Shown here in pieces: positions 1 to 64,000 of a DNA stretch of 64,000 bases. The notes below the pieces were generated by a model. That model saw nothing but the letters and a program-made list of their open reading frames with translations, was not told where the DNA came from and made no database searches. Each line of letters opens with the position of its first letter. The stretch's first letter is position 1. Position numbers and translations under genes: made by a program. This DNA is from Mobula hypostoma (taxonomy: Eukaryota). Location of the stretch: positions 96,598,001 through 96,662,000 of the forward strand of contig NC_086097.1 of the NCBI RefSeq assembly GCF_963921235.1. The letters are read 5' to 3'.

Positions 1-289
1 AGGGTCTGGAGATTGGGAAGGGGTCTGGTATGAGACATGCAGGAAAGATTAGATTAGGAAAGATGTTTATTTGAATTAGGAAAATAATCCTGTAATACAA
101 TAATAAATAAGCAGAATATTGTGGAAATTAACACCTGAAACAAAAGCAGAAAACACCATGTAGTTATAAATTGTTCATCAATATAGCATAAAGTACAGTG
201 AATGACAGAATAATATTATAGTAAACAATTCTAACACTTTTTACCTGAATAGTATTTCAGGTGTGTTATGTAAGCATTGAAATTTAATA

Positions 290-830
290 TTAGAATCATC
301 GAATAATACAGCACAGAAACAGGCCTTTTGGTCCAACTCGTCCGTGCCAACTAAGAAGCACAGCAAATGGTCCCATTTAACCTATGTCCCTCTAAGTCCT
401 TCCTAGCCATGTGCCTGCAAGTTTCTTTTAAGTGTCCTAAAGAAGGGTCTCAGCCCAGAATATCGACCATTTACTCATTGCCATAAATGTTGCCTGATCT
501 GCTAAGTTCCTCCAGTATTTTGTGCCTCAACCACTTCTTTAGCAGCTCGTTCCATGTATATACCACCCTCTGCATGATGAAATTGCCACTTAGGTTCCTT
601 TCAAACCTTTGCCTTCTAAACATATGCCTGTTAGTTTTTGATACCTTTTCTCTAGGGAAAAAACTGTTGTTTCTCTCTATGTCCCTCATATTTTTATATA
701 CAGTACCTCTGTAAAGTCAACCCTTAGTCTCTTATGCTCCTAGGAATAATGACCTAGCCTGCCTAAACTCTTCCTTGAACTCAGACTCTTATGTCCTGGT
801 AAAATTCTTGTAAAGTTCAGTTGATTTATT
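290..830 (-). mobile_element. Degraded CR1-type LINE 3' end, interrupted by a short Penelope-type terminal-repeat fragment (~433-530)
   Basis: Minus-strand ORF 471-689 contains a CR1 ORF2 C-terminal-like motif (QRVVYTWNEL). 433-530 resembles the Penelope terminal repeat at 50838-50970. Confidence 0.6.
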
Positions 831-2917
831 TCTCGCCTTTACCCTACCTCACTGTGCCAAAATTCCCCCATTCTAGCTTGAAATTGACACTTCCTCTAAT
901 TCTTCCACTCATGCCTTCTCCAAGCTCAGTTTTGCCTTGGTATGTCCATCCCATTCCCAGAAAAATATTAACAATCCTGCTTTTCTTTTTGTTTCTCATT
1001 CCTAAGGCACCATAATCTTTCCCCTCAAGTCTGCTGACATTCCCATCTTCTAAGATATAGAACCTGAACCTCTCTTGCCAAATTCCATTCTGTCATAAAC
1101 CTCCACTTCCTCCCTAAAGTCAACTCCATTTTGAATTGGTGAGAACTGCTCTTATTAACTCTAAGTTGTGCTCTCTATGTCTGTGATAAAGGTAAACTAT
1201 CACTCCTCAACCCGTTTTCAGTCTTTTAATATTAACCACACCATCCTCCTTCTGACTATATTCAGCTTTTCAGAAAGACTCTTTTCTTCCTCACAGCATC
1301 AATTAAGTCTGCTTTAGCCTCTGCTTACTCCTACTGAAACTTTCATCTCTGTTACCTCTGGACTTGACTCTTCTAATGCACTCCTACCTTATTGCCTATT
1401 ATCTGTAACATGGGACCATCAAGGACTGTAGTTTTGTTCTAATTCATGAAAAGTCTTACTTATGCGTCATTCCTGTGTTTGTTGACTTATTATTTTTCCC
1501 ACCGAAGCAATTCCTTGATTTTTGTAGTCTATCCTTTTGATTTAAAGGCTTGTAGGGTTTCTTCCCTCCCTATCTGTATAAGTATTACCAACCGACAACC
1601 TGCTGAAATATCGGCACTCTTGCGGTTCTGACTTCTGCTTCATACCCAATTTGATTTCTGCCCCATTAGTGGCAAGCCATTGCTGCCAATGCACAGAGTT
1701 TCAAACTGCCTTACTCAACCATCTACTTCTCGACTTCACTTTGAAATCAAATCAAATCAAGTTTAATTATCATTCAACCATACATGCATACGGCTGAATG
1801 AGACAACATGCCTCTGTGGCCAAGGTGAAAAACATACACATGCATCCAAAATAGTTATAAAGAAGAAAACAACAATGTCACGCAAGAAAACACATTTTTA
1901 GTCCAAGACCGTGAGTGACAAGTCCTGCAAATTGATGGTTCCTGGCAATCTACCCTGTCATCCTACCCATCCTACTCACTGACGTGAGAGGCCAGCCCCC
2001 AGCAGAGCATGGACACCATGCAACACTGCCTCTGGTGTCACCTCACCTGGACCGCAGCAGCAGGCAAACCTGCAACTTGAGGCCCAGTCCTTGCTACAAT
2101 GGAGGCTATGCAGCTCCCATGCCTCCTGTTTCCCCACCAAGTAAGGGAAATAGGCCTGTGGCAATCTATATCCAACAGGGTCTTGTGATCACAAGAGAAA
2201 CATCCGTGACAGCCACTCACTGTTTCACTGCACGCCACCCTCACGCACCAACTCTTTCAGGTGCTCCTTGAAAGACTACCATTTTGGTATGCATCTGCTG
2301 ATGTGAAGTGTGAGGTTTTGTTCCTTCGAAGCACCTTGAGTCAAGTTATTATTTTAAAGATGCTGTCATTAGTGAAGGACTTTGCAGACTTGCAGTCACA
2401 CAAAAATCAGTGGAGATAGGAGACAGCAGATGCTGGAATCTGGAGCAAAAAATAAAACTCAGCAAGTTAAGCAGCATCTTTGGATACAAAGGAACATTCG
2501 ATAATTTGAGTTGAAGCAAAAATCGACATAAATTAAAGTAAAATATATTAGAACAGGCAGCAAGAAGCTTAATCTAAGAGATTAAGCAGAGAGATTTAGG
2601 AAGGGAAGTGTTGAACTCCTTGTCTGTAATGAAAGTTGGTGCGATCTTTCATTGATTCTATTATGGTTATTATTCTATTATGGATTTATTATGTCCACAA
2701 GAAAATGAATTTCATGGTTGTATATGATGACATATATGTATTTTGATAATAAATTTACTTAGAACTTTGAACGTTGACTTAAGTAATGAATGCTCCAGGT
2801 TTATGAAAGTCCTTCTCGAAAAGCTAAACATAAAGAGTGTTAATAATTAACTTGTCTAAATGAAGCTATGTTTTTCTCTAGTGTGTTAAAGGTTTTCATC
2901 AATTCTTTACCCTGCAT

Positions 2918-4358
2918 AATCAGAATCAGAATCAGGTTTATTATCACCGGCATGTGATGTGAAATTTGTTAACTTAGCAGCAGCAGTTCAATGCAATACA
3001 TAATCTAGCAGAGACAGAAAAAAATAGTAATAATAAATAAAACAAAACATAATAATAAATAAACAAGTAAATTACACAAATTGAATAGAGTATTATAAAA
3101 TGTGCAAAAACAGAAATACTGTATATTAAAAAATTGAGGTAGTGCCCAAAGCTTCAAAGTCCATTCAGGAATCGGATGGCAGAGGGGAAAAAGCTGTTCC
3201 TGAATCGCTGAGTGTGTGCCTTCGAGCTTCTGTATCTCCTACCTGGTGGTAGCAGTGAGAAAAGCGCATGCCCTGGGTGCTGGAGGTCCTTAATAATGGA
3301 TGCTGCCTTTCTGAGACGCTGCTCCCTAAAGATGTCCTGGGTACTTTGTAGGCTAGTGCCCAAGATGGAGCTGACTAGATTTACAACCTTCTGCAGCTTC
3401 TTTTGGTCTTGTGCAGTAGCCCCCCTATACCAGACAGTGATGCAGCCTGTCAGAATGCTCTCCACAGAACAATTGTAGAAGTTTTTGAGTGTATTTGTTG
3501 ACATGCCAGATCTCTTCAAACTCCTAATAAAGTATAGCCACTGTCTTGTCTTCTTTATGACTATATCAATGTGTTGGGACCAGGTTAGATCCTCAGAGAT
3601 CTTGACACCCAGGAACTTGAACCTGCTCACTCTCTCCACTTCTGATCCCTCTGTGAGGATTGGTATGTGTTCCCTCGTCTTACCTTTCCTGACATCTACA
3701 ATCAGCTCTTTCGTCTTATTGACATTGAGTGCCAGGTTGTCGCTGCGGCACCAGTCCACTAGTTGGCATATCTCACTCCTGTACGCCCTCTCGTCACCAC
3801 CTGAGATCCTACCAACAATGGTTGTATCATCAGCAAACTCATAGATAGTATTTGAGCTATGCCTAGCCACACAGTCATGTTTATACAGAGAGCAGAGCAG
3901 TGGGCTAAGCACACACCCCTGAGGTGCGCCAGTGTTGATCATCAGCGAAGAGGATATGTTATCACCAATCCCCACAGACTGTGGTCTTCCAGTTAGGAAG
4001 TCAACGATCCAATTACAGAGGGAGGTACAGAGGCCCAGGCTCTGCAACTTCTCAATCAGGATTGTGGGAATGATGGTATTAAATTCTGAGCTATAGTCGA
4101 TGAACAGCATCCTGACACAGGTGTTTGTGTTGTCCAGGTGGTCTAAAGCCATGTGAAGAGCCACTAAGATTGCATCTGCCATTGACCTATTGTGACAATA
4201 GGTCAAAATTTCAATGGGTCCAAGTCCTCGTTGAGGAAGGAGTTCGGTCTAGTCATAACCAACCTCTCAAAGCATTTCATCACTGTCGATGTGAGTGCTA
4301 CCAGGCGATAGTCATTAAGGCAGCTCACATTATTCTTCTTAGGCACTGGTATAATTGT
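2918..4358 (-). mobile_element. 5'-truncated Rex1/Babar-type non-LTR retrotransposon (RT and C-terminus)
   Basis: ORF 3154-4206 has RT motifs ([34 protein letters not shown]) and ends [15 protein letters not shown]. Tandem (aatcag)n tail at the left end. Confidence 0.85.
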
Positions 4359-5565
4359 TGGAATAATATTTCAACTTGCAATTATACTCTGAACATTTTC
4401 ATAGGACACCTACCAGTATGGTACAGCTTTAATGAATTCCTGGCAGCAGAGAAGCTAATATCTGCCCAATGCAGGGAGCTGCAGATATTAAAGATTTTAT
4501 CTAGCTAAGGGTGTTCAATCAATCAGTGACACCATGCTCAATCTAAGAGCTCACAATATGAGACAAAAAGATATGTACTTTTTAATTCTTTCAGGAACAC
4601 TAGCAGCCTTCAATTAAAACAAAATAAACTATGGTTTATTAAAAAAGGATTCTTCCTTTTCCTATTAGAATATTGATGCTGCAGTTAGAGGGTTGAATGC
4701 CCATGAAAATAATTAAAATCACTGCTGAAATTCTCCATGGAATCCAAATTTGAATGTCTCCATCATGTCTATTCTGGGAATTAGAGCTGAACAATTTGGT
4801 TGCAGATTTGAGAAGGAACAGTGATGGCCTTGTTCTGAGGACAGGCACTTTCTTGTACTCTGATACTTATAACCATATACCTAATCTGATGTCAATTGAA
4901 TAGGCCTGTTTTTGATTTGTAATACAAATATAGATGATATGTTATTCTGATGGATGACATTTCTTTGGCTATCAACTGGATTGTGTGTTTGCATACACAG
5001 AATAACTTCACGTTACTGCTGTGTTTTAGACTGCCTCCATGAAATGGTTCAAAATGCATTACCTTAATATTGACTTGAGTATAACCCTTAGGAGGCCGTG
5101 ATCATAATATGATAAAATTCACCCTGCAGCTTGAGAGAGAAGAAGTTTGAGAAGGGGACACTCTCAGGGATGATGTCAGAGCTGCAATGGCTAGAGTTTC
5201 AGGGAGTAATTTGGAAGACACAGGATCAGTTCATCCCAAAGAAGAAAGGACATTCTAAGGGGAGGATAGCACGACCATGGCTGACAAAGGAAGCAAAGAC
5301 AGCTTAAAAGCATACAAAATGACAAAAATCAGGAGGAAGCTAGGAGAATGGAAATCTTTTAAAAACAACAGAAGGCAACTAAAATGGCAATAATGAGAGA
5401 AAGTGTGAAATACAAAGATACGTTAGCCAATAATATAAAAGAAAATGTTTTCTCTTTTTCACATCATTCTCTGTAAACTCTAGAGACTGTTGTGCATGAA
5501 AATCCCAGGAGATCAGCAGATTCAAAGATTCTCAAGCCATCCTGTCTGGCACCAACAATCATTCC

Positions 5566-5686
5566 TTCTTCTTCTTCTTCTTCTCCGTCTTGTTTTACAG
5601 TGGTTGGCACCCAGCTTAATGGTGCTTTACCGTCAACTTCTGCTCTGGAGTGTGCAATAGACTTACATTCTAAATCCCTTCACCCA

Positions 5687-5764
<78 letters not shown>

Positions 5765-6532
5765 AACCATCTTTGGCCATCCTAGTACCCTATTCCTGCT
5801 TATCCATCATATCCTCTAAATAAAACCCCGTATCACTTAAGAAAGCTAAAAATACTCTGACCTATGTGCTCTCACTCATGTCCAGCAACCCTTTTAATGT
5901 GAATTCCTGCACCCCCAGTTCCCTTAGATTAATTCTCATCATCTCTCTCTGTATCCCATACTTCCTGCAACTCAGAACTACATGTTCTACTGACTCCCCT
6001 TCCTGACATTCCTCACACAATCCTGTCTGGTGTTTCCCTATCATTTTCAATGTTTTGTTTAACGTACAGTGCCCCAGCCTTAACCAAGTCCACACAGTTT
6101 CCTCTCTTCTGTATCCACTACCTATCCTAGTACCTGCAACACTCTTTTGTATTTGATATAAATGCCTCTCTTTCCCCTCCCTGTCCCATCTTTCTTGCCA
6201 TATTTGGTTGATTTTTTTCCCAGATTACACACTTAACCTCTGCTTTACTGATACTAATGTGCATTTCTATACTTTCTTTCTTTAATGCCCTCTTTGCCAA
6301 CTCATTCACCTTCTCATTCCCCTTCACCCCTACATGTGCTGGAACTCATAGAAATTTATCTGACGTCCCTGATGTGCAATTCTTGTGACTGACTGAAGGA
6401 TTCAATAAAGTACATCTTGCCAACTGTTTGAGTGAAAAGACCTTAAACTTGCTAGAACTGAGGATGAACCTGAGCATATCAACACTTTGACTTGTCTAGC
6501 TTTTTCCACCCATCACAACACAACCAACACTG
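5566..6532 (-). mobile_element. 3' fragment of an I-group (Nimb-like) LINE with RNase H and Cys-His domain
   Basis: RNase H motif VPAHVGVKGNEKVNELAK (~6290-6345); RLRLGH...CEECQ..ESVEHVVLSC (5862-6095); (GAA)n tail; 14-bp TSD ccaacaatcattcc at 5552-5565 and 6533-6546. Confidence 0.75.
5688..5761. repeat. Compound (CT)n(CA)n microsatellite
   Basis: Directly visible dinucleotide runs. Confidence 0.98.
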
Positions 6533-7656
6533 CCAACAATCATTCCACATTCAAAATCACTTTTCTTCCCCATTCTGAAGTTTGGTCTGAACAACAACTG
6601 AACCTCTTAACCATGTAGGCATGCTTTTGTACATTGAGTTGCTGCCACATGATTGGCTGATTAGATATTTGTATTAACAAGCAGATGTACAGGTGTAACT
6701 AATAAAGTGGCCACTAAGCGTATTTGAAGATGACTTCAAGATTGAGGGTGTACTGGACAATGAGGCAAACTATCAAATCTTGCAGTATCGTCAAGTAGGG
6801 TGCCGTGCACAATCCTGATTTGATGGAAACAGAGGTGAGAGAATGGAGGAACATCTAGAGAAACTTCTGAAATGCCTTTTTCACTGCCGCTGTTACTGTG
6901 TGATCCTGAATCTCCGGAGGGGAAGGTCCCAAGTCCTCGGCTTTGCTTGTTGGTTGGCGGCCGGGACGGAGTCAAAGCGCTCGGCAGAGATGGTGCTCGG
7001 TGTCGAAGGGCTGGTCGGAGGCTCAAAGTTTTCGGATGGACTCACTGTTGGCTGTGGTCGGGTGCTTCCAATGCATCGACAGTTGTCGGTGCCTGGAGGT
7101 TTATAGCAGAGAGAGTTCTCTCTTCTGCCACCTGCTATCGGGACTATCGGGAGTGGATCAGAACTTTGAGACTTTTTTTTACTGTTCCCATGGTCTGCTC
7201 TTCATCAAATTATGGTATTGTTATGCACTGCTGTAACTACATGTTATAATTATGTGGTCTTGTCAGTGTTAGTCTTTGGTTTGTCCTGGGTTTTTTTTGT
7301 GATATCACTCCGGAGGAACATTGTATCATTTCTTAATGCATGCATGCATTTCTAAATGACAATAAACGAGGTCTGAGTGTCCTCATAATCTAATCTAATC
7401 TGTTAGGAAAATAGGCTAAAACTGGCAGGTGGAATTTACTGCAGACAGTGTGAGGTTTTGTGCTTTGGAAGGATAAACCGGTGTAAGACTTACACAATGA
7501 AGTGTGCAGTAAAGCAAATGAAATTGGGAAAAGAGAATAATAATTCCTTATCACAGATAGATATGTTTATAAAGAGAGCTTTCAGCACATTAACCTTCAT
7601 AAATCAATGTATTGGACACACGAGCCGGTATGTTATGTTAAAGTTTACAAGACATT

Positions 7657-8400
7657 AAGATGGCACTAAACGGTGAATCATTTGCTTGCATCTTTGGAAA
7701 CAGCTCTATTTCCATCTTTAATATCTCTATTTTTCCCTTTCACGGTTCTTCTGAAGACCCTGACCTGGAGTTACATGCTGACTTTGGTTCCTGCTCTTGG
7801 GGTTTCAGAACTGGCCATATTCTGACATGCCAAGGGCGCAGTCTGAGAGCTCAGCTTGCCTTTGGAGGCCTAAGATCTCGGGGCTCTGGAAACAGCAGAT
7901 GGAAGTTCGGTGTCCCGATAGACTGGTGTGTCTTAGGAGTCAGAGGATCTTTGGCTGTGTGCCCAGAGACCTGAGATCTTTGGGCACAGAGCTTGGAAAA
8001 AGCGACACAATGGACTTTTAACATCATAAATCAGTGAGTTGTTTGTTATGTCTCCCCTCTCGCTGTGAAACAGAGACATCTCTTTCTCCCTGTGGTATGT
8101 CAAGTACTGGGTGAACGGATAGTCTTTGGGGTACTGCAAGTCTGTGTCTTTGCTGTTGCTTTGCTGCACGCTTGAGTGCTCAGTGGCAGGTGCTGACGCT
8201 TTTTGCTGATGGGGGATCGTTGCTTGCTGCCACTTATGTGCGGGGGGGTGTGGGGAGGGGAGCTGGGGGGGACTTTGGGGTTCTAACATTTAACTGTCAT
8301 TCATTCTTTGGGGCACTGTGTTTTCCTGGATGGTTGCGAAGGAAAAGCATTTCAGGATGTATATTGTATACATTTCTCTGACATTAAATGTACCTTTGAA
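7657..8400 (+). mobile_element. Non-coding interspersed repeat, probably a non-autonomous retroelement; second copy inverted at ~24540-25372
   Basis: Both copies share the 5' aagatggc(a/g)ctaaa...gaacagctctattt start, internal blocks, and the 3' ctctgacattaaatgtacct end. Confidence 0.7.
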
Positions 8401-8717
8401 ACATCAGTGAGACAGTATTGTGTGCAAATCTGGTCACCTGCCTACTAGAAATATATTAATAAACTTGAAAGAGGACAGAAAAAAAATTTCAAGAATGTTG
8501 CGAGAACTTGAGGGCCTGCGTTATAGGAAAAGGCTAAGTAGGCTAGGACTTTATTGCTTGGAGTACAAGAGGATGAGGGGAGATCTTAACGACGTATACA
8601 AAATCATGAGGGGTATAGATAGGGTGAATGCATGTGGACACTTTCCCTTCAGGTTTATCGAGACTAGAACTAGATGTCATAGGTTTAGGGTGAAGGGTGA
8701 AATATTTAAGGGGACTG

Positions 8718-8975
8718 TGGGGTGGCACGGTGGCATAATGGTTAGCACAACACTTTACAGTACAGGCGACTGGGGTTCAGCTCTTGCTGCTGCCTGTACA
8801 GAGTTTGTGTGTCCTCCCTGTGACCACGTGAGCTTCCTCCAGGTGCTCCAGTTTCCTCCCAAAGGCACATTGGTTCATAGGTTAATTGTAAATTGTCCTG
8901 GGATTGGGCAGTGTGGCTCGAAAGGCCAGAAAGGCCTATTCCATGCTGTGTCTCAATGAATAAGTAAATAAATAA
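8718..8975 (+). mobile_element. tRNA-derived SINE (HE1/V-SINE-like) inserted in a CR1 fragment (~8400-9110)
   Basis: A-box-like ggtggcataatggttagc and degenerate B-box ggttcag; V-domain-like gagtttgtgtgtcctccctgtgacc...ggtgctccagtttcctccc; (taaa)n tail. Confidence 0.65.
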
Positions 8976-9859
8976 AATTCTTCTAAAATAAGGGCTTGGA
9001 GGGATATAGTCAGGATGCAGGTAGATGAGAATAGGTAGAAGATCAGGTCAGCATGGACCAGTTGAGCTGAAAAACCTGCTACTTTGCTGTTGTACTCTAT
9101 GACTCTATAATTATACTATGCCAGCTGTTACATCAGTTGAGAGGAAAAATATTGCCCCAGTTTGCAGTTTCACCTAAAATGTCACATCTCAGACCGCAGC
9201 AGTCTCAATATGTTCTGGAGTGTCAGCCAAGATATTTGTTTTAGGCTTCAGGAGCAAGATTTAAGTTCACAAACTTCTGAACCAGGAAGTGAAAGTATAC
9301 AGCAAGTTGTACAAAAAGTAGCAGAAAGCCACAATATGTCAAAATGGAGACGTGTGTGCTCATCCACTTCGGATTCAAAGACAATGCAGGATATTTTTCT
9401 AAATGGCAGAGGGATTACAATATGTGAAGCAAAGGGGTGTTGGTATCTTGGTATACAAATCACAGGAACTTTTTGCATGTATAAAAATTGATCACCAAAA
9501 CGAATGGATTTTTGGCCTCCCTCCTAAGTGTGACTAGACATAAAAAGGAGTAGGTCGATAAGCCCACTTGGCAAAATTATAGCTGAGATGATCACTGATT
9601 CCACTCTATTTTTCTGCCTAAACCACACCATCCCCACCCCCACATCCCATCCCATAATCCTTGAGTTTAGTTTAACAACTCTTTAGTTTAAAAAGCTTTC
9701 TATCTTGGTCTCAAATAAATGTTGACAGCTTCCACAGCTCTTTAAGGTAAAGAATTTCTAAGACTCACAATCCTCTGAGACAAATCCCCTGATCTTCAGC
9801 ATAGCCATGGACAAGGAGTGGAGCAGATGGTAAAGGAGAGTATTTAATTGGGGGAGGGA

Positions 9860-11840
9860 TAATTACAAAGATATGAGGAAGGAACTTGGGAGGAGATGTT
9901 CTCAGGGAACAGCAGGAATATAGAGGTTCTTTATGAAGAACTTGCATGGGGTTCTGGATAGATTTGTCCCATTGAGGCAGGGAAAGGGTGGTAGGAAGGA
10001 TGAAAGGATAGTAGGATGGTAGGAAAGGAAGGTACCTTTAGTCAAGAGGAAGAAGGAAGCACATTTAGGGTATAGAAAGCAAATAACAGACTGGGGTCTT
10101 GAGAGTTATAAGGTAGCCAAAAAGGAGCTTAGGAAGGGACATAGGAAGGCTAGAAGGGGTCATGAGAAGGTCTTGATGAGTAAGATTAAGGGAAACTCTG
10201 AAGTATTTTACATGTGCGTGAAAAAATCAGGAGGATGACTAGTGTGAGGGTTGGGATAAAAAGAGGAGACATGCCTGGAGCTGGAGGAGGTAGGGGAGGT
10301 CCTTAATGAATACTTTGCTTAGTGTTCACCAGTGAGAGGAACCTTGACAAATGTGAGGTCAGCTTAGAAAGGCTAATATGCTGAAGCATTTTCAGGTTAA
10401 GGAAGAGACAGTGTTAGAGCTTTTGAAAGATGTTAGGATAGAAATTTCTCTGGGGCCAGGTTACTATGGGAAGTGAGGAAAGAGATTACTGGAGCGTTGA
10501 CAGTGATCTTTATGCCATCACTAGTCACAGGGCCAGCACCTGAGGATTGGAGGTTGGCAAATGTTGTAGCTTTGTTCAAAAAGGATGATAGGGATAATCC
10601 TGGGAATTATAGGCCAGTGAGTTTTACATCAGCAGTGGGCAAACTATCAGAGAGGATTCTCAGAGACAGGATTTACAAACATTTGGAAAAGCATCGTCTG
10701 ATTTGGGATAATCACCATGGTTTTGTGAGGGATATGTCATGCTTCACGAACCTCATAGACTTTTTTGAGGAAGCGTCAGTACAATTTGATGAAGGTAGAA
10801 TGGTGTAACAAGTCGTTTGTCAAGTTTACCCATAGAAGGCTCATCCAGAACGTCATGAGGCATGGGCTCCATGGAAACTTGGTTGCATGGATTCAGAACT
10901 GGCTTGCCCACAGAAGGAAAAGGGTAGTAGTTAATGGAGTGTATTCTGCCAGGAGTTTAGTGACTACTGGTGTTCTGCACTGATCTGTTCTGGAACCCCT
11001 GCTTTTTGTGATTTTTATAAATCACTTACATGTGGAATTTGAAAGATGGGCCAGTAGGGTTGTCTTTGGTTACAAAAGGGCATAGGCAGGATGCAGAGCT
11101 CGGCTGATATGTTCAAAAGCATGAAGCGATACACTTCAGAAGGTCGAACTTGAAGGAAGAGTACATGGTTAATGGCAGGTTTCTTAGCTGTGTGGAGGAA
11201 CAGAGGGATCTTGAGGTCCATGTGCATAAATCCTCAATGTTGCTGTGTAAGTTGATAGGCTGCTTAAGAAGGTGTAAGGTGTGTTGACCTTCATTAATCA
11301 GGAGATTGAGTTTGAGAATCACGAGGTAATGTTGCTGCTCTTAGAGCACAGCATATCATGTTCAATTCTCATTGCCTCCATTAAAGAAAGCATGTGGAAA
11401 CTTTAGAGAGAATGCAGAGTTCATCTACCAGGATGCTGACTGGATTAAAGAATGTGTCTTATAGGAGAGATTGAATGAGCTAAGGAGGATGAGAGGTGAC
11501 TTGATAGATTTGTATAAGATTGTAAAAGGCATAGATAAGGTGCCAGGGCAGCAATGGGTACGGCCAGGGGACGTTTTTTAAGCTCAGTGGAAGAAAATTT
11601 AGGAGAGATGTCAGAGGTATGTTTTTTACAGAGAGTGGTGGGTGCCTGGAATGCACTGCCTGGGGTCATGGCTGAGGCAAATATGTTACGGACATTTAAG
11701 AGTCTTTTAGACAGGCATATGAAAAATGAAGGGTTATGGGCTGTGTCAGAGGGAGGGGTGAGATTGATTGTGGAGTAGATTTATATAGGTTGGTGCAACA
11801 TTGTGAGTCTATACTGTGCTGAACTGCTGCATGTTCTATG
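9860..11840 (+). mobile_element. Degraded CR1 LINE ORF2
   Basis: ORFs 10473-10808 (PEDWRLANVVALFKK..PGNYRPVS, HGF), 10765-10983 (WIQNWL..R), 11554-11778 (QRVVGAWNALP); ttctatg tail. Confidence 0.85.
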
Positions 11841-12526
11841 TAATTCCCTTAAATTCATTTCTTTGCTGCAGAGTTTTGGTGCAAACTTCCACAATTCAGT
11901 TCACCCTTCCTCCCTCCTCCCTCCCCCCTCCCCAGATGAGGCCTGACCCGTTGGATTCCTCCAGCAGGAGGTTCTAGCATCTATAGTCTCATACAGTGTC
12001 TTCTTACTCCCCTCTGAAAATGGATGTGTTATAATTTTCAAGAGACAAGAAATGAAGCTTCTTTATTCTGTTTTGTAATCTCTACAATTACCTGCTGGAA
12101 GAGAGTTGTGGAAGCAATATTATAGAAAATAGGTAAACAGGAAGTGAAAGAGAGGGGAATTGAGGGCTAGGTGGTACTGGCACAGAAGAGACATTGAGGT
12201 CTGCGGCATATCAGCTGTGACCATATCGAATAATAGGGCAGACCTGATGGGCCAGGAAACTTGCTCCTTCTCCAATATCTGGTGTTTATCCCGGGCTTAG
12301 TTAGAGGAAACATCCTCACAGCATTTGTCTGTCATGCATTCTCATAATATTCTGCTTCAATACCATCAATTGCTGTTCTTTTAAACTCCAGAGAACATTG
12401 GCCCTACCTAGTCAAACTCTCCTCACAACACACCATCTTTAATCCTATGAATCAATCTTGTGAAATTTCTTTGAACTATTCTCGAGAACTATTCTTTGAA
12501 CTATTGACACCCCCTGTAGGTAGTCC

Positions 12527-13250
12527 TCGAAGTGTTACAGTCCGGCATTCGGGTTTGGCCACCTCGCTGCCCATTGGTTAGATCGTTTATAGGCAGCTGC
12601 CGAGCGCCTACACCTGAATCACGCCAGAGATTAAGGAATGAAGCACAAATTTGAACGTTTGGTGCAAAACGAACCCTTTCACCACGAGATTAAATATTAT
12701 GTTCTTTTTAAAGAAAACGCTTGATGCTCTGGCTGGCACAAAATTACAGTAAAGTGGACACATTCCCACATAGAACCACTGCGCGGATATTCCAGAGGCG
12801 GCAGCTGGCTCTTTAAGAGCAATTACGTGATCTCCGGCAGGGAATTATTCGCTGTAGAGAGGTTTAGGGAGGAAATTACACCATCAGTCCTGAGCTGTTG
12901 CGATCGTGGCTGTCGGAACAGGGTGAAATACTGGAGGAAGAGCTGTGAAAATGCCTTACGTTCTTATTAGTACCCAGATCCGGCTGGTGAGTAAACATCA
13001 CCAAAGCGTTTGTGCCTAGAAGCAGGGTCATGGGCGAATCCCACTCGTGCCTGTTAACAACCTACAGAATATAATCTGTTCGCCGCCTCCAGCGCCATTT
13101 AACTACTGAGATTACCGTGACTCCTTGTCCAAAGTAAACGTCCTTATTTACTGAATAGCGGGGGATCTGGCGGAAGCGTCTCCTTGAGTTACAGCAGTTT
13201 AGTTATACCGAAAGAGAAAGTATCTTCTTGACCACTGGTTGGATACGCGA
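12527..13250 (+). promoter_or_regulatory. CpG-rich promoter and first-exon region of GCHFR
   Basis: Clear CpG excess over the flanks around the exon-1 ATG; inverted CCAAT (attgg 12573-12577); TTACGTGA at 12823-12830. Confidence 0.7.
12951..12986 (+). CDS. GCHFR: GTP cyclohydrolase 1 feedback regulatory protein, coding exon 1 (MPYVLISTQIRL)
   Basis: Matches the GFRP N-terminus (human MPYLLISTQIRM); followed by donor gtgagt, phase 0. Confidence 0.96.
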
Positions 13251-13624
13251 AGTTGATCTGATCTGAGAAATTTTGTTCAGGTTCATTCATGTTGTGATGA
13301 CTTGTGGGGAGGAATGATTCCCACCACCTGGTAATGACTCCACAAAGTGGATGAATACCAGGAGCCCGCCTGGAGAGACAGGCTGCGCCTTCGTCCCTCC
13401 TACTACCGCTTTTGTCTTAACAGTAGCTGAGCCAGTATTCCTTGCTGTGAAATTATAATTGCAAGTGAAAAGGCAGTTACAAATTAGGCTCGGTATAGGG
13501 AAACAGGTGGCCAAGGGTGAACGAGGAGATTGTTTATACACTGAAATCTTCCAGAACGTCACCGTGCTCCATAAAGGGTTTTGATTGTCTTTTGTAAAAA
13601 AAACCTGGTGTGAGGGGCAGCTTC

Positions 13625-14672
13625 AGGGTGGACATTGCTTTGTGGATCCAGAACTGGCTTGCCCACAGAAGGCAAAGAGTGGTTGTAGACGCTTATAGAT
13701 GGAACCCGTACTCCTTGTGATTTTTATAAATGACCTGTATGAGGAAGTGGAGGGATAGGTTAGTAAGTTTGCTGATGACACAAAGGTTGGAGGTGTTGTG
13801 GATAGTGTGGATGGCTGTCAGAGGTTACAGCGGGACATCGTTAGGATGCAAAACTGGGCTGAGAAGTGGCAGGTGGAGTTCAACCCGGATAAGTGTGAGG
13901 TGGTTCATTTTGGCAGGTCAAATATGATGGCAGAATATAACATTAATGGCAAGACTCTTGGCAGTGTGGAGGATCGGAGGGATCTTGGGGTCCGAATCCA
14001 TAGAACACTCAAAGCAACTGCGCAGGTTGACACTGTGGTTAAGAAGGCATATGGTGTATTGGCCTTCATCAATCGTGGAACTGAATTTAGGAGCAGAGAG
14101 GTAATGTTGCAGCTATGTAGGACCCTGGTCAGACACCACTTGGAGTACTGTGCTCAATTCTGGTTGCCTCACTACAGGAAGGACGTGGAAGCCATAGAAA
14201 GGGTGCAGAGGAGATTTACAAGGATGCTGCCTGGACTGGGGAGCATGCCTTATGAGAATAGATTGAGTGAACTCAGCCTTTTCTCCTTGGAGTGACATAG
14301 GATGAGAGCTGACCTGATAGAGGTGTATAAGATGATGAGAGCACTGATCGTGTGGATAGTCAGAGGCTTTTTCCCAGGGCTGAAATGGTTACCACAAGAG
14401 GACACAGGTTTAAGGTGCTGGGGAGTAGGTACAGAGGAGATGTGAGGGTTAAGTTTTTTACACAGAGAGTGGTGAGTGAGTGGAATGGGCTGCCGGCAAT
14501 GGTGGTGGAGGCAGATATGATGGGGTCTTTTAAGAGACTCCTGGATAGGTACATGGAGCTTAGAAAAATAGAGGGCTATGGGTAAGCCTAGTAATTTCTA
14601 AGGTAGGGACATGTTTGGCACAACTTTGTGGGCCAAAGGGCCTGTGTTGTGCTGAAGGTTTTCTATGTTTCT
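13625..14672 (+). mobile_element. CR1 LINE 3' portion; 14071 onward is duplicated at 21343
   Basis: FADDTK RT motif; ORF 13798-14295 (WAEKWQVEFNPDKC, LEYCAQFW); FFTQRVV; ttctatgtttcta tail. Confidence 0.9.
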
Positions 14673-15934
14673 AAGATGGGAGACAGGGGATGGCAGAAGC
14701 TTGCTCAATATTTAAAATGATGCACTCTGAATGAACTAATCCCTGAGGCTTAAGAAGGCATCGGTGGTACCATACTTGGAGTATTGTGAGCAGTATTGGG
14801 CCCCATATGTAAGAAAAGATGTCCTGGCCTCGGAGAGGGTTCAGAAGTTGTTCACGGGAATGAAATGTTTAAGGTGTGAGAAGCAATTGATGGGCTCTGG
14901 GGCTGCACTCGCTGGAGTTTAGAAGAATGAGGGATATCTTAATGAAACCTATCCAATACTGAAAGGCCTCCATAGAGTGGATGTGGAGAATATTTTCCCT
15001 ATAGTGGGAGAGTCTAGGACCAGAGGGCATGGCCTCAGAATAGAGGGACGTCTATTTAGAACAGAGATGAAGAGGAATTTCTTTAGCCAGAGGGTGATGA
15101 ATCTGTGGAGGTCATTGCCACAGACTGTTGTGGAGGCCAAGTCATTGGATACATTTAAAGTGGAGGTCATTTAGCAAGTGTATCAAAAGTTATGGGGAGA
15201 AGACAGGAAAATGGGATTGGGAGGGATAATAAATCAGCCATAATGGAATGACAGAGCAGACTCAGTAGCCTGTCTTATGGGTTTATAGGACTGCTTGCCT
15301 GGAAGTAAGATCTTTTAATGCTCTATACCTTATAAATTCAATGAAAGATGAAATTAGTTATTGACGTGTTTACTGCCTTGTTCTTTTGATTGAATGTAAA
15401 TGAACAAAATCAGCACAGACATATAGTGGTCTGCCTCATACTATGTGTTTGATGATTACATCCTCCAAATTTGTATTTTCATTGTAACATTCAAGATGGT
15501 TATCTACACCTTCAAATTCTTTGTAGTTTCTAACTTGTAGTGAAATTGTTTCATTTTCACTCCCAGCTGTTTCTGACATCTCCAAGCCTGGATGCTTGAA
15601 ACCACAGTGAGCAAAACAGTTCTAACTTGTCTTGCTGCTTATTTCTCGCCAACTATCAGTGACAAAAATCACTGCTTTTTGAACACAAACACTTGCAACT
15701 AATGCTATTTGAAAGCTGTTCACTCTAAGCACAGTGTAGTGTCTAGCGACCATGCATGTACACATGACTGACCCTAGTTAGAAACTGTTCGGCAACAGTC
15801 TCTTGTCCCAATTAAGTGGCATAGGGTCCCAAGTAAACTAAAGGCATCCAGGCTATTTTCTCAACTGTTTTTTGTTCTTTAAGAGTTGTCCCAAATAGGC
15901 AGCTGTCCCGACTAACTGATGGCCTAGTTAACCA
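14071..15934 (+). repeat. Left copy of a 1864-bp direct repeat flanking the L1
   Basis: Colinear with 21343-23206 at a constant offset of 7272. Four substitutions spotted by eye (14513, 15046, 15365, 15666). Confidence 0.97.
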
Positions 15935-15945
15935 TAATTAATGTA

Positions 15946-16485
15946 ATGAAGAAGAAACTTGACTTTTTGACTTTTAAAAACTCTGACTTGGAATCTAGAA
16001 TGCGACGGCAGAATTTACGAATGATTGGCGTGAGGGAAGCTGTTGAAGCCAACAACCCCATGAAATATTTCTCTCAACTTTTAAAAGATGCATTCCCTAC
16101 TGTATTTCCTGACCAACCACCGCTACTGGATCGTGTTCACAGAATCCCATCATACTCGTCTAGGTCAGATAGACCTAGGCATGTTATTTTACGTTTTCAT
16201 TATTTTCAAGACAAGGAGAGACTGTTTCGATTCGCTCGATCTAAAAGTTTCATTGATTTTTCGGATCTTAAGTTCCGATTCGTGGAAGATTTCAGTAAAC
16301 CAATCTGGGACCAACGGGTCCGTTACAGATCCGTGATGTCGGAATTCTATAAGATGGATTTAAGACCAGCGCTGCTGTACCCTGCACGTCTAAGGATTCG
16401 CATGTTAGATGGAGCCCTTCATTTTTTTGATTCTCCATCGGATGCCCAGAGTTATCTGGATCAACTTTCATCTTCAACATCTTAA
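15946..16485 (+). CDS. L1 ORF1p, C-terminal half (N-terminally truncated)
   Basis: DLESRMRRQNLRMIGVRE (ORF1p DLENRSRRNNLRI-type motif), LDRVHR, PRHVILRFH, LLYPARLRI. Confidence 0.9.
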   Translation: MKKKLDFLTFKNSDLESRMRRQNLRMIGVREAVEANNPMKYFSQLLKDAFPTVFPDQPPLLDRVHRIPSYSSRSDRPRHVILRFHYFQDKERLFRFARSKSFIDFSDLKFRFVEDFSKPIWDQRVRYRSVMSEFYKMDLRPALLYPARLRIRMLDGALHFFDSPSDAQSYLDQLSSSTS

Positions 16486-17207
16486 TTGCCTTTTTTTAAT
16501 TATCTCCGTTGATCGGAGGCTGTGAATTGGTTGGTTTTAACTTTTCTGTGCCCTATTTGGGCAGAAAAGTTTACTTTTGATTTCTTAATATGGCTGCTAA
16601 ACTTTCTTTTTAACTGCGTCATTTCTTTCTTTTCCCAGGGGATTCTGGGTGGTTACTTCCCTTTTGTCATCTTACGTATTTCCTGTGCGGCCTTAAATTT
16701 TGTAGTTTTTTTTAAAATTTTATTCTGTTTTGCTTTTTATAATCACTTTATGTTAATAATCCTATTTTTTTTGTTGCTGTGTCTATTCATGAGTTTGAGG
16801 TTTATTGTGGTTTTTTTTTTAATATATATTTTCCGGCTTTTGTTCTGTTCTGTGTGTATTTTAATTGAGCTAACTTTTTTTTACTTATTTTTTTACTGTT
16901 TTACAATTAGCTGATCCTTTTCATATTTATACCTTTTTTTTAGGGAGCGTATACCGGAAGTCATGGGGGTAGTTTTAGCGCTTGCTTCTTTCTGGCGGGT
17001 CTGCTTTAGATTTTGCCTTGGGGTCTTGGGGTGGGGGGTGGTGGGAGGGGCTTCACGTTTTAGTTTGTTTCTCTTTGGGCTATATACATTATTGAAGTAC
17101 TGGTTGCGTCCTTTTCCCCGGTATCTTTTGTATGTTCTGTTTCCTCTCCGGGTTTGTGGGTCGCGCCTATTGTCAATCCTCCTTGTTGTGGGTTGACTTT
17201 AGGATTT

Positions 17208-20200
17208 ATGGAGTCTATTATTAATTTTGTCTCCTGGAATACTAATGGTCTTAATCATCCTATTAAAAGGAAAAAAGTTTTTAAAGTGTTCCGGAGACTT
17301 AAAGCACAAATTTTATTTTTACAAGAGACCCATGTACGGAGGGGGGACAGACTACGTTTTTTCAAATTCTGGAAGGGCCAACAATTTCATTCGAACTCCA
17401 ATGCTAAGATTCGAGGCGTCTCTATTTTTATAGATTCCTCAGTTACTTTTATACAACAGGATATTATCTCTGATCCGAATGGTAGATTTTTATTGGTTAG
17501 TGGTTTACTATTTAATAAAAAAGTAGTTTTGGTTAATGTTTATGCTCCTAATATGGATTGTCCGGAATTTTATAAATCATTGTTTGATCAGTTTCCGAAT
17601 TTGAACGAGTTTTCATTGATTTGGGGCGGAGATCTTAATACCTGTTTATCTCCAGCTTTGGACTGTTCGGCTCCTTTACGGACTTTACCTAATAAATCTG
17701 CAAATTTGATTAATTTTTTCCTTTCTGATTCTGGGTCGACGGACATTTGGCGTTTTCTGCATCCTCAGGAAAAAGATTTTTCCTTCTTTTCACATGTTCA
17801 TCATTCCTATTCAAGAATTGATTATTTTTTCATTGATTCTCGTCTCATTCCTTCAGTGATTAAATGTGATTATGATTCTATAACCATTTCGGATCATGCT
17901 CCACTTAAGCTTTCTATTAAAATTATGGCCAATATACCAAACAATAGACAATGGCGTTTTAATTCGCTGTTGCTTCAGGACTCGGACTTTGTTAATTTTA
18001 TGAATGAACAGATTGAGCTTTTTTTTACAATTAACCATACAGAAGATATTTCGGTTAACACTCTTTGGGACACTTTTAAAGCCTATATTCGGGGTCAGAT
18101 TATTTCGTATTCCGTTGCTTTGAGGAAGAAACAGAAGCAGGAGGAGATGGCAATTGTGGACAAGATTAAAGAAATTGATAAGAAATATGTTATGGCTCCT
18201 TCTGAGGAGCTATACAAACAAAGAACTGAACTTCAAATGGAACACAGTTTACTACTCTCGTCCTCGATTGTAAACCAATTAAAGAAAACAAGAAGTGATT
18301 TTTATGTTCACAGTGATAAAATTGGCAAGCTGCTGGCTAATCAATTGAAATCTAATTATGTTAAATCTCAAATCAATCAGATTTATAACCAAAATGATCG
18401 ATTGATATTGGATCATGTGGGGATTAATCAAACCTTTTGTGATTTTTATTCTTCTTTATATCAATCAGAGTCTCCTCGAGATTCTAAATATATGAATGAT
18501 TTTTTAGATAAGTTAGACTTCCCTCAGATTTCACAGGATATGTCTTCTTTATTAGATACTTCCATTACAATGGATGAGATTAAGAATGTTATTTTTTCTA
18601 TGAATCTGGGGAAAGCTCCTGGCCCTGATGGGTTTACCGTTGAATTTTATAAATGTTTTGCTTCTTTATTGATTCCTTGGCTCTATAAGGTTTTTGAGGC
18701 TTCTTTGAAACTTGGTAAACTTCCGGAATCTTTTAATAGAGCATCAATTTCTTTAATACTAAAGAAGGATAAAGACCCTGCTCAATGTGCATCTTATAGA
18801 CCAATATCTTTATTAAATGTTGATTCTAAAGTTTTTTCTAAGTTATTAGCAAATAGACTAGAAAAAGTACTTCCTTCTATTAATTCGGAAGACCAAACGG
18901 GTTTTATTAAAGGTCGTTACTCTTTTTATAATATTCGTACATTGTTAAATATCGTTTATACTCCCTCACAAAATGTTCCTGAGTGTGTTATTTCTTTAGA
19001 TGCCGAGAAAGCTTTTGATAGAGTAGAATGGCCTTATTTATTTAAGGTGCTTGAAATGTTTAATTTTAGCTTGAAATTTATATCCTGGATTAAACTGTTA
19101 TATCACTCCCCTGTAGCCTCGGTTCATACTAACTCTTTAAACTCACCTTTTTTTCCTCTCTTTCGTGGTACTCGACAAGGCTGTCCTCTTAGTCCCCTAT
19201 TATTTGATATTGCATTAGAACCTCTTGCAATTGCTATTCGAGAATCTTCAAATATTACTGGGATAACTCGGGGATTAAAGTCCCATAAATTATCACTCTA
19301 TGCTGATGATTTACTTTTATATATTTCTAATCCTGAGAGATCCATTCCTGCTGTTTTAGAGTTATTAGCACAATTTGGTCTTTTCTCAGGTTATAAATTA
19401 AATCTTAGTAAGAGTGAACTTTTTCCGATTAATAAACATCTTCCCTTATATTATAAATTTCCATTTAAATTGATTAATAATTACTTTTCATATCTTGGGA
19501 TTAAAATTACTTGTAAACATAAAGATTTATTTAAGACTAACTTTTTACCATTAATAGACCATATTACTCAACTTTCATCTAAATGGTTTCCCTTATATTT
19601 AACTTTGATTGGTCGTATTAATGCAGTTAAGATGTTTTTTTTGCCAAAATTTTTATATGTGTTTCAGGCATTACCAATTTTCGTTCCTAAATCTTTTTTT
19701 GATAAAGTTGACTCTAAAATTTCTTCATTTATTTGGCAGAATAAGAATCCGAGACTGGGTAAAATACATTTACAGAAAGCTAAGAGAGATGGAGGTTTAG
19801 CATTACCTAACTTTAGATTTTATTATTGGGCTATTAATATTCGACATATGAAATTTTGGTTACTTGACCGGGACATACTATCTATTCCTAAATGGGTAGC
19901 ATTGGAATTACAATCTGTTCAGGGTTATACACTTGGTTCTATTTTAGGTTCCTCTCTTCCTTTTGATTCGAAACGCCTTAAGCAGGTCTCTAACCCGATA
20001 GTTAAATATGCTTTGCGCATTTGGTTTCAATTCAGAAAATTTTTTGATCTTAATCAATTCGGGTTAGCGATTCCTATTTTAGGTAACATATTTTTTCCTC
20101 CCTCTTTTACGGATCGCGCTTTTCAAACTTGGAAGACTAAGGGTATTTTACGGTTTTTGGATTTATTTTTAGATGGTTCCCTTATGTCTTTTGAACAATT

Positions 20201-20984
20201 ATCTAATAAATATAACTTATCAAGAATACATTTTTTTAGATATTTACAAGTTAGAAATTTCCTAAGTACTATACTTTCTTCCTTTCCAATGCTTCCTCCT
20301 ATATATATTTTAGATTCGATAATTAACCTTAATCCATGTCAGAAAGGTGCATCGGCTATGATTTATAATATTATTATGAAACTTAGGAAAGCTCCATTTG
20401 ATAAGATTAGGGTAGATTGGGAACAGGAATTGGGGCTTACCATTTCTGTGGATGATTGGGGGCAGATTTTACAATTAGTTAATACTTCCTCTATTTGTGC
20501 TAAACATTCCCTAATTCAATTTAAAGTGGTTCATAGAGCACTTATGTCCAAAGATAAGTTAGCGCGTTTTTACTCGCATATTAATCCTTTCTGTGATAGA
20601 TGTTCGGGGCAGATAGCCTCTTTAACTCATATGTTTTGGTCTTGCCCTACTTTGGAAACTTTTTGGAGAGATATTTTTAATATTATTTCTAAGGTATTAA
20701 ATATAGATATCTCTCCTCACCCTATTACTGCTATCTTTGGACTACCTAAAATTTCTAGTAATCTTTCCCCTTCAGCCCGTAGAATGATTGCATTTCTTAC
20801 TTTAATGGCGAAAAGATGTATTTTACAACATTGGAAAGAGCTTAATGCTCCAACTACCTTTTTTTGGTTTTCTCAGACGATTTTATGTTTGAATTTGGAG
20901 AAAATTAGAAGTAACCTTCATGATTCTTCATTTAAATTTGAACAGATTTGGGGACCTTTTATTCGATATTTTCATTTAATGTAA
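17208..20984 (+). CDS. L1 ORF2p (APE endonuclease, reverse transcriptase, C-terminal Cys-His domain), uninterrupted
   Basis: Endonuclease motifs SWNTNGL, LQETH, GGDLN, SRIDY, SDH; RT motifs KAPGPDG, YRPISLLN, LDAEKAFDRV, QGCPLSP, YADD; CDRC...HMFWSC. Likely ATG at 17208. Confidence 0.97.
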   Translation: MESIINFVSWNTNGLNHPIKRKKVFKVFRRLKAQILFLQETHVRRGDRLRFFKFWKGQQFHSNSNAKIRGVSIFIDSSVTFIQQDIISDPNGRFLLVSGLLFNKKVVLVNVYAPNMDCPEFYKSLFDQFPNLNEFSLIWGGDLNTCLSPALDCSAPLRTLPNKSANLINFFLSDSGSTDIWRFLHPQEKDFSFFSHVHHSYSRIDYFFIDSRLIPSVIKCDYDSITISDHAPLKLSIKIMANIPNNRQWRFNSLLLQDSDFVNFMNEQIELFFTINHTEDISVNTLWDTFKAYIRGQIISYSVALRKKQKQEEMAIVDKIKEIDKKYVMAPSEELYKQRTELQMEHSLLLSSSIVNQLKKTRSDFYVHSDKIGKLLANQLKSNYVKSQINQIYNQNDRLILDHVGINQTFCDFYSSLYQSESPRDSKYMNDFLDKLDFPQISQDMSSLLDTSITMDEIKNVIFSMNLGKAPGPDGFTVEFYKCFASLLIPWLYKVFEASLKLGKLPESFNRASISLILKKDKDPAQCASYRPISLLNVDSKVFSKLLANRLEKVLPSINSEDQTGFIKGRYSFYNIRTLLNIVYTPSQNVPECVISLDAEKAFDRVEWPYLFKVLEMFNFSLKFISWIKLLYHSPVASVHTNSLNSPFFPLFRGTRQGCPLSPLLFDIALEPLAIAIRESSNITGITRGLKSHKLSLYADDLLLYISNPERSIPAVLELLAQFGLFSGYKLNLSKSELFPINKHLPLYYKFPFKLINNYFSYLGIKITCKHKDLFKTNFLPLIDHITQLSSKWFPLYLTLIGRINAVKMFFLPKFLYVFQALPIFVPKSFFDKVDSKISSFIWQNKNPRLGKIHLQKAKRDGGLALPNFRFYYWAINIRHMKFWLLDRDILSIPKWVALELQSVQGYTLGSILGSSLPFDSKRLKQVSNPIVKYALRIWFQFRKFFDLNQFGLAIPILGNIFFPPSFTDRAFQTWKTKGILRFLDLFLDGSLMSFEQLSNKYNLSRIHFFRYLQVRNFLSTILSSFPMLPPIYILDSIINLNPCQKGASAMIYNIIMKLRKAPFDKIRVDWEQELGLTISVDDWGQILQLVNTSSICAKHSLIQFKVVHRALMSKDKLARFYSHINPFCDRCSGQIASLTHMFWSCPTLETFWRDIFNIISKVLNIDISPHPITAIFGLPKISSNLSPSARRMIAFLTLMAKRCILQHWKELNAPTTFFWFSQTILCLNLEKIRSNLHDSSFKFEQIWGPFIRYFHLM

Positions 20985-21342
20985 TATTTACCCTTCTTGT
21001 TTTTTTTTCACTGTTTTAATGGAGGTCGGGATTGAGGACGTGATTTTAAGTTTAACTCTGTTTGGTTTCAAGTTAGCCCATTGCTTTGCCTTGCTTTTAG
21101 TTAGCTGCACGGTGGGTTTTTTTTGGGGGTTTTTTTTTTCTTTTTTTCCATTGATATATATAGAATTTAGTATACTATTATGTTATCTTGGTTTCTTATG
21201 CTTAAATTACATTGTTTGTAGTATTTTCTTTTTGGTATTGTTATCTTTTGGAATTTTATTATACTTTAACATTGTATTAATGTTTATATGGCTTACCTTT
21301 TTTGTATACTTACTCAATAAAAAGATTTAAAAAGAAAGAAAG

Positions 21343-23206
21343 AATCGTGGAACTGAATTTAGGAGCAGAGAGGTAATGTTGCAGCTATGTAGGACCCTGG
21401 TCAGACACCACTTGGAGTACTGTGCTCAATTCTGGTTGCCTCACTACAGGAAGGACGTGGAAGCCATAGAAAGGGTGCAGAGGAGATTTACAAGGATGCT
21501 GCCTGGACTGGGGAGCATGCCTTATGAGAATAGATTGAGTGAACTCAGCCTTTTCTCCTTGGAGTGACATAGGATGAGAGCTGACCTGATAGAGGTGTAT
21601 AAGATGATGAGAGCACTGATCGTGTGGATAGTCAGAGGCTTTTTCCCAGGGCTGAAATGGTTACCACAAGAGGACACAGGTTTAAGGTGCTGGGGAGTAG
21701 GTACAGAGGAGATGTGAGGGTTAAGTTTTTTACACAGAGAGTGGTGAGTGAGTGGAATGGGCTGCCGGCAATGGTGGTGGAGGCGGATATGATGGGGTCT
21801 TTTAAGAGACTCCTGGATAGGTACATGGAGCTTAGAAAAATAGAGGGCTATGGGTAAGCCTAGTAATTTCTAAGGTAGGGACATGTTTGGCACAACTTTG
21901 TGGGCCAAAGGGCCTGTGTTGTGCTGAAGGTTTTCTATGTTTCTAAGATGGGAGACAGGGGATGGCAGAAGCTTGCTCAATATTTAAAATGATGCACTCT
22001 GAATGAACTAATCCCTGAGGCTTAAGAAGGCATCGGTGGTACCATACTTGGAGTATTGTGAGCAGTATTGGGCCCCATATGTAAGAAAAGATGTCCTGGC
22101 CTCGGAGAGGGTTCAGAAGTTGTTCACGGGAATGAAATGTTTAAGGTGTGAGAAGCAATTGATGGGCTCTGGGGCTGCACTCGCTGGAGTTTAGAAGAAT
22201 GAGGGATATCTTAATGAAACCTATCCAATACTGAAAGGCCTCCATAGAGTGGATGTGGAGAATATTTTCCCTATAGTGGGAGAGTCTAGGACCAGAGGGC
22301 ATGGCCTCAGAATAGAGAGACGTCTATTTAGAACAGAGATGAAGAGGAATTTCTTTAGCCAGAGGGTGATGAATCTGTGGAGGTCATTGCCACAGACTGT
22401 TGTGGAGGCCAAGTCATTGGATACATTTAAAGTGGAGGTCATTTAGCAAGTGTATCAAAAGTTATGGGGAGAAGACAGGAAAATGGGATTGGGAGGGATA
22501 ATAAATCAGCCATAATGGAATGACAGAGCAGACTCAGTAGCCTGTCTTATGGGTTTATAGGACTGCTTGCCTGGAAGTAAGATCTTTTAATGCTCTATAC
22601 CTTATAAATTCAATGAAAGATGAAATTAGTTATTGATGTGTTTACTGCCTTGTTCTTTTGATTGAATGTAAATGAACAAAATCAGCACAGACATATAGTG
22701 GTCTGCCTCATACTATGTGTTTGATGATTACATCCTCCAAATTTGTATTTTCATTGTAACATTCAAGATGGTTATCTACACCTTCAAATTCTTTGTAGTT
22801 TCTAACTTGTAGTGAAATTGTTTCATTTTCACTCCCAGCTGTTTCTGACATCTCCAAGCCTGGATGCTTGAAACCACAGTGAGCAAAACAGTTCTAACTT
22901 GTCTTGCTGCTTATTTCTCGCCAACTATCAGTGACAAGAATCACTGCTTTTTGAACACAAACACTTGCAACTAATGCTATTTGAAAGCTGTTCACTCTAA
23001 GCACAGTGTAGTGTCTAGCGACCATGCATGTACACATGACTGACCCTAGTTAGAAACTGTTCGGCAACAGTCTCTTGTCCCAATTAAGTGGCATAGGGTC
23101 CCAAGTAAACTAAAGGCATCCAGGCTATTTTCTCAACTGTTTTTTGTTCTTTAAGAGTTGTCCCAAATAGGCAGCTGTCCCGACTAACTGATGGCCTAGT
23201 TAACCA
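21343..23206 (+). repeat. Right copy of the 1864-bp direct repeat (two CR1 fragments plus part of a DNA-transposon remnant)
   Basis: See left copy. This copy continues into a TIR-like end ttaaccagaatccgctgta (to ~23218) that is cut off in the left copy. Confidence 0.97.
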
Positions 23207-23749
23207 GAATCCGCTGTATAAAAGCTGGACTTGCCTTCAATTACATAAAATAGATTCTTCCTGCTCTTCTCCCTTTTTTGGGTCCTCCACATTTTGATAT
23301 ATTGATACACCAAGTGCTATCCAGCAGTTGTTGGTGTATCAATATATCAAAATGTGGAGGACCCACCTATATCTGGATGCATTCACAGTCTGCAGTCTGC
23401 AGCTATTCTAGCAGAATCCGACTTTCACAGTTTGGCTTGAATTCCACGTACTTAGTGGATCCCGATCAAGTTCTTCAGACCCACTTCACATGCAACCACT
23501 TCAAACATATTACCTACCTGGCTTTTCTATCTGCCCTTTCCCTGCCAACTGCCTTTCTGGTAATGACCATCCCCAAGCCCTGCAATGCAGAAAAATTATC
23601 CTTCAGCTGATTTTTCTGCCATTTACTTTTGTATCCTTCATCCTTGATATATTTACCCTGTGTGATCTTCCCTTAACATCATGGTCTGAATCGACATTCC
23701 CTCCCCTAAGGCAACTTGAAAATTTGTGGTAAGTGTGGTATAAAAGGCA

Positions 23750-24430
23750 ATCTGAAAATTTCCAGTTTGCAAAGATTCAGTATGTCATCTAAAACCCTGA
23801 CAAACTTCTGTATGTCTGTGGTGGAGGGTATACTGACTGGTTGCATCACGGCCTACTTTGGAAACTCCAATGCCCTTGATGGAATATCCCAGAAAAAGAA
23901 GTGGATACAGCCCAGCCCATTGTGGGTAAAGCCTTCCCCATATCACTGAGTACAACTACATGGAGTGCTGTTGCAGGAAAGCAGCATCCATCATCAAGGA
24001 CCCCCACCATCCAAGCCATGCTCTCTTCTCATTGCTGCCTTCAGAAAGAAGGTACAGGAGCTGCACCACCAGGTTCAGGAACAGTTATTACCCCTCTACC
24101 ATTAGGCTCCAGAATCAGGGGAGATAACTTCACTTGCCCATCACTGAATTGTTCCCATTGAATTGGACTCGCTTCCAAGGACTCGTCATCTCTTGGTCTC
24201 TATTTATTACTTTTCTATTTATTATTATTGTTTTATCTTTCTTTTTGTATTTGCAGTTTATTTTGTTTTGTTTGCACATTGGTTGTTGTCCACCCTTTTG
24301 GGTGCAGTGTTTTGTTGATTCTGTTGTGTTTTTTGTTTGTACTTACTGTGATTGCCCACAAGAAAATGGATCTCAGTGTTGTACATGGTGACATATATGC
24401 ACTTTGATAATAAATTTACTTTAAACTTTG
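23750..24430 (+). mobile_element. Rex1/Babar-type LINE 3' fragment
   Basis: KTLTNFC..VVEGILTGCITAY motif shared with 3154-4206; gataataaatttactttaaactttga tail. Confidence 0.75.
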
Positions 24431-24539
24431 AAAATTAGTTGAACTGGGGCAACAGTATCTAAAAACAGTCTTTGAAATTAGAAGATAATTTATACAAAAC
24501 TGGAGCAAAAATATAAATGGTGTAATTCTGAAACATCAA

Positions 24540-25372
24540 TAGGTTTCAATAGGTACATTTAATGTCAGAGAAATATATACAATATACACCCTGAAATTCT
24601 TTTTTCTCGCAAACATCCATGGCAACAGAGAAGTGTCCCAAAGAATGAATGACAGTTAAAACATTAGAACCCCAAAGCCCTCCCGTTCCCCCCTCCCACA
24701 CACAAGCAGCAGCAAGGCAATGATCCCACCCCCCACCCCCACCAGCAAATAAAGCATCAGCACCCTCCAATGGCACGCAAGTGTGCAGCAAAGCATCGAT
24801 AAAGACATAGACTTGCAGTACCCCAAAGACTACTCATTCACCTGGTATTCAACAAAGCACAGGCTCTCTCTCTCCCTAATAAGGGAAAAAGAGGTGTCTC
24901 CATTTCACAGCGAGAGGGGAGACATAACAAACAACTTGCTGATTTACCATGTTAAAAGTCTATTGTGTTGCTTTTTCCGAGCTCTGTACCTGGAGAGTTG
25001 GCACCAAAAAGGCGCAGCTCTCTGGGCACACAACCCTCGGCAGCTAACCTGCTGCCCCCCGATGTTCCATATTTTCCTGTGACACTTCAGTCAGGGGCTC
25101 CAGCCTAGTCAGCATGTCTTCAGAGCCATAAAAATCCAGAATCCCTGAAGGTGTGCTCACTTTCTAGGCCGTGTCCTTGGGATATCAAAAAACAGCTGGT
25201 AATGAGGCCCCGAGAGCGGGTTCCATTTCCACAAAGAACCGAAGTCAGAGTGTAACTGCAGGTCAGAGTATTCAAAAGAAGCTTGAAAAGGGGAAAAAAA
25301 GAGATATCAAAGATAGAAATAGAGCTGTTCCCGAAGATGCGAGTAAAGGAGACACCATTTAGCGCCATCTTG
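24540..25372 (-). mobile_element. Second copy of the 7657-8400 repeat family
   Basis: Reverse-complement similarity across both ends and the interior (shared DTDLQYPKDY / DIDLQYPKDY pseudo-ORFs). Confidence 0.7.
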
Positions 25373-25899
25373 ATTTTGCTTTGCCCCTCTACGACAAAAA
25401 TATTGAAAGTATTCCAGACAAGACCCTGGAAACGGATCACACAGCACTGGTAGTGAAAGAAACTGAGTCGCTATTTCTTCATTATAACACATGCTTGTTC
25501 CTTCATTATAATACATGCTTGCTAAGAGAGTGGGATGATGGCGGAATGGCTACGATAGGATAACAAGATTGTCCCAGCATCACTGGAGGGTTGCGGGTGG
25601 GCATAGGCAGCTGGCAACAGACAATGAAGTTGAATGGGGAAGAAGTATCCAGATCACAGGGGTGGGATGTTGGGGGGGGGCGCAGTTTAGGGTTTACCTG
25701 AAAAATCAAGTTTAACCAATTAAGCCACAATAGCTGTACTATACCTAGAAAGAGGAAGGGCTGTTATTCCTCGAACCAATACTAGGTATCATTGGAAGAT
25801 TGTAGGAGGCTGAAGAGAGGTCAAAGTGAGAAGGAGATGGAGATTTGAAGAGATAGGACTGTGGAAATTCAGGGTATCCCTTGCAAACTGTATGGAACT

Positions 25900-26740
25900 G
25901 TTCTATAAAAACAGCCATACCATTTATATTTGATTTGTCCAATGTAGAAAGCAAATGTAAAATACAAACACCATTTGTGACTGATGCAAGGCACTAAAGT
26001 GGAAGTGCACAAGTTGTTGCTATAACTGGAAGAACTGTTTGGATCCTGGGATGCTATGTGGGAAAAGATGAAAGTGCAGGTGTTGAATCTATGGATGCAT
26101 GGGAAAATGTGTGAGAAGGGGATTGGTTGGTTGAGGAAGAAGTTTGCTATGACCTCATTTTCCATGCAACCAGCCTCCATGTCCAATAGAATCACCTCTT
26201 TAGAATGCTGGAAGGAGTGTGAGAAGCTGACGAAATATCTGCTGATGGAATCCCATTAGGCAGGTAGAAATTATAGAGGACAATCTACTGAACATGGAGG
26301 CTGGTGGGATGGAAACTGAGGTCAAGGCAAATGCTTTCCTAGTACTGGCTGGCAAGAGAGTTGATGAGAACAGAAGTATGAGAAATAAAGGAGACATGGC
26401 TGAAAACCCTGTTACCTATAGTAGAGGAGAAGTTTCAATGAAGGGAAAAGGAAGATATTTTAAAGGCACTCATGTTTGAAGTCATATCAACACCATAGAT
26501 ATGGTGGAGAAATTGGGAGTATGGAATGGAATTCTTGCTGGATGGGACGACGTGTTGCTGAGATGGTTGTGGGAGTTGGTAGACACTGGCAAATGGAGAG
26601 GTGAAGAAGGTCAGATATGGACTCTGTGAATGTGAGAGCAGGATGGAAACTGGCAGCAAAGGTAAAGAAGTTTGAGTCCAATATGACTATTGGAAGTAGC
26701 TGCATCACTGTAGTGAAGAAAGGGCTGTGTGTGGGTGTGT
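25900..26740 (-). mobile_element. Old, degraded Penelope-like element fragment
   Basis: Residual KNSIPYSQFL (compare KNAIPFSQFL in 51266-52624) and a decayed GIY-YIG-like region. Confidence 0.5.
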
Positions 26741-28996
26741 TACAGCCACTGGAAATTAATATTGAATTTAATGTGTTTCTCTCTGTACAGATGTGGCTGT
26801 GTCTTTGGTTTTACTTCCATTTCAATTTTTTTTTGTCTCACGAACTGCTTTTTAATTAACCGTTACATGGATAACGTTTGCCTGCATCCTGTCACAGATA
26901 TCCCCTCTAATCTTTCCATGCTGCCATATCTCTTCAATTTAAAACATGCTTGTCTTCTCTCCTTTTTTGTTCTGAATAATAATCCATAGCACAAAGCAAG
27001 CATCTTCATTTATCTTCTCCACTGATACTTTGGGTGCTTCTAGCATGAAGTGTTTAATGCTTTAAATTTTATAAATCTAATTTTTTTAGAGTATAAAAGT
27101 GTGTAGATCATAGTGGAACTTTAAAATCTAATTTAGTCCTCAGATGAAGTGTTACAGTCCTGGAAGACATATTTCAAGAAAAAGTACAGACAAATTTAGC
27201 AGGGAATTAGCAGCTCAATGGACAATTATTGCCTTTCTCCTTGTAACAAACAATGTCAAGCTATTACCTACCAAGCTTTCAAAATAATTCTAGGTTTGGA
27301 GACATGGATATTTGAATCTGGAGCAAAAAGACTACTGCTTGCATGTTCAACAGCATCAATGGAGGCAAAGAAATGGTTGATGTTTCAGATCAAGTCCCTG
27401 CTTCAGAGTATGAGAGAATAAAGAGGTAGACATAAAGCTCATCCTCCTCCTTATCCAGTTTTCCAGCCTCTTTCTGTACCTTAACCTTCCCCCATTTGGC
27501 TCCATCAGCACATCATCCCCCACCTCACATAGTTCCACCTACCACCAGCCTTCCACTCACCTCATTATACTGACCATCTTCCTAGTACATTCTTAGTCCT
27601 GTTGCAGGGTCTTGGTCCAAAATGTCAACTATATCTTTGTCTCCATGGATGTTTATTGGCGTGCTGATTTCTTCCTGCAGCTTGTTTCTTGTGGAAATTA
27701 TAGGTATGACAGAGCAGGAAGAGAAAACTGTGGTGATGAGTAGACAACTAGTGTTCATATGTTCAAAATTATTGACTAAAGACCTATAGAGGAGATGGGA
27801 AGAGATGTTTTTACTTTGGGGGTTGTCAATGGTTGTGATTGTGAAGTTGTATGCTTTTGTAGATGAGGAACTTCGGGATTATTGACTTGTTGAGGAATAG
27901 ACTGCTCCCTGAAGGAGGAAGCACACCGACTGTGCGTTCGTTATAACAGCCGTCCGGCAGTGCTTGCGCAGTACCAAGCAGAAGCACACCCTCAGAACTG
28001 ACTCGTGTCACCCTGCTATCTGGTGGATGAAAGTTTATTTTGTTGTAAGTCAGAATGAAACAGCACATTTACAGCCAGATCATGCCAGACCTGCTGGCAC
28101 TTGTGATCTAGGGTGATACATAAATAATGTGGCTTTGAATTAAGATTGCAGAACGATGTGAATCAATAAATATTGGGTAATGAATGATTTTTGGTCATAT
28201 CTCAAGGGGCCTCTGTAAAACTCTAGTTTGAAGTCTATACAGTATCCCAGTTTACCATTCTAGTTGAGATATATTGAAGTCCATTTCTAAGCTAAAATAA
28301 CACGATATGTGTCAGCCTTTGCTTGTTGGTTGCCTACCATCTCTTTCGAGTTGAGAGATTGGTAACAAGTGTGCAGCTTGCTAAAAATAAAACCCAAGTT
28401 GGTACCAAAAATCCAACGGAATACAGGTTCAGCATGAGTTACAAATGCTCAATATATAGACAGCCAATACATGGCATGCATCATGAATCTGGGAGTGTGG
28501 CAGGATGGATGTGGGGGTAGTGGTGGAAATGGGGCATCTCTGCATGCCTTCCCTTCCCCCACCCCTGTGCTGAAACAGTTATGGGCTGGGTTGAACTGAG
28601 CAGACTCTCTCACTTAACTCTGAGAAGCCAGCTGGTGGCCACGCTCCCTTTACCAGCTTGTTCTCCCTTCGCAGCTGTTTTTGTGATCCTTTTGCATCAC
28701 CTTCAAAACAACTTGCCTTCGGTCTGGGCACGTTACTGCATATGGACTCTGTATCAAGTTCTCCTACTTCAGATAACTTACATTATCGGTGAGTTATCAG
28801 AACTGGACACCTCTGCTTTAAGTCATCCATCCAAGATATTGGTTCAGTTTTTCTCTCTCCATTAGTTTTACTTGACCATCTGGACATGTGCAACAGCCCT
28901 GCTATCAGCAACACGCCAGGGGTTTTGGGCAGGACAGGAGAATGAATAAAGTATAAGACATATAAATTGTCATAACAGGAAATTTTACTTTTTCAG

Positions 28997-29091
28997 GAAA
29001 CTGGACCCACGATTGTTGGAGATGAGAACTCAGATGTGAATCTTATGAACTACCTTGGAGCTGAGAAAACCACTGTATTGGGAAATAATTT
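28997..29091 (+). CDS. GCHFR: GCHFR coding exon 2 (ETGPTIVGDENSDVNLMNYLGAEKTTVLGNN + split F codon)
   Basis: ttttcag acceptor, gtgagt donor, 95 nt. Aligns to human [32 protein letters not shown]. Confidence 0.97.
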
Positions 29092-30025
29092 GTGAGTAAT
29101 ACATGTCAAAACACCTCAAAGTAGGGCATCTGACGTCTAGTGATTTTTAACAATTCATTGTCGATCTACTTGGCTCTTTGTATTCTGCAGCCTGGAATTG
29201 GCTCTTACCAGATTTATACCAGCTGCTCACCTTAGTACGGAATGAGTCAGAGAGAATTTTAGCGGGAATGACTGAACTCGACAATTAGTACCTTTCCTAT
29301 TTAAATCTCGATGAGTTTCTGATTTTCGAAGTAAATTACAATATCTCTGATACAGATCGCTTCAGAATTTAGTTCATTAGCAATCCCCTGCCACCCTCTG
29401 CAGACCTGAGGCACTGCCTTCAATTCTTTTTATTTTTCAGAGATGTGCCTTTGTCCCTTGCAAATGGCCAGCAGCATAGTAATATTTGGAGTTATAGAGA
29501 TTAATTCCTTATTATCTGGCTCTCAGGTTAATCCCCCAGTCTAATTTCCTGCACTTATTTCCATGTAACCCATTTTCTCAAATGTTACTCGGTCCATCCA
29601 GATTCTCTTACTGTCTACCTACACTGAGAGACTCTGACACACAGTTCTCTCTGTGCGACAGGAGAGTACACATCACGGTACAATATCCCCTGCTTTATTA
29701 TTTCGCACATTAATATTGTGTGTGTTATTATTAGTTAAGTCTGCACACCGCTGAGTGTGTTTTTAAACATTGCTGCTGTAATGAAAGAATTTCCCATTGG
29801 GGATCAATAAAGTGCTTATCATTATTATTAAAGAAAATCCCAATGGAAATCCTAATGCTATGATCTCTTCATTCCTGCTGAGAAATTGAGCATAAGTGGT
29901 GAGGAGCCCCAGCTGAGGTAAACCATTATGATTAAGCTGTCTTTTCTGCACAAATGGCTCCTTCCACTCCCAATTTACTTCAGCTCACTCACGCATAAAT
30001 TACACCTGCTTAATCTGAGAGACTA

Positions 30026-30554
30026 TATAGTACTGTTCAGAAGTTTTAGGCACATGTATATAGCCAGAGCAGTCTAGATTTTGGCGCAGTACTGTATTTA
30101 TCAACATGGAGCGGATATCAAGTTTGTAAATCTGCCAGGAGCAAAGGATGTTGGGAATGGTGAGGGTGGAGCGCCGTGGGAGGGGGGTGGGTTAGGGGTG
30201 CCGGGGTGGGGGCTAGTACAAGTGCAGACTCACCCAGCCCTGAGACACCAGTCAAGGTCATTTAATTCCAAACAATTGGTTTATTGATCATTACAGAATG
30301 TATCTCTGGTGCTTCCTGTTCCCTCCCCTCTCCCTTCCCCTTTACCCAGCCATGATTCCCCTCTCCCAGCCCTGGTCCCACTCTCAGGCAACAATAGAGA
30401 CCCATGTCAGAATCAGGTTTATCATCACTCATATGAAATTTGTTTTTTTTGTGGCAGTAGTACAGTGCAATATGTAAAATTACTACAGTACTGTGCAAAA
30501 GTCTTAGCCACCCTAGCTACGTATATGTGGATAAGACTTTTGCACAGTACTGTA
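30026..30554. mobile_element. Tc1/mariner-like non-autonomous element bounded by two ~70-bp self-complementary units
   Basis: tacagtactgtgcaaaagtctta...taagacttttgcacagtactgta at 30484-30554 and a diverged inverted copy at 30026-30096; TA ends. Confidence 0.65.
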
Positions 30555-30649
30555 TAACAGAAGATTCTGGCATCAAAACAGATATAATGGCAAAAATAAT
30601 TGAAGGAAATAATTAGTTAAGAGAAATATTCACAACTGAAGAGCAAATG

Positions 30650-31310
30650 AAAGAAGATATTTAGGACATGACTAGGCCACTTAATTTCTTCATTACTGTT
30701 GGTTGATCTGTAACCTAACCCTGCTTGCCCACTTTTACCCCACATCATTCAACAGCTTTGGCTGACAAAAATCTATCTTTCTCATGTGTAAAATAAACAC
30801 TATTGGCAATCAATTCCATTTCAATTAAATCATCCCTTCATCTTCCACCTTCTAGAAACCATAACTATAGTTTGTATAACCTCTCCTCAAACTTTATATC
30901 TGAGGGTTATCATACTGTTAAATGTGCACTAGAATCCCTTCAAGCCTATTGTGTGCAGTAAATAACAAAGGAGAAGGCTGAGTGAGAAATAAATAAGACA
31001 TTGGTTTGTCCCCATTACCGTTGACACCTTTATTACTCCAGAACCCACCAACCTTAACTTTAAATGTACCCAATGACTTGGTCTCACAGCTGCCTGTGGC
31101 AATGAATTCCACCCTCTGACGAAAGAGATTCCCCTCTTCTTTGTTTTAAAGGGACATCCTTGAATTCTGTGGCTGTGCCCTTTGATCCTAGACTCTCCAG
31201 ACATCCTCTCCATGTCCACTCTACCCAAGATCTTCAGTATTTGGTAGGTTTAAATGAGATAGCCCTTCATTCTTCTAAATTCCAGTGGGCACAGGCCCAG
31301 AGCCTTCCTG
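30650..31310 (-). mobile_element. CR1 3' fragments
   Basis: ORF 30929-31228 (GESRIKGHS, WNSLPQAAV). Confidence 0.7.
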
Positions 31311-31649
31311 AGCCACTCCTTGGTTTCAAAGATTCTTTTACCCAATTCTCCCTGGAACTTAAGCTTCTTTTATCTCTGTGCAATTCTGACAAAGGGTTTT
31401 TGATTTGGAATGTCATGTTTCTCTTCTCACAGGTGCAGTCTGACCTGTTCAGTATATCCAACACCATGCATGATGTGTTGCTATAGATCTGCTGTTATTC
31501 TTCTTGCACTAGTTATTTTTGGAACGTAATTTTGTCACATTGTACTGTTGTATTAAAACAACAAATTTCACAACAGAAGTCAATGATAATAAATCTGATT
31601 CTGATTAATTGTCTTTTTCAAAACAATCTTTTGCATTCCTTTAGTAACT

Positions 31650-32530
31650 TATTAACAGCACTTTTCATACAAACGATGTAGTTCAATGTGCTTTACAATG
31701 GGATGAAGCCAAGTGGTCAAGGCGTTCGTCTAGTTACCTCAAGGTCGCTAGTTTGAGCCTCAGCTGTGGCAGCGTGTTTGTGCCCTTGAGTAAGGCACTT
31801 AATCACACATTGCTCTAGTCTGTGCAAGGAGTGGTGCCCCACATAGACTTCCAATCTGCCTTTTGTAAGGCATGAAAATGCCCGACGCAGGCCTCTCATG
31901 GTCTGAGTCGACGTTCCCAACAATGGGATGAAGTGCAAACTTGAAAATAAAAGACAAAAATGTTAATTACAAGCAAAGTTGAATAAATAGGTTTTGAGTT
32001 GGCATTTAAAAGCGTCAAGTGAGACTGCATCCCCTTATAGTTTTAGGTTTGTAATTCCATAGTTTAGGAGTACAGTTCAAAAAAGTTGACCTACCAACTT
32101 TCTTCTGAGGCAGCAGTTCTCTGATACTCTGGTCCCAGACCTTTGAGAGCTTTAAACACAAGTAAGAGAACTTTAAAATGAATTCTAAAAGATACAGGAA
32201 GCTAATGCAGAGTAGTAATAGAGAGAGTAATGGGAGTGATATGTTTCCTCATCCAGGTTTTAGTTAAAAGATTAGCAGTGGCGTTCTGAATGAGTTAAAG
32301 CTTGCCAATAGAATGCTTTGGAAGGTCAGTAAAAAGTGCTCTGGTAATTTGGTCTATTCCACATGAAGGTGTGAATTAGTTTTACATCCTCATTACGTGA
32401 CAGAAACCGATGTACCTTTGCAATATTTCTCTGGTCACTTTCTTTATGAGGGATTTAAAATTCAAATCTGGATCAGGAATAATATCCAGGCTTGCTACTT
32501 CTGATTTTACACGGGGAGCCAGGTTTATCC
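31650..32530 (-). mobile_element. L2-type LINE 3' fragment
   Basis: Minus-strand LHxLPVSFRIHFKVLLLVFKAL motif, typical of the L2 ORF2 C-terminus. Confidence 0.7.
31709..31919 (+). mobile_element. tRNA-derived SINE with a CORE-like segment
   Basis: ccaagtggtcaaggcg A-box-like start; gtgcccttgagtaaggcacttaa CORE-like segment; 14-bp TSD acaatgggatgaag at 31695-31708 and 31920-31933. Confidence 0.75.
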
Positions 32531-32676
32531 AGAAGTTTAAGAATGTTACTTACCCTTGCATTTCTCTGGTAGCTGATCAATTATAATTAACAAAAATCAG
32601 GTTATCATGCACTTTTGTATGTTCTAATAGTTTACCAAGGATGGATGGCTCTTGGTTTCCCCTGTTTCCTTACTTC

Positions 32677-34035
32677 AGACCATAAGATATAGGAGCAGAA
32701 TTAGGCCATTTGGAGGCACATAACAAGATAGGCCAAAGCCAGCATGGTTTCCTGAAAGGATAATCCTTCCTGACAAACCTGCTGCAATTCTTTGAGGAAA
32801 TTACAAGCAGGGTAGACAAAGGAGATGTAGTAGATGTGGTGTACTTGGATTTTCAGAAGGCCTTCGACAAGGTGCCGCACATGAGGCTGTTTAGCAAGAT
32901 AAGAGCCTATGGAATTACAGGGAAGTTACTAGCATGTGTGGAGCATTGGCTGGTTGGCAGAAAACAGAGAGTGGGAATAAAGGGATCCTATTCTGGCTGG
33001 TTGCCAGTTACCAGTGGAGTTCCACGGGGGTCAGATGTTGGGACCACTACTTTTTATGATGTATGTCAATGATTTGGACTATGGGATTAATGGATTTGTG
33101 GCTAAATTTGTTGATGATATAAAGATAGGTGGAGGAGCGGGTAGTGTTGAGGAAACAGAGAGCCTGCAGAGAGACTTAGTTTAGGGGAATGGGCAAAGAA
33201 GTGGTAAATGAAATACAATGCTGGAAAGTGTACAGTTTTGCACTTTGGTGGAAGAAATAAACAGGCAGACTATTATTTAGATGGGGAGAGAATTCAAAAT
33301 GCAGAGATGCAAAGGGACTTGGGAGACCTTGTGCAGGATACCCCAATGGTTAGCCTCCAGGTTGAGTCGGTGGTGCAGAAAGCAAACACAATGTTGGCAT
33401 TCATTTCTAGAAGTATAGAATATAAGAGCAGAGATGTGATGTTGAGGCTCGATAAGGCACTCATGAGACCACACTTCGAGTATTGTGTGCAGGTTTGGGG
33501 TCGGGTCCTTATTTTGGAAAGGATATACTGACATTGGAGAGGGTTCAGAGAAGATTCACGAGAATGATTTCAGGAATGAAAGGCTTACCGTATGAGGAAT
33601 ATCTGGCAGCTCTTGGGCTGTAATCCATGGAGTTCAGGAGAAGGAGGGGGGATCTCATAGAAACATTCCGAATGTTAAAAGGCCTGAACAGATTAGATAT
33701 GGCATAGTTATTTCCCGTGGTAGGGGATTCTAGGACAAGAAGGCACGACTTCAGGATTGAAGGACGTCCTTTTAGAACTGAGATGTGGAGAAATTACTTT
33801 AGTCAGAGGGTAGTAAATCTGTGGAACTTGTTACCACGAGCGGCTGTGGAGGCCAAGTCATTGGGTGTATTTAAGGCAGAGATAGATAGGTTCTTGATTA
33901 GCCAGGGCATCAAAGGGTATGGGGTGAACACAGGGGAGTGGGGCTGACTGGAAGAATTAGATCAGCACATGATTAAATGGTGGAGCAGACTCAATGGGCT
34001 GAATGGCCAACTTCTGCTCCTATATCTTATGGTCT
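32677..34035 (+). mobile_element. CR1 LINE 3' part, preceded by an inverted copy of its own 3' terminus
   Basis: VYLDFQKAFDKVPH, SGVPRGS, FVDD, YFSQRVVNLWN. 32677-32710 is the near reverse complement of 34002-34035. Confidence 0.88.
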
Positions 34036-34814
34036 CAACCTGAAGGATTTTGAGCATATAGTGCTAGAACAAATATAAATCTGTGAGGATATGTTTTACC
34101 CCATGACTCTGAAAGGTTTGTTTAGAAACATGATAAAAATGGAAACCAGGAAGAGTAGTTCTTTGCTGCAACACAAGTGCTACAGTCCTGGTAGATACCT
34201 TCTGTTAACAGTGTCATTTATTTAATTTAATTTGTCCTGCATGATTCCTGCCTAACGTGGTGGCAGCTTAAAAACATAGAAACCAACAAGTTCTGATGAA
34301 ATTCTGGGCGCTCTGAAGTAATGGAATGAAGCTCTTCTTAATTTTCTAGTCACCAATTGGCTGGCAAATGGGAACTGCAACATGAGGAAATTAGGCTGCA
34401 ATTAAGCTGGGTCCTATGTATAAACCATTCTTAAGTACACAAAGTTATCCAGTGAATTTCCCCCGTCTCCCTATACTATAATATGATGTATGGAGGGGTG
34501 AGATGTTTCTATTTTTAGCTGAATTAATCATTTTGGGATGTGTCCCATTATAACTCACTGGCCTGTCATTTTAAGGATTTGTATTTCTGGTGATACCTGC
34601 TGAGTTTGTTCTATGGATTCTGACCATTGAATTTTTGTTTCATTTATGTTCCTACAGAATGCTTCCTCAACCATATCATGTCATCCATGTTTGAAATAAT
34701 CCCAGAATTGAGTCCTCTCATTTGCATTGTTTGGAAACATTTTTAGATATTTAGTTCCAGCTTTTTATGCTGTTCTACTTGAATCTGAGGGAAATGAGCC
34801 AATTCTAAATTCTA

Positions 34815-35360
34815 AATACGCAGTTTTGGTCCCCTAATCTGAGGAAAGACATTCTTGCCATAGAGGGAGTACAAAGAAGGTTCACCAGATTGATTCCTGG
34901 GACGGCAGGACTTTCATATGATGAAAGACTGGATCGACTAGGCTTATACTCGTTGGAATTTAGAAGATTGAGGGGGGATCTTATTGAAACGTATAAAATC
35001 CTAAAGGGATTGGACAGGCTAGATGCAGGAAGATTGTTCCCGATGTTGGGGAAGTCCAGAACGAGGGGTCACAGTTTGAGGATAAAGGGCAGGCCTTTTA
35101 GGATCGAGATTAGGAAAAACTTCTTCACACAGAGAGTGGTGAATCTGTGGAATTCTCTGCCACAGGAAACAATTGAGGCCAGTTCATTGGCTATATTTAA
35201 GAGGGAGTTAGATATGGCCCTTGTGGCTAAAGGGATCAGGGGGTATGGAGGGAAGGCTGGTACAGGGCTCTGAATTGGATGATCAGCCATGATCACACTG
35301 AATGGCGGTGCAGGCTCGAAGGGCCGAATGGCCTACTCCACCTATTTTCTATGCTTCTCT
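34815..35360 (+). mobile_element. Relatively young CR1 3' end
   Basis: Clean ORF 34890-35273 (LGLYSLEFRRLRGDLIETYKIL...FFTQRVVNLWNSLP). Confidence 0.9.
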
Positions 35361-35949
35361 GTAACCTGACATTGGAATGGCAATAGGATACTGTAGCATA
35401 GAATGGGAAAGAGCTGAATTCCATGTCTTTTCCTAGACAGAAGACATTGCAGAATTCCTTCATGTTAAAAACTATCACATGGTCATGAACTGGTCAAATG
35501 CCAAAATGAACTGTTTTTAACCTGAAGCATCAATCCTATTTCATTCCTCAAGTGCTGCCTGCCTCGCTGAATGTTTCCAGTAATTACACAGTTAAAGAAG
35601 GTGTAGCTTTTTTAAAATTTCTAGCACACGCTTTCCCTGGCTGAAGACTCCTCACCAAGGATAGAGCAAAAGTAGGAGAGATGCACAGAAGGCCAAAGGT
35701 TGGGAGGTGGACACCTCAAGTTTGCAGGTTACAGCATTGCAGGTTTAGAGATGAGATTGGCTGAGGGCAGGTGTATGATATTTAAGAGGTATCAATACGA
35801 CGAGATGTAAACTCATGCTTTCTGCGTTTGCTGAGGTTTCTGAAGATTGAGGCTAGGAGGCTTGCAGGAGAGTACTGTAATAGTTGATGCTAGAAATGAC
35901 TAAAGAATTATGAAATTAAATTAAAACATAAATAAACTGACCAGAGAAG

Positions 35950-38900
35950 TATTTCTACACCTAAGAAATATTGCAAAGGTACGTCAGCTTCTGTCACGTA
36001 ATGATGCTGTAAAACTAATTCACGCCTTTGTGTAGGATAGACCAGATTACCAGTGCACTTTTTACTGGCCTTCCAAAGCAATCTTGACAAAGTGCAACTC
36101 ATTTGGAATGCCACCGCTAAACTTTTAACTAAAACCAGGACAAGGGAGCATATCACTCTTGTCCTAGCTACTCTGCTTTGACTTCCTGTATCTTTTAGAA
36201 TTGATTTTAAAATTCTCCTCCTTGTTTTTTAAGCTCTCAAAGGTCTGGGGCCAGGATAAATAGTCATAGTCATACTTTATTGATCCCGGGGAAATTGGTT
36301 TTCGTTACAGTTGCACCATAAATAATAAATAGTAATAGAACCATAAATAGTTAAATAGTAACATGTAAATTATGCCAGTAAATTATGAAATAAGTCCAGG
36401 ACCAGCCTATTGGCTCAGGGTGTCTGACCCTCCAAGGGAGGAGTTGTAAAGTTTGATGGCCACAGGCAGGAATGACTTCCTATGACGTTCTGTGCTGCAT
36501 CTCGGTGGAATGAGTCTCTGGCTGAATGTACTCCTGTGCCCACCCAGTACATTATGTAGTGGATGGGAGACATTGACCAAGATGGCATGCAACTTAGACA
36601 GCATCCTCTTTTCAGACACCACCGTCAGAGAGTCCAGTTCCATCCCCACAACATCACTGGCCTTACAAATGAGTTTGTTGATTCTGTTGGTGCCTGCTAC
36701 CCTCAGCCTGCTGCCCCAGCACACAACAGCAAACATGGTAGCACTGGCCACCACAGCTTCGCAGAACATCCGCAGCATCGTCCGGCAGATGTTAAAAGAC
36801 CTCAGTCTCCTCAGGAAATAGAGATGGCTCTGACCCTTCTTGTAGACAGCCTCAGTGTTCTTTGACCAGTTCCAGTTTATTGTCAATTCGTATCTCCAGG
36901 TACCTGTAATCCTCCACCACGTCCACACTGACCCCCTGGACGGAAACAGGGATCACCGATACCCTAGTTCTCCTCAGGTCTACCACCAGCTCCTTAGTCT
37001 TTTTCACATTAAGCTGCAGATAATTCTGCTCACACCATGTGACAAAGTTTCCTACCATAGCCCTATACTCAGCCTCATCTCCTTTGCTGATGCATCCAAC
37101 TGTGGCAGAGTCATCCGAAAACTTCTGAAGATGACAAGACTCTGTGCAGTAGTTGAAGTCCGAGGTGTAAATGGTGAAGAGAAAGGGAGACAAGACAGTC
37201 CCCTGTGGAGCCCCAGTGCTGCTGATCACTCTGTCGGACACACAGTGTTGCAAGCACACGTACTGTGGTCTGCCAGTCAGGTAATCAAGAATCCATGATA
37301 CCAGGGAAGCATCCACCAGCATCGCTGTCAGCTTCTCCCCCAGCAGAGCAGGGCGGATAGTGTTGAACGCACTGGAGAAGTCAAAAAACATGACCCTCAC
37401 AGTGCTCGCTGGCTTGTCCAGGTGGGCGTAGATACGGTTCAGCAGGAAGACAATGGCATCCTCAACTCCTAGTCGGGGCTGGTAGGCGAACTGGAGGGGA
37501 TCTAAATGTGGCCTGACCATAGGCAGGAGCAGCTCCAGAACAAGTCTTTCCAGGGTCTTCATGATGTGGGAGGTCAATGCCACCGGTCTGTAGTCATTGA
37601 GGCCGCTAGGGCGTGGCATCTTCGGCATAGGGATGAGGCAGGACGTCTTCCACAGCACAGGAACCCTCCGGAGCCTCAGGCTCAAGTTGAATACATGGTG
37701 AAGTACTCCACATAGCTGAGGGGCACAGGCTTTGAGCACCCTGGTACTGACGGCACCCAGTCCTGCAGCCTTGCTTGGATTGAGATGTTTCATCTGTCTT
37801 CTCACCTGTTCAGCTGTGAAGCCCACTGTGGTGGTTTCGTGTGGGGAAGGGGTATAGTCAAGAGAGCAGGGTGGGGGACTGTGAGGAGGGGTAGGAGGGG
37901 AGAGTGGAATATGTGTTGGTTGGGGGCCAACAACAGATGGCTCATGTGGGGGATGGGCAGGGGCCACAATGTCAAATCTGTTAAAGAACTGGTTAAGTTC
38001 ATTGGCCCTGTTCATACTGCCTTCAGCTCCTCTGTTGCTGGTTTGCCGGAACACAGTGATGATCCTCATCCCCCTCCGGACCTCTCTCATGTTGTTCTGC
38101 TGGAGTTTCCACTCAAGCTTCCTCCTGTACCTGTCTTTAGCCTCCCTGATCCTGGCTTTCAGGTCCCTCTGTATTGCCCTCAGCTCCTCCCTATTTCCAT
38201 CTCTAAACACCCTCTTTTTAGCATTCAGGATGTCCTTAATATCCTTTGTCACCCATGGCTTGTTATTTGAATAACAAAGGACAGTTCTTGTCAGAACATT
38301 GCAGTTCACACAGAAGTTGATGTAATCAGTGATGCACTCTGTGAGCCCATCAATATCCTCTCCATGTGCCTGCCAGTCTGTCACCTCAAAACAACCCTGG
38401 AGCGCCTCATAAGCCTCCTCCAACCATTTTCTCACTGTCCTCGAGGTTGCAGGTTTACTCTTCACCAGAGGCACATAGCAGGGTTTTAGATGCACCAGGT
38501 TGTGATCTGACCTTCCCAGTGGGGGGGGGGAGAGGAGAGGAGAGGAGCTGTATGCATCCTTAAAGTTAGCATACATCAAATCCAGAGTCCTCTCCCCTCT
38601 GGTTGTACAGCTCACATACTGCGTGAAGTTGGGCAGTGTTCTAGCCATGGTAACCTGGTTGAAGTCACCCGAGATGGTAATGAGGGCACTCAGGTGCTGG
38701 GTTTGTAATCTGGCTATGACGGTGTAAATGATGTTACACGATGACGTTGGGTTGGCAGAGGGAGGGATGTACACAACAACCACAATTGCATGCAAGATTT
38801 CCCTTGGCAAATAATATGGCCGGAGTCCAACAGTAAAAAGTTCAATATCCAAATTACAGCATTGTTTTGTTTTATAATCCTCAAGCTCTCAGGTCTTCTT

Positions 38901-39130
38901 GTGCTAGTTGTAAATCTAAACAACCTTCCACAAAAGATAATTGGCAGATCAGCTTTTTTGAACTACACTCCTGAACTGGAATTCAATACCTTAGACTGTG
39001 AGGGATGCTCTCAGTTGACACTTGTAAACACCAGTCCAAAACCTATTTATTTAACCTCACTACAAACGAACACCTTGTTGTCATCTATTTTTATACGAAC
39101 ATTTGTATTTGCACTTTATCCTCTCAAAAA
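35950..39130 (+). mobile_element. L2 3' fragment (~35950-36258 and ~38853-39130), split by a Rex1/Babar insertion
   Basis: EHITLVLATL..LPVSFRIDFKILLLVF motif left of the insertion; the L2-like 3' end continues to its right. Confidence 0.6.
36259..38852 (-). mobile_element. Rex1/Babar-type LINE: partial endonuclease and RT, one frameshift
   Basis: ORF 36852-38852 (GDFN, LGRSDH, NDYRPVALTS, FFDFSSAFNTI, GAPQGTVLSP, FSDD) continues in 36407-36928; (tagtca)n tail. Confidence 0.92.
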
Positions 39131-39340
39131 GCACTCTATAAATAAGTTATATTGTTGTTATTAGCTAGGGCTTCCAGGGACAAATTTGCTGTTGGAGCAG
39201 AGTCTGCCACTCTTCAATGGGCCTTTATTAAGGAATTCAATAGGATGCTGAGCAGTCAGCCAAGAAAAGACTATCCACATATCAGCCAAAGTATATTTCA
39301 TATTTTGATAAGGTTGATTAATTTGTGTTTTTATCCACAG

Positions 39341-39476
39341 CTCAGAATATCGGGTTAAATACCCCCCACGAGTGGTGCTGGATAAACTGGAGGTTCTTGG
39401 CTACCATGTAATCAGCATGACAGGCTTGGGACAGACCCTAGTCTGGTGTCTACACAAAGCTCAACATGGCCCTTAA
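39341..39476 (+). CDS. GCHFR: GCHFR coding exon 3 (SEYRVKYPPRVVLDKLEVLGYHVISMTGLGQTLVWCLHKAQHGP*)
   Basis: ttatccacag acceptor; the phase-2 join restores Phe; matches human PPRIVLDKLE...SMTGVGQTLVWCLHKE; TAA at 39474-39476. Confidence 0.97.
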
Positions 39477-39600
39477 ACAAATAGAACTGAATGCTTTGCC
39501 TAATATCAGAGATGGATTGTCTGCCTATCAAGGAGAGGAGCTGAACTCTCACTTTTGCTGTTCAGCGCATTCAGAAACATTTTGTTAGAAATATTCAGAT

Positions 39601-39682
39601 CAGGGGTTCCCTACCTTTTTTATACCATGGACCTCTAGTGTTAACTGAGGGGGGTCTGTGGACCCCACGTTGGGAACGCCTG
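39601..39682. mobile_element. Tiny hAT/Charlie-like MITE just downstream of the GCHFR stop
   Basis: TIRs caggggttccc / gggaacgcctg; degenerate 8-bp flanks attcagat / ctctaaat. Confidence 0.6.
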
Positions 39683-40466
39683 CTCTAAATCCATTGTTTT
39701 TATTTCTCCCCTCCTAACTGTCAGTTGTTCTGTCCTATTGGGTGGGGGGAGCAATCTTACCCTTCCCCAAACCTCAGCAGTGATTCTTGATGACATATTG
39801 AGAAGAATCAGCACTGCCTCCTCATCCTCCAATACACCTGCATATGGAACACTGGTTTGTGAGTGGGAGCAGAGCTTGGGGTTGATTTCTTTCCCTGCAC
39901 CCTCACCCTTCTGAACACAATCAATGGTAGATCAGCTAACTCAGGACAAGGCATCTCATTAGTTCTTAATGCACTGAAAGGCACAATTAACATACCTGCA
40001 CCACACCATTGTGCAGGGGACTATTTATTTTGAAAATTGTGGTACAGTAATAATTGCACCCTAACATTCAACCATACTATTGGAATGTGATGTTTAGTTC
40101 ATTAACAAAGCCTAGTCTCTGACCAGTCTTACATTGATTTTATTTGCCAGTGGCTCACTAGAGAGAAGGACAATTGGTACTGTGACTCAGTACCTTGCTC
40201 TCTGACATGGACAGCAAAAAAATACAAAAGTTTCCACACCTACTCACAAGCCACAGTGGGAATGTAGTAAGTGATGGAGTGTGGGAGAGGAACAGATTAT
40301 GCTGATGCCTTTAATTCCTTAAATACAATGTAAGTAATAACCAATGCATTTCAAAATAATTACTTGAGACATTTTCAAATGTGATAACGAGAGTTGTGTT
40401 TTTGCTTTTCTACTGACCTTCACTGTCCAATTTCACATTGGAATAATGGCACTTAAGTGATTGTCT

Positions 40467-40472
40467 AATAAA
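40467..40472 (+). terminator. Candidate GCHFR polyadenylation signal (alternative at 40589-40594)
   Basis: AATAAA hexamers ~1 kb downstream of the stop; usage not shown. Confidence 0.35.
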
Positions 40473-40989
40473 TGATTTACCTACCTGTGTCGTCCATCCT
40501 TTTGTCATTTGATCTAAGCATCTACAAATCAGATCTACAAGCCCAATTCAAATTTCATATAAAAGGGGGCAAAATAATGACATGCTTAAATAAAGCTCAT
40601 ACTAATTTCCATAGAGGCGCAAAGATGAAGTCAATAGTGATGTGAAAACTGTTTGCCAAGGTCAGGTTTGTGTCATGTTTGATCTTACTGGTACACCAGT
40701 TGGAAGTTATTGTAGAGTAGAGTCAGTAACAGCAGTTTCTCTTTGTCACTCATGTTGGAAAATATGGATGGCTTTAAGTAGATAAGAGTTTAGACAACGC
40801 CTGCTCCACCAGTAACCAAGTCAATAACATCATAATTTGTCTACTTTCCTATCTGATCCCGATATCCAGCTATTTCCTTCGTGTCTTGATCCAGCCCTTG
40901 GAAATAGGATTCCTAGGTTTTACATTACAACTGATGTTTAAAGAAATTTCACCTCATCGCAGTCCTGTGGGGATCACACATATAGCCAG

Positions 40990-41455
40990 CAGCTTTACTT
41001 CATTAGGAGATGGAGGAGATTTGGGCCGTTACCAAAGACTCTTGCACATTTCTACAGGTACATGGTGGCGAGCATTCTGACTGGTGGCATCACAGCCTGG
41101 TGTGGAGCCTCTGATGACCAGGATCTCAAGAAGCTGCAGTGGGTTGAATAGTCAGCCAGCTCCATCATGGGTACAATTCACCCCAGCATCGAAGACCCTC
41201 ACCATTTCAGACATGCCCCCTTCATATTACTACAGCCAGGGAGGAGGTATGGGAGTCTGAGGACCAATGTTCAATGGTCTAAGAACAGCTTCTTCCTCTC
41301 TGTGATCAGATTTTTGAATGAGCCTCAAACACCATCTCATTATTCATCCTTTGCACTATTTATTTTTACAACTTGTAGTAATTTTTGTACTGCTACTGCA
41401 AAACAACAATCTCACGAGATGCCAGTGATAATGAACCAGATTCTGATTCTGAAAT
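40990..41455 (+). mobile_element. Rex1/Babar-type LINE 3' fragment
   Basis: GRRYGSLRT...KNSFFLSVIRFLN; gattctgattctga tail. Confidence 0.7.
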
Positions 41456-42219
41456 AGTGAAAGCTTTATCCTGTCACCGGTTCTGGATACTCAAGATGAA
41501 GACAACTTCTTGGTGTCCATTTTGTCAATTCCTCTCAGAATTTTTTACCTCCCAATGAGATCACTTCCCCTTCTTCTGTACTCCAGTCAATAGTGGCCAT
41601 CTTACTCAGTCTCCTTACCTCTAGAATCAGCCCACACTGCACAGATTCAAGTACATCTTCAGAAATAGAGACACAACTAATACTGTTCCATACAAGATCT
41701 CACTAAAACCCTGAAATCTCTCAAAACTTGTGCTCCAATCCCCTTGTTTCACAGAATGTGAAGGAATTAATATTGAAAATGTCATTTGAAATATATGATG
41801 ATCTATAGCTGGTAGCCATAATACCATTTTGATGGTCAATATGCAGTATCTATTATCTGTGGTGTCAGTGAATGTATTGAGTACATTACTACTGAGACCA
41901 TTACTTCCGTAACACTAAATATGCTTTTGTGGAAGTTGCTTTGGATTTCCAGCATCTGCAGACTTTCTCGTGTTTGTGCTTTTTCACTTATTGCCTTTTA
42001 AATTTAAAATTTCTTGGTTGGCTTAAAACCACATGGGTAGCAATCAGGGAGGTTAAACAAGGGCAATTTGCTGCGGAGGGGTTAGATCTGAGCGCAATAA
42101 TTGTGCACGAGAAATCAGAGGCCTACAATCTCCTCCGAACACTGTCTAGCTGCACACATGATCTTTTCCCCCTAACATTAACACATGCTAAGTCAAGACC
42201 AAAGAAAAAAAAAGAGCAG

Positions 42220-42225
42220 TTTATT
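42220..42225 (-). terminator. Candidate DNAJC17 polyadenylation signal
   Basis: AATAAA on - about 47 nt after the stop codon. Confidence 0.4.
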
Positions 42226-42271
42226 CCAGCATGGTGAAAATAAAAAGTGCAAATACAGTCCCACGACATGT

Positions 42272-42379
42272 TCAGTCATCATCTTTCTGAAGCTCTTCAA
42301 TGAGACGCTGTCTTTCTGCTGCCTGTCGCATCCGCATCATCACAAGACTCTCGTAATCCCGTTCTGTCCGCGCAGTGTT
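42272..42379 (-). CDS. DNAJC17: DnaJ homolog subfamily C member 17, last coding exon ([35 protein letters not shown])
   Basis: Matches the human C-terminus [22 protein letters not shown]; ttttcttttacccag acceptor, phase 0; tail-to-tail synteny with GCHFR. No upstream exons found in the window. Confidence 0.95.
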
Positions 42380-42815
42380 CTGGGTAAAAGAAAAATATTG
42401 TCAGTACCAAGAGTATAATCACTATTAGTATGGTGCTATTCTGCCAATTTAGTTTAGTTGCATTCAGTGCTAACAATATGGTGCTCTCTATTTTGGAGAA
42501 ACCAAGAGATTAGGTGATTACAGAGTGCCACTTTTAATTTGTAAGGATGACTTTAAACTTCCAATTGCTTCTCACATTAATACTCTGCTTTCGTCTTTTA
42601 AACAGTTTCAACAAACCTGTCGTAAGGCTGAGGAACAATATTTTGTCTTCCAGCTAAGCATTTGCTTGCCTTCAGGACATAATACTGAATGCAACAATTT
42701 CAGATCAGACCTGGCCAGTTTAACACAAGGTTATCAACCTGTAACATTAACACTTTTTTTTCTCCCCTCTGCCGATGTTTGCCACATGACCTGCTGCGCA
42801 ACAAGTCCTACTTCA

Positions 42816-43028
42816 ACACACACAAAATACTGCAGGAACTCAGCAGGTCAGGCAGCATCCATAGAAATAAATAAACAGTTGACATTTCAGGCCAAGGCAC
42901 TTCTTCAGGACTCGGCCCGAAATGTCGACTGTTCATTTGCTTAAATGGGCCTGACTTGCTGAGTTTCTCCAGCATTTTGTGTGTGTTGCTTTGGATTTCC
43001 AGTATCTGCATAATTTCTTGTATTTATG
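42816..43028. mobile_element. Palindromic Penelope terminal-repeat mini-insertion (older copy)
   Basis: Two opposed terminal-repeat fragments; 13-bp TSD aagtcctacttca at 42803-42815 and 43029-43041. Confidence 0.85.
42877..42912 (-). ncRNA. Degenerate minimal hammerhead ribozyme motif
   Basis: Minus strand reads agtc-CTGAAGA-agtgccttggcct-GAAA-tGTC-aact; stems I and II carry mismatches. Confidence 0.5.
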
Positions 43029-43229
43029 AAGTCCTACTTCAGTAAGTTAATCTTATATTTTTTCAGTTGCCAACTTAATCTTGTTATTGATCCTTAATTG
43101 TAAAAAGAGGATCACAAAATAGAATTCTTTCTCACTTGATTAATTTCCTTTCATTTCTCTTTTGTCCCTCCACTATCACCCCCGATCTCTCCCTCTACGT
43201 TCAGTCCTCAGCTTCATTCCTCTGTGCCC

Positions 43230-44080
43230 TCATTTCAGTGAATTCCAAGCCCAACATGACAATGAGCTCTTCTTCTGCCATCTTTGAGGCCCATCCCGTT
43301 CACTGCATGGGTTGAGGTCTCTGGCAAAACATTTTCCTCATCTCCGGAATTTCCAACTGGACCCCTCCCTCTGGTTGCCTACCCCCTCTGTACTTACACA
43401 TGGCATCAAAAGTTATCTACACTAACCCACTTCCCTGTGAACTAACAGCACTTTACTCAATTAATCAACACGGAGATCAAAGCTGCTGATGGAGGTGACA
43501 CTTGTTTAGCGAGGTGACTTATACCTCAGCTCAGACACCTCCTCTTTCCCCTTTTGGACCACGATCACACCACAGGACACCGGTCTACCACAGTCACTGA
43601 CTTCATTTGGTGATGAGATCTGGCCTCCAAAGTCCCCAACAACACACCACCCAATTCTACCTGTCTTCTGGTAAATACATTTTTTCACCTGGTTTGTCCT
43701 ATACAGCTTGATTATTCCCATCTTGACTCTACCCATAGCCTCTTCTTCCATCACTGTGGCAGGTCTCCCAACAACCACACCCCCCACCAACAATATTCCA
43801 CCGTTCCAGCTTTTCATCATGGAGGTATAAGCCTTCTACAGAACAATCCCACACCAGGATGGCCTTAGGGTCATTTGCTTCTTCCTTGAGCGGAGGACCA
43901 AGAGGTGCCCATCACCACAACCCTCCTTTACCTGACTGAACCTAATCCTACATTAAGTAGCAACTTCAACTACCAATAAAAATAGCAAGAAACTGCTGGA
44001 GGAAATCAGTGGGTCAGGAAGCATTTGTAGAGAGAAATACACAGTTGATGTTTCTGGTTGAGACCCTTCAGCAGGACTGG
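43230..44080 (+). mobile_element. Old Penelope-like RT fragment plus an inverted terminal-repeat fragment (~43980-44080)
   Basis: Decayed similarity to 52500-53300 (atcaaagctgctgat.ggaggtg; ttcatcatggaggtataagcc); hammerhead-like remnant at 44043-44079 on -. Confidence 0.55.
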
Positions 44081-44616
44081 ATTCTGTCCTCTTGCCCTGT
44101 TGAATATCTATATTCTTTGTAAAAGGTTAAAATATAGAAATCTGTAAAAAGCTCCATGCAGTAAATTGGGGATCAGAACAATTTCAATTTAGGTCCTTAC
44201 TTTGGGCCCATTACAAAATAAACAACCATACTTAGATCTACGCACGGCAGCTAAATGGACTGACTAACGTTCTGCAGTGATGTATTTTCCAACTGGTATA
44301 AACCAAAATATTAGATCCTTGCATATTTACTAAACAGTGTTGTTTCTAAGCTGCTCTAGTCAAATACATGATAATAATCTTCACATCAAGCTGATTCACA
44401 AAGTACCTTCATTAACAGCATTCTAATTAGATAATACTGTTTATTTACAACCACGTAAGTATATTACATTTAACACCAGATGTGCTTGATATCTGTCCTG
44501 TCAGATATGACCAATAGTAATTACCTTGACCACTCTGAATAATGTTTTCTCTGATATACAACAGTTAAAATAATAATAAACACCGCTCTATCAAACCATC
44601 CATGAGCTGAAGTGAC

Positions 44617-44768
44617 CCAGCTGGTGGCGTAGTGGCATCAGTGCCGGACTTCGGGATGAAAGGTCCTGAGTTCAAATCCAGTCAGCTCCTTTGCATCAAT
44701 TCCATCCGTGCTGGGTTACAAGCTGGTGATCTCTTTGGAAACTCACCCGGCAGAAGGCAATGGCAATA
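44617..44768 (+). mobile_element. tRNA-derived SINE fragment
   Basis: A-box ggtggcgtagtgg and B-box gagttcaaatcc; no complete cloverleaf. Confidence 0.6.
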
Positions 44769-45038
44769 CAAGATATTAAGGGGAATAGATAGAATGGATA
44801 GGTATACACGATATTATGAAGTATAGATAGAGTGGACAGCCAGAGCCTCTTCCCCAGGGCACCACTGCTCAATACAAAAGGACATGGCTTTAAGGTAAGG
44901 GGTGGGAAGTTCAAGGGGGATATTAGAGGAAGGTGTTTTACTCAGAGAGTGGTTGGTGCGTGGAGTGCACTGCCTGAGTCAGCGGTGGAGGCAGATACAC
45001 TAGTGAAATTTAAGAGACTACTAGACAGGTATATGGAG

Positions 45039-45862
45039 TGTGACGAGAATACACATAGATAAGATGTTAGCTGTCCTGTGTGATCAGCAGTGGGTCTGCC
45101 ACCTGTCTTCAAGAGAGAGGTAAGGGACACAATGAAACAGCACCTGGAAATGTGTAGAGAGCTGTCTGGAGCGGCTCCCCCTTTGAACCCTGAACTGTTT
45201 GAAGTGATGGACAGGTGATACCCCAGCAGGGGGATAAAAAGGGGCCGGTTCGCTAAGGCAGGACACACACGCCACCCGAGGTAACGAGACTCTGGAAGCG
45301 GTGCGCCTCTCACGAGTCGGTGGGAAGTACCAGACAACGCACAGGGTGGAAAGGTACGATCAGCGGGAACCCGGTGTGTGTCCGCCCTTGCCTGGGTGCC
45401 GGGTTCACTGCAGAGGATCGACCGCATCTGGAGGAGGGGTCACAGTCGGTGACCTCAGGTGACATCACCAAGGACCCGCCCAAAAGTTGCTTGTGAGCAA
45501 TTATCGTCGGTCTGTGAGTGAAGCCGTTCTGAATGATCAGTTGTTCCTGTTCTATCTCTCTCTTCCCCCACGTTGTCCATCCATGGCAACGATTACTGCG
45601 AACTGAACTAAATTGGACTGAACTCTTGGGTCACTTTGAAATTTGATCATTTACCCCTAGACAATGATAGAGCTTGATTGATGCTGTTATCTTAATTCTG
45701 TGCACATGTGTGTTTATCATTGCTGAACTGTTGCATCTATTATCCTTTCGATTACTGTGTTGCTTGTTTCTTTAATAAAACTTTCTTAGTTCTAGTAATC
45801 CAGACTCCAACTGAGTGATCCATTTCTGCTGGTTTGGCAACCCAGTTACGGGGTACGTAACA
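45039..45862 (+). repeat. 5' LTR (824 bp)
   Basis: tgtgacgaga...tacgtaaca; highly similar to 49043-49869; internal AATAAA. Confidence 0.96.
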
Positions 45863-45866
45863 TAAG

Positions 45867-45886
45867 TGGGGTTCTTGTCCGCGATT
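45867..45886 (+). promoter_or_regulatory. Primer-binding site, tRNA-Pro-like (diverged)
   Basis: tggggttcttgtccgcgatt versus the canonical tRNA-Pro PBS TGGGGGCTCGTCCGGGATT, 4 nt after the 5' LTR. Confidence 0.65.
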
Positions 45887-45923
45887 TTGAATGCCCGAAA
45901 GAAAGAAAAGACAAACAGCAGAA

Positions 45924-47150
45924 ATGGAGGCTGAGGAATTTATAAAGGCGCCGACCTTGGAGGCATTAGAGGATGCCAGGAAATCGGAATAGATAGCTGT
46001 GGCCAAACGGTTGAATCTTGCTAAGGTGAAGTCGACAATGAGGAGAGAGGAGATACACAGAGCTATTGTAGAGCACTATGTATCTAAAGGTGTGTTTCCC
46101 CAAGGTGAGCTGGGGGTGGTGTCTATTGAAAAACCTGCTGGAGACGCGGTACAGGTACAGCTTGAAAAACTGAGACTCGAGCACGAGTTCCGGGTACGGC
46201 AGTTAGAACACGAAGAGAAGGAGAGAGAGTTAGAAAGGCAAGAAAGAGAAAGACAGTTGGAGAGAGAAGAGAAAGAGAGGGACAGACAGTTGGAGAGAGA
46301 GGAGAAACAGAGGGAAAGGGAATTTGAGCTGGAGAAGTTAAAGATAAGGGCCGAGCAGGGGCTCGTGCCGAACCAAGGTGGAGGGTTCCGGGCGACCCAG
46401 GAGGTTAGGCTGGTTCCCCCATCTGACGATACCGACGTGGATCGGTACTTTCTCCACTTCGAAAAAGTGGCTATAAGTCAGGAATGGCCGAGGGATAAGT
46501 GGGCTGTGTTACTTCAGAGTGTACTGAAAGGGAAAGCCCAAGAAGCTTACTCCGCTTTGTCCGCGGAAGATGCCCAGAGGTATGAGGTGGTGAAAGAGGC
46601 CATCCTCAGGATTTATGAGTTGGTCCTGGAGGCATACCGGCAGAGGTTCCGGAATGCGAGGAAGCAGTGGGACCGCACGTATTTGGAGTTTGCCCGTGAG
46701 AAGCAGACAGATTGTGAGCGTTGGTGCGCCTCGAAGGGGGTAGAGGGGGATTATGACAGACTGCTACAGCTGATCCTGATTGAGCAGTTTAAGGGTTGTG
46801 TCCCTGAGGGTATGAGACCCTACCTCGATGAGAAAGAGGCAGCCACGTTAGCCGCAACTGCTAAGTTAGCGGATGAGTATGCGTTGACGCATAAAATGAA
46901 GTTTGCCCCGAGTAAAGGCTATCAGAAGGGTAGTCAGGACGGCGGGGAGAGTCCGCCGGAAAAGTCAGAAAGTAAGCCGGGGACGAGTGAAAAGGATAAG
47001 GTAGACCGGGAGCAGTCTGGTAGGAAGTCTCCTGGGGTCATCTGTTATAATTGTGGGAAAGCCGGACACTTTGCGTCCAGGTGCTTTGCCCCAAAGAAGG
47101 AGACGGGAAAAGGAAGAACAGCGATTTTGATGGCTGTATCGATCTGTTAA
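45924..47150 (+). pseudogene. Gag with coiled coil, SCAN-like capsid domain and CCHC knuckle; in-frame TAG at 45990
   Basis: EAYRQRFR...LLQLILIEQF (SCAN-like); CYNCGKAGHFASRC. ATG 45924 is in frame with ORF 45999-47150. Confidence 0.85.
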
Positions 47151-47219
47151 GCGAACCGCTAGGGAAGGACAGGTCTGGAAAAAGTCCAGGAAGGGCGCGA
47201 GAGGTTTATCTCGGCCGGA

Positions 47220-47678
47220 TTGGTGTCAGTGAAGGAGGGGTTAAAACCAGTTCCAGTGCGGATCTGGAGAGACACGGGAACGTGTCAGTCACTAATACTG
47301 AAGAGTGTATTAGAGTTTAGCTCAGAGACCCAGACCGGGAAGGTAGAGGTCAAAGGTGTTGGGGAAGGGACAGAGTCAGTCCCTTTGCACCAGATACACC
47401 TACAAAGCAACCTGGTCTCTGGACTAGTCACGATCGGGGTGAGGTCCGAGTTAACGATGAAAGACGTGGAAGTCTTGCTCGGAAATGACCTCGCGGGAGG
47501 AATTGTGTTCCCCGCCGTGAGGCTGACAAGTCAGCCTGCCAGCATGGAGGCCCCGCCCGTGGACTCGCAGGTTTATCCCGTTTGCGCAGTAACTCGGCGG
47601 ATGGCGAGAAAAGCTGCAGAGGCCGACATAAAGTTAGCTGAAACGTTTCTGCCCACCCTGTACGGGGGGGGGAAATAG
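47220..47678 (+). pseudogene. Retropepsin-type aspartic protease
   Basis: RDTG catalytic motif and LLGNDL motif. Confidence 0.8.
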
Positions 47679-47758
47679 AAAGTGAAAAGACGGAACGAAA
47701 TGAAACAAGAGGCAGTGAGGGAGCTGGGACAGATGTAGCAGTAGCCAGGAAAGAATTT

Positions 47759-48910
47759 GTGCAGACGCAGGAGCGAGACGAGGGGCTGATGATTTCGGCA
47801 GAGACAGCTCTCTCTGACACAGCTTTAACAAGGGAACTAGTAGGCTATTGTGTGGAGGACGAATTGCTACGGGAAAAAGGGAAATCAAGTACAGTACCCG
47901 CAGATGAGGAGTGGGGGGTGGTGCAAAAGAGTTATGGGGATGAGGTTCTTAACATGGCCCACGAGGTACCCCCCGGTGGACATTTTGCGGTGCTGGAGGA
48001 AACAGTTGGTGGAATCATGAAAGAGGTTTACTGGCTGCCCAGGGGGAAGAATGTTATTGATCATGACCGATGCGAACTGAGACGGTCACCGGCTTTTGAT
48101 ACGCTAACAAACCTAGTCGGTGTTAGCATGGAAATCAATGAAGCTCGGGGCCCCCTGATAAGAGGAAGAAACCATTTTGAAAAGATTAGTATGGGATCGA
48201 TCAGATGGGAGAAGGCTATTGTTTTGGCCAGGTCTACTGATAAGGTCTCTCCCTTAATTCCCGAACAAAGCGAATCTTTAGAAGAAGTAATTAAACGACT
48301 CGCACCCGTGTGTTTGATTGTCCCGAGGCAATGCAAAGAACTGGGACGTTGGGTGATGTCTGTTACAATAGGCCAGCCTAGCAAACAACATCCATATATA
48401 ATGAGTAATTCAGTGACTAAAGGGCTGATGAACACAGAGGTGTGTATTGGCAATTTAATACGGCTGTCTGAAGCCAGCTTGATAGTGAACCTTGAAAAAA
48501 ATGAATTCGGCCACACGAGGGTCACTTACCTGGGAATTGTGGTGACACAGGGGCAGCTGGCAGCGATGCAAACTACAGTGCAGGCTATCGCTGACCTCCC
48601 AACATCGACAGACAAGAGGGCCCTCAGAAGGCTCTTGGAGATGGTGGGGTACTGTAGGAAGTTTTGCAATAACTCTGCGGTCAATATCCCTCCCCCCTCC
48701 TACTAAGCCCTTGCGAGAGAAAACTGAGTCGGAATGGGACGACCCTTGTTATTGTGGTCCGGGACAAAACCAAATGAGAGGTTACATTGATCGAAATTCA
48801 TCAGTGTTTTTGGCCACTATGAAGTTTGCTGAGTTAGAGCCTGGTCTAAGGGATTATTAATAACACATGTAAAAGGAACAGAAAATGCGATGACTGTCTG
48901 TCAAGGTGTT
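47759..48910 (+). pseudogene. Collapsed pol: integrase Zn-binding start, RT fragments, RNase H tail
   Basis: AHEVPPGGHF..VYW (integrase N-terminus), then KQHPY, NLEKNEF..VTYLG, MVGYCRKF (RT), then HVKGTEN (RNase H end). No DDE core and no YxDD. Confidence 0.75.
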
Positions 48911-49042
48911 GACAACTTCAAACTCGCTGTGTTAGCCAAATAGCTGATAAAGATGTATATTTGTGCGTGTATCAAATAATGTATTCATGTTTGTAATTTT
49001 TACCTCCCGGTAAAAATCCTTAAAAGGGGCGGAGGGGGGAAG

Positions 49043-49869
49043 TGTGACGAGAATACACATAGATAAGATGTTAGCTGTCCTGTGTGATCAGCAGTGGGTC
49101 TGCCACCTGTCTTCAAGAGAGAGATAAGGGACACAATGAAACAGCACCTGGGGATGTGTAGAGAGCTGTCTGGAGCGGCTCCCCCTTTGAACCCTGAACT
49201 GTTTGAAGTGATGGACAGGCGATACCCCAGCAGGGGGATAAAAAGGGACAGGTTCGCTAAGGCAGGACACACACGCCACCCGAGGTAACGAGACCCTGGA
49301 AGCGGTGCGCCTCTCACGAGTCAGTGGGAGTACCGGACAACGCACAGGGTGGAAAGGTACGATCAGCGGGAACCCGGTGTGTGTCCGCCCTTGCCTGGGT
49401 GCCGGGTTCACTGCAGAGGATCGACCGCATCTGGAGGAGGGGTCACAGTCGGTGACCTCAGGTGACATCACCAAGGACCTGCCCAAAAGTTGCTTGCGAG
49501 CAATCTCGCCGGTCTGTGAGTGAAGCCGTTTCTGAATGATCAGTCGTTCCCGTTCTCTCTCTCTCTCTCCCCCCACGTTGTCCATCGCCATGGCAACGAT
49601 TACTGCGAACTGAACTAAATTGGACTGAACTCTTGGGTCACTTTGAAATTTGGTCATTTACCCCTAGACAACGATAGAGCTTGATTGATGCTGTTATCTT
49701 AATTCTGTGCACATGTGTGTTTATCATTGCTGAACTGTTGCATCTATTATCCTTTCGATTACTGTGTTGCTTGTTTCTTTAATAAAACTTTCTTAGTTCT
49801 AGTAATCCAGACTCCAACTGAGTGATCCATTTCTGCTGGTTTGGCAACCCAGTTACGGGGTACGTAACA
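49043..49869 (+). repeat. 3' LTR (827 bp)
   Basis: Follows the PPT aaaaggggcggaggggggaag; ends tacgtaaca. Confidence 0.96.
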
Positions 49870-50934
49870 GGAGGAATTTAAGGTGGGGGTTATATGGGAG
49901 GCAGGGTTTGAGAGTCGGCACAACACTGTGGGCCGAAGGGCCTGTACTGTGCTGTACTATTCTATGTTCTATAAACTACTGCTGTAACTTGCCTCGTACG
50001 CGGTTCCCCACTACGTCAGAGAGGTGTGGAGGGAAATCGTCCGCTAACTGGAGAAACTCCGGATATAACGTACCTTTCCCTTTTTATCGTATCATTTTAG
50101 GAGCATCATTGTTCTCTCTAAGCTGCGCCACATAGTAACTGGAAAGCTCCAATGCACGTGGCTTTTGTTGCTGTGCAGCTGGGATTTTCTTTTATATAAT
50201 GTTGATATACTTTTCAAATGATGCGACTATAAATTTGAAATCTATGTTAATATAATTGTGAAGTACCTCGTAATTAATTAGGTGTTTGTGGTCATAATTC
50301 ATATTTTCCAAATGATAAATGTAGCACAAACTTTTCTTCGAAAAATTTTAGAGCTTCATTGCATGAACATTGTTAGTGTTTTAAGTTACAACATTGTTAC
50401 AAAATTGTAACAATAAACACAGAATACAAGTCAGTGGCTCATTGTTAATAAATGCCAGCCCACTAAGTTTAAAAATATGACGATTTTCCTTATACTGTAT
50501 TTCATTATACCCTTTATTAATAAATAAAATCAAAAGTATGTGTTTTTTCAATTTCCATTCTAAATATTCATATTATACACATCACAAAAGAGAACTTTTA
50601 AAATGTTGCACAATTTTCAGCCCGTGTAAAAATTTTCTGCTGAGAGCAATGGTTGGTTGGTCCGTGCAGTTGTTAAAGAAAAATTAGAGGGAATGTTGAA
50701 GAGTATAGAGCATCAAAAACATAGGGGCTAACCTGCTAAATTACTTATGCAATTCTATATACTTGGGCTAAACCATAGCTCCAGTCAGTGCTCAGAAATG
50801 ACTTGACAATGCAGTAAAACTATGCTAATAATTTGTAAACAACAGGAATTCTGCAGATGCTGGAAATTCAAGCAACACACATCAAAGTTGCTGGTGAACG
50901 CAGCAGGCCAGGCAGCATCTCTAGGAAGAGGTGC

Positions 50935-50970
50935 AGTCGACATTTCAGGCCGAGACCCTTCGTCAGGACT
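50935..50970 (-). ncRNA. Minimal type-I hammerhead ribozyme motif in the Penelope terminal repeat
   Basis: Minus strand reads agtc-CTGACGA-agg gtctcgg cct-GAAA-t-GTC^gact: stem I agtc/gact, stem II agg/cct, loop-less stem III (ATGT, against ACGT in the 57.4 kb copy). Confidence 0.75.
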
Positions 50971-51265
50971 AACTGAAGGAAGAGTGAGTAAGGGATTTGA
51001 AAATTGGAGGGGGAGGGGGAGATCCAAAATGATAGGAGAAGACAGGAGGGGGAGGGATGGAGCCAAGAGCTGGACAGGTGATAGGCAAAAGGGATACGAG
51101 AGAATTATGGGACAGGAGGTCCAGGAAGAAAGACAGGGCGGGGGGGGGGCCCAGAGGATGGGCAAGGGGTATATTCAGAGGGACAGAGGGAGAAAAAGGA
51201 GAGTGAGAGAAAGAATGTGTGCATAAAAATGAGTAACAGATGGGGTACGAGGGGGAGGTGGGGCA

Positions 51266-53860
51266 TTAGCGGAAGTTAGAGAAGTCGATGTTCATGCCAT
51301 CAGGTTGGAAGCTACCCAGACGGAATATAAGGTGTTGTTCCTCCAACTTGAGTGTGGCTTCATCTTTACAGTAGAGGAGGCCGTGGATAGACATGTCAGA
51401 ATGGGAATGGGATGTGGAATTAAAATGTGTGGCCACTGGGAGATCCTGCTTTCTCTGGCGGACAGAGCGTAGGTGTTCAGCAAAGTGGTCTCCAAGTCTG
51501 CGTCGGGTCTCGCCAATATATAAAAGGCCACATCGGGAGCACCGGACGCAGTATATCACCCCAGCCGACTCACAGGTGAAGTGTTGCCTCACCTGGAAGG
51601 ACTGTTTGGGGCCCTGAATGGTGGTAAGGGAGGAAGTGTAAGGGCATGTGTAGCACTTGTTCCGCTTACACGGATAAGTGCCAGGAGGGACATCAGTGGG
51701 GAGGGATGGGGGGGGGACGAATGGACAAGGGAGTTGCGTAGGGAGCGATCCCTGCGGAATGCAGGGGGGGGCGGGGGGAGGGAAAGATGTGCTTAGTGGT
51801 GAATCCCGTTGGAGGTGGCGGAAGTTACGGAGAATAATATGTTGGACCCAGAGGCTGGTGGGGTGGTAGGAGAGGACCAGGGGAACCCTATTCCTAGTGG
51901 GGTGGCAGGAGGATGGAGTGAGAGCAGATGTATGTGAAATGGGGGAGATGCGTTTAAGAGCAGAGTTGATAGTGGAGGAAGGGAAGCCCCTTTCTTTAAA
52001 AAAAGAAGACATCTCCCTCGTCCTAGAATGATAAGCCTCATCCTGAGAGCAGATGCGGCGGAGACGGAGGAATTGCGAGAAGGGGATGGCGTTTTTGCAA
52101 GAGACAGGGTGAGAAGTGTCTAGATAGCTGTGAGAGTCAGTAGGCTTATAGTAGACATCAGTGGATAAGCTATCTCCAGAGACAGAGACAGAAAGATCGA
52201 GAAAGGGGAGGGAGGTGTCGGAAATGGACCAGGTAAACTTGAGGGCAGGGTGAAAGTTGGAGGCAAAGTTAATAAAGTCAACGAGCTCTGCATGCGTGCA
52301 GGAAGCAGCGCCAATGCAGTCGCTGAAGTAGCGAAGGAAAAGTGGGGGACAGATACCAGAATAGGCACGGAACATAGATTGTTCCACAAACCCAACAAAA
52401 AGGCAGGCATAGCTAGGACCCATACGGGTGCCCATAGCTACACCTTTAGTTTGGAGGAAGTGGGAGGAGCCAAAGGAGAAATTATTAAGAGTAAGGGCTA
52501 ATTCCGCTAGACGGAGCAGAGTGGTGGTAGAGGGGAACTGATTAGGTCTGAAATCCAAAAAGAAGCGGAGAGCTTTGAGACCTTCCTGATGCGGGACGGA
52601 AGTATATAGGGACTGGACATCCATGGTGAAAATAAAGCGGTGGGGGCCAGGGAACTTAAAATCATCGAGAAGTTTAAGAGCGTGAGAAGTGTCACGAACA
52701 TAGGTAGGAAGGGATTGAACAAGGGGGGATAAAACAGTGTCGAGGTATGCAGAAACGAGTTCGGTGGGGCAGGAGCAAGCTGAGACAATACGTCTGCCAG
52801 GACAGGCAGGTTTGTGGATCTTGGGTAGGAGGTAGAAACGGGAAGTGCGAGGTGTGGGAACTATAAGGTTGGTAGCAGTGGATGGGAGATCCCCTGAGTG
52901 GATAAAGTCGGTGATGGTGTGGGAGACAATGGCCTGGTGCTCCTTAGTGGGGTCACGATCGAGGGGTAAATAAGAGGAGGTATCCGCGAGTTGTCGCTAT
53001 GCCTCGGCAAGGTAGAGGTCAATGCGCCAGACTACAACAGCACCCCCCTTATCGGCGGGTTTAATAATAAGGTTAGGATTAGTGCGGAGGGAGTGGAGAG
53101 CAGAGCGTTCTGAAGGAGTGAGGTTGGGATGGGGACAAGGTGCGGTGAAGTCGAGACGGTTGATGTCCCGTCGGCAGTTAGCGATAAAGAGATCCAGAGC
53201 AGGCAGAAGACCAGAGCGGGGTGTCCATGAAGAAGAGGAGGGTTGAAGACGGGAGAAGGGGTCATCGGTGGGGGTGGAAGAGTCCTTGCCGAAGAAGCAG
53301 GCTCGGAGACGGCGGAAGAAGAGTTCCGCATCATGGCGAATGCGGAACTCACTGAGGTGTGGGCGAAGGGGGACAAAGGTGAGGCCCTTACTGAGGACAG
53401 AGCGCTCTGCCTCAGACAGTTGAAGGTCGGAGGGGATGGTAAAGACCCGGCACGGATGAGAGCTGGGATCAGAGGGGGGAGGAGGCAGGCTGGGGCTGTC
53501 AATGGAGAGTGGAGGGTTGGGGTGAGAGAAAGATGGAGCCTCTGAGGACCCAGGAGCTGATGATGGGATCTGAAGGAGATGGGATTGCAGAGTATTGGTG
53601 GGGGAAGGGGAGACGGGAGTCACAACAGCAGCACATAAAGACCCGGCCTGGAGTTCAAGGCTGGAGTCGCAGTTGATGGTTGCGCAATCACTTTGAATGT
53701 GTCCATGCTCGTTGCTGGAGTCCGGGTTTTGAATATGCCCTGAGGTGTTGGAGCCGGCGAGATCAATGGCAGAGGCAATCTGAGGTTCATGCCTGCTAGT
53801 TTCATGGCCAGCAGGCTCTGGAGTCCGTAGATGTAGGATCTTGCGATCTTTGCCTAACAT
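51266..53860 (-). pseudogene. Penelope-type RT/GIY-YIG polyprotein, inactivated
   Basis: IKPADKGGAVVVW, MDVQSLYTSVP, GVAMGTRMGPSYA, RYFSD (catalytic YxDD lost), VIYCVRC..C..LYIGETRRRL...EH. Confidence 0.92.
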
Positions 53861-53989
53861 GACAATTTGTACTAATAATTTGTATTGATTTTAATCCATG
53901 CCCCTAACTATCATGGTTCAGCTAATCAATTGTATCTTTAGGAATGAAAGCAAAGGGGAAGGTTTCAGTTGAAGAGACACATTAAATGC

Positions 53990-55095
53990 TGATAGTGGAT
54001 TTTTTTTGAAGATGTAACTGGTAGACAAAATTAAAGAGAACCTGTTGGTGTGGAACTTGGATTTCAAATCTCCTTTGATAAAGTTACACACAAGTAATTA
54101 GTATGCAAAATTAAAGCACACAGCGGGGGTGGGGGCATGGGGAAAATTGATTAGTAGCTAGGGAAAACAAACAACAGAAATAAATGAGAAAATCCTAAGA
54201 TTATCGGTGGGATATTGAAGAGATGAATGCTCACACTCAGGCATTTGAAAAATATGTATCAGGAATTTATTTGAGGAAACCAAATGTAAAATTTCTAAGC
54301 TGCCAATGACTTGAAATTGGGTAAGATTGTGTGGAGGATGCAGTGAGATTTAGGTAATATGAAGAACTGCGCACATACATGGCAGATGCAGAATAACACG
54401 TATCAATGTGGAGTTTTCCACTTTGCTATGAAAATAAATGCTTACCAAGGATCTGGGTGTCACAGCACTCACCAAGTAGTTAAGGTGGTAAATGGGTATG
54501 TCGATCTTCACTGCAAGAGGTTTTGAGTACAGGAGCAAGGATGTCTTGCTTCAGTTGTATACAACCTTGGGTACTGTGTGCAGTTTTGGCCTATCTATCC
54601 TACTACAGAGGGAGTGCAGCAAAGGTTCAATATATTTATTACGAAGATGCCAGAGCAGTTGTATGAGAAACAACTGGGTTCACTTGCATGTACTTAATAG
54701 AATTTAGGATAAAAAGGAATCTTATCAGGATGTACAAATTTCCAGCAAGGCTCTTTAGGTTGGATGCTGGGATGACAATTCCCATGGCTAGGGGGTTTTG
54801 TGGATGGGGAAAGTACATGATCACAATCTCAGGATATGGGGGTGAGAAACTGAGCGCTCAAATGAGATAAAATTTCTTCAGTCAGAGGGTGGTAGAAGTC
54901 TGTGGAGACCAAGCTGATGAATATGTTTAATGTGGTAAGCAGATTTTTTTTTTGACACAAAAGTCTTCAGGAGGCATGAGGAAAGATTGGCAGTATGGAT
55001 CTAAACAGAGGATCATCCATGATTGAACTGAAAGACAGACCAGGCTCAAAGGACTGAATAGCCTGCTCTTGCTCCTATTTTCTATGTTTCTATGA
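53990..55095 (+). mobile_element. Degraded CR1
   Basis: ARGFEYRSKDVLLQLY motif; ttttctatgtttctatg tail. Confidence 0.7.
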
Positions 55096-56589
55096 AAACG
55101 TGAAAGTAGACTGAGATTCCTTGTGCCAGTGCATACGAATAAACTAGCAAGAAAGAATGAGAGAGAATGTAGAGTTGCAAGAAAAAGTTTGGTGAACCAG
55201 ATAAATCAAGGTGAAACAGTGATAGTCCCAGTTCATACATGGCTTGGCTCTGGGCCAGAGGTTAACAGTTAAAAATCCTTTATTTCTACCAATCTTTCAA
55301 AAGCCATCTGCCCATAATAGAGCCAATAGAAATGTCCAAAACCATGAAACATGAAATGCTTTTCAAGGAACCTTACAGAGACTTTGTGTTGAATCTACTC
55401 TGGAATGTGCAAATATGGAACTGGCAAAGCTCTGCTGTACACAGCTAGTTACCTACAAAGAAAAATCTATCATTACCTCTCGAATCATAAGGTTATTTTA
55501 TGAGGGAGACGAACTGCAGTACGCTTTGTTGTTTAGGCACTCCTCTAATCCGTTCATTTCCTGATGTGCACCCAGAGTTTTTAATTCCTGACAAAAAATA
55601 ATGCCTCTAATCTATAAATATCAGCACCAAGTTTAAAAGTACCAAACTAACTTAGTCAGTGTCACTGTAGAAATTCCATTGGGTTATGGAGTTCCACAAG
55701 AACACGTGAATGTGCAAGAGAGAGCAGAAATGAATGAGAAAAGTGTGGGAAGAAAACAAGGAAGGGAGGAGACAAAGTGTGAAAGCACGGTAGACAAACA
55801 TGGTGAAGGAGCAAAGGAAAGGGTAATTTATTTCACTGTCAAAGAAGCTCTGCATAATTCAATAAAGCTGATATGAAACAGTATGTCATTAACTGTTTTC
55901 CAGCTAGACAGAACTGAAAGGGTGAAGAGTTTCAGTTGCTTTTGGTGAGCAGTAGCATTCTCGTATGTGATATCATCGCCTCTCCTAAACAGTGCTTTCA
56001 ATGTTTCTCCCAATCATGTTTATGGCTGAATTGTACCTTGGTGGCAGTGTAATGGTAACCTTGGTCAGCAGAGCAGAGTGAGCTTGTCCAATTCCCAACA
56101 TGACCACTGTGCTCCAGCACTCGGCAGGTGAGGACAGCATGGCCACTATTAGGAACGCACAAGGGGGTACAAACTCATGACCCATGGCTGTGGCTTGGCT
56201 ACACTTTACAGTTCTCTTCTGATGACTGCAAGAGAAGCCTGAGAGAGTTTCAATCATTTAAGTATGATTAAACCCTCCGCTGCACTGTTGCAAATGCACT
56301 ATCACATTTGCTGGATGAGGAAATGAGACTATGTAGATTATATCTAGTAGTGACAGTGGAAAGAAAGCCAATATATTCACTACGCTTTTGAGTTGAAGTG
56401 ACTGAAGAAGTTACCTGTGTATAGAGTTTTCCCCTAATCAGCATACACTGTTATCAGTCATGAAGTAGAATGTATAGATTCATGTTAGTTAGAATTAAAC
56501 AGAGACCAAGATGAAAAACAGGCCATTCTGCCCACCTTGACCATGCCAGTGTTTATGCTGCACATGAACCTCTTCCCATCCTGCTACAC

Positions 56590-57200
56590 AAGACTACAAG
56601 ACCATAAGACATAGGAGCATGATTAGGCCAGTCAGCCCATCCAGTCTGCTCGGCCATTTCATTATGACTGATCCCAGAACCCATTCAACCCAGTACACCT
56701 GCCCTCTCACCATATACCCTTGATGCCCTGACCAATGAGGAATCTATCAACTTCTGCTTTATATATACCCACGAAATTGGCCTCCACCAGAGTCTATGGC
56801 AGAGCATTCCACAGATTCACCACTCTTTGGCTAAAACAAAAAAATTCCTTCTTACTTCTGTTCTAAAAGTCACCTCTCAATTTTGAGGCTATGCCCTCTA
56901 GTTCTGGATACCCCCACCAGAATGCACATACTCTCTACATTCACCTTATCTAGTCCTTTCAACATTCGGTAGGTTTCAATGAGATCCTCATGCATTCTTC
57001 TAAATTCCAGTCAGTGCAGGCCCAAAGCTGCCAAATGCTCCTCGTATGTTAACCCCTTCATTCCCAGAATCGTCCTCATTTTAGAAACATGGAAAAACTA
57101 CAGCACAATACAGGCCCTTCAGCCCACAATGCTATGTCGAACATGTACTTACTTTAGAAATTACCTAGGGTTACCAATAGCCCTCTATTTTTCTAAACAT
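56590..57200 (-). mobile_element. CR1 3' fragments
   Basis: accataagacataggagca terminus; gcattccacagattcaccactct (reverse of QRVVNLWN). Confidence 0.7.
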
Positions 57201-57278
57201 AAGTTTTGTAGCATTAAGTACATAATATTACTATAAATTACAGAATAAATAGTGCAAAAGGAAAGGGTTCATGAGATG

Positions 57279-57500
57279 CAACAACAGGAATTCTGCAGAT
57301 GCTGGAAATTCAAGCAACACACATCAAAGTTGCTGGTGAATGCAGCAGGCCAGGCAGCATCTCTAGGAAGAGGTACAGTCGACGTTTCAGGCCGAGACCG
57401 TCCTGACGAAGGGTCTCGGCCTGAAACGTTGACTGTACCTCTTCCTAGAGATGCTGCCTGGCCTGCTGCGTTCACCAGCAACTTTGATGTGTGTTGCTTG
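57279..57500. mobile_element. Palindromic Penelope terminal-repeat mini-insertion (young copy)
   Basis: 89-bp inverted arms at 57311-57399 and 57412-57500 around a 12-nt loop; 13-bp TSD ggttcatgagatg at 57266-57278 and 57501-57513; near-identical to 50838-50970. Confidence 0.93.
57400..57433 (+). ncRNA. Minimal type-I hammerhead ribozyme motif
   Basis: gtc-CTGACGA-agg gtctcgg cct-GAAA-c-GTT^gac, with palindromic ACGT in place of stem III. Confidence 0.75.
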
Positions 57501-59773
57501 GGTTCATGAGATGGACGGGAAGAAGCAGTTTTTGAATCATTGATTGCTGTTCTTGAGGCTCCTGTACCTCCTCCCTGATGGTAGTAATGAGAAGAGGGGC
57601 ATGTCTCAATGGTGAGGGTCACTAATGATGGATGCCATTTTCTCCAGGCACCATCTCTGGAAGATGTCCTTGGTGGTGGGGAAGTTTGTGTCTGTGACGT
57701 AGCAGGCCAAATCTACAACCCTCTGCAGCCAGTCAATGCAATCCTGTACACTGGAGCCTCCACAATGCAAGCAATCAGAATGCTCGCCACTTTATATCTA
57801 TAGTAATTTGCAAGAGTCTTTGGTGACACAGCAAATCTCTTCAACTCTTAATGAAGTTAAACTGCTGGTGTGCCTTCTTCATGATTGCATCAATGTGTTG
57901 GGCTCAGGATAGATCCTCTGAGATATTGACAGCTAGGAATTTGAAGACACTCACCATTTCCATCACTGACCCTTAATGAGGACCAGTGCATATTGCCCTG
58001 AGTTCCCCTTTCTCGAGCCCACAATTAATTCCTTGGGCTTGCTGATGTTGAGTGTGAGGTTGTTGATGTGACCCTACTCAACCAACCACTTTATCTCATT
58101 GCTGTATGCCTCCTCATTACTATCTGAAATTTTACAGATAGCAGTAGTATCATCTGCAAATTTATAGATGGTACTTGAGGTGTGCTTAACCATAAAGTCA
58201 TGAGTGTAGAGAGAGTAGAGCTGTGGCTTAAGCACACATCCTTGTGTTGCATCTTGTCGATATCAGTGAGGAGGAAATATTATCATTGATTCCTACTAAC
58301 TCTGGTCTCCTGATGAGGAAGCTGAGGACCTGGTTTCAGGAGGTGGTACAGTTGCCCAGGTTTAGAAGCTTAGTGATGATGGGACTGAAGACCAAGCTAT
58401 AAGCAATAAACAGTATCCTTACATATATCATACTACTTTGACTTCACAGGAAGAAAATCCGTAAACATTTCACAATTACAGCAAGTAGTTGCAGGTTCAA
58501 TCTGTGAGTACTTCCTCAGTCAGTTCAGCTTCTTTAACCATGGTTCCCATGCCTGGAACAAGTATTTTGCAACTCGAACAATGGATGACTCTGTATGAGA
58601 TTCAGAATCAGGTTTATATGTATAACAAAAATATTTTAAGTTACAGTAAAAAATATTAAAAAGTAGTGCAAAAAGTGAGGTAATTTTCATTGTCCATTCA
58701 GAAATCTGATGGCAGAGGGGACGAAGCTGTTCCTAAAAAAAAGAGGGTGTCTTCAGGCTCCTATAACTGTTCCCAGAAGGTAACAATGAGAAAAGAGCAT
58801 GTCCTGGATGCAGAAGGTCCTTAATGATGGACTCCACCTTCTTGAGGCACCGCCTTTTGAAGATATCCTCGATGATGGGGAGGATTGTGCCCAAGATGGG
58901 GCTGGCTAAGTTTATAATCCTCTACAAATTTTTCTGATCCTATACATTGTTGTCTCCATGCCAGAAGGTTATGCAACCATTCAAAATGGTCTCCACAGTA
59001 CATCTACAGAAATTTGCTAGAGTCTTTGGTGACATACCAAATCTCCTCAAAATCCTAATGAAATATAGCCACTGGCGTGCTTTCTTCATTCTGCAGCAAT
59101 ATGATGAGCCCATAATAGATCTTCAGAAACATAAAGTGGCTCCCTCTTTCCACTGCTGACCTCACAACGAAGACTCGTCTGTGTTCTTCCAACTTCCCCT
59201 TCCTAATCAGTTCCTTGGTATTAACAACACTGAATCAAGGTTGTTGTTGTGACACCACTGAACCAGCCAATCTATCTCACTCCTCTATGCCTCCTCGTCG
59301 CCATCTGAGATTTTCTTAATAGTTGTGTTACTGCGGAATTTATAGATGTGTTTGTGCTGTGTCTAGCCACACAGTCATCAGTGCAGAGATCCAGTAGGCT
59401 AAGCAGCATCCTTGAGGTCCTCCTATATTGACCGTCAGTGATACCACTTACTGTGGTCTCCTGATGAGGAAAGTCAGGGATCGAGTTGCAGGGGGAGGTA
59501 CAGAAGCCCCAGGTTTTGAAGCTTGTTGATTAACACTGATGGTGGATGATGGTGTTGAAATCTGAGCTCTAATTAATAAACAGCCTGACATAGATACTGC
59601 TATTGTCTCATTGGTCCAAGACCAAGTGGAGAGCCACTGAAACTGCATCTGGTATTTGCCTATTATGGTGGTAGGAAAATTGGAATGGGTCCAGGTCCTT
59701 GATTATGTAGAAGTGATTCTAGCCACAACTAATCTCTCAAAGAATTTCATCACAGTAGATGTGAGTGCTACTA

Positions 59774-59824
59774 GGCTACAGTCATTGAAGGGCTACAGTC
59801 ATTGAGGGGCTATGGTCATTGAGG
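59774..59824. repeat. Three tandem copies of a 17-bp unit (ggctacagtcattgagg-like)
   Basis: Directly visible. Confidence 0.85.
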
Positions 59825-60174
59825 CAGTTCACTCTGTTCTTTTTGGGCTCCGATATCATCGCTGCCCCTTTGAAGCAGGTAGGCACTTTGACTGCAGCAG
59901 TGAGAGATTGAAGATGTCCCTGAACACTCTACCTAGTTGTTTGGCACAGGTTTGCAGTATTCTGCCAGGTATACCACTGGGACCTGATGCCTTGCGAGGG
60001 TTCACCCTCTTGAAAGATGTTCTGGGGGCAGCCTCTGAGACTCATGAACCTCCTCTGGACTGTCTCCTACAACAATACATCCTTTCTGAGATAAGGGCCC
60101 TAAAACTATTGACAATACTCCAACTGCAGCCTGACTAGTGTCTTATAAAGGCTTAGCATTATCTTCTTGCTTTT

Positions 60175-61042
60175 ATATTCTATTCCCCTTGAAATAAATG
60201 GCAACACTGCATAACCTGTGAATTAACCTTCTGGGAGTCTTGCATGTGGACTCCTAAAGCCCAATTTATACTTCTGCGTCAAATGTACGCTGTAGGTACG
60301 GCATAGCTGCGTACCCTACACTGTTGTAGTGTGGATGAAATTACCGGAGAGACAGTCACTGGTAGATACAAAGCAGCTTCTTTATTCGACACAAAGTACA
60401 GTAGGCATCTTAAGGATGGAGACACTTTCTGCAGAAAGGTCTGCTAGCTAAATGTGGGCTCGATATTTATATGCTAAACACAAAGGCAATCGCTACTTAA
60501 AAAGTTACAGACAATGCACAGACAATGCTTCCTATTGAAGCTACATACAAAATCTCACACCATCCTTTCCTCCCGACGCCAACATGTCTGGGTTGGTATC
60601 TACAGCCTTTAGGAATGTAAGTTAAATCTACGATACATTTATTTGGCATTTCCCGTGCTAACATTGAAGACAATTAATACAATTAATATTTATAATGTAT
60701 AGGTGATACTGCCTTCGAAACTACGATATCAGGTCAAACTACCAGAAGTATCTGGTATTCACACCTTTTAGGAAGCCCATTGTGGTGGACCTAATCCACA
60801 GTCCTTTGTCAAACAGTTAAAATAGAAATCTGGTGGCCAAAGTCATTTAAGTGTAAACAAATCATCTACCCAAAAAGAAATCCACTCTAACAATATTCTA
60901 TTCCCCTTGAAATAAATGGCAACACTGCATAACCTATGAATTAACCTTCTGGGAGTCTTGCATGTGGACTCCTAAAGCCCAATTTATACTTCTGCGTCAA
61001 ATGTATGCTGTAGGTATGGCGTAGCCGCGTACCCTACTCTGT
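60175..61042 (+). repeat. 150-bp direct repeat pair (60175-60324 and 60893-61042) flanking the solo LTR
   Basis: Constant offset of 718; about six substitutions by eye. Confidence 0.93.
60325..60892 (-). mobile_element. Probable solo LTR
   Basis: TG...CA ends with an imperfect terminal inverted repeat (tgtagtgtggat / atccactctaaca); minus-strand TATA-like site (~60465) upstream of AATAAA (60381-60386). Confidence 0.65.
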
Positions 61043-61445
61043 ACTGTACACCAAACCCTATGCCGTAGCCTAACGCGCACCTCTCCCAAAATGAAACCAC
61101 GCGTCGCGGTGACGCAGACCGCAACAACTGTGATTGGTCCACTTGGTAGCATCGCATTTCCGGCTGCTGCTTCTTCTTCGCTATTTCAAAATTGAGAGAG
61201 AAGAAACTCTTGTTCAACATTTATTAGCTCCAACTCCAACATGATGCACTCAGTTTCAATCGCCATTGTTTGAAGTACAGGAAGAAACTCAACACAGTGG
61301 CATAGAAATCCCACCGTCAACTAGCGTTTTGGTGGTGAATTGCAGAGCAACGCAGACATACCAATGCACAAGTATAAATGCTCACAACGGCGTAGGCCAC
61401 TTGCGTAGCCTACAGCGTAGCCCGTATGCACGTATAAATCAGCCT
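60976..61445. mobile_element. PIF/Harbinger-like MITE
   Basis: TIRs agcccaatttatac / gtataaatcagcct; TAA TSD (60973-60975, 61446-61448). Removing it restores the CR1 sequence ggactcctaagtccctttgc. Confidence 0.8.
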
Positions 61446-64000
61446 TAAGTCCCTTTGCACTCTGATGTTTGAATTTTCTCCCCATTTAGATAATAGTCTG
61501 CATTACTGTTCCTTTTACCAAAATGCATTGTCATACATTTCCCAACACTGTATTCCATCTGCCACTTTTTTGCCCATTCTTTCAATTTGTCTAAGTCCTG
61601 TTGCAATCACATTGCTTCCTCAGCACTACCTATCCCTCCACCTATCTTCATAACATCTGCAAACTTTACCACAAAGCCATCAATTCCATTATCCAAATCA
61701 TTGACAACAATGTGAAAAGTAGTGGTCCTAATACTGACCCCCAAGGAACACCACTAGTCAGTAGCAGCTAACCAGAAAAGGCCCCTTTTATTATCACACA
61801 CTACCTCCACCTGTCAGCCATTCCTCTATCCATGCCAGTATGTTTCCTGTAACACCACAGGATTTTATCTTGCTCAGCATGTGAGACACTTTATCACATG
61901 CCTTCTGAAAATCTAAATAAATGACATCCACTACCTCTCCTTTGTCCACTTTGCTTGTTACTTCCTCGAAGAATTATAACATATTTGTCAGGCAAGACTT
62001 CCCTTTACAGAAACCATGCTGACTTTGACTTATTTTAGCACTAGTCTCCAAGTACCCTGAAATCTTGTCCTTAATAATGGACTCCAACACTTTCCCAACC
62101 ACTGAGGTTAGCTTAACTGGCCTATAATTTCCTCTCTTTTGTCTTCCTCCCTTGTTAAAGAGTGGAGTGGCATTTGCAATCTTCCAGTCCTCCAGGACCA
62201 TGCCAGAATGAAGTGATCCTTAAAAGATCATGACCAGTGCATCTGTTATCTCTTCAGCACCCTCTCTCAGGACTCTGGGAGCTAGTCCATCTGGTCCAGG
62301 TAACTTATCCACCTTAAGACCTTTGAGTTTGCTTAACACTTTTTCATTTATAATAGCAATGGCACTTACTCCTGCTCCCTGACACTCACAGACCTCTGGC
62401 ATATATCTCGTGTCTTCCACAGTAAAGACTGAATCAAAGTACTTATTAAGTTCATCTGCCATTTCTTTGTCCCCCATTACTATCTCACCAGCATCATTTT
62501 CCAGTGGTCTCATCAACTCTCACCTCCCTTTTATTCTTTATATAACTGAAAAAAAATTAGTATCCTGCTTTATATTATCAGCTGGCTTTTCTCTTTTCTC
62601 TTCTTATACCTTTTTTAGTTGTCTTTTGTTGGATTTTAAAAGCTTTCTAATCATCCAACTACCCACCCACTTTTGTTACCTTATATGCCCTTTCCTTGGC
62701 TTTTATGCAGTTCTTAACTTCCCTCGTCAAACACAGTTGCCTAGCCCTGCCATTTGAGAACTTATGTGGGGCATAAGTATCCTGCGCCATGTGAACTAAT
62801 CCCAGAAACTTCAGCCATCTCTGCTCTCCCATCATCCCCATCAGTATCCTCCAATCCACATGGGAAGCTCCTCTCTCATGCCTCTGTAATTCCCTTTATT
62901 TCATTGTGATACTGGTACACGTAACTTATGCTACTCCCTCTCAAACTGCAGTATGAATTCAATCATATTATGATCACTATCCCCTAAGGGTTCCTTTACA
63001 TTAAGCTGACTAATAAGATCTGGATTATTACAGAAAATCTAAGATGGCCTTTCCCTGAGTAGGCTCAAGCACAAGCTGCTCTAAAAAGTCATCTTATAGG
63101 CATTCAACAAATACCCTCTCTTGCAATCTGACACCACTCTAATATGCCCAATCTCCTTGCATATTGAAGTCCCCCATTACAATTGTGACATTACCCTATT
63201 ACATGCTCTTTGCAGCTCTCTTTGCAATCCCAAACCCACATTTTGGCTACTATTTGGAGGCCTATATATGATTCTCATAACGTTTTTTAAAAAAATCCTT
63301 GCAGTCTCTTAACTCCACCTGCAAAGATTTGACATTCTCTGACCCTATGTCACCTCTTACTAAAGATGTAATTCCATCTCCTACTAATAGAGCACATCAC
63401 TGCCTTTAATGTTAAACTCCCAACTATGGCCTTCTTTCAGCCACAGTTCAGTGACACCCACAAAGTCATACCAAACAATCTATAATTATGCCATGAATTC
63501 GTCCACCTTATTCTAAATGCTACGCACATTTAAATACAGCACCTTCAGTCCTGCATTGTTTGCCCATATGAATTTTGCCTCTGTGGTACATCTTAACTCT
63601 TTGCTCTGTCTGTAGTTGTACCCAATCACTGGCTTGTCCTTCCGTACATTCATATTACATATGACATAATCTACCTGTAAACCTGCTGGCTCATCCTCAG
63701 CTCTACAATACTGGTCCCAATCCCCCTTCCATATCAGTTTCAACCACTCCTAACCTCATCAGTCATTGCTTCTGTTGCTTTCTCTCACATACTCAATAGG
63801 ATTCCTTTCAAATACTTGTCTGAGTTCAAGTGATTGCCTTTGTTTGTATTTGTGCCACTGCGAGTGGTTCCCAACATCTGAACATATAGCAAGACCTATA
63901 CTGGGATTTCAATATAACTGACTTTAAAGTAGTAAATTAAACATACATAATGCATATATTCTTAATGATTATTGGGAAGGGACCCAGACATCATACTCCT

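Follow-up and report, generated by a model that had tools for sequence, protein, structure and literature searches.

Structure of the locus

The window is a 64-kb stretch (64,000 nucleotides) of Mobula hypostoma contig NC_086097.1. At 14071..15934 (+), sequence comparison delineates a 1,864-bp block of host DNA. It is followed by a LINE of the L1 clade (15935..21342, +) and by a second copy of the block (21343..23206, +), which is attested by repeat alignment, contig depth and the alleles at 22637. The intervening 5,408 bp are the L1, so that this part of the original prediction is borne out. The two copies are direct repeats without indels, and both ends of the repeat are exact. There are exactly four differences, all transitions (14513A/21785G, 15046G/22318A, 15365C/22637T and 15666A/22938G), of which the first and the third are at CpG. 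The near-identity, the four transitions and the two CpG sites had all been described correctly.

The left copy is composed of the 3' part of a CR1, a second CR1 fragment (approximately 14744-15272), low-copy DNA and a piece of a high-copy repeat. No exon was recognised in the 1,864-bp block, and an Rfam search of the 64-kb window had no matches. At 15046, G is the ancestral letter in three of four distant paralogues. The T at 22637 and the A at 14513 are likely CpG decays; yet at 14513 the A also occurs in two distant paralogues.

The left boundary of the duplication (14070/14071) cuts an older LINE fragment (13643..14678, +, ends approximate), which we take to be of CR1 type. For a 178-aa piece of this fragment, Pfam has no match. 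The fragment had been claimed to be uninterrupted once the L1 and one copy are removed, and three observations agree with this: an open frame (13759-14295) reads through the boundary, paralogues within the window (11141-11740 and 33358-33487) align across it, and loose ends ahead of 21343 in one sequencing run (X2, see below) consist of left flank sequence.

On the right, the high-copy repeat continues past the boundary (23207..23218, unstranded) and ends with CTG, then TA. The junction 23206/23207 is ancestral; it is crossed by a contig from organism A (23151-23308) and by one from organism B (23151-23792). No poly(A) follows 23206. The CTG and TA end is presumably that of a transposon, with an assumed resemblance to the terminal inverted repeat (TIR) of a DNA transposon; the 64-kb window yielded no partner TIR. 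Of the predicted uninterrupted TIR-like end, the continuity is thus confirmed by the contigs, while the TIR identity stays an assumption. Both outer junctions read as unbroken ancestral sequence, the empty allele not being seen in a single piece.

A second flanking duplication, of roughly 148 bp, is present at 60.2-61.0 kb of the window.

The L1 between the copies

The L1 belongs to a young subfamily that has expanded in organism A. An ORF1 fragment of 182 aa (15937..16485, +) matches PF02994 (Transposase_22, E 2e-9). ORF2 is uninterrupted (1,258 aa, 17208..20984, +) and has an APE endonuclease, a reverse transcriptase (RT) with its YADD at 698, and a C-terminal zinc-binding region (Pfam matches PF03372, PF00078 and PF13966). 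Its named relatives are LINE-1 proteins from teleosts and bichir (45-47% identity). An AATAAA signal (21316-21321, +) is evident from the sequence, and an A5-G-AAAG-AAAG tail (21329-21342, +) directly adjoins the right copy. Because the target starts with AA, the tail and the target may share two bases. The Transposase_22 type of ORF1, the domain set of ORF2, and the polyadenylation signal with an A-rich tail identify an L1-clade LINE; with its incomplete ORF1, the element is not an autonomous full-length L1.

The four best ORF1 relatives from a full HMMER search have 262-272 aa and align only from residue 89-99 onward (a word search with ORF1 had no matches among 43 candidates). Judged by these relatives, the L1 is 5'-truncated inside ORF1 and lacks about 85-90 N-terminal residues as well as the 5' UTR with the promoter. 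The original prediction correctly identified the L1 and overlooked this truncation. The 9-12 bases with which the L1 starts do not recur elsewhere in the window, so that no local templated filler was found. In metagenome contigs, an exact 25-base L1 pattern had no matches, and none of the 94 stretches with ORF2 patterns was confirmed. The L1 family is abundant in organism A, where its contig depths add up to thousands of times the flank depth; such sums are rough bounds only and not copy numbers.

Depth support for the duplication

Depth was taken from the contigs of two runs (X1 and X2) of one matching sample, organism A. This sample may be the source of the window's own assembly, and the depth data are therefore not population evidence. 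Eight contigs were listed per run, next to 334,886 others. When the mean depth of the four flank contigs listed for each run is taken as the reference, all five listed contigs that lie wholly within the block are 1.81-2.36 times as deep. Over 23206, the crossing contig has depths of 17.0 and 11.4 in the two runs. This is closest to the values expected for a 2-to-1 step at the boundary (17.5 and 11.8), when compared to a 1.5-to-1 step (16.0 and 10.8) and to no step (14.5 and 9.8). At position 22637, X1 has C and X2 has T. Because the block depth is doubled and both alleles occur at 22637, the duplication is real and does not represent joined haplotypes. It is probably homozygous in the sampled animal. 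Read depth had been proposed as the check on an assembly artefact, which would have halved it; the block has about twice the flank depth.

None of the listed contigs crosses either L1 junction, so that the order copy-L1-copy rests on the assembly. One record in each organism A run, and none in the runs of organism B, fits two places; it is a possible junction contig and was not used.

Age of the insertion

The locus was compared between organism A and a relative, organism B; the shares of organisms C-H are at most 0.13 and possibly represent repeats alone. Organisms A and B have diverged by 1.57%, while the block copies have diverged by 0.21% (ratio 0.14, range 0.04-0.35). Among 15 listed substitution sites in the L1, two are private to this copy, and both are CpG decays. 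At six other sites, the family contigs of organism B have the other letter at 98-100%, whereas the family in organism A partly carries the letter of this copy. The L1 copy, and with it the duplication event, is thus younger than the split between A and B. Organism B has no cover at 22637, which makes it uninformative there, and its listed locus-specific contigs reach at most 56 bp into the block.

The copies differ by 4 changes in 2x1,864 bp, and the L1 has 2 private changes in 5,408 bp; the two values are compatible (P 0.19, or 0.15 when split by CpG class). Relative to the age of the L1, the divergence of the copies leans, non-significantly, to an excess, as two haplotypes would give. The copy pair had been proposed to date the insertion. 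This holds only loosely (95% range 0.06-0.55%), and it fails if the copies stem from two haplotypes.

A probable giant target-site duplication

A direct repeat of host DNA adjoins both ends of the insert. With exact repeats and two ancestral outer junctions, the predicted geometry of a target-site duplication (TSD) is confirmed. We consider it probable that a single L1 insertion in the germline, with a second-strand step 1.9 kb away, gave rise to a giant TSD. In this scenario, ORF2p would nick the bottom strand at GATT/GA inside the old CR1, and reverse transcription would be primed from the A/AAAG tail. Copying of the cDNA would stop within ORF1, and the upstream host end would be joined to the cDNA 1,864 bp downstream rather than about 15 bp. 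This host end might be due to a top-strand nick far from the first one, or to a replication fork at which the block was copied in a break-induced manner from the sister chromatid or the homologue. Afterwards, the copies would have gained the four transitions, and the allele would have risen to apparent homozygosity in the sampled animal. A distant second-strand cut or fork repair, as originally proposed, would agree with models set out in passages of two published studies (PMC5223499; bioRxiv 10.1101/2024.12.14.628481). The proposed nick site has only two T and is weak compared with the mammalian TTTT/AA, a motif that may not be the one used by this L1 family.

The proposed kilobase TSD would be of a type known from cultured and cancer cells, and is apparently inherited here in a wild fish. 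It is the inherited state that is unusual, while the event type is already known.

Alternative explanations

The original prediction is upheld as to the TSD geometry, the dismissal of 3' transduction and a duplication that is real. What the original prediction overlooked is that an unequal crossover of the Bar type yields identical geometry. Two allelic L1s in the same orientation, each with a short TSD and 1,864 bp apart, would recombine to leave a hybrid L1 between the copies. We regard this origin as unlikely, while it deserves the most serious attention among the alternatives. A single element does occupy the exact junction between the tandem copies, as in Drosophila Bar (203.5 kb, with one roo between the copies) and px1 (1.5 kb around DM412), as described in passages of PMC13322080. 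The L1 family is abundant in organism A by summed contig depth (not a copy number), a TT|AA core is found 5 bp inside the right end of the block, and the divergence between the copies tends toward an excess (P about 0.15). On the other hand, two insertions within 2 kb would have to co-segregate, an ectopic crossover to occur and its product to spread. As a rough estimate with depth as an upper bound, at most about 2% of the L1s would have such a neighbour. Neither a joint nor a loose end of a single-site allele occurs among the rows listed for the one organism A sample. There is no sign of a hybrid L1, on contigs that cannot phase the L1.

Improbable, in our view, is that a break or fork collapse independent of the L1 made the tandem duplication and that L1 cDNA patched its junction (endonuclease-independent insertion). 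The weak endonuclease motif and the short tail, sharing at most two bases with the target, would fit such a patch, and in the passages of PMC5223499 the long duplications of NER-deficient cells come with inserts that are tailless or non-canonical. However, the 3' end of this L1 is complete, with the signal and the tail placed directly on a target that starts with AA, as target-primed reverse transcription predicts.

That the assembly wrote two haplotypes or a misjoin in tandem around the L1 is very improbable. A difference of 0.2% is on the order of allelic variation, and the L1 junctions are spanned by no contig among those listed. A haplotype join predicts, however, that block and flank have the same depth, whereas 1.8-2.4 times was observed in all five listed block contigs, and the depth step fits a boundary at 23206. 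Least credible of all is an older tandem duplication with a later blunt L1 insertion at its exact junction, or 3' transduction of the block. Nothing specific speaks for either; the later L1 must have struck one exact base and left no TSD of its own, and the donor block of a transduction would not directly precede the same truncated L1 5' end. 3' transduction had already been discarded in the original prediction, rightly so given the lack of poly(A) after 23206 and an ancestral right boundary that is common to organism B, whose contigs cross it.

Implications

Kilobase TSDs have so far been attributed to HeLa cells, to cancer cells or to cells deficient in repair (PMC5223499, passages). The giant TSD proposed here, being depth-supported, apparently homozygous and with four differences between its copies, suggests that kilobase TSDs can pass through the germline and persist. 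The locus is a natural case for testing models of the second-strand step and of break-induced replication, as well as the loss of an L1 without a scar. A more far-reaching view, which we hold to be doubtful, is that in this lineage germline insertions of retroelements repeatedly give rise to kilobase TSDs, which would then be no cell-culture oddity. This locus and the 148-bp case 37 kb away would then belong to a long-tailed class that is missed by finders capped at about 30 bp, and L1 would routinely produce inherited kilobase tandem duplications, and precise recombinational excision, in a slowly mutating fish. A direct biological effect is probably nil, as the case is a single locus, the DNA is rich in repeats, and no gene was recognised within the block. 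Its value grows only if a genome-wide survey finds further cases.

Comparison with known systems

In genome surveys, inherited L1 TSDs are nearly all <25-30 bp (PMC4805530, in part); one TSD survey was capped at 30 bp (PMC2912911). Extreme TSDs accompany 5'-truncated inserts (PMC2912911). In the passages of open-licence main texts that were covered, no inherited kilobase L1 TSD is reported; those of PMC3024322 hold no long-TSD data, and PMC4231362 had no matches. The comparisons below likewise refer to passages of the cited papers.

Among inherited cases, Drosophila Bar and px1 are tandem duplications whose exact junction is occupied by one transposable element, and px1 is similar in size (1.5 kb). 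They differ in that the elements are LTR elements and in that Bar is attributed to an unequal crossover involving two roo elements (PMC13322080). HERV-K (HML-2) insertions with TSDs of 111 and 250 bp are also inherited, with an unusually long TSD around a retroelement; their insertion is, however, integrase-based, and the TSDs are 7-17 times shorter (PMC5488345).

Zebrafish ZfL2-2 in wild-type chicken DT40 cells produced one 1,228-bp TSD in 25 inserts. It shares with the present case a fish LINE and a kilobase TSD, which arose there in repair-proficient cells, but it belongs to the L2 clade and was observed in a heterologous cell assay (PMC2666801). Tandem duplications of 1-10 kb at L1 junctions, in the genomes of cancers and in clones that express L1, are described as large TSDs that arise via break-induced replication. 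The size class and the single L1 at the duplication junction are alike, whereas those events are somatic, human, recent and uninherited (10.1101/2024.12.14.628481).

Alike in form are the de novo L1 inserts of Servant et al. 2017 (PMC5223499) in HeLa and NER-deficient human cells, which also have the tail at the target-primed junction and a host repeat of 1-7 kb. TSDs in NER-deficient cells were 1-6.8 kb (median 1,495 bp), and those in complemented cells were up to 1.6 kb; the 1,864 bp found here are within the size range of that study. That study predicted a short life for kilobase TSDs, since recombination between the copies can remove the L1. Its inserts stem from engineered L1s of human origin and from cell cultures that were often repair-deficient, whereas the present L1 is endogenous and of fish type, lies in an assembled genome and is apparently present on both chromosomes, and the block copies around it have diverged.

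Duplicated block and its junctions

Two direct repeats of host DNA (the left copy at 14071-15934 and the right copy at 21343-23206, 1,864 bp each) align without a gap and show four differences, all of them transitions and two of the four at CpG. Identity is sharply lost at both edges. This agrees with the repeat pair described in the original prediction, and the gap between the copies is indeed fully occupied by 5,408 bp of L1 (15935-21342, plus strand).

The left boundary cuts an older LINE fragment, which we take to be CR1. The frame 13759-14295 stays open through this boundary, which is also bridged by the alignments of two paralogues in the window. Seven contigs of X2, a run of organism A (the matching sample), extend to the left beyond 21343, where they carry the sequence of the left flank. 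Every one of the four runs examined has a contig spanning the right boundary (23151-23308 in organism A; 23151-23792 in organism B, a relative). Thus, of the four junctions, the two outer ones are ancestral and the two with the L1 are new, the predicted geometry of a target-site duplication (TSD). 3' transduction is excluded by this arrangement and by the lack of poly(A) in the sequence after 23206, as had been argued before. An L1 that inserted into the junction of an older duplication, or a transduction, is extremely improbable.

The attribution of the right end to a TIR-like element stands only as a resemblance: a high-copy repeat terminates in CTG plus TA twelve bases farther right, and no partner TIR turned up in the window. 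A near-perfect, low-copy hairpin of 87 nt (23279-23365; -63.7 kcal/mol, z -15) lies 70 bp to the right of the duplication. Two changes distinguish it from its counterpart in the organism B contig, and it has no Rfam match.

Read depth

The stretch compared (15895-25500) starts with the last 40 bases of the left copy and extends through the L1 and the right copy into the right flank. Contigs came from four of 23 listed runs: X1 and X2 from a single sample of organism A, from which the assembly itself may derive, and X5 and X6 from organism B. Eight contig pieces are listed per run, with 334,886 more beyond them. Among the pieces listed for X1, with one L1 piece omitted from the count, four flank contigs have a depth of 13.6-16.1 and two block contigs of 34.2 and 29.9. 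The corresponding X2 values are 9.6-9.9 for the flank and 19.6, 17.7 and 18.1 for three block contigs. The block/flank ratios of these contigs are 1.81-2.36. A join of two haplotypes predicts a ratio of 1; the duplication of the block is therefore real.

The contig across 23206 has a depth of 17.0 (X1) and 11.4 (X2), which is closest to a two-to-one step (17.5 and 11.8 expected; a heterozygous duplication would give 16.0 and 10.8, and no duplication 14.5 and 9.8). At position 22637, the X1 contig carries the C of the left copy and the X2 contig the T of the right copy. Apparently, both chromosomes carry the duplication, unless the region is hemizygous. An assembly artefact is very improbable, being in conflict with a block depth of about twice that of the flank. 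None of the pieces listed covers either L1 junction, and the order copy-L1-copy rests on the assembly; such contigs would be expected to be missing if pruning removes short paths that lead into so deep a repeat.

L1 element

The L1 has an ORF1 fragment matching PF02994 in its 5' part and an unbroken ORF2 (1,258 aa) with endonuclease, RT and zinc-binding domains. AATAAA at 21316 is followed by a 14-base A/AAAG tail that abuts the right copy. Among the 120 of 519 ORF2 matches listed, those with a name are LINE-1 proteins of teleosts and bichir (45-47% identity), and the top unnamed one has 65% identity. The four best ORF1 relatives (262-272 aa) align from their residue 89-99 onwards; the L1 thus lacks about 85-90 residues as well as the promoter. 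It is 5'-truncated and would be non-autonomous.

At six of the 15 L1 substitution sites listed (17435, 19484, 19870, 19874, 19883 and 20302), organism B contigs (98-100%) have the other letter, while the letter of this copy is partly shared by the family in organism A. Scaled L1 depth, which is not a copy number, was compared at four sites: organism B falls below organism A by about 9 to 200 times at three of them and by 6-7 times at the remaining one. Therefore, this copy is a member of a subfamily that seems to have undergone strong expansion in organism A since the two organisms split.

Age of the insertion

X5 differs from the window at 21 of 1,341 positions (1.57%; five pieces in or entering the flank of the duplication, three L1 pieces excluded). 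The copies diverge by 0.21% (95% range 0.06-0.55), about 0.14 (0.04-0.35) of the A/B split. Among the 15 substitution sites listed, the L1 has at least two private changes (16421 and 17664, both CpG decays). This and the four changes in the two copies are compatible with a single age, with the block leaning to more divergence (P 0.19; 0.15 by CpG class). At the epaulette shark mutation rate of 7e-10 per generation (excerpt of PMC10587355), a rate from another species, the copies would be 0.4-3.9 million generations old, leaving aside CpG hypermutability and starting differences. The repeat pair was predicted to date the insertion. It does so only loosely, and the event is probably not recent. 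In organism B, no contig covers 22637, and the empty site was not seen in one piece.

Origin of the duplication

We consider a giant TSD from target-primed insertion of the L1 the best reading, and a rather likely one. The target at the L1 tail begins with AA, and its bottom strand (GATT/GA) is a weak L1-type nick. On the simplest path, reverse transcription would have been primed at this nick and stopped within ORF1, causing the 5' truncation, and the cDNA would have been joined to host DNA whose end lay 1,864 bp farther downstream. Either a far nick or break-induced copying from the sister or homologue may have supplied this end. The original prediction invoked second-strand cleavage or fork repair about 1.9 kb away; both routes are published, and for this locus we infer them.

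The same product would arise if two allelic L1s, 1.9 kb apart, underwent unequal crossover, as described for Drosophila Bar, where the crossover is between two element copies (excerpt of PMC13322080). The slight excess divergence of the block would fit. This route requires, however, two neighbouring co-segregating insertions plus a crossover, and we consider it unlikely. The weak nick motif would also fit an L1 captured as a patch at the junction of an independent duplication, but the complete L1 3' end does not, which leaves this quite improbable.

Other elements in the window

(At 60175-61042, an insert of about 570 bp lies between direct repeats of about 148-150 bp with six differences, several at CpG. 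It is solo-LTR-like: its ends read TGTT...AACA, and its terminal inverted repeats are imperfect. The right repeat continues into a MITE-like element ending near 61448, so the left end of that element would have been duplicated. This looks like a second, older long-duplication insertion.) A Gypsy-type LTR retroelement (45036-49869; LTRs of about 830 bp, 97% alike; internal region only about 3.2 kb) has an ordinary 4-bp TSD (GGAG) and splits an older LINE fragment; its gag-like frame encodes SCAN and zinc-knuckle domains. A short fold-back (57280-57500; arms 57311-57399 and 57412-57500, 98%) matches 50838-50969, the end of an RT-bearing, presumably Penelope-like element at about 50.8-53.9 kb.

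Comparison with known long TSDs

The giant-TSD-like event at 14071-23206 is real and well-supported, and its kind is already known. Servant et al. (PMC5223499) report that 57-91% of inserts in NER-deficient lines, versus at most 10% in HeLa, have TSDs longer than 100 bp, the longest tabulated being 6,765 bp; a distal unrelated nick is proposed, then loss via recombination between the copies. Excerpts of other sources describe duplications of 1-10 kb at L1 junctions, read as large TSDs via break-induced replication (preprint, 10.1101/2024.12.14.628481), one 1,228-bp TSD among 25 wild-type DT40 inserts of a zebrafish LINE (PMC2666801), the definition of the long-TSD class (PMC4245944) and an association of 5'-truncated inserts with extreme TSDs (PMC2912911).

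No report of an inherited kilobase L1 TSD was found in the open-licence literature, supplements aside, which is weak evidence of absence. The value of the event would rise if a genome-wide survey revealed a class of such TSDs. Nearly all TSDs of inherited insertions are below 25-30 bp (excerpt of PMC4805530), though at least one survey had a ceiling of 30 bp. Inherited long TSDs of HERV-K have 111-250 bp (excerpt of PMC5488345). The event differs from the known cases in its setting, being apparently inherited and persistent.

What the first reader, a model, noticed from the sequence alone, without database searches (positions are those of the whole stretch)
57266..57513. 222-bp hairpin retro-insertion with a hammerhead core in its loop: candidate ribozyme-bearing mini-element
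Seen: near-perfect 89-bp inverted arms derived from the terminal repeat of the Penelope element 6 kb away, a 13-bp TSD, no ORF, and a 12-nt loop (gtcctgacgaag) holding the hammerhead 5' core. In RNA, the long hairpin and the ribozyme fold are mutually exclusive. Known: Penelope elements carry minimal hammerheads and often have inverted partial terminal repeats; retrozymes are non-coding hammerhead retroelements. Inference: either a stereotyped abortive Penelope integration product or a self-propagating non-autonomous family. It would also be a source of dsRNA (small RNA or ADAR substrate) against the parent element.
Basis: partly seen in the sequence, partly recalled or inferred. Interest (0 to 1): 0.7.

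Follow-up and report, generated by a model that had tools for sequence, protein, structure and literature searches.

The report
Twin-primed Penelope stump, not self-copying hairpin
This 222-base DNA hairpin is real but ordinary: it is one of thousands of mirror-image stumps of a Penelope-type jumping gene in this genome, each likely built on the spot by copying the end of one RNA twice, and its ribozyme core is predicted to be locked inside the hairpin.

Summary
In detail: 89-nt arms (98%), 13-bp TSD, 12-nt loop with the hammerhead core; the ribozyme fold costs about 44 kcal/mol against the hairpin. The junction occurs 11 times with different TSDs, but the 11 copies fall into at least 9 polarity-plus-subfamily classes, differ as much as random copies (40% vs 41% of diagnostic sites), and carry the tail on the core arm in 6 and the other arm in 5. 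The junction recurs independently. It is a minor class among more than 5,000 such palindromes (the commonest junction counted: 379). Of 76 sampled insertions of this family (67,810 exact hits of a 28-mer), 32 are clean head-to-head pairs, and all 32 have one tailed and one tail-less end. Best reading: a by-product of target-primed reverse transcription from both nicked strands, at the element's two start sites, joined near the hammerhead's 5' edge. Inverted stumps with a one-sided tail are published for Penelope-like elements, and this scan has noted the same structure at least eight times on other DNA. The 6-kb neighbour is a different subfamily, not the donor.

The parts
57266..57278 (.). 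Left target-site duplication (13 bp; 14 bp with the shared G at 57265)
57280..57310 (-). Penelope 'tail', present only on this arm; ends at the distal start site S1 (+128; coordinates count from the C of the CUGANGA core)
   Evidence: (D12); tail and two RT start sites from PMC11167929, PMC8557442
57311..57399 (-). Left arm: antisense copy of the element end from +9; has GAAAC-GUC but no CUGANGA core
57400..57411 (+). 12-nt loop: 3 nt of helix I 5' strand, CUGACGA core, start of helix II; junction at 57399/57400 has zero microhomology
57400..57433 (+). Degenerate minimal type-I hammerhead: helix I cut to 3 bp, helix II AGG/CCU, GAAA at 57423, no helix III loop (palindromic ACGU), triplet GUU instead of GUC, predicted cut after 57430
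   Evidence: sequence read against the minimal motif in PMC4209133; activity untested
57412..57500 (+). Right arm: sense copy ending at the proximal start site S2 (about +97), no tail
57501..57513 (.). Right target-site duplication
50838..53871 (-). Related 5'-truncated Penelope-like copy (same family, other subfamily; not the donor): RT and GIY-YIG with CX4CX2C linker and CxxC in the core, in-frame stop at 52997-52999, degenerate RT motif C, tail, 13-bp TSD at 50825-50837 and 53872-53884

Best explanation
The hairpin is a short head-to-head insertion of an abundant Penelope-like retrotransposon, likely made in place by two target-primed reverse transcriptions of the same RNA end, one from each nicked DNA strand, and not a self-copying element. 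Steps: (1) the element's GIY-YIG nuclease makes staggered nicks about 13-14 bp apart (TSD shown; enzyme inferred); (2) one strand primes at the distal start site S1 (tailed arm) and the other at the proximal site S2 (two classes of ends shown; priming inferred from the Anolis in vitro work); (3) both cDNAs stop, most often within 35 nt upstream to 15 nt downstream of the hammerhead core, likely near the RNA's 5' end (pile-up shown; cause inferred); (4) the two cDNA 3' ends are joined, usually through 2-3 nt of microhomology or with small inserts, here bluntly (junction spectrum shown; repair pathway inferred); (5) the product is likely a dead copy whose single hammerhead core is sequestered in an 89-bp stem (predicted).
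For: At least 3,089 + 1,961 + 528 exact-arm palindromes of this family with varied junctions (the sets may overlap slightly). Finding's junction 11 copies, commonest junction counted 379; 7 of the first 100 listed of 245 neighbouring junctions. One tailed and one short end in 69 of 71 parsed palindromes, 0 with two tails; the other 2 are compound and also have one of each at their outer ends. In a sample chosen without regard to palindromy (76 units, C1 0-3.5 Mb), 32 of 32 clean head-to-head pairs are tail + no tail, whereas 36 uncut solo copies end at either site (13 tailed, 23 short; 6 and 10 with a TSD found), so S2 is an end in its own right; random choice of ends gives p about 2e-11. The tail-less arm reaches further upstream as often as the tailed arm (25 vs 26; 13 vs 13 with 6 ties), by more than 40 nt in 8 of 32, including almost non-overlapping pairs (tailed arm +85..128 with partner -774..99; +82..128 with 0..102) that look like classical twin priming. 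Arms of one copy share subfamily: 30 of 447 sites differ vs 41% between copies; both non-CpG sites discordant in 1 of 64 vs 36% expected, which points to one template; the 1 exception (L054) has arms of two subfamilies, which fold-back cannot make. Microhomology of 2 nt or more in 21 of 34 insert-free junctions vs 16.5% simulated. TSD found in 65 of 71, mode 13-14 bp. PMC11167929: a Penelope-like protein cuts and extends both strands, starts at two internal sites that bound the tail, is predicted to be a dimer and uses uncleaved RNA.
Against: No intermediate was observed; everything mechanistic is read from finished insertions. Arm concordance and correlated arm lengths (Spearman 0.45, p = 0.01) fit fold-back equally well, and gene conversion could homogenise arms. 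In vitro the Anolis enzyme showed no strand difference in start site, so the strict pairing is not explained by that work, which concerns a Poseidon, not a Neptune-type, element. This copy's own junction has no microhomology. The two samples overlap in 8 loci and come mostly from the start of one contig; exact-match patterns favour young copies. L008 and L010 share one arm-specific A>G change, which could hint at common descent, although they differ at a site shared by both arms of L008 and in the tail.
Confidence: 0.72

Rival explanations
1. Fold-back (self-priming): one cDNA, or an antisense template, snaps back at a short palindrome and copies itself, giving the mirror arm; later deletions make the centre asymmetric. 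Still a one-off by-product.
For: Proposed for head-to-head Penelope junctions in PMC3846280. Arms share haplotype in 63 of 64; some long pairs turn at the same point (-501/-501, -1062/-1046) and at natural palindromes.
Against: Does not predict that the second arm ends at S2, where solo copies also end; predicts tail-less/tail-less pairs from S2-primed cDNA (0 of 32); needs large one-sided deletions for the 8 of 32 pairs where the tail-less arm is over 40 nt longer; cannot give L054; zero-spacer centres would need loops of 0-2 nt.
Confidence: 0.17
2. Self-propagating non-autonomous hairpin family (retrozyme-like) descended from one master and mobilised in trans.
For: 11 copies with the identical blunt junction and 11 different TSDs; each hairpin keeps the start sites an element protein could bind; L008/L010 share one arm-specific change; L004/L009 and L005/L011 share polarity and most haplotype sites.
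Against: At least 9 polarity-plus-haplotype classes among 11; 40% site difference among them, equal to random copies; polarity 5 vs 6; short-arm ends from +84 to +101; neighbouring junctions are as common or commoner (about 28 and 15 of 100 listed vs 7, by my count); no tandem array; ribozyme predicted blocked, GUU triplet, 3-bp helix I.
Confidence: 0.05
3. Dual priming on two separate RNAs (or on the two terminal repeats of one tandem transcript) from the same source locus.
For: L054 has arms of two subfamilies; pairs such as -878/-30 and -316/-2 fit one long and one leader-only template; dual priming has been proposed for L1 (PMC2837659).
Against: Only 1 of 64 discordant against 36% expected for random RNAs; does not by itself give strict tail/no-tail pairing or tailed arms that stop near S2 (+45 to +85).
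Confidence: 0.06

Closest known systems
Complex insertions of endonuclease-bearing Penelope-like elements: inverted 5'-truncated copy, 30-40 bp tail on one end, TSD (PMC8557442 Fig. 2 legend and text; PMC3846280)
   Same: Head-to-head arrangement, 31-nt tail on one arm only, TSD, hammerhead in the terminal repeat.
   Different: Here both arms are only about 100-120 nt, so the whole insertion is a hairpin; this is the short end of a continuous length series (arms from 44 to over 2,600 nt). PMC3846280 explains such junctions by self-priming; the counts here favour double priming.
Anolis Poseidon PAc in vitro system (PMC11167929)
   Same: Two start sites bounding the tail about 100-130 nt downstream of the hammerhead core; both strands cut and extended; uncleaved RNA as template (most arms here run through the predicted cut site).
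   Different: Different clade; the parts I read report no inverted products and no strand-specific pairing of the two sites.
L1 twin priming (described in PMC2837659)
   Same: Two priming events on opposite strands, inverted fragments inside one TSD, internal junction with or without microhomology.
   Different: L1 fragments do not overlap and the second site is set by target homology; here both arms usually cover the same RNA stretch and the second site is fixed.
Non-LTR retrozymes (10.64898/2026.07.22.740005; PMC4209133)
   Same: Non-coding, type-I hammerhead, derived from Penelope terminal repeats.
   Different: Retrozymes are head-to-tail tandem units with a hammerhead in each unit; this is a single inverted unit with one degenerate, sequestered core.

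Membership tests
EN+ Penelope-like element insertion | Sequence is the terminal repeat of an RT + C-terminal GIY-YIG element with CxxC inside the GIY-YIG core | tested here: met
   Arms 97-97.5% identical to the 3' end of the copy at 50838-53871, whose frame shows weak RVT_1 (E 3e-4, below Pfam cut-off), DKG and GVAMG motifs and GVIY-CSRC-YIG. NCBIfam and PDB searches gave nothing, so the call rests on motifs.
EN+ Penelope-like element insertion | Adjacent inverted 5'-truncated copy, head-to-head | tested here: met
   32 of 76 sampled units
EN+ Penelope-like element insertion | 30-40 bp tail on one end only | tested here: met
   31 nt on the left arm; 69 of 71 and 32 of 32
EN+ Penelope-like element insertion | Target-site duplication | tested here: met
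   13-14 bp here; 65 of 71
Neptune/Nematis clade | CX2-5CxxC motif between RT and EN | tested here: met
   CKRNKCYTC; definition from PMC8557442
Neptune/Nematis clade | RT phylogenetic placement | not tested
   no tree built
Minimal type-I hammerhead of PLEs | CUGANGA and GAAA cores, short helix I, helix II, loopless palindromic helix III, NUH | tested here: inconclusive
   All parts present in the family; in this copy helix I is 3 bp and the triplet is GUU; the isolated motif does not fold as a hammerhead by minimum energy; Rfam has no hit
Minimal type-I hammerhead of PLEs | Self-cleavage (as a dimer or protein-assisted) | not testable with these tools
   needs an assay
Non-LTR retrozyme | Head-to-tail tandem units, each with a complete hammerhead | tested here: not met
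   single inverted unit, one core; minus strand has no CUGANGA
Non-LTR retrozyme | Copies descend from a master unit | tested here: not met
   at least 9 classes among 11 same-junction copies
Non-LTR retrozyme | Transcribed, circular RNA | tested here: inconclusive
   no RNA holder on record; only contigs could be laid

The most novel reading that the evidence does not exclude
The thousands of hairpins are a genomic record of an obligate asymmetric step in Penelope transposition: one protein dimer on one RNA primes both target strands at once, one subunit at each side of the tail, so that every inverted insertion has exactly one tail; the junction pile-up just 5' of the uncleaved hammerhead maps the RNA's 5' end. 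This would replace self-priming as the explanation of inverted pLTRs, and makes this family the source of thousands of near-perfect 90-100-bp hairpins in the genome.
Probability: 0.5. Interest if true: 0.5.

Novelty: new member of a known kind. Interest (0 to 1): 0.24.

Why it matters
The locus itself is one of thousands and matters little. The population matters modestly: how Penelope-like elements make their inverted ends and one-sided tail is called undefined in PMC8557442, and a young family in which about four in ten sampled insertions are head-to-head gives countable predictions (strict tail/no-tail pairing, one template, junction pile-up) that the existing in vitro system could test directly. 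It is also a caution: a shared junction with different TSDs does not show propagation when junction space is small and copies number thousands.

Tried and rejected
Ribozyme cleavage sets the turning point: rejected. Most arms run past the predicted cut (+27/+28); of 528 palindromes turning further downstream only 8 of the first 50 listed are centred exactly on the cut, which is also a 6-bp natural palindrome; among 9 copies inspected with 5' ends near there, 1 begins exactly at the cut. Splicing sets the turning point (a branch-point, pyrimidine tract and CAG lie just 5' of helix I): rejected; 30 of 1,366 copies lacking the G before TTAG showed no shared upstream exon, only point mutants, inverted arms or unrelated flanks. 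ADAR scars in arms: no significant excess. Neighbour as donor: rejected. Expression: no RNA holder listed; contigs of guessed-RNA runs from other organisms show the family and loose ends at both S1 and S2 but nothing on this locus, its empty site, strand or level; no evidence either way. Rfam miRNA hits are generic hairpin matches below threshold. NCBIfam and PDB sequence searches of the neighbour's frames: no hits. Sequence look-up in earlier findings: none. A check for tail-to-tail arrangements was not completed, so their frequency is open beyond the 76-unit sample. Paper searches listed no paper whose title or abstract applies twin priming to Penelope-like elements or describes these hairpins in sharks or rays; the three papers were not opened, and subscription papers and repeat databases were not searched.

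Full report
Observation. The structure is as described: a 222-bp insert (57279-57500) between 13-bp direct repeats, with 89-nt arms at 98%, a 12-nt loop and 31 extra nt on the left arm. A shared G allows a 14-bp TSD reading. The plus strand carries one minimal hammerhead, with helix I shortened to 3 bp and GUU at the cleavage triplet; the minus strand has no core. Forcing the ribozyme helices costs 43.8 kcal/mol. Coordinates below count from the C of CUGANGA along the element's sense strand.

The parent family. [quoted passage not shown] The family is huge: 67,810 exact hits of one 28-mer in 3.48 Gb. The hairpin's arms share T at +33 where the neighbour has C, and a neighbour within 6.5 kb is expected about 18% of the time, so proximity says nothing about the donor. 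The host is taken to be a cartilaginous fish from scan notes; I did not test this.

The exact junction occurs 11 times, all with different TSDs. But in 5 the tail is on the arm without the core and in 6 on the arm with it; the copies span at least 9 polarity-plus-haplotype classes (L004/L009 and L005/L011 counted as one class each); they differ at 40% of seven subfamily sites, against 41% for random copies, while the two arms of one copy agree at 417 of 447. Each hairpin was therefore built from its own source RNA. One result points the other way: L008 and L010 share an A>G change in the short arm only, but they differ at a change present in both arms of L008 and in the tail, so I read it as coincidence. 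The junction is unremarkable: 0 of 50 unselected palindromes had it, which showed 33 junction classes; the junction with 3-nt microhomology has 379 copies; among 245 near neighbours it is 7 of the first 100 listed. Exact-arm palindromes number 3,089 (spacer up to 25), 1,961 (26-56) and 528 (turning further downstream).

Architecture of the population. I parsed 71 palindromes (11 same-junction; all 50 listed; the first 10 of 50 listed). 69 have one arm ending at +122 to +133 and one ending earlier, mostly +84 to +101; none has two tails; the 2 others are compound with one end of each kind. TSDs were found in 65, mode 13-14 bp. For a sample not chosen for palindromy I took the first 89 of 100 listed hits, which resolve into 76 insertion units: 33 inverted, 36 solo, 5 complex, 2 cut by the edge of the stretch. 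Leaving out one internal inversion (L120), 32 of 32 pairs are tail plus no tail, while solos end at either site (13 and 23). Eight loci are in both samples. Arm lengths form a continuum from 44 to over 2,600 nt. Of 104 5' ends, 48 lie in -35..+15 and only 4 in -36..-86 (this count includes the cut and internal-inversion units). Junctions show 2 nt or more of microhomology in 21 of 34 insert-free cases (16.5% simulated) and inserts in 16 of 50. An older relative (77%) made the same structure in this window at 42814-43018.

Mechanism. PMC11167929 (parts 1-2 of 4 read; supplementary Fig. S2 not seen) shows for an Anolis element that both strands are cut and extended, that reverse transcription starts at two internal sites bounding the tail, that uncleaved RNA is the main template and that the protein is predicted to be a dimer. 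The two arm ends here match such a pair of sites. Strict pairing, tail-less arms that are far longer than their tailed partners in 8 of 32, tailed arms that stop close to the second site, and one copy with arms of two subfamilies favour priming from both strands, nearly always on one template, followed by end joining. Fold-back, proposed in PMC3846280 (passages read), also explains arm concordance and some symmetric long pairs, and is not excluded. The cause of the pile-up is open: cleavage and splicing were tested and failed; an RNA start near there is the remaining guess.

Comparison. Inverted truncated copies with a one-sided tail and TSD are standard for these elements (PMC8557442, PMC3846280, PMC8969392: passages). 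Minimal hammerheads in the repeats, weak and dimer-dependent, and pairs on opposite strands 100-700 bp apart are in PMC4209133 (parts 1-2 of 4) and PMC6765202 (passages). Retrozymes are tandem units (10.64898/2026.07.22.740005, part 1 of 5; supplements closed); this is not one. L1 twin and dual priming: PMC2837659 (passages). My reading was written down before I saw the scan's notes; eight notes then showed the same structure and much the same explanation on other DNA, one in this genome, and gave me PMC3846280.

Verdict. Real, known in kind, not a propagating ribozyme element. Interest 0.24, resting on the population-level hint about how Penelope-like elements prime.

Noticed in passing
window 42803-43041: Older hairpin of a related Penelope-like family (about 77% to the neighbour copy): short left arm, tailed right arm, 13-bp TSD at 42803-42815 and 43029-43041, turning at the same part of the hammerhead.
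   Followed up: partly
window 14071-15938 and 21343-23210: 1,868-bp direct repeat at 99.7% flanking an L1-like element with an open 1,306-aa frame (17064-20984); already noted by the scan as a giant TSD-like event.
   Followed up: no
window 45037-49869: LTR element with two 830-bp repeats at 96.9% and a gag-like frame at 45993-47150.
   Followed up: no
window 26134-26340: Old inverted repeat, 69-nt arms at 78%, not matching the Penelope reference; looks like LINE fragments.
   Followed up: partly
L054 (G000:C1:31892477-31893120): Hairpin whose two arms belong to different subfamilies at four linked sites inside one TSD: two templates in one insertion.
   Followed up: yes
G000:C2:12242915-12243230: Three copies of one hairpin junction spaced 145 bp apart, a small tandem array of a hairpin centre; a similar pair 301 bp apart at C9:138055363-138055692.
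   Followed up: no
L161 and L162 (G000:C1:16.71 and 16.86 Mb): Same complex junction in two copies 150 kb apart with opposite tail polarity: another case of junction recurrence.
   Followed up: partly
window 50973-50990 (minus strand): Branch-point-like motif, pyrimidine tract and CAG directly 5' of helix I, overlapping initiator-like motifs (consensus recalled, no call); no spliced genomic copy in 30 examined.
   Followed up: partly
L075, L079 and matches listed: Junctions with short iterated templated inserts, the kind of scar recalled for polymerase-theta end joining.
   Followed up: no
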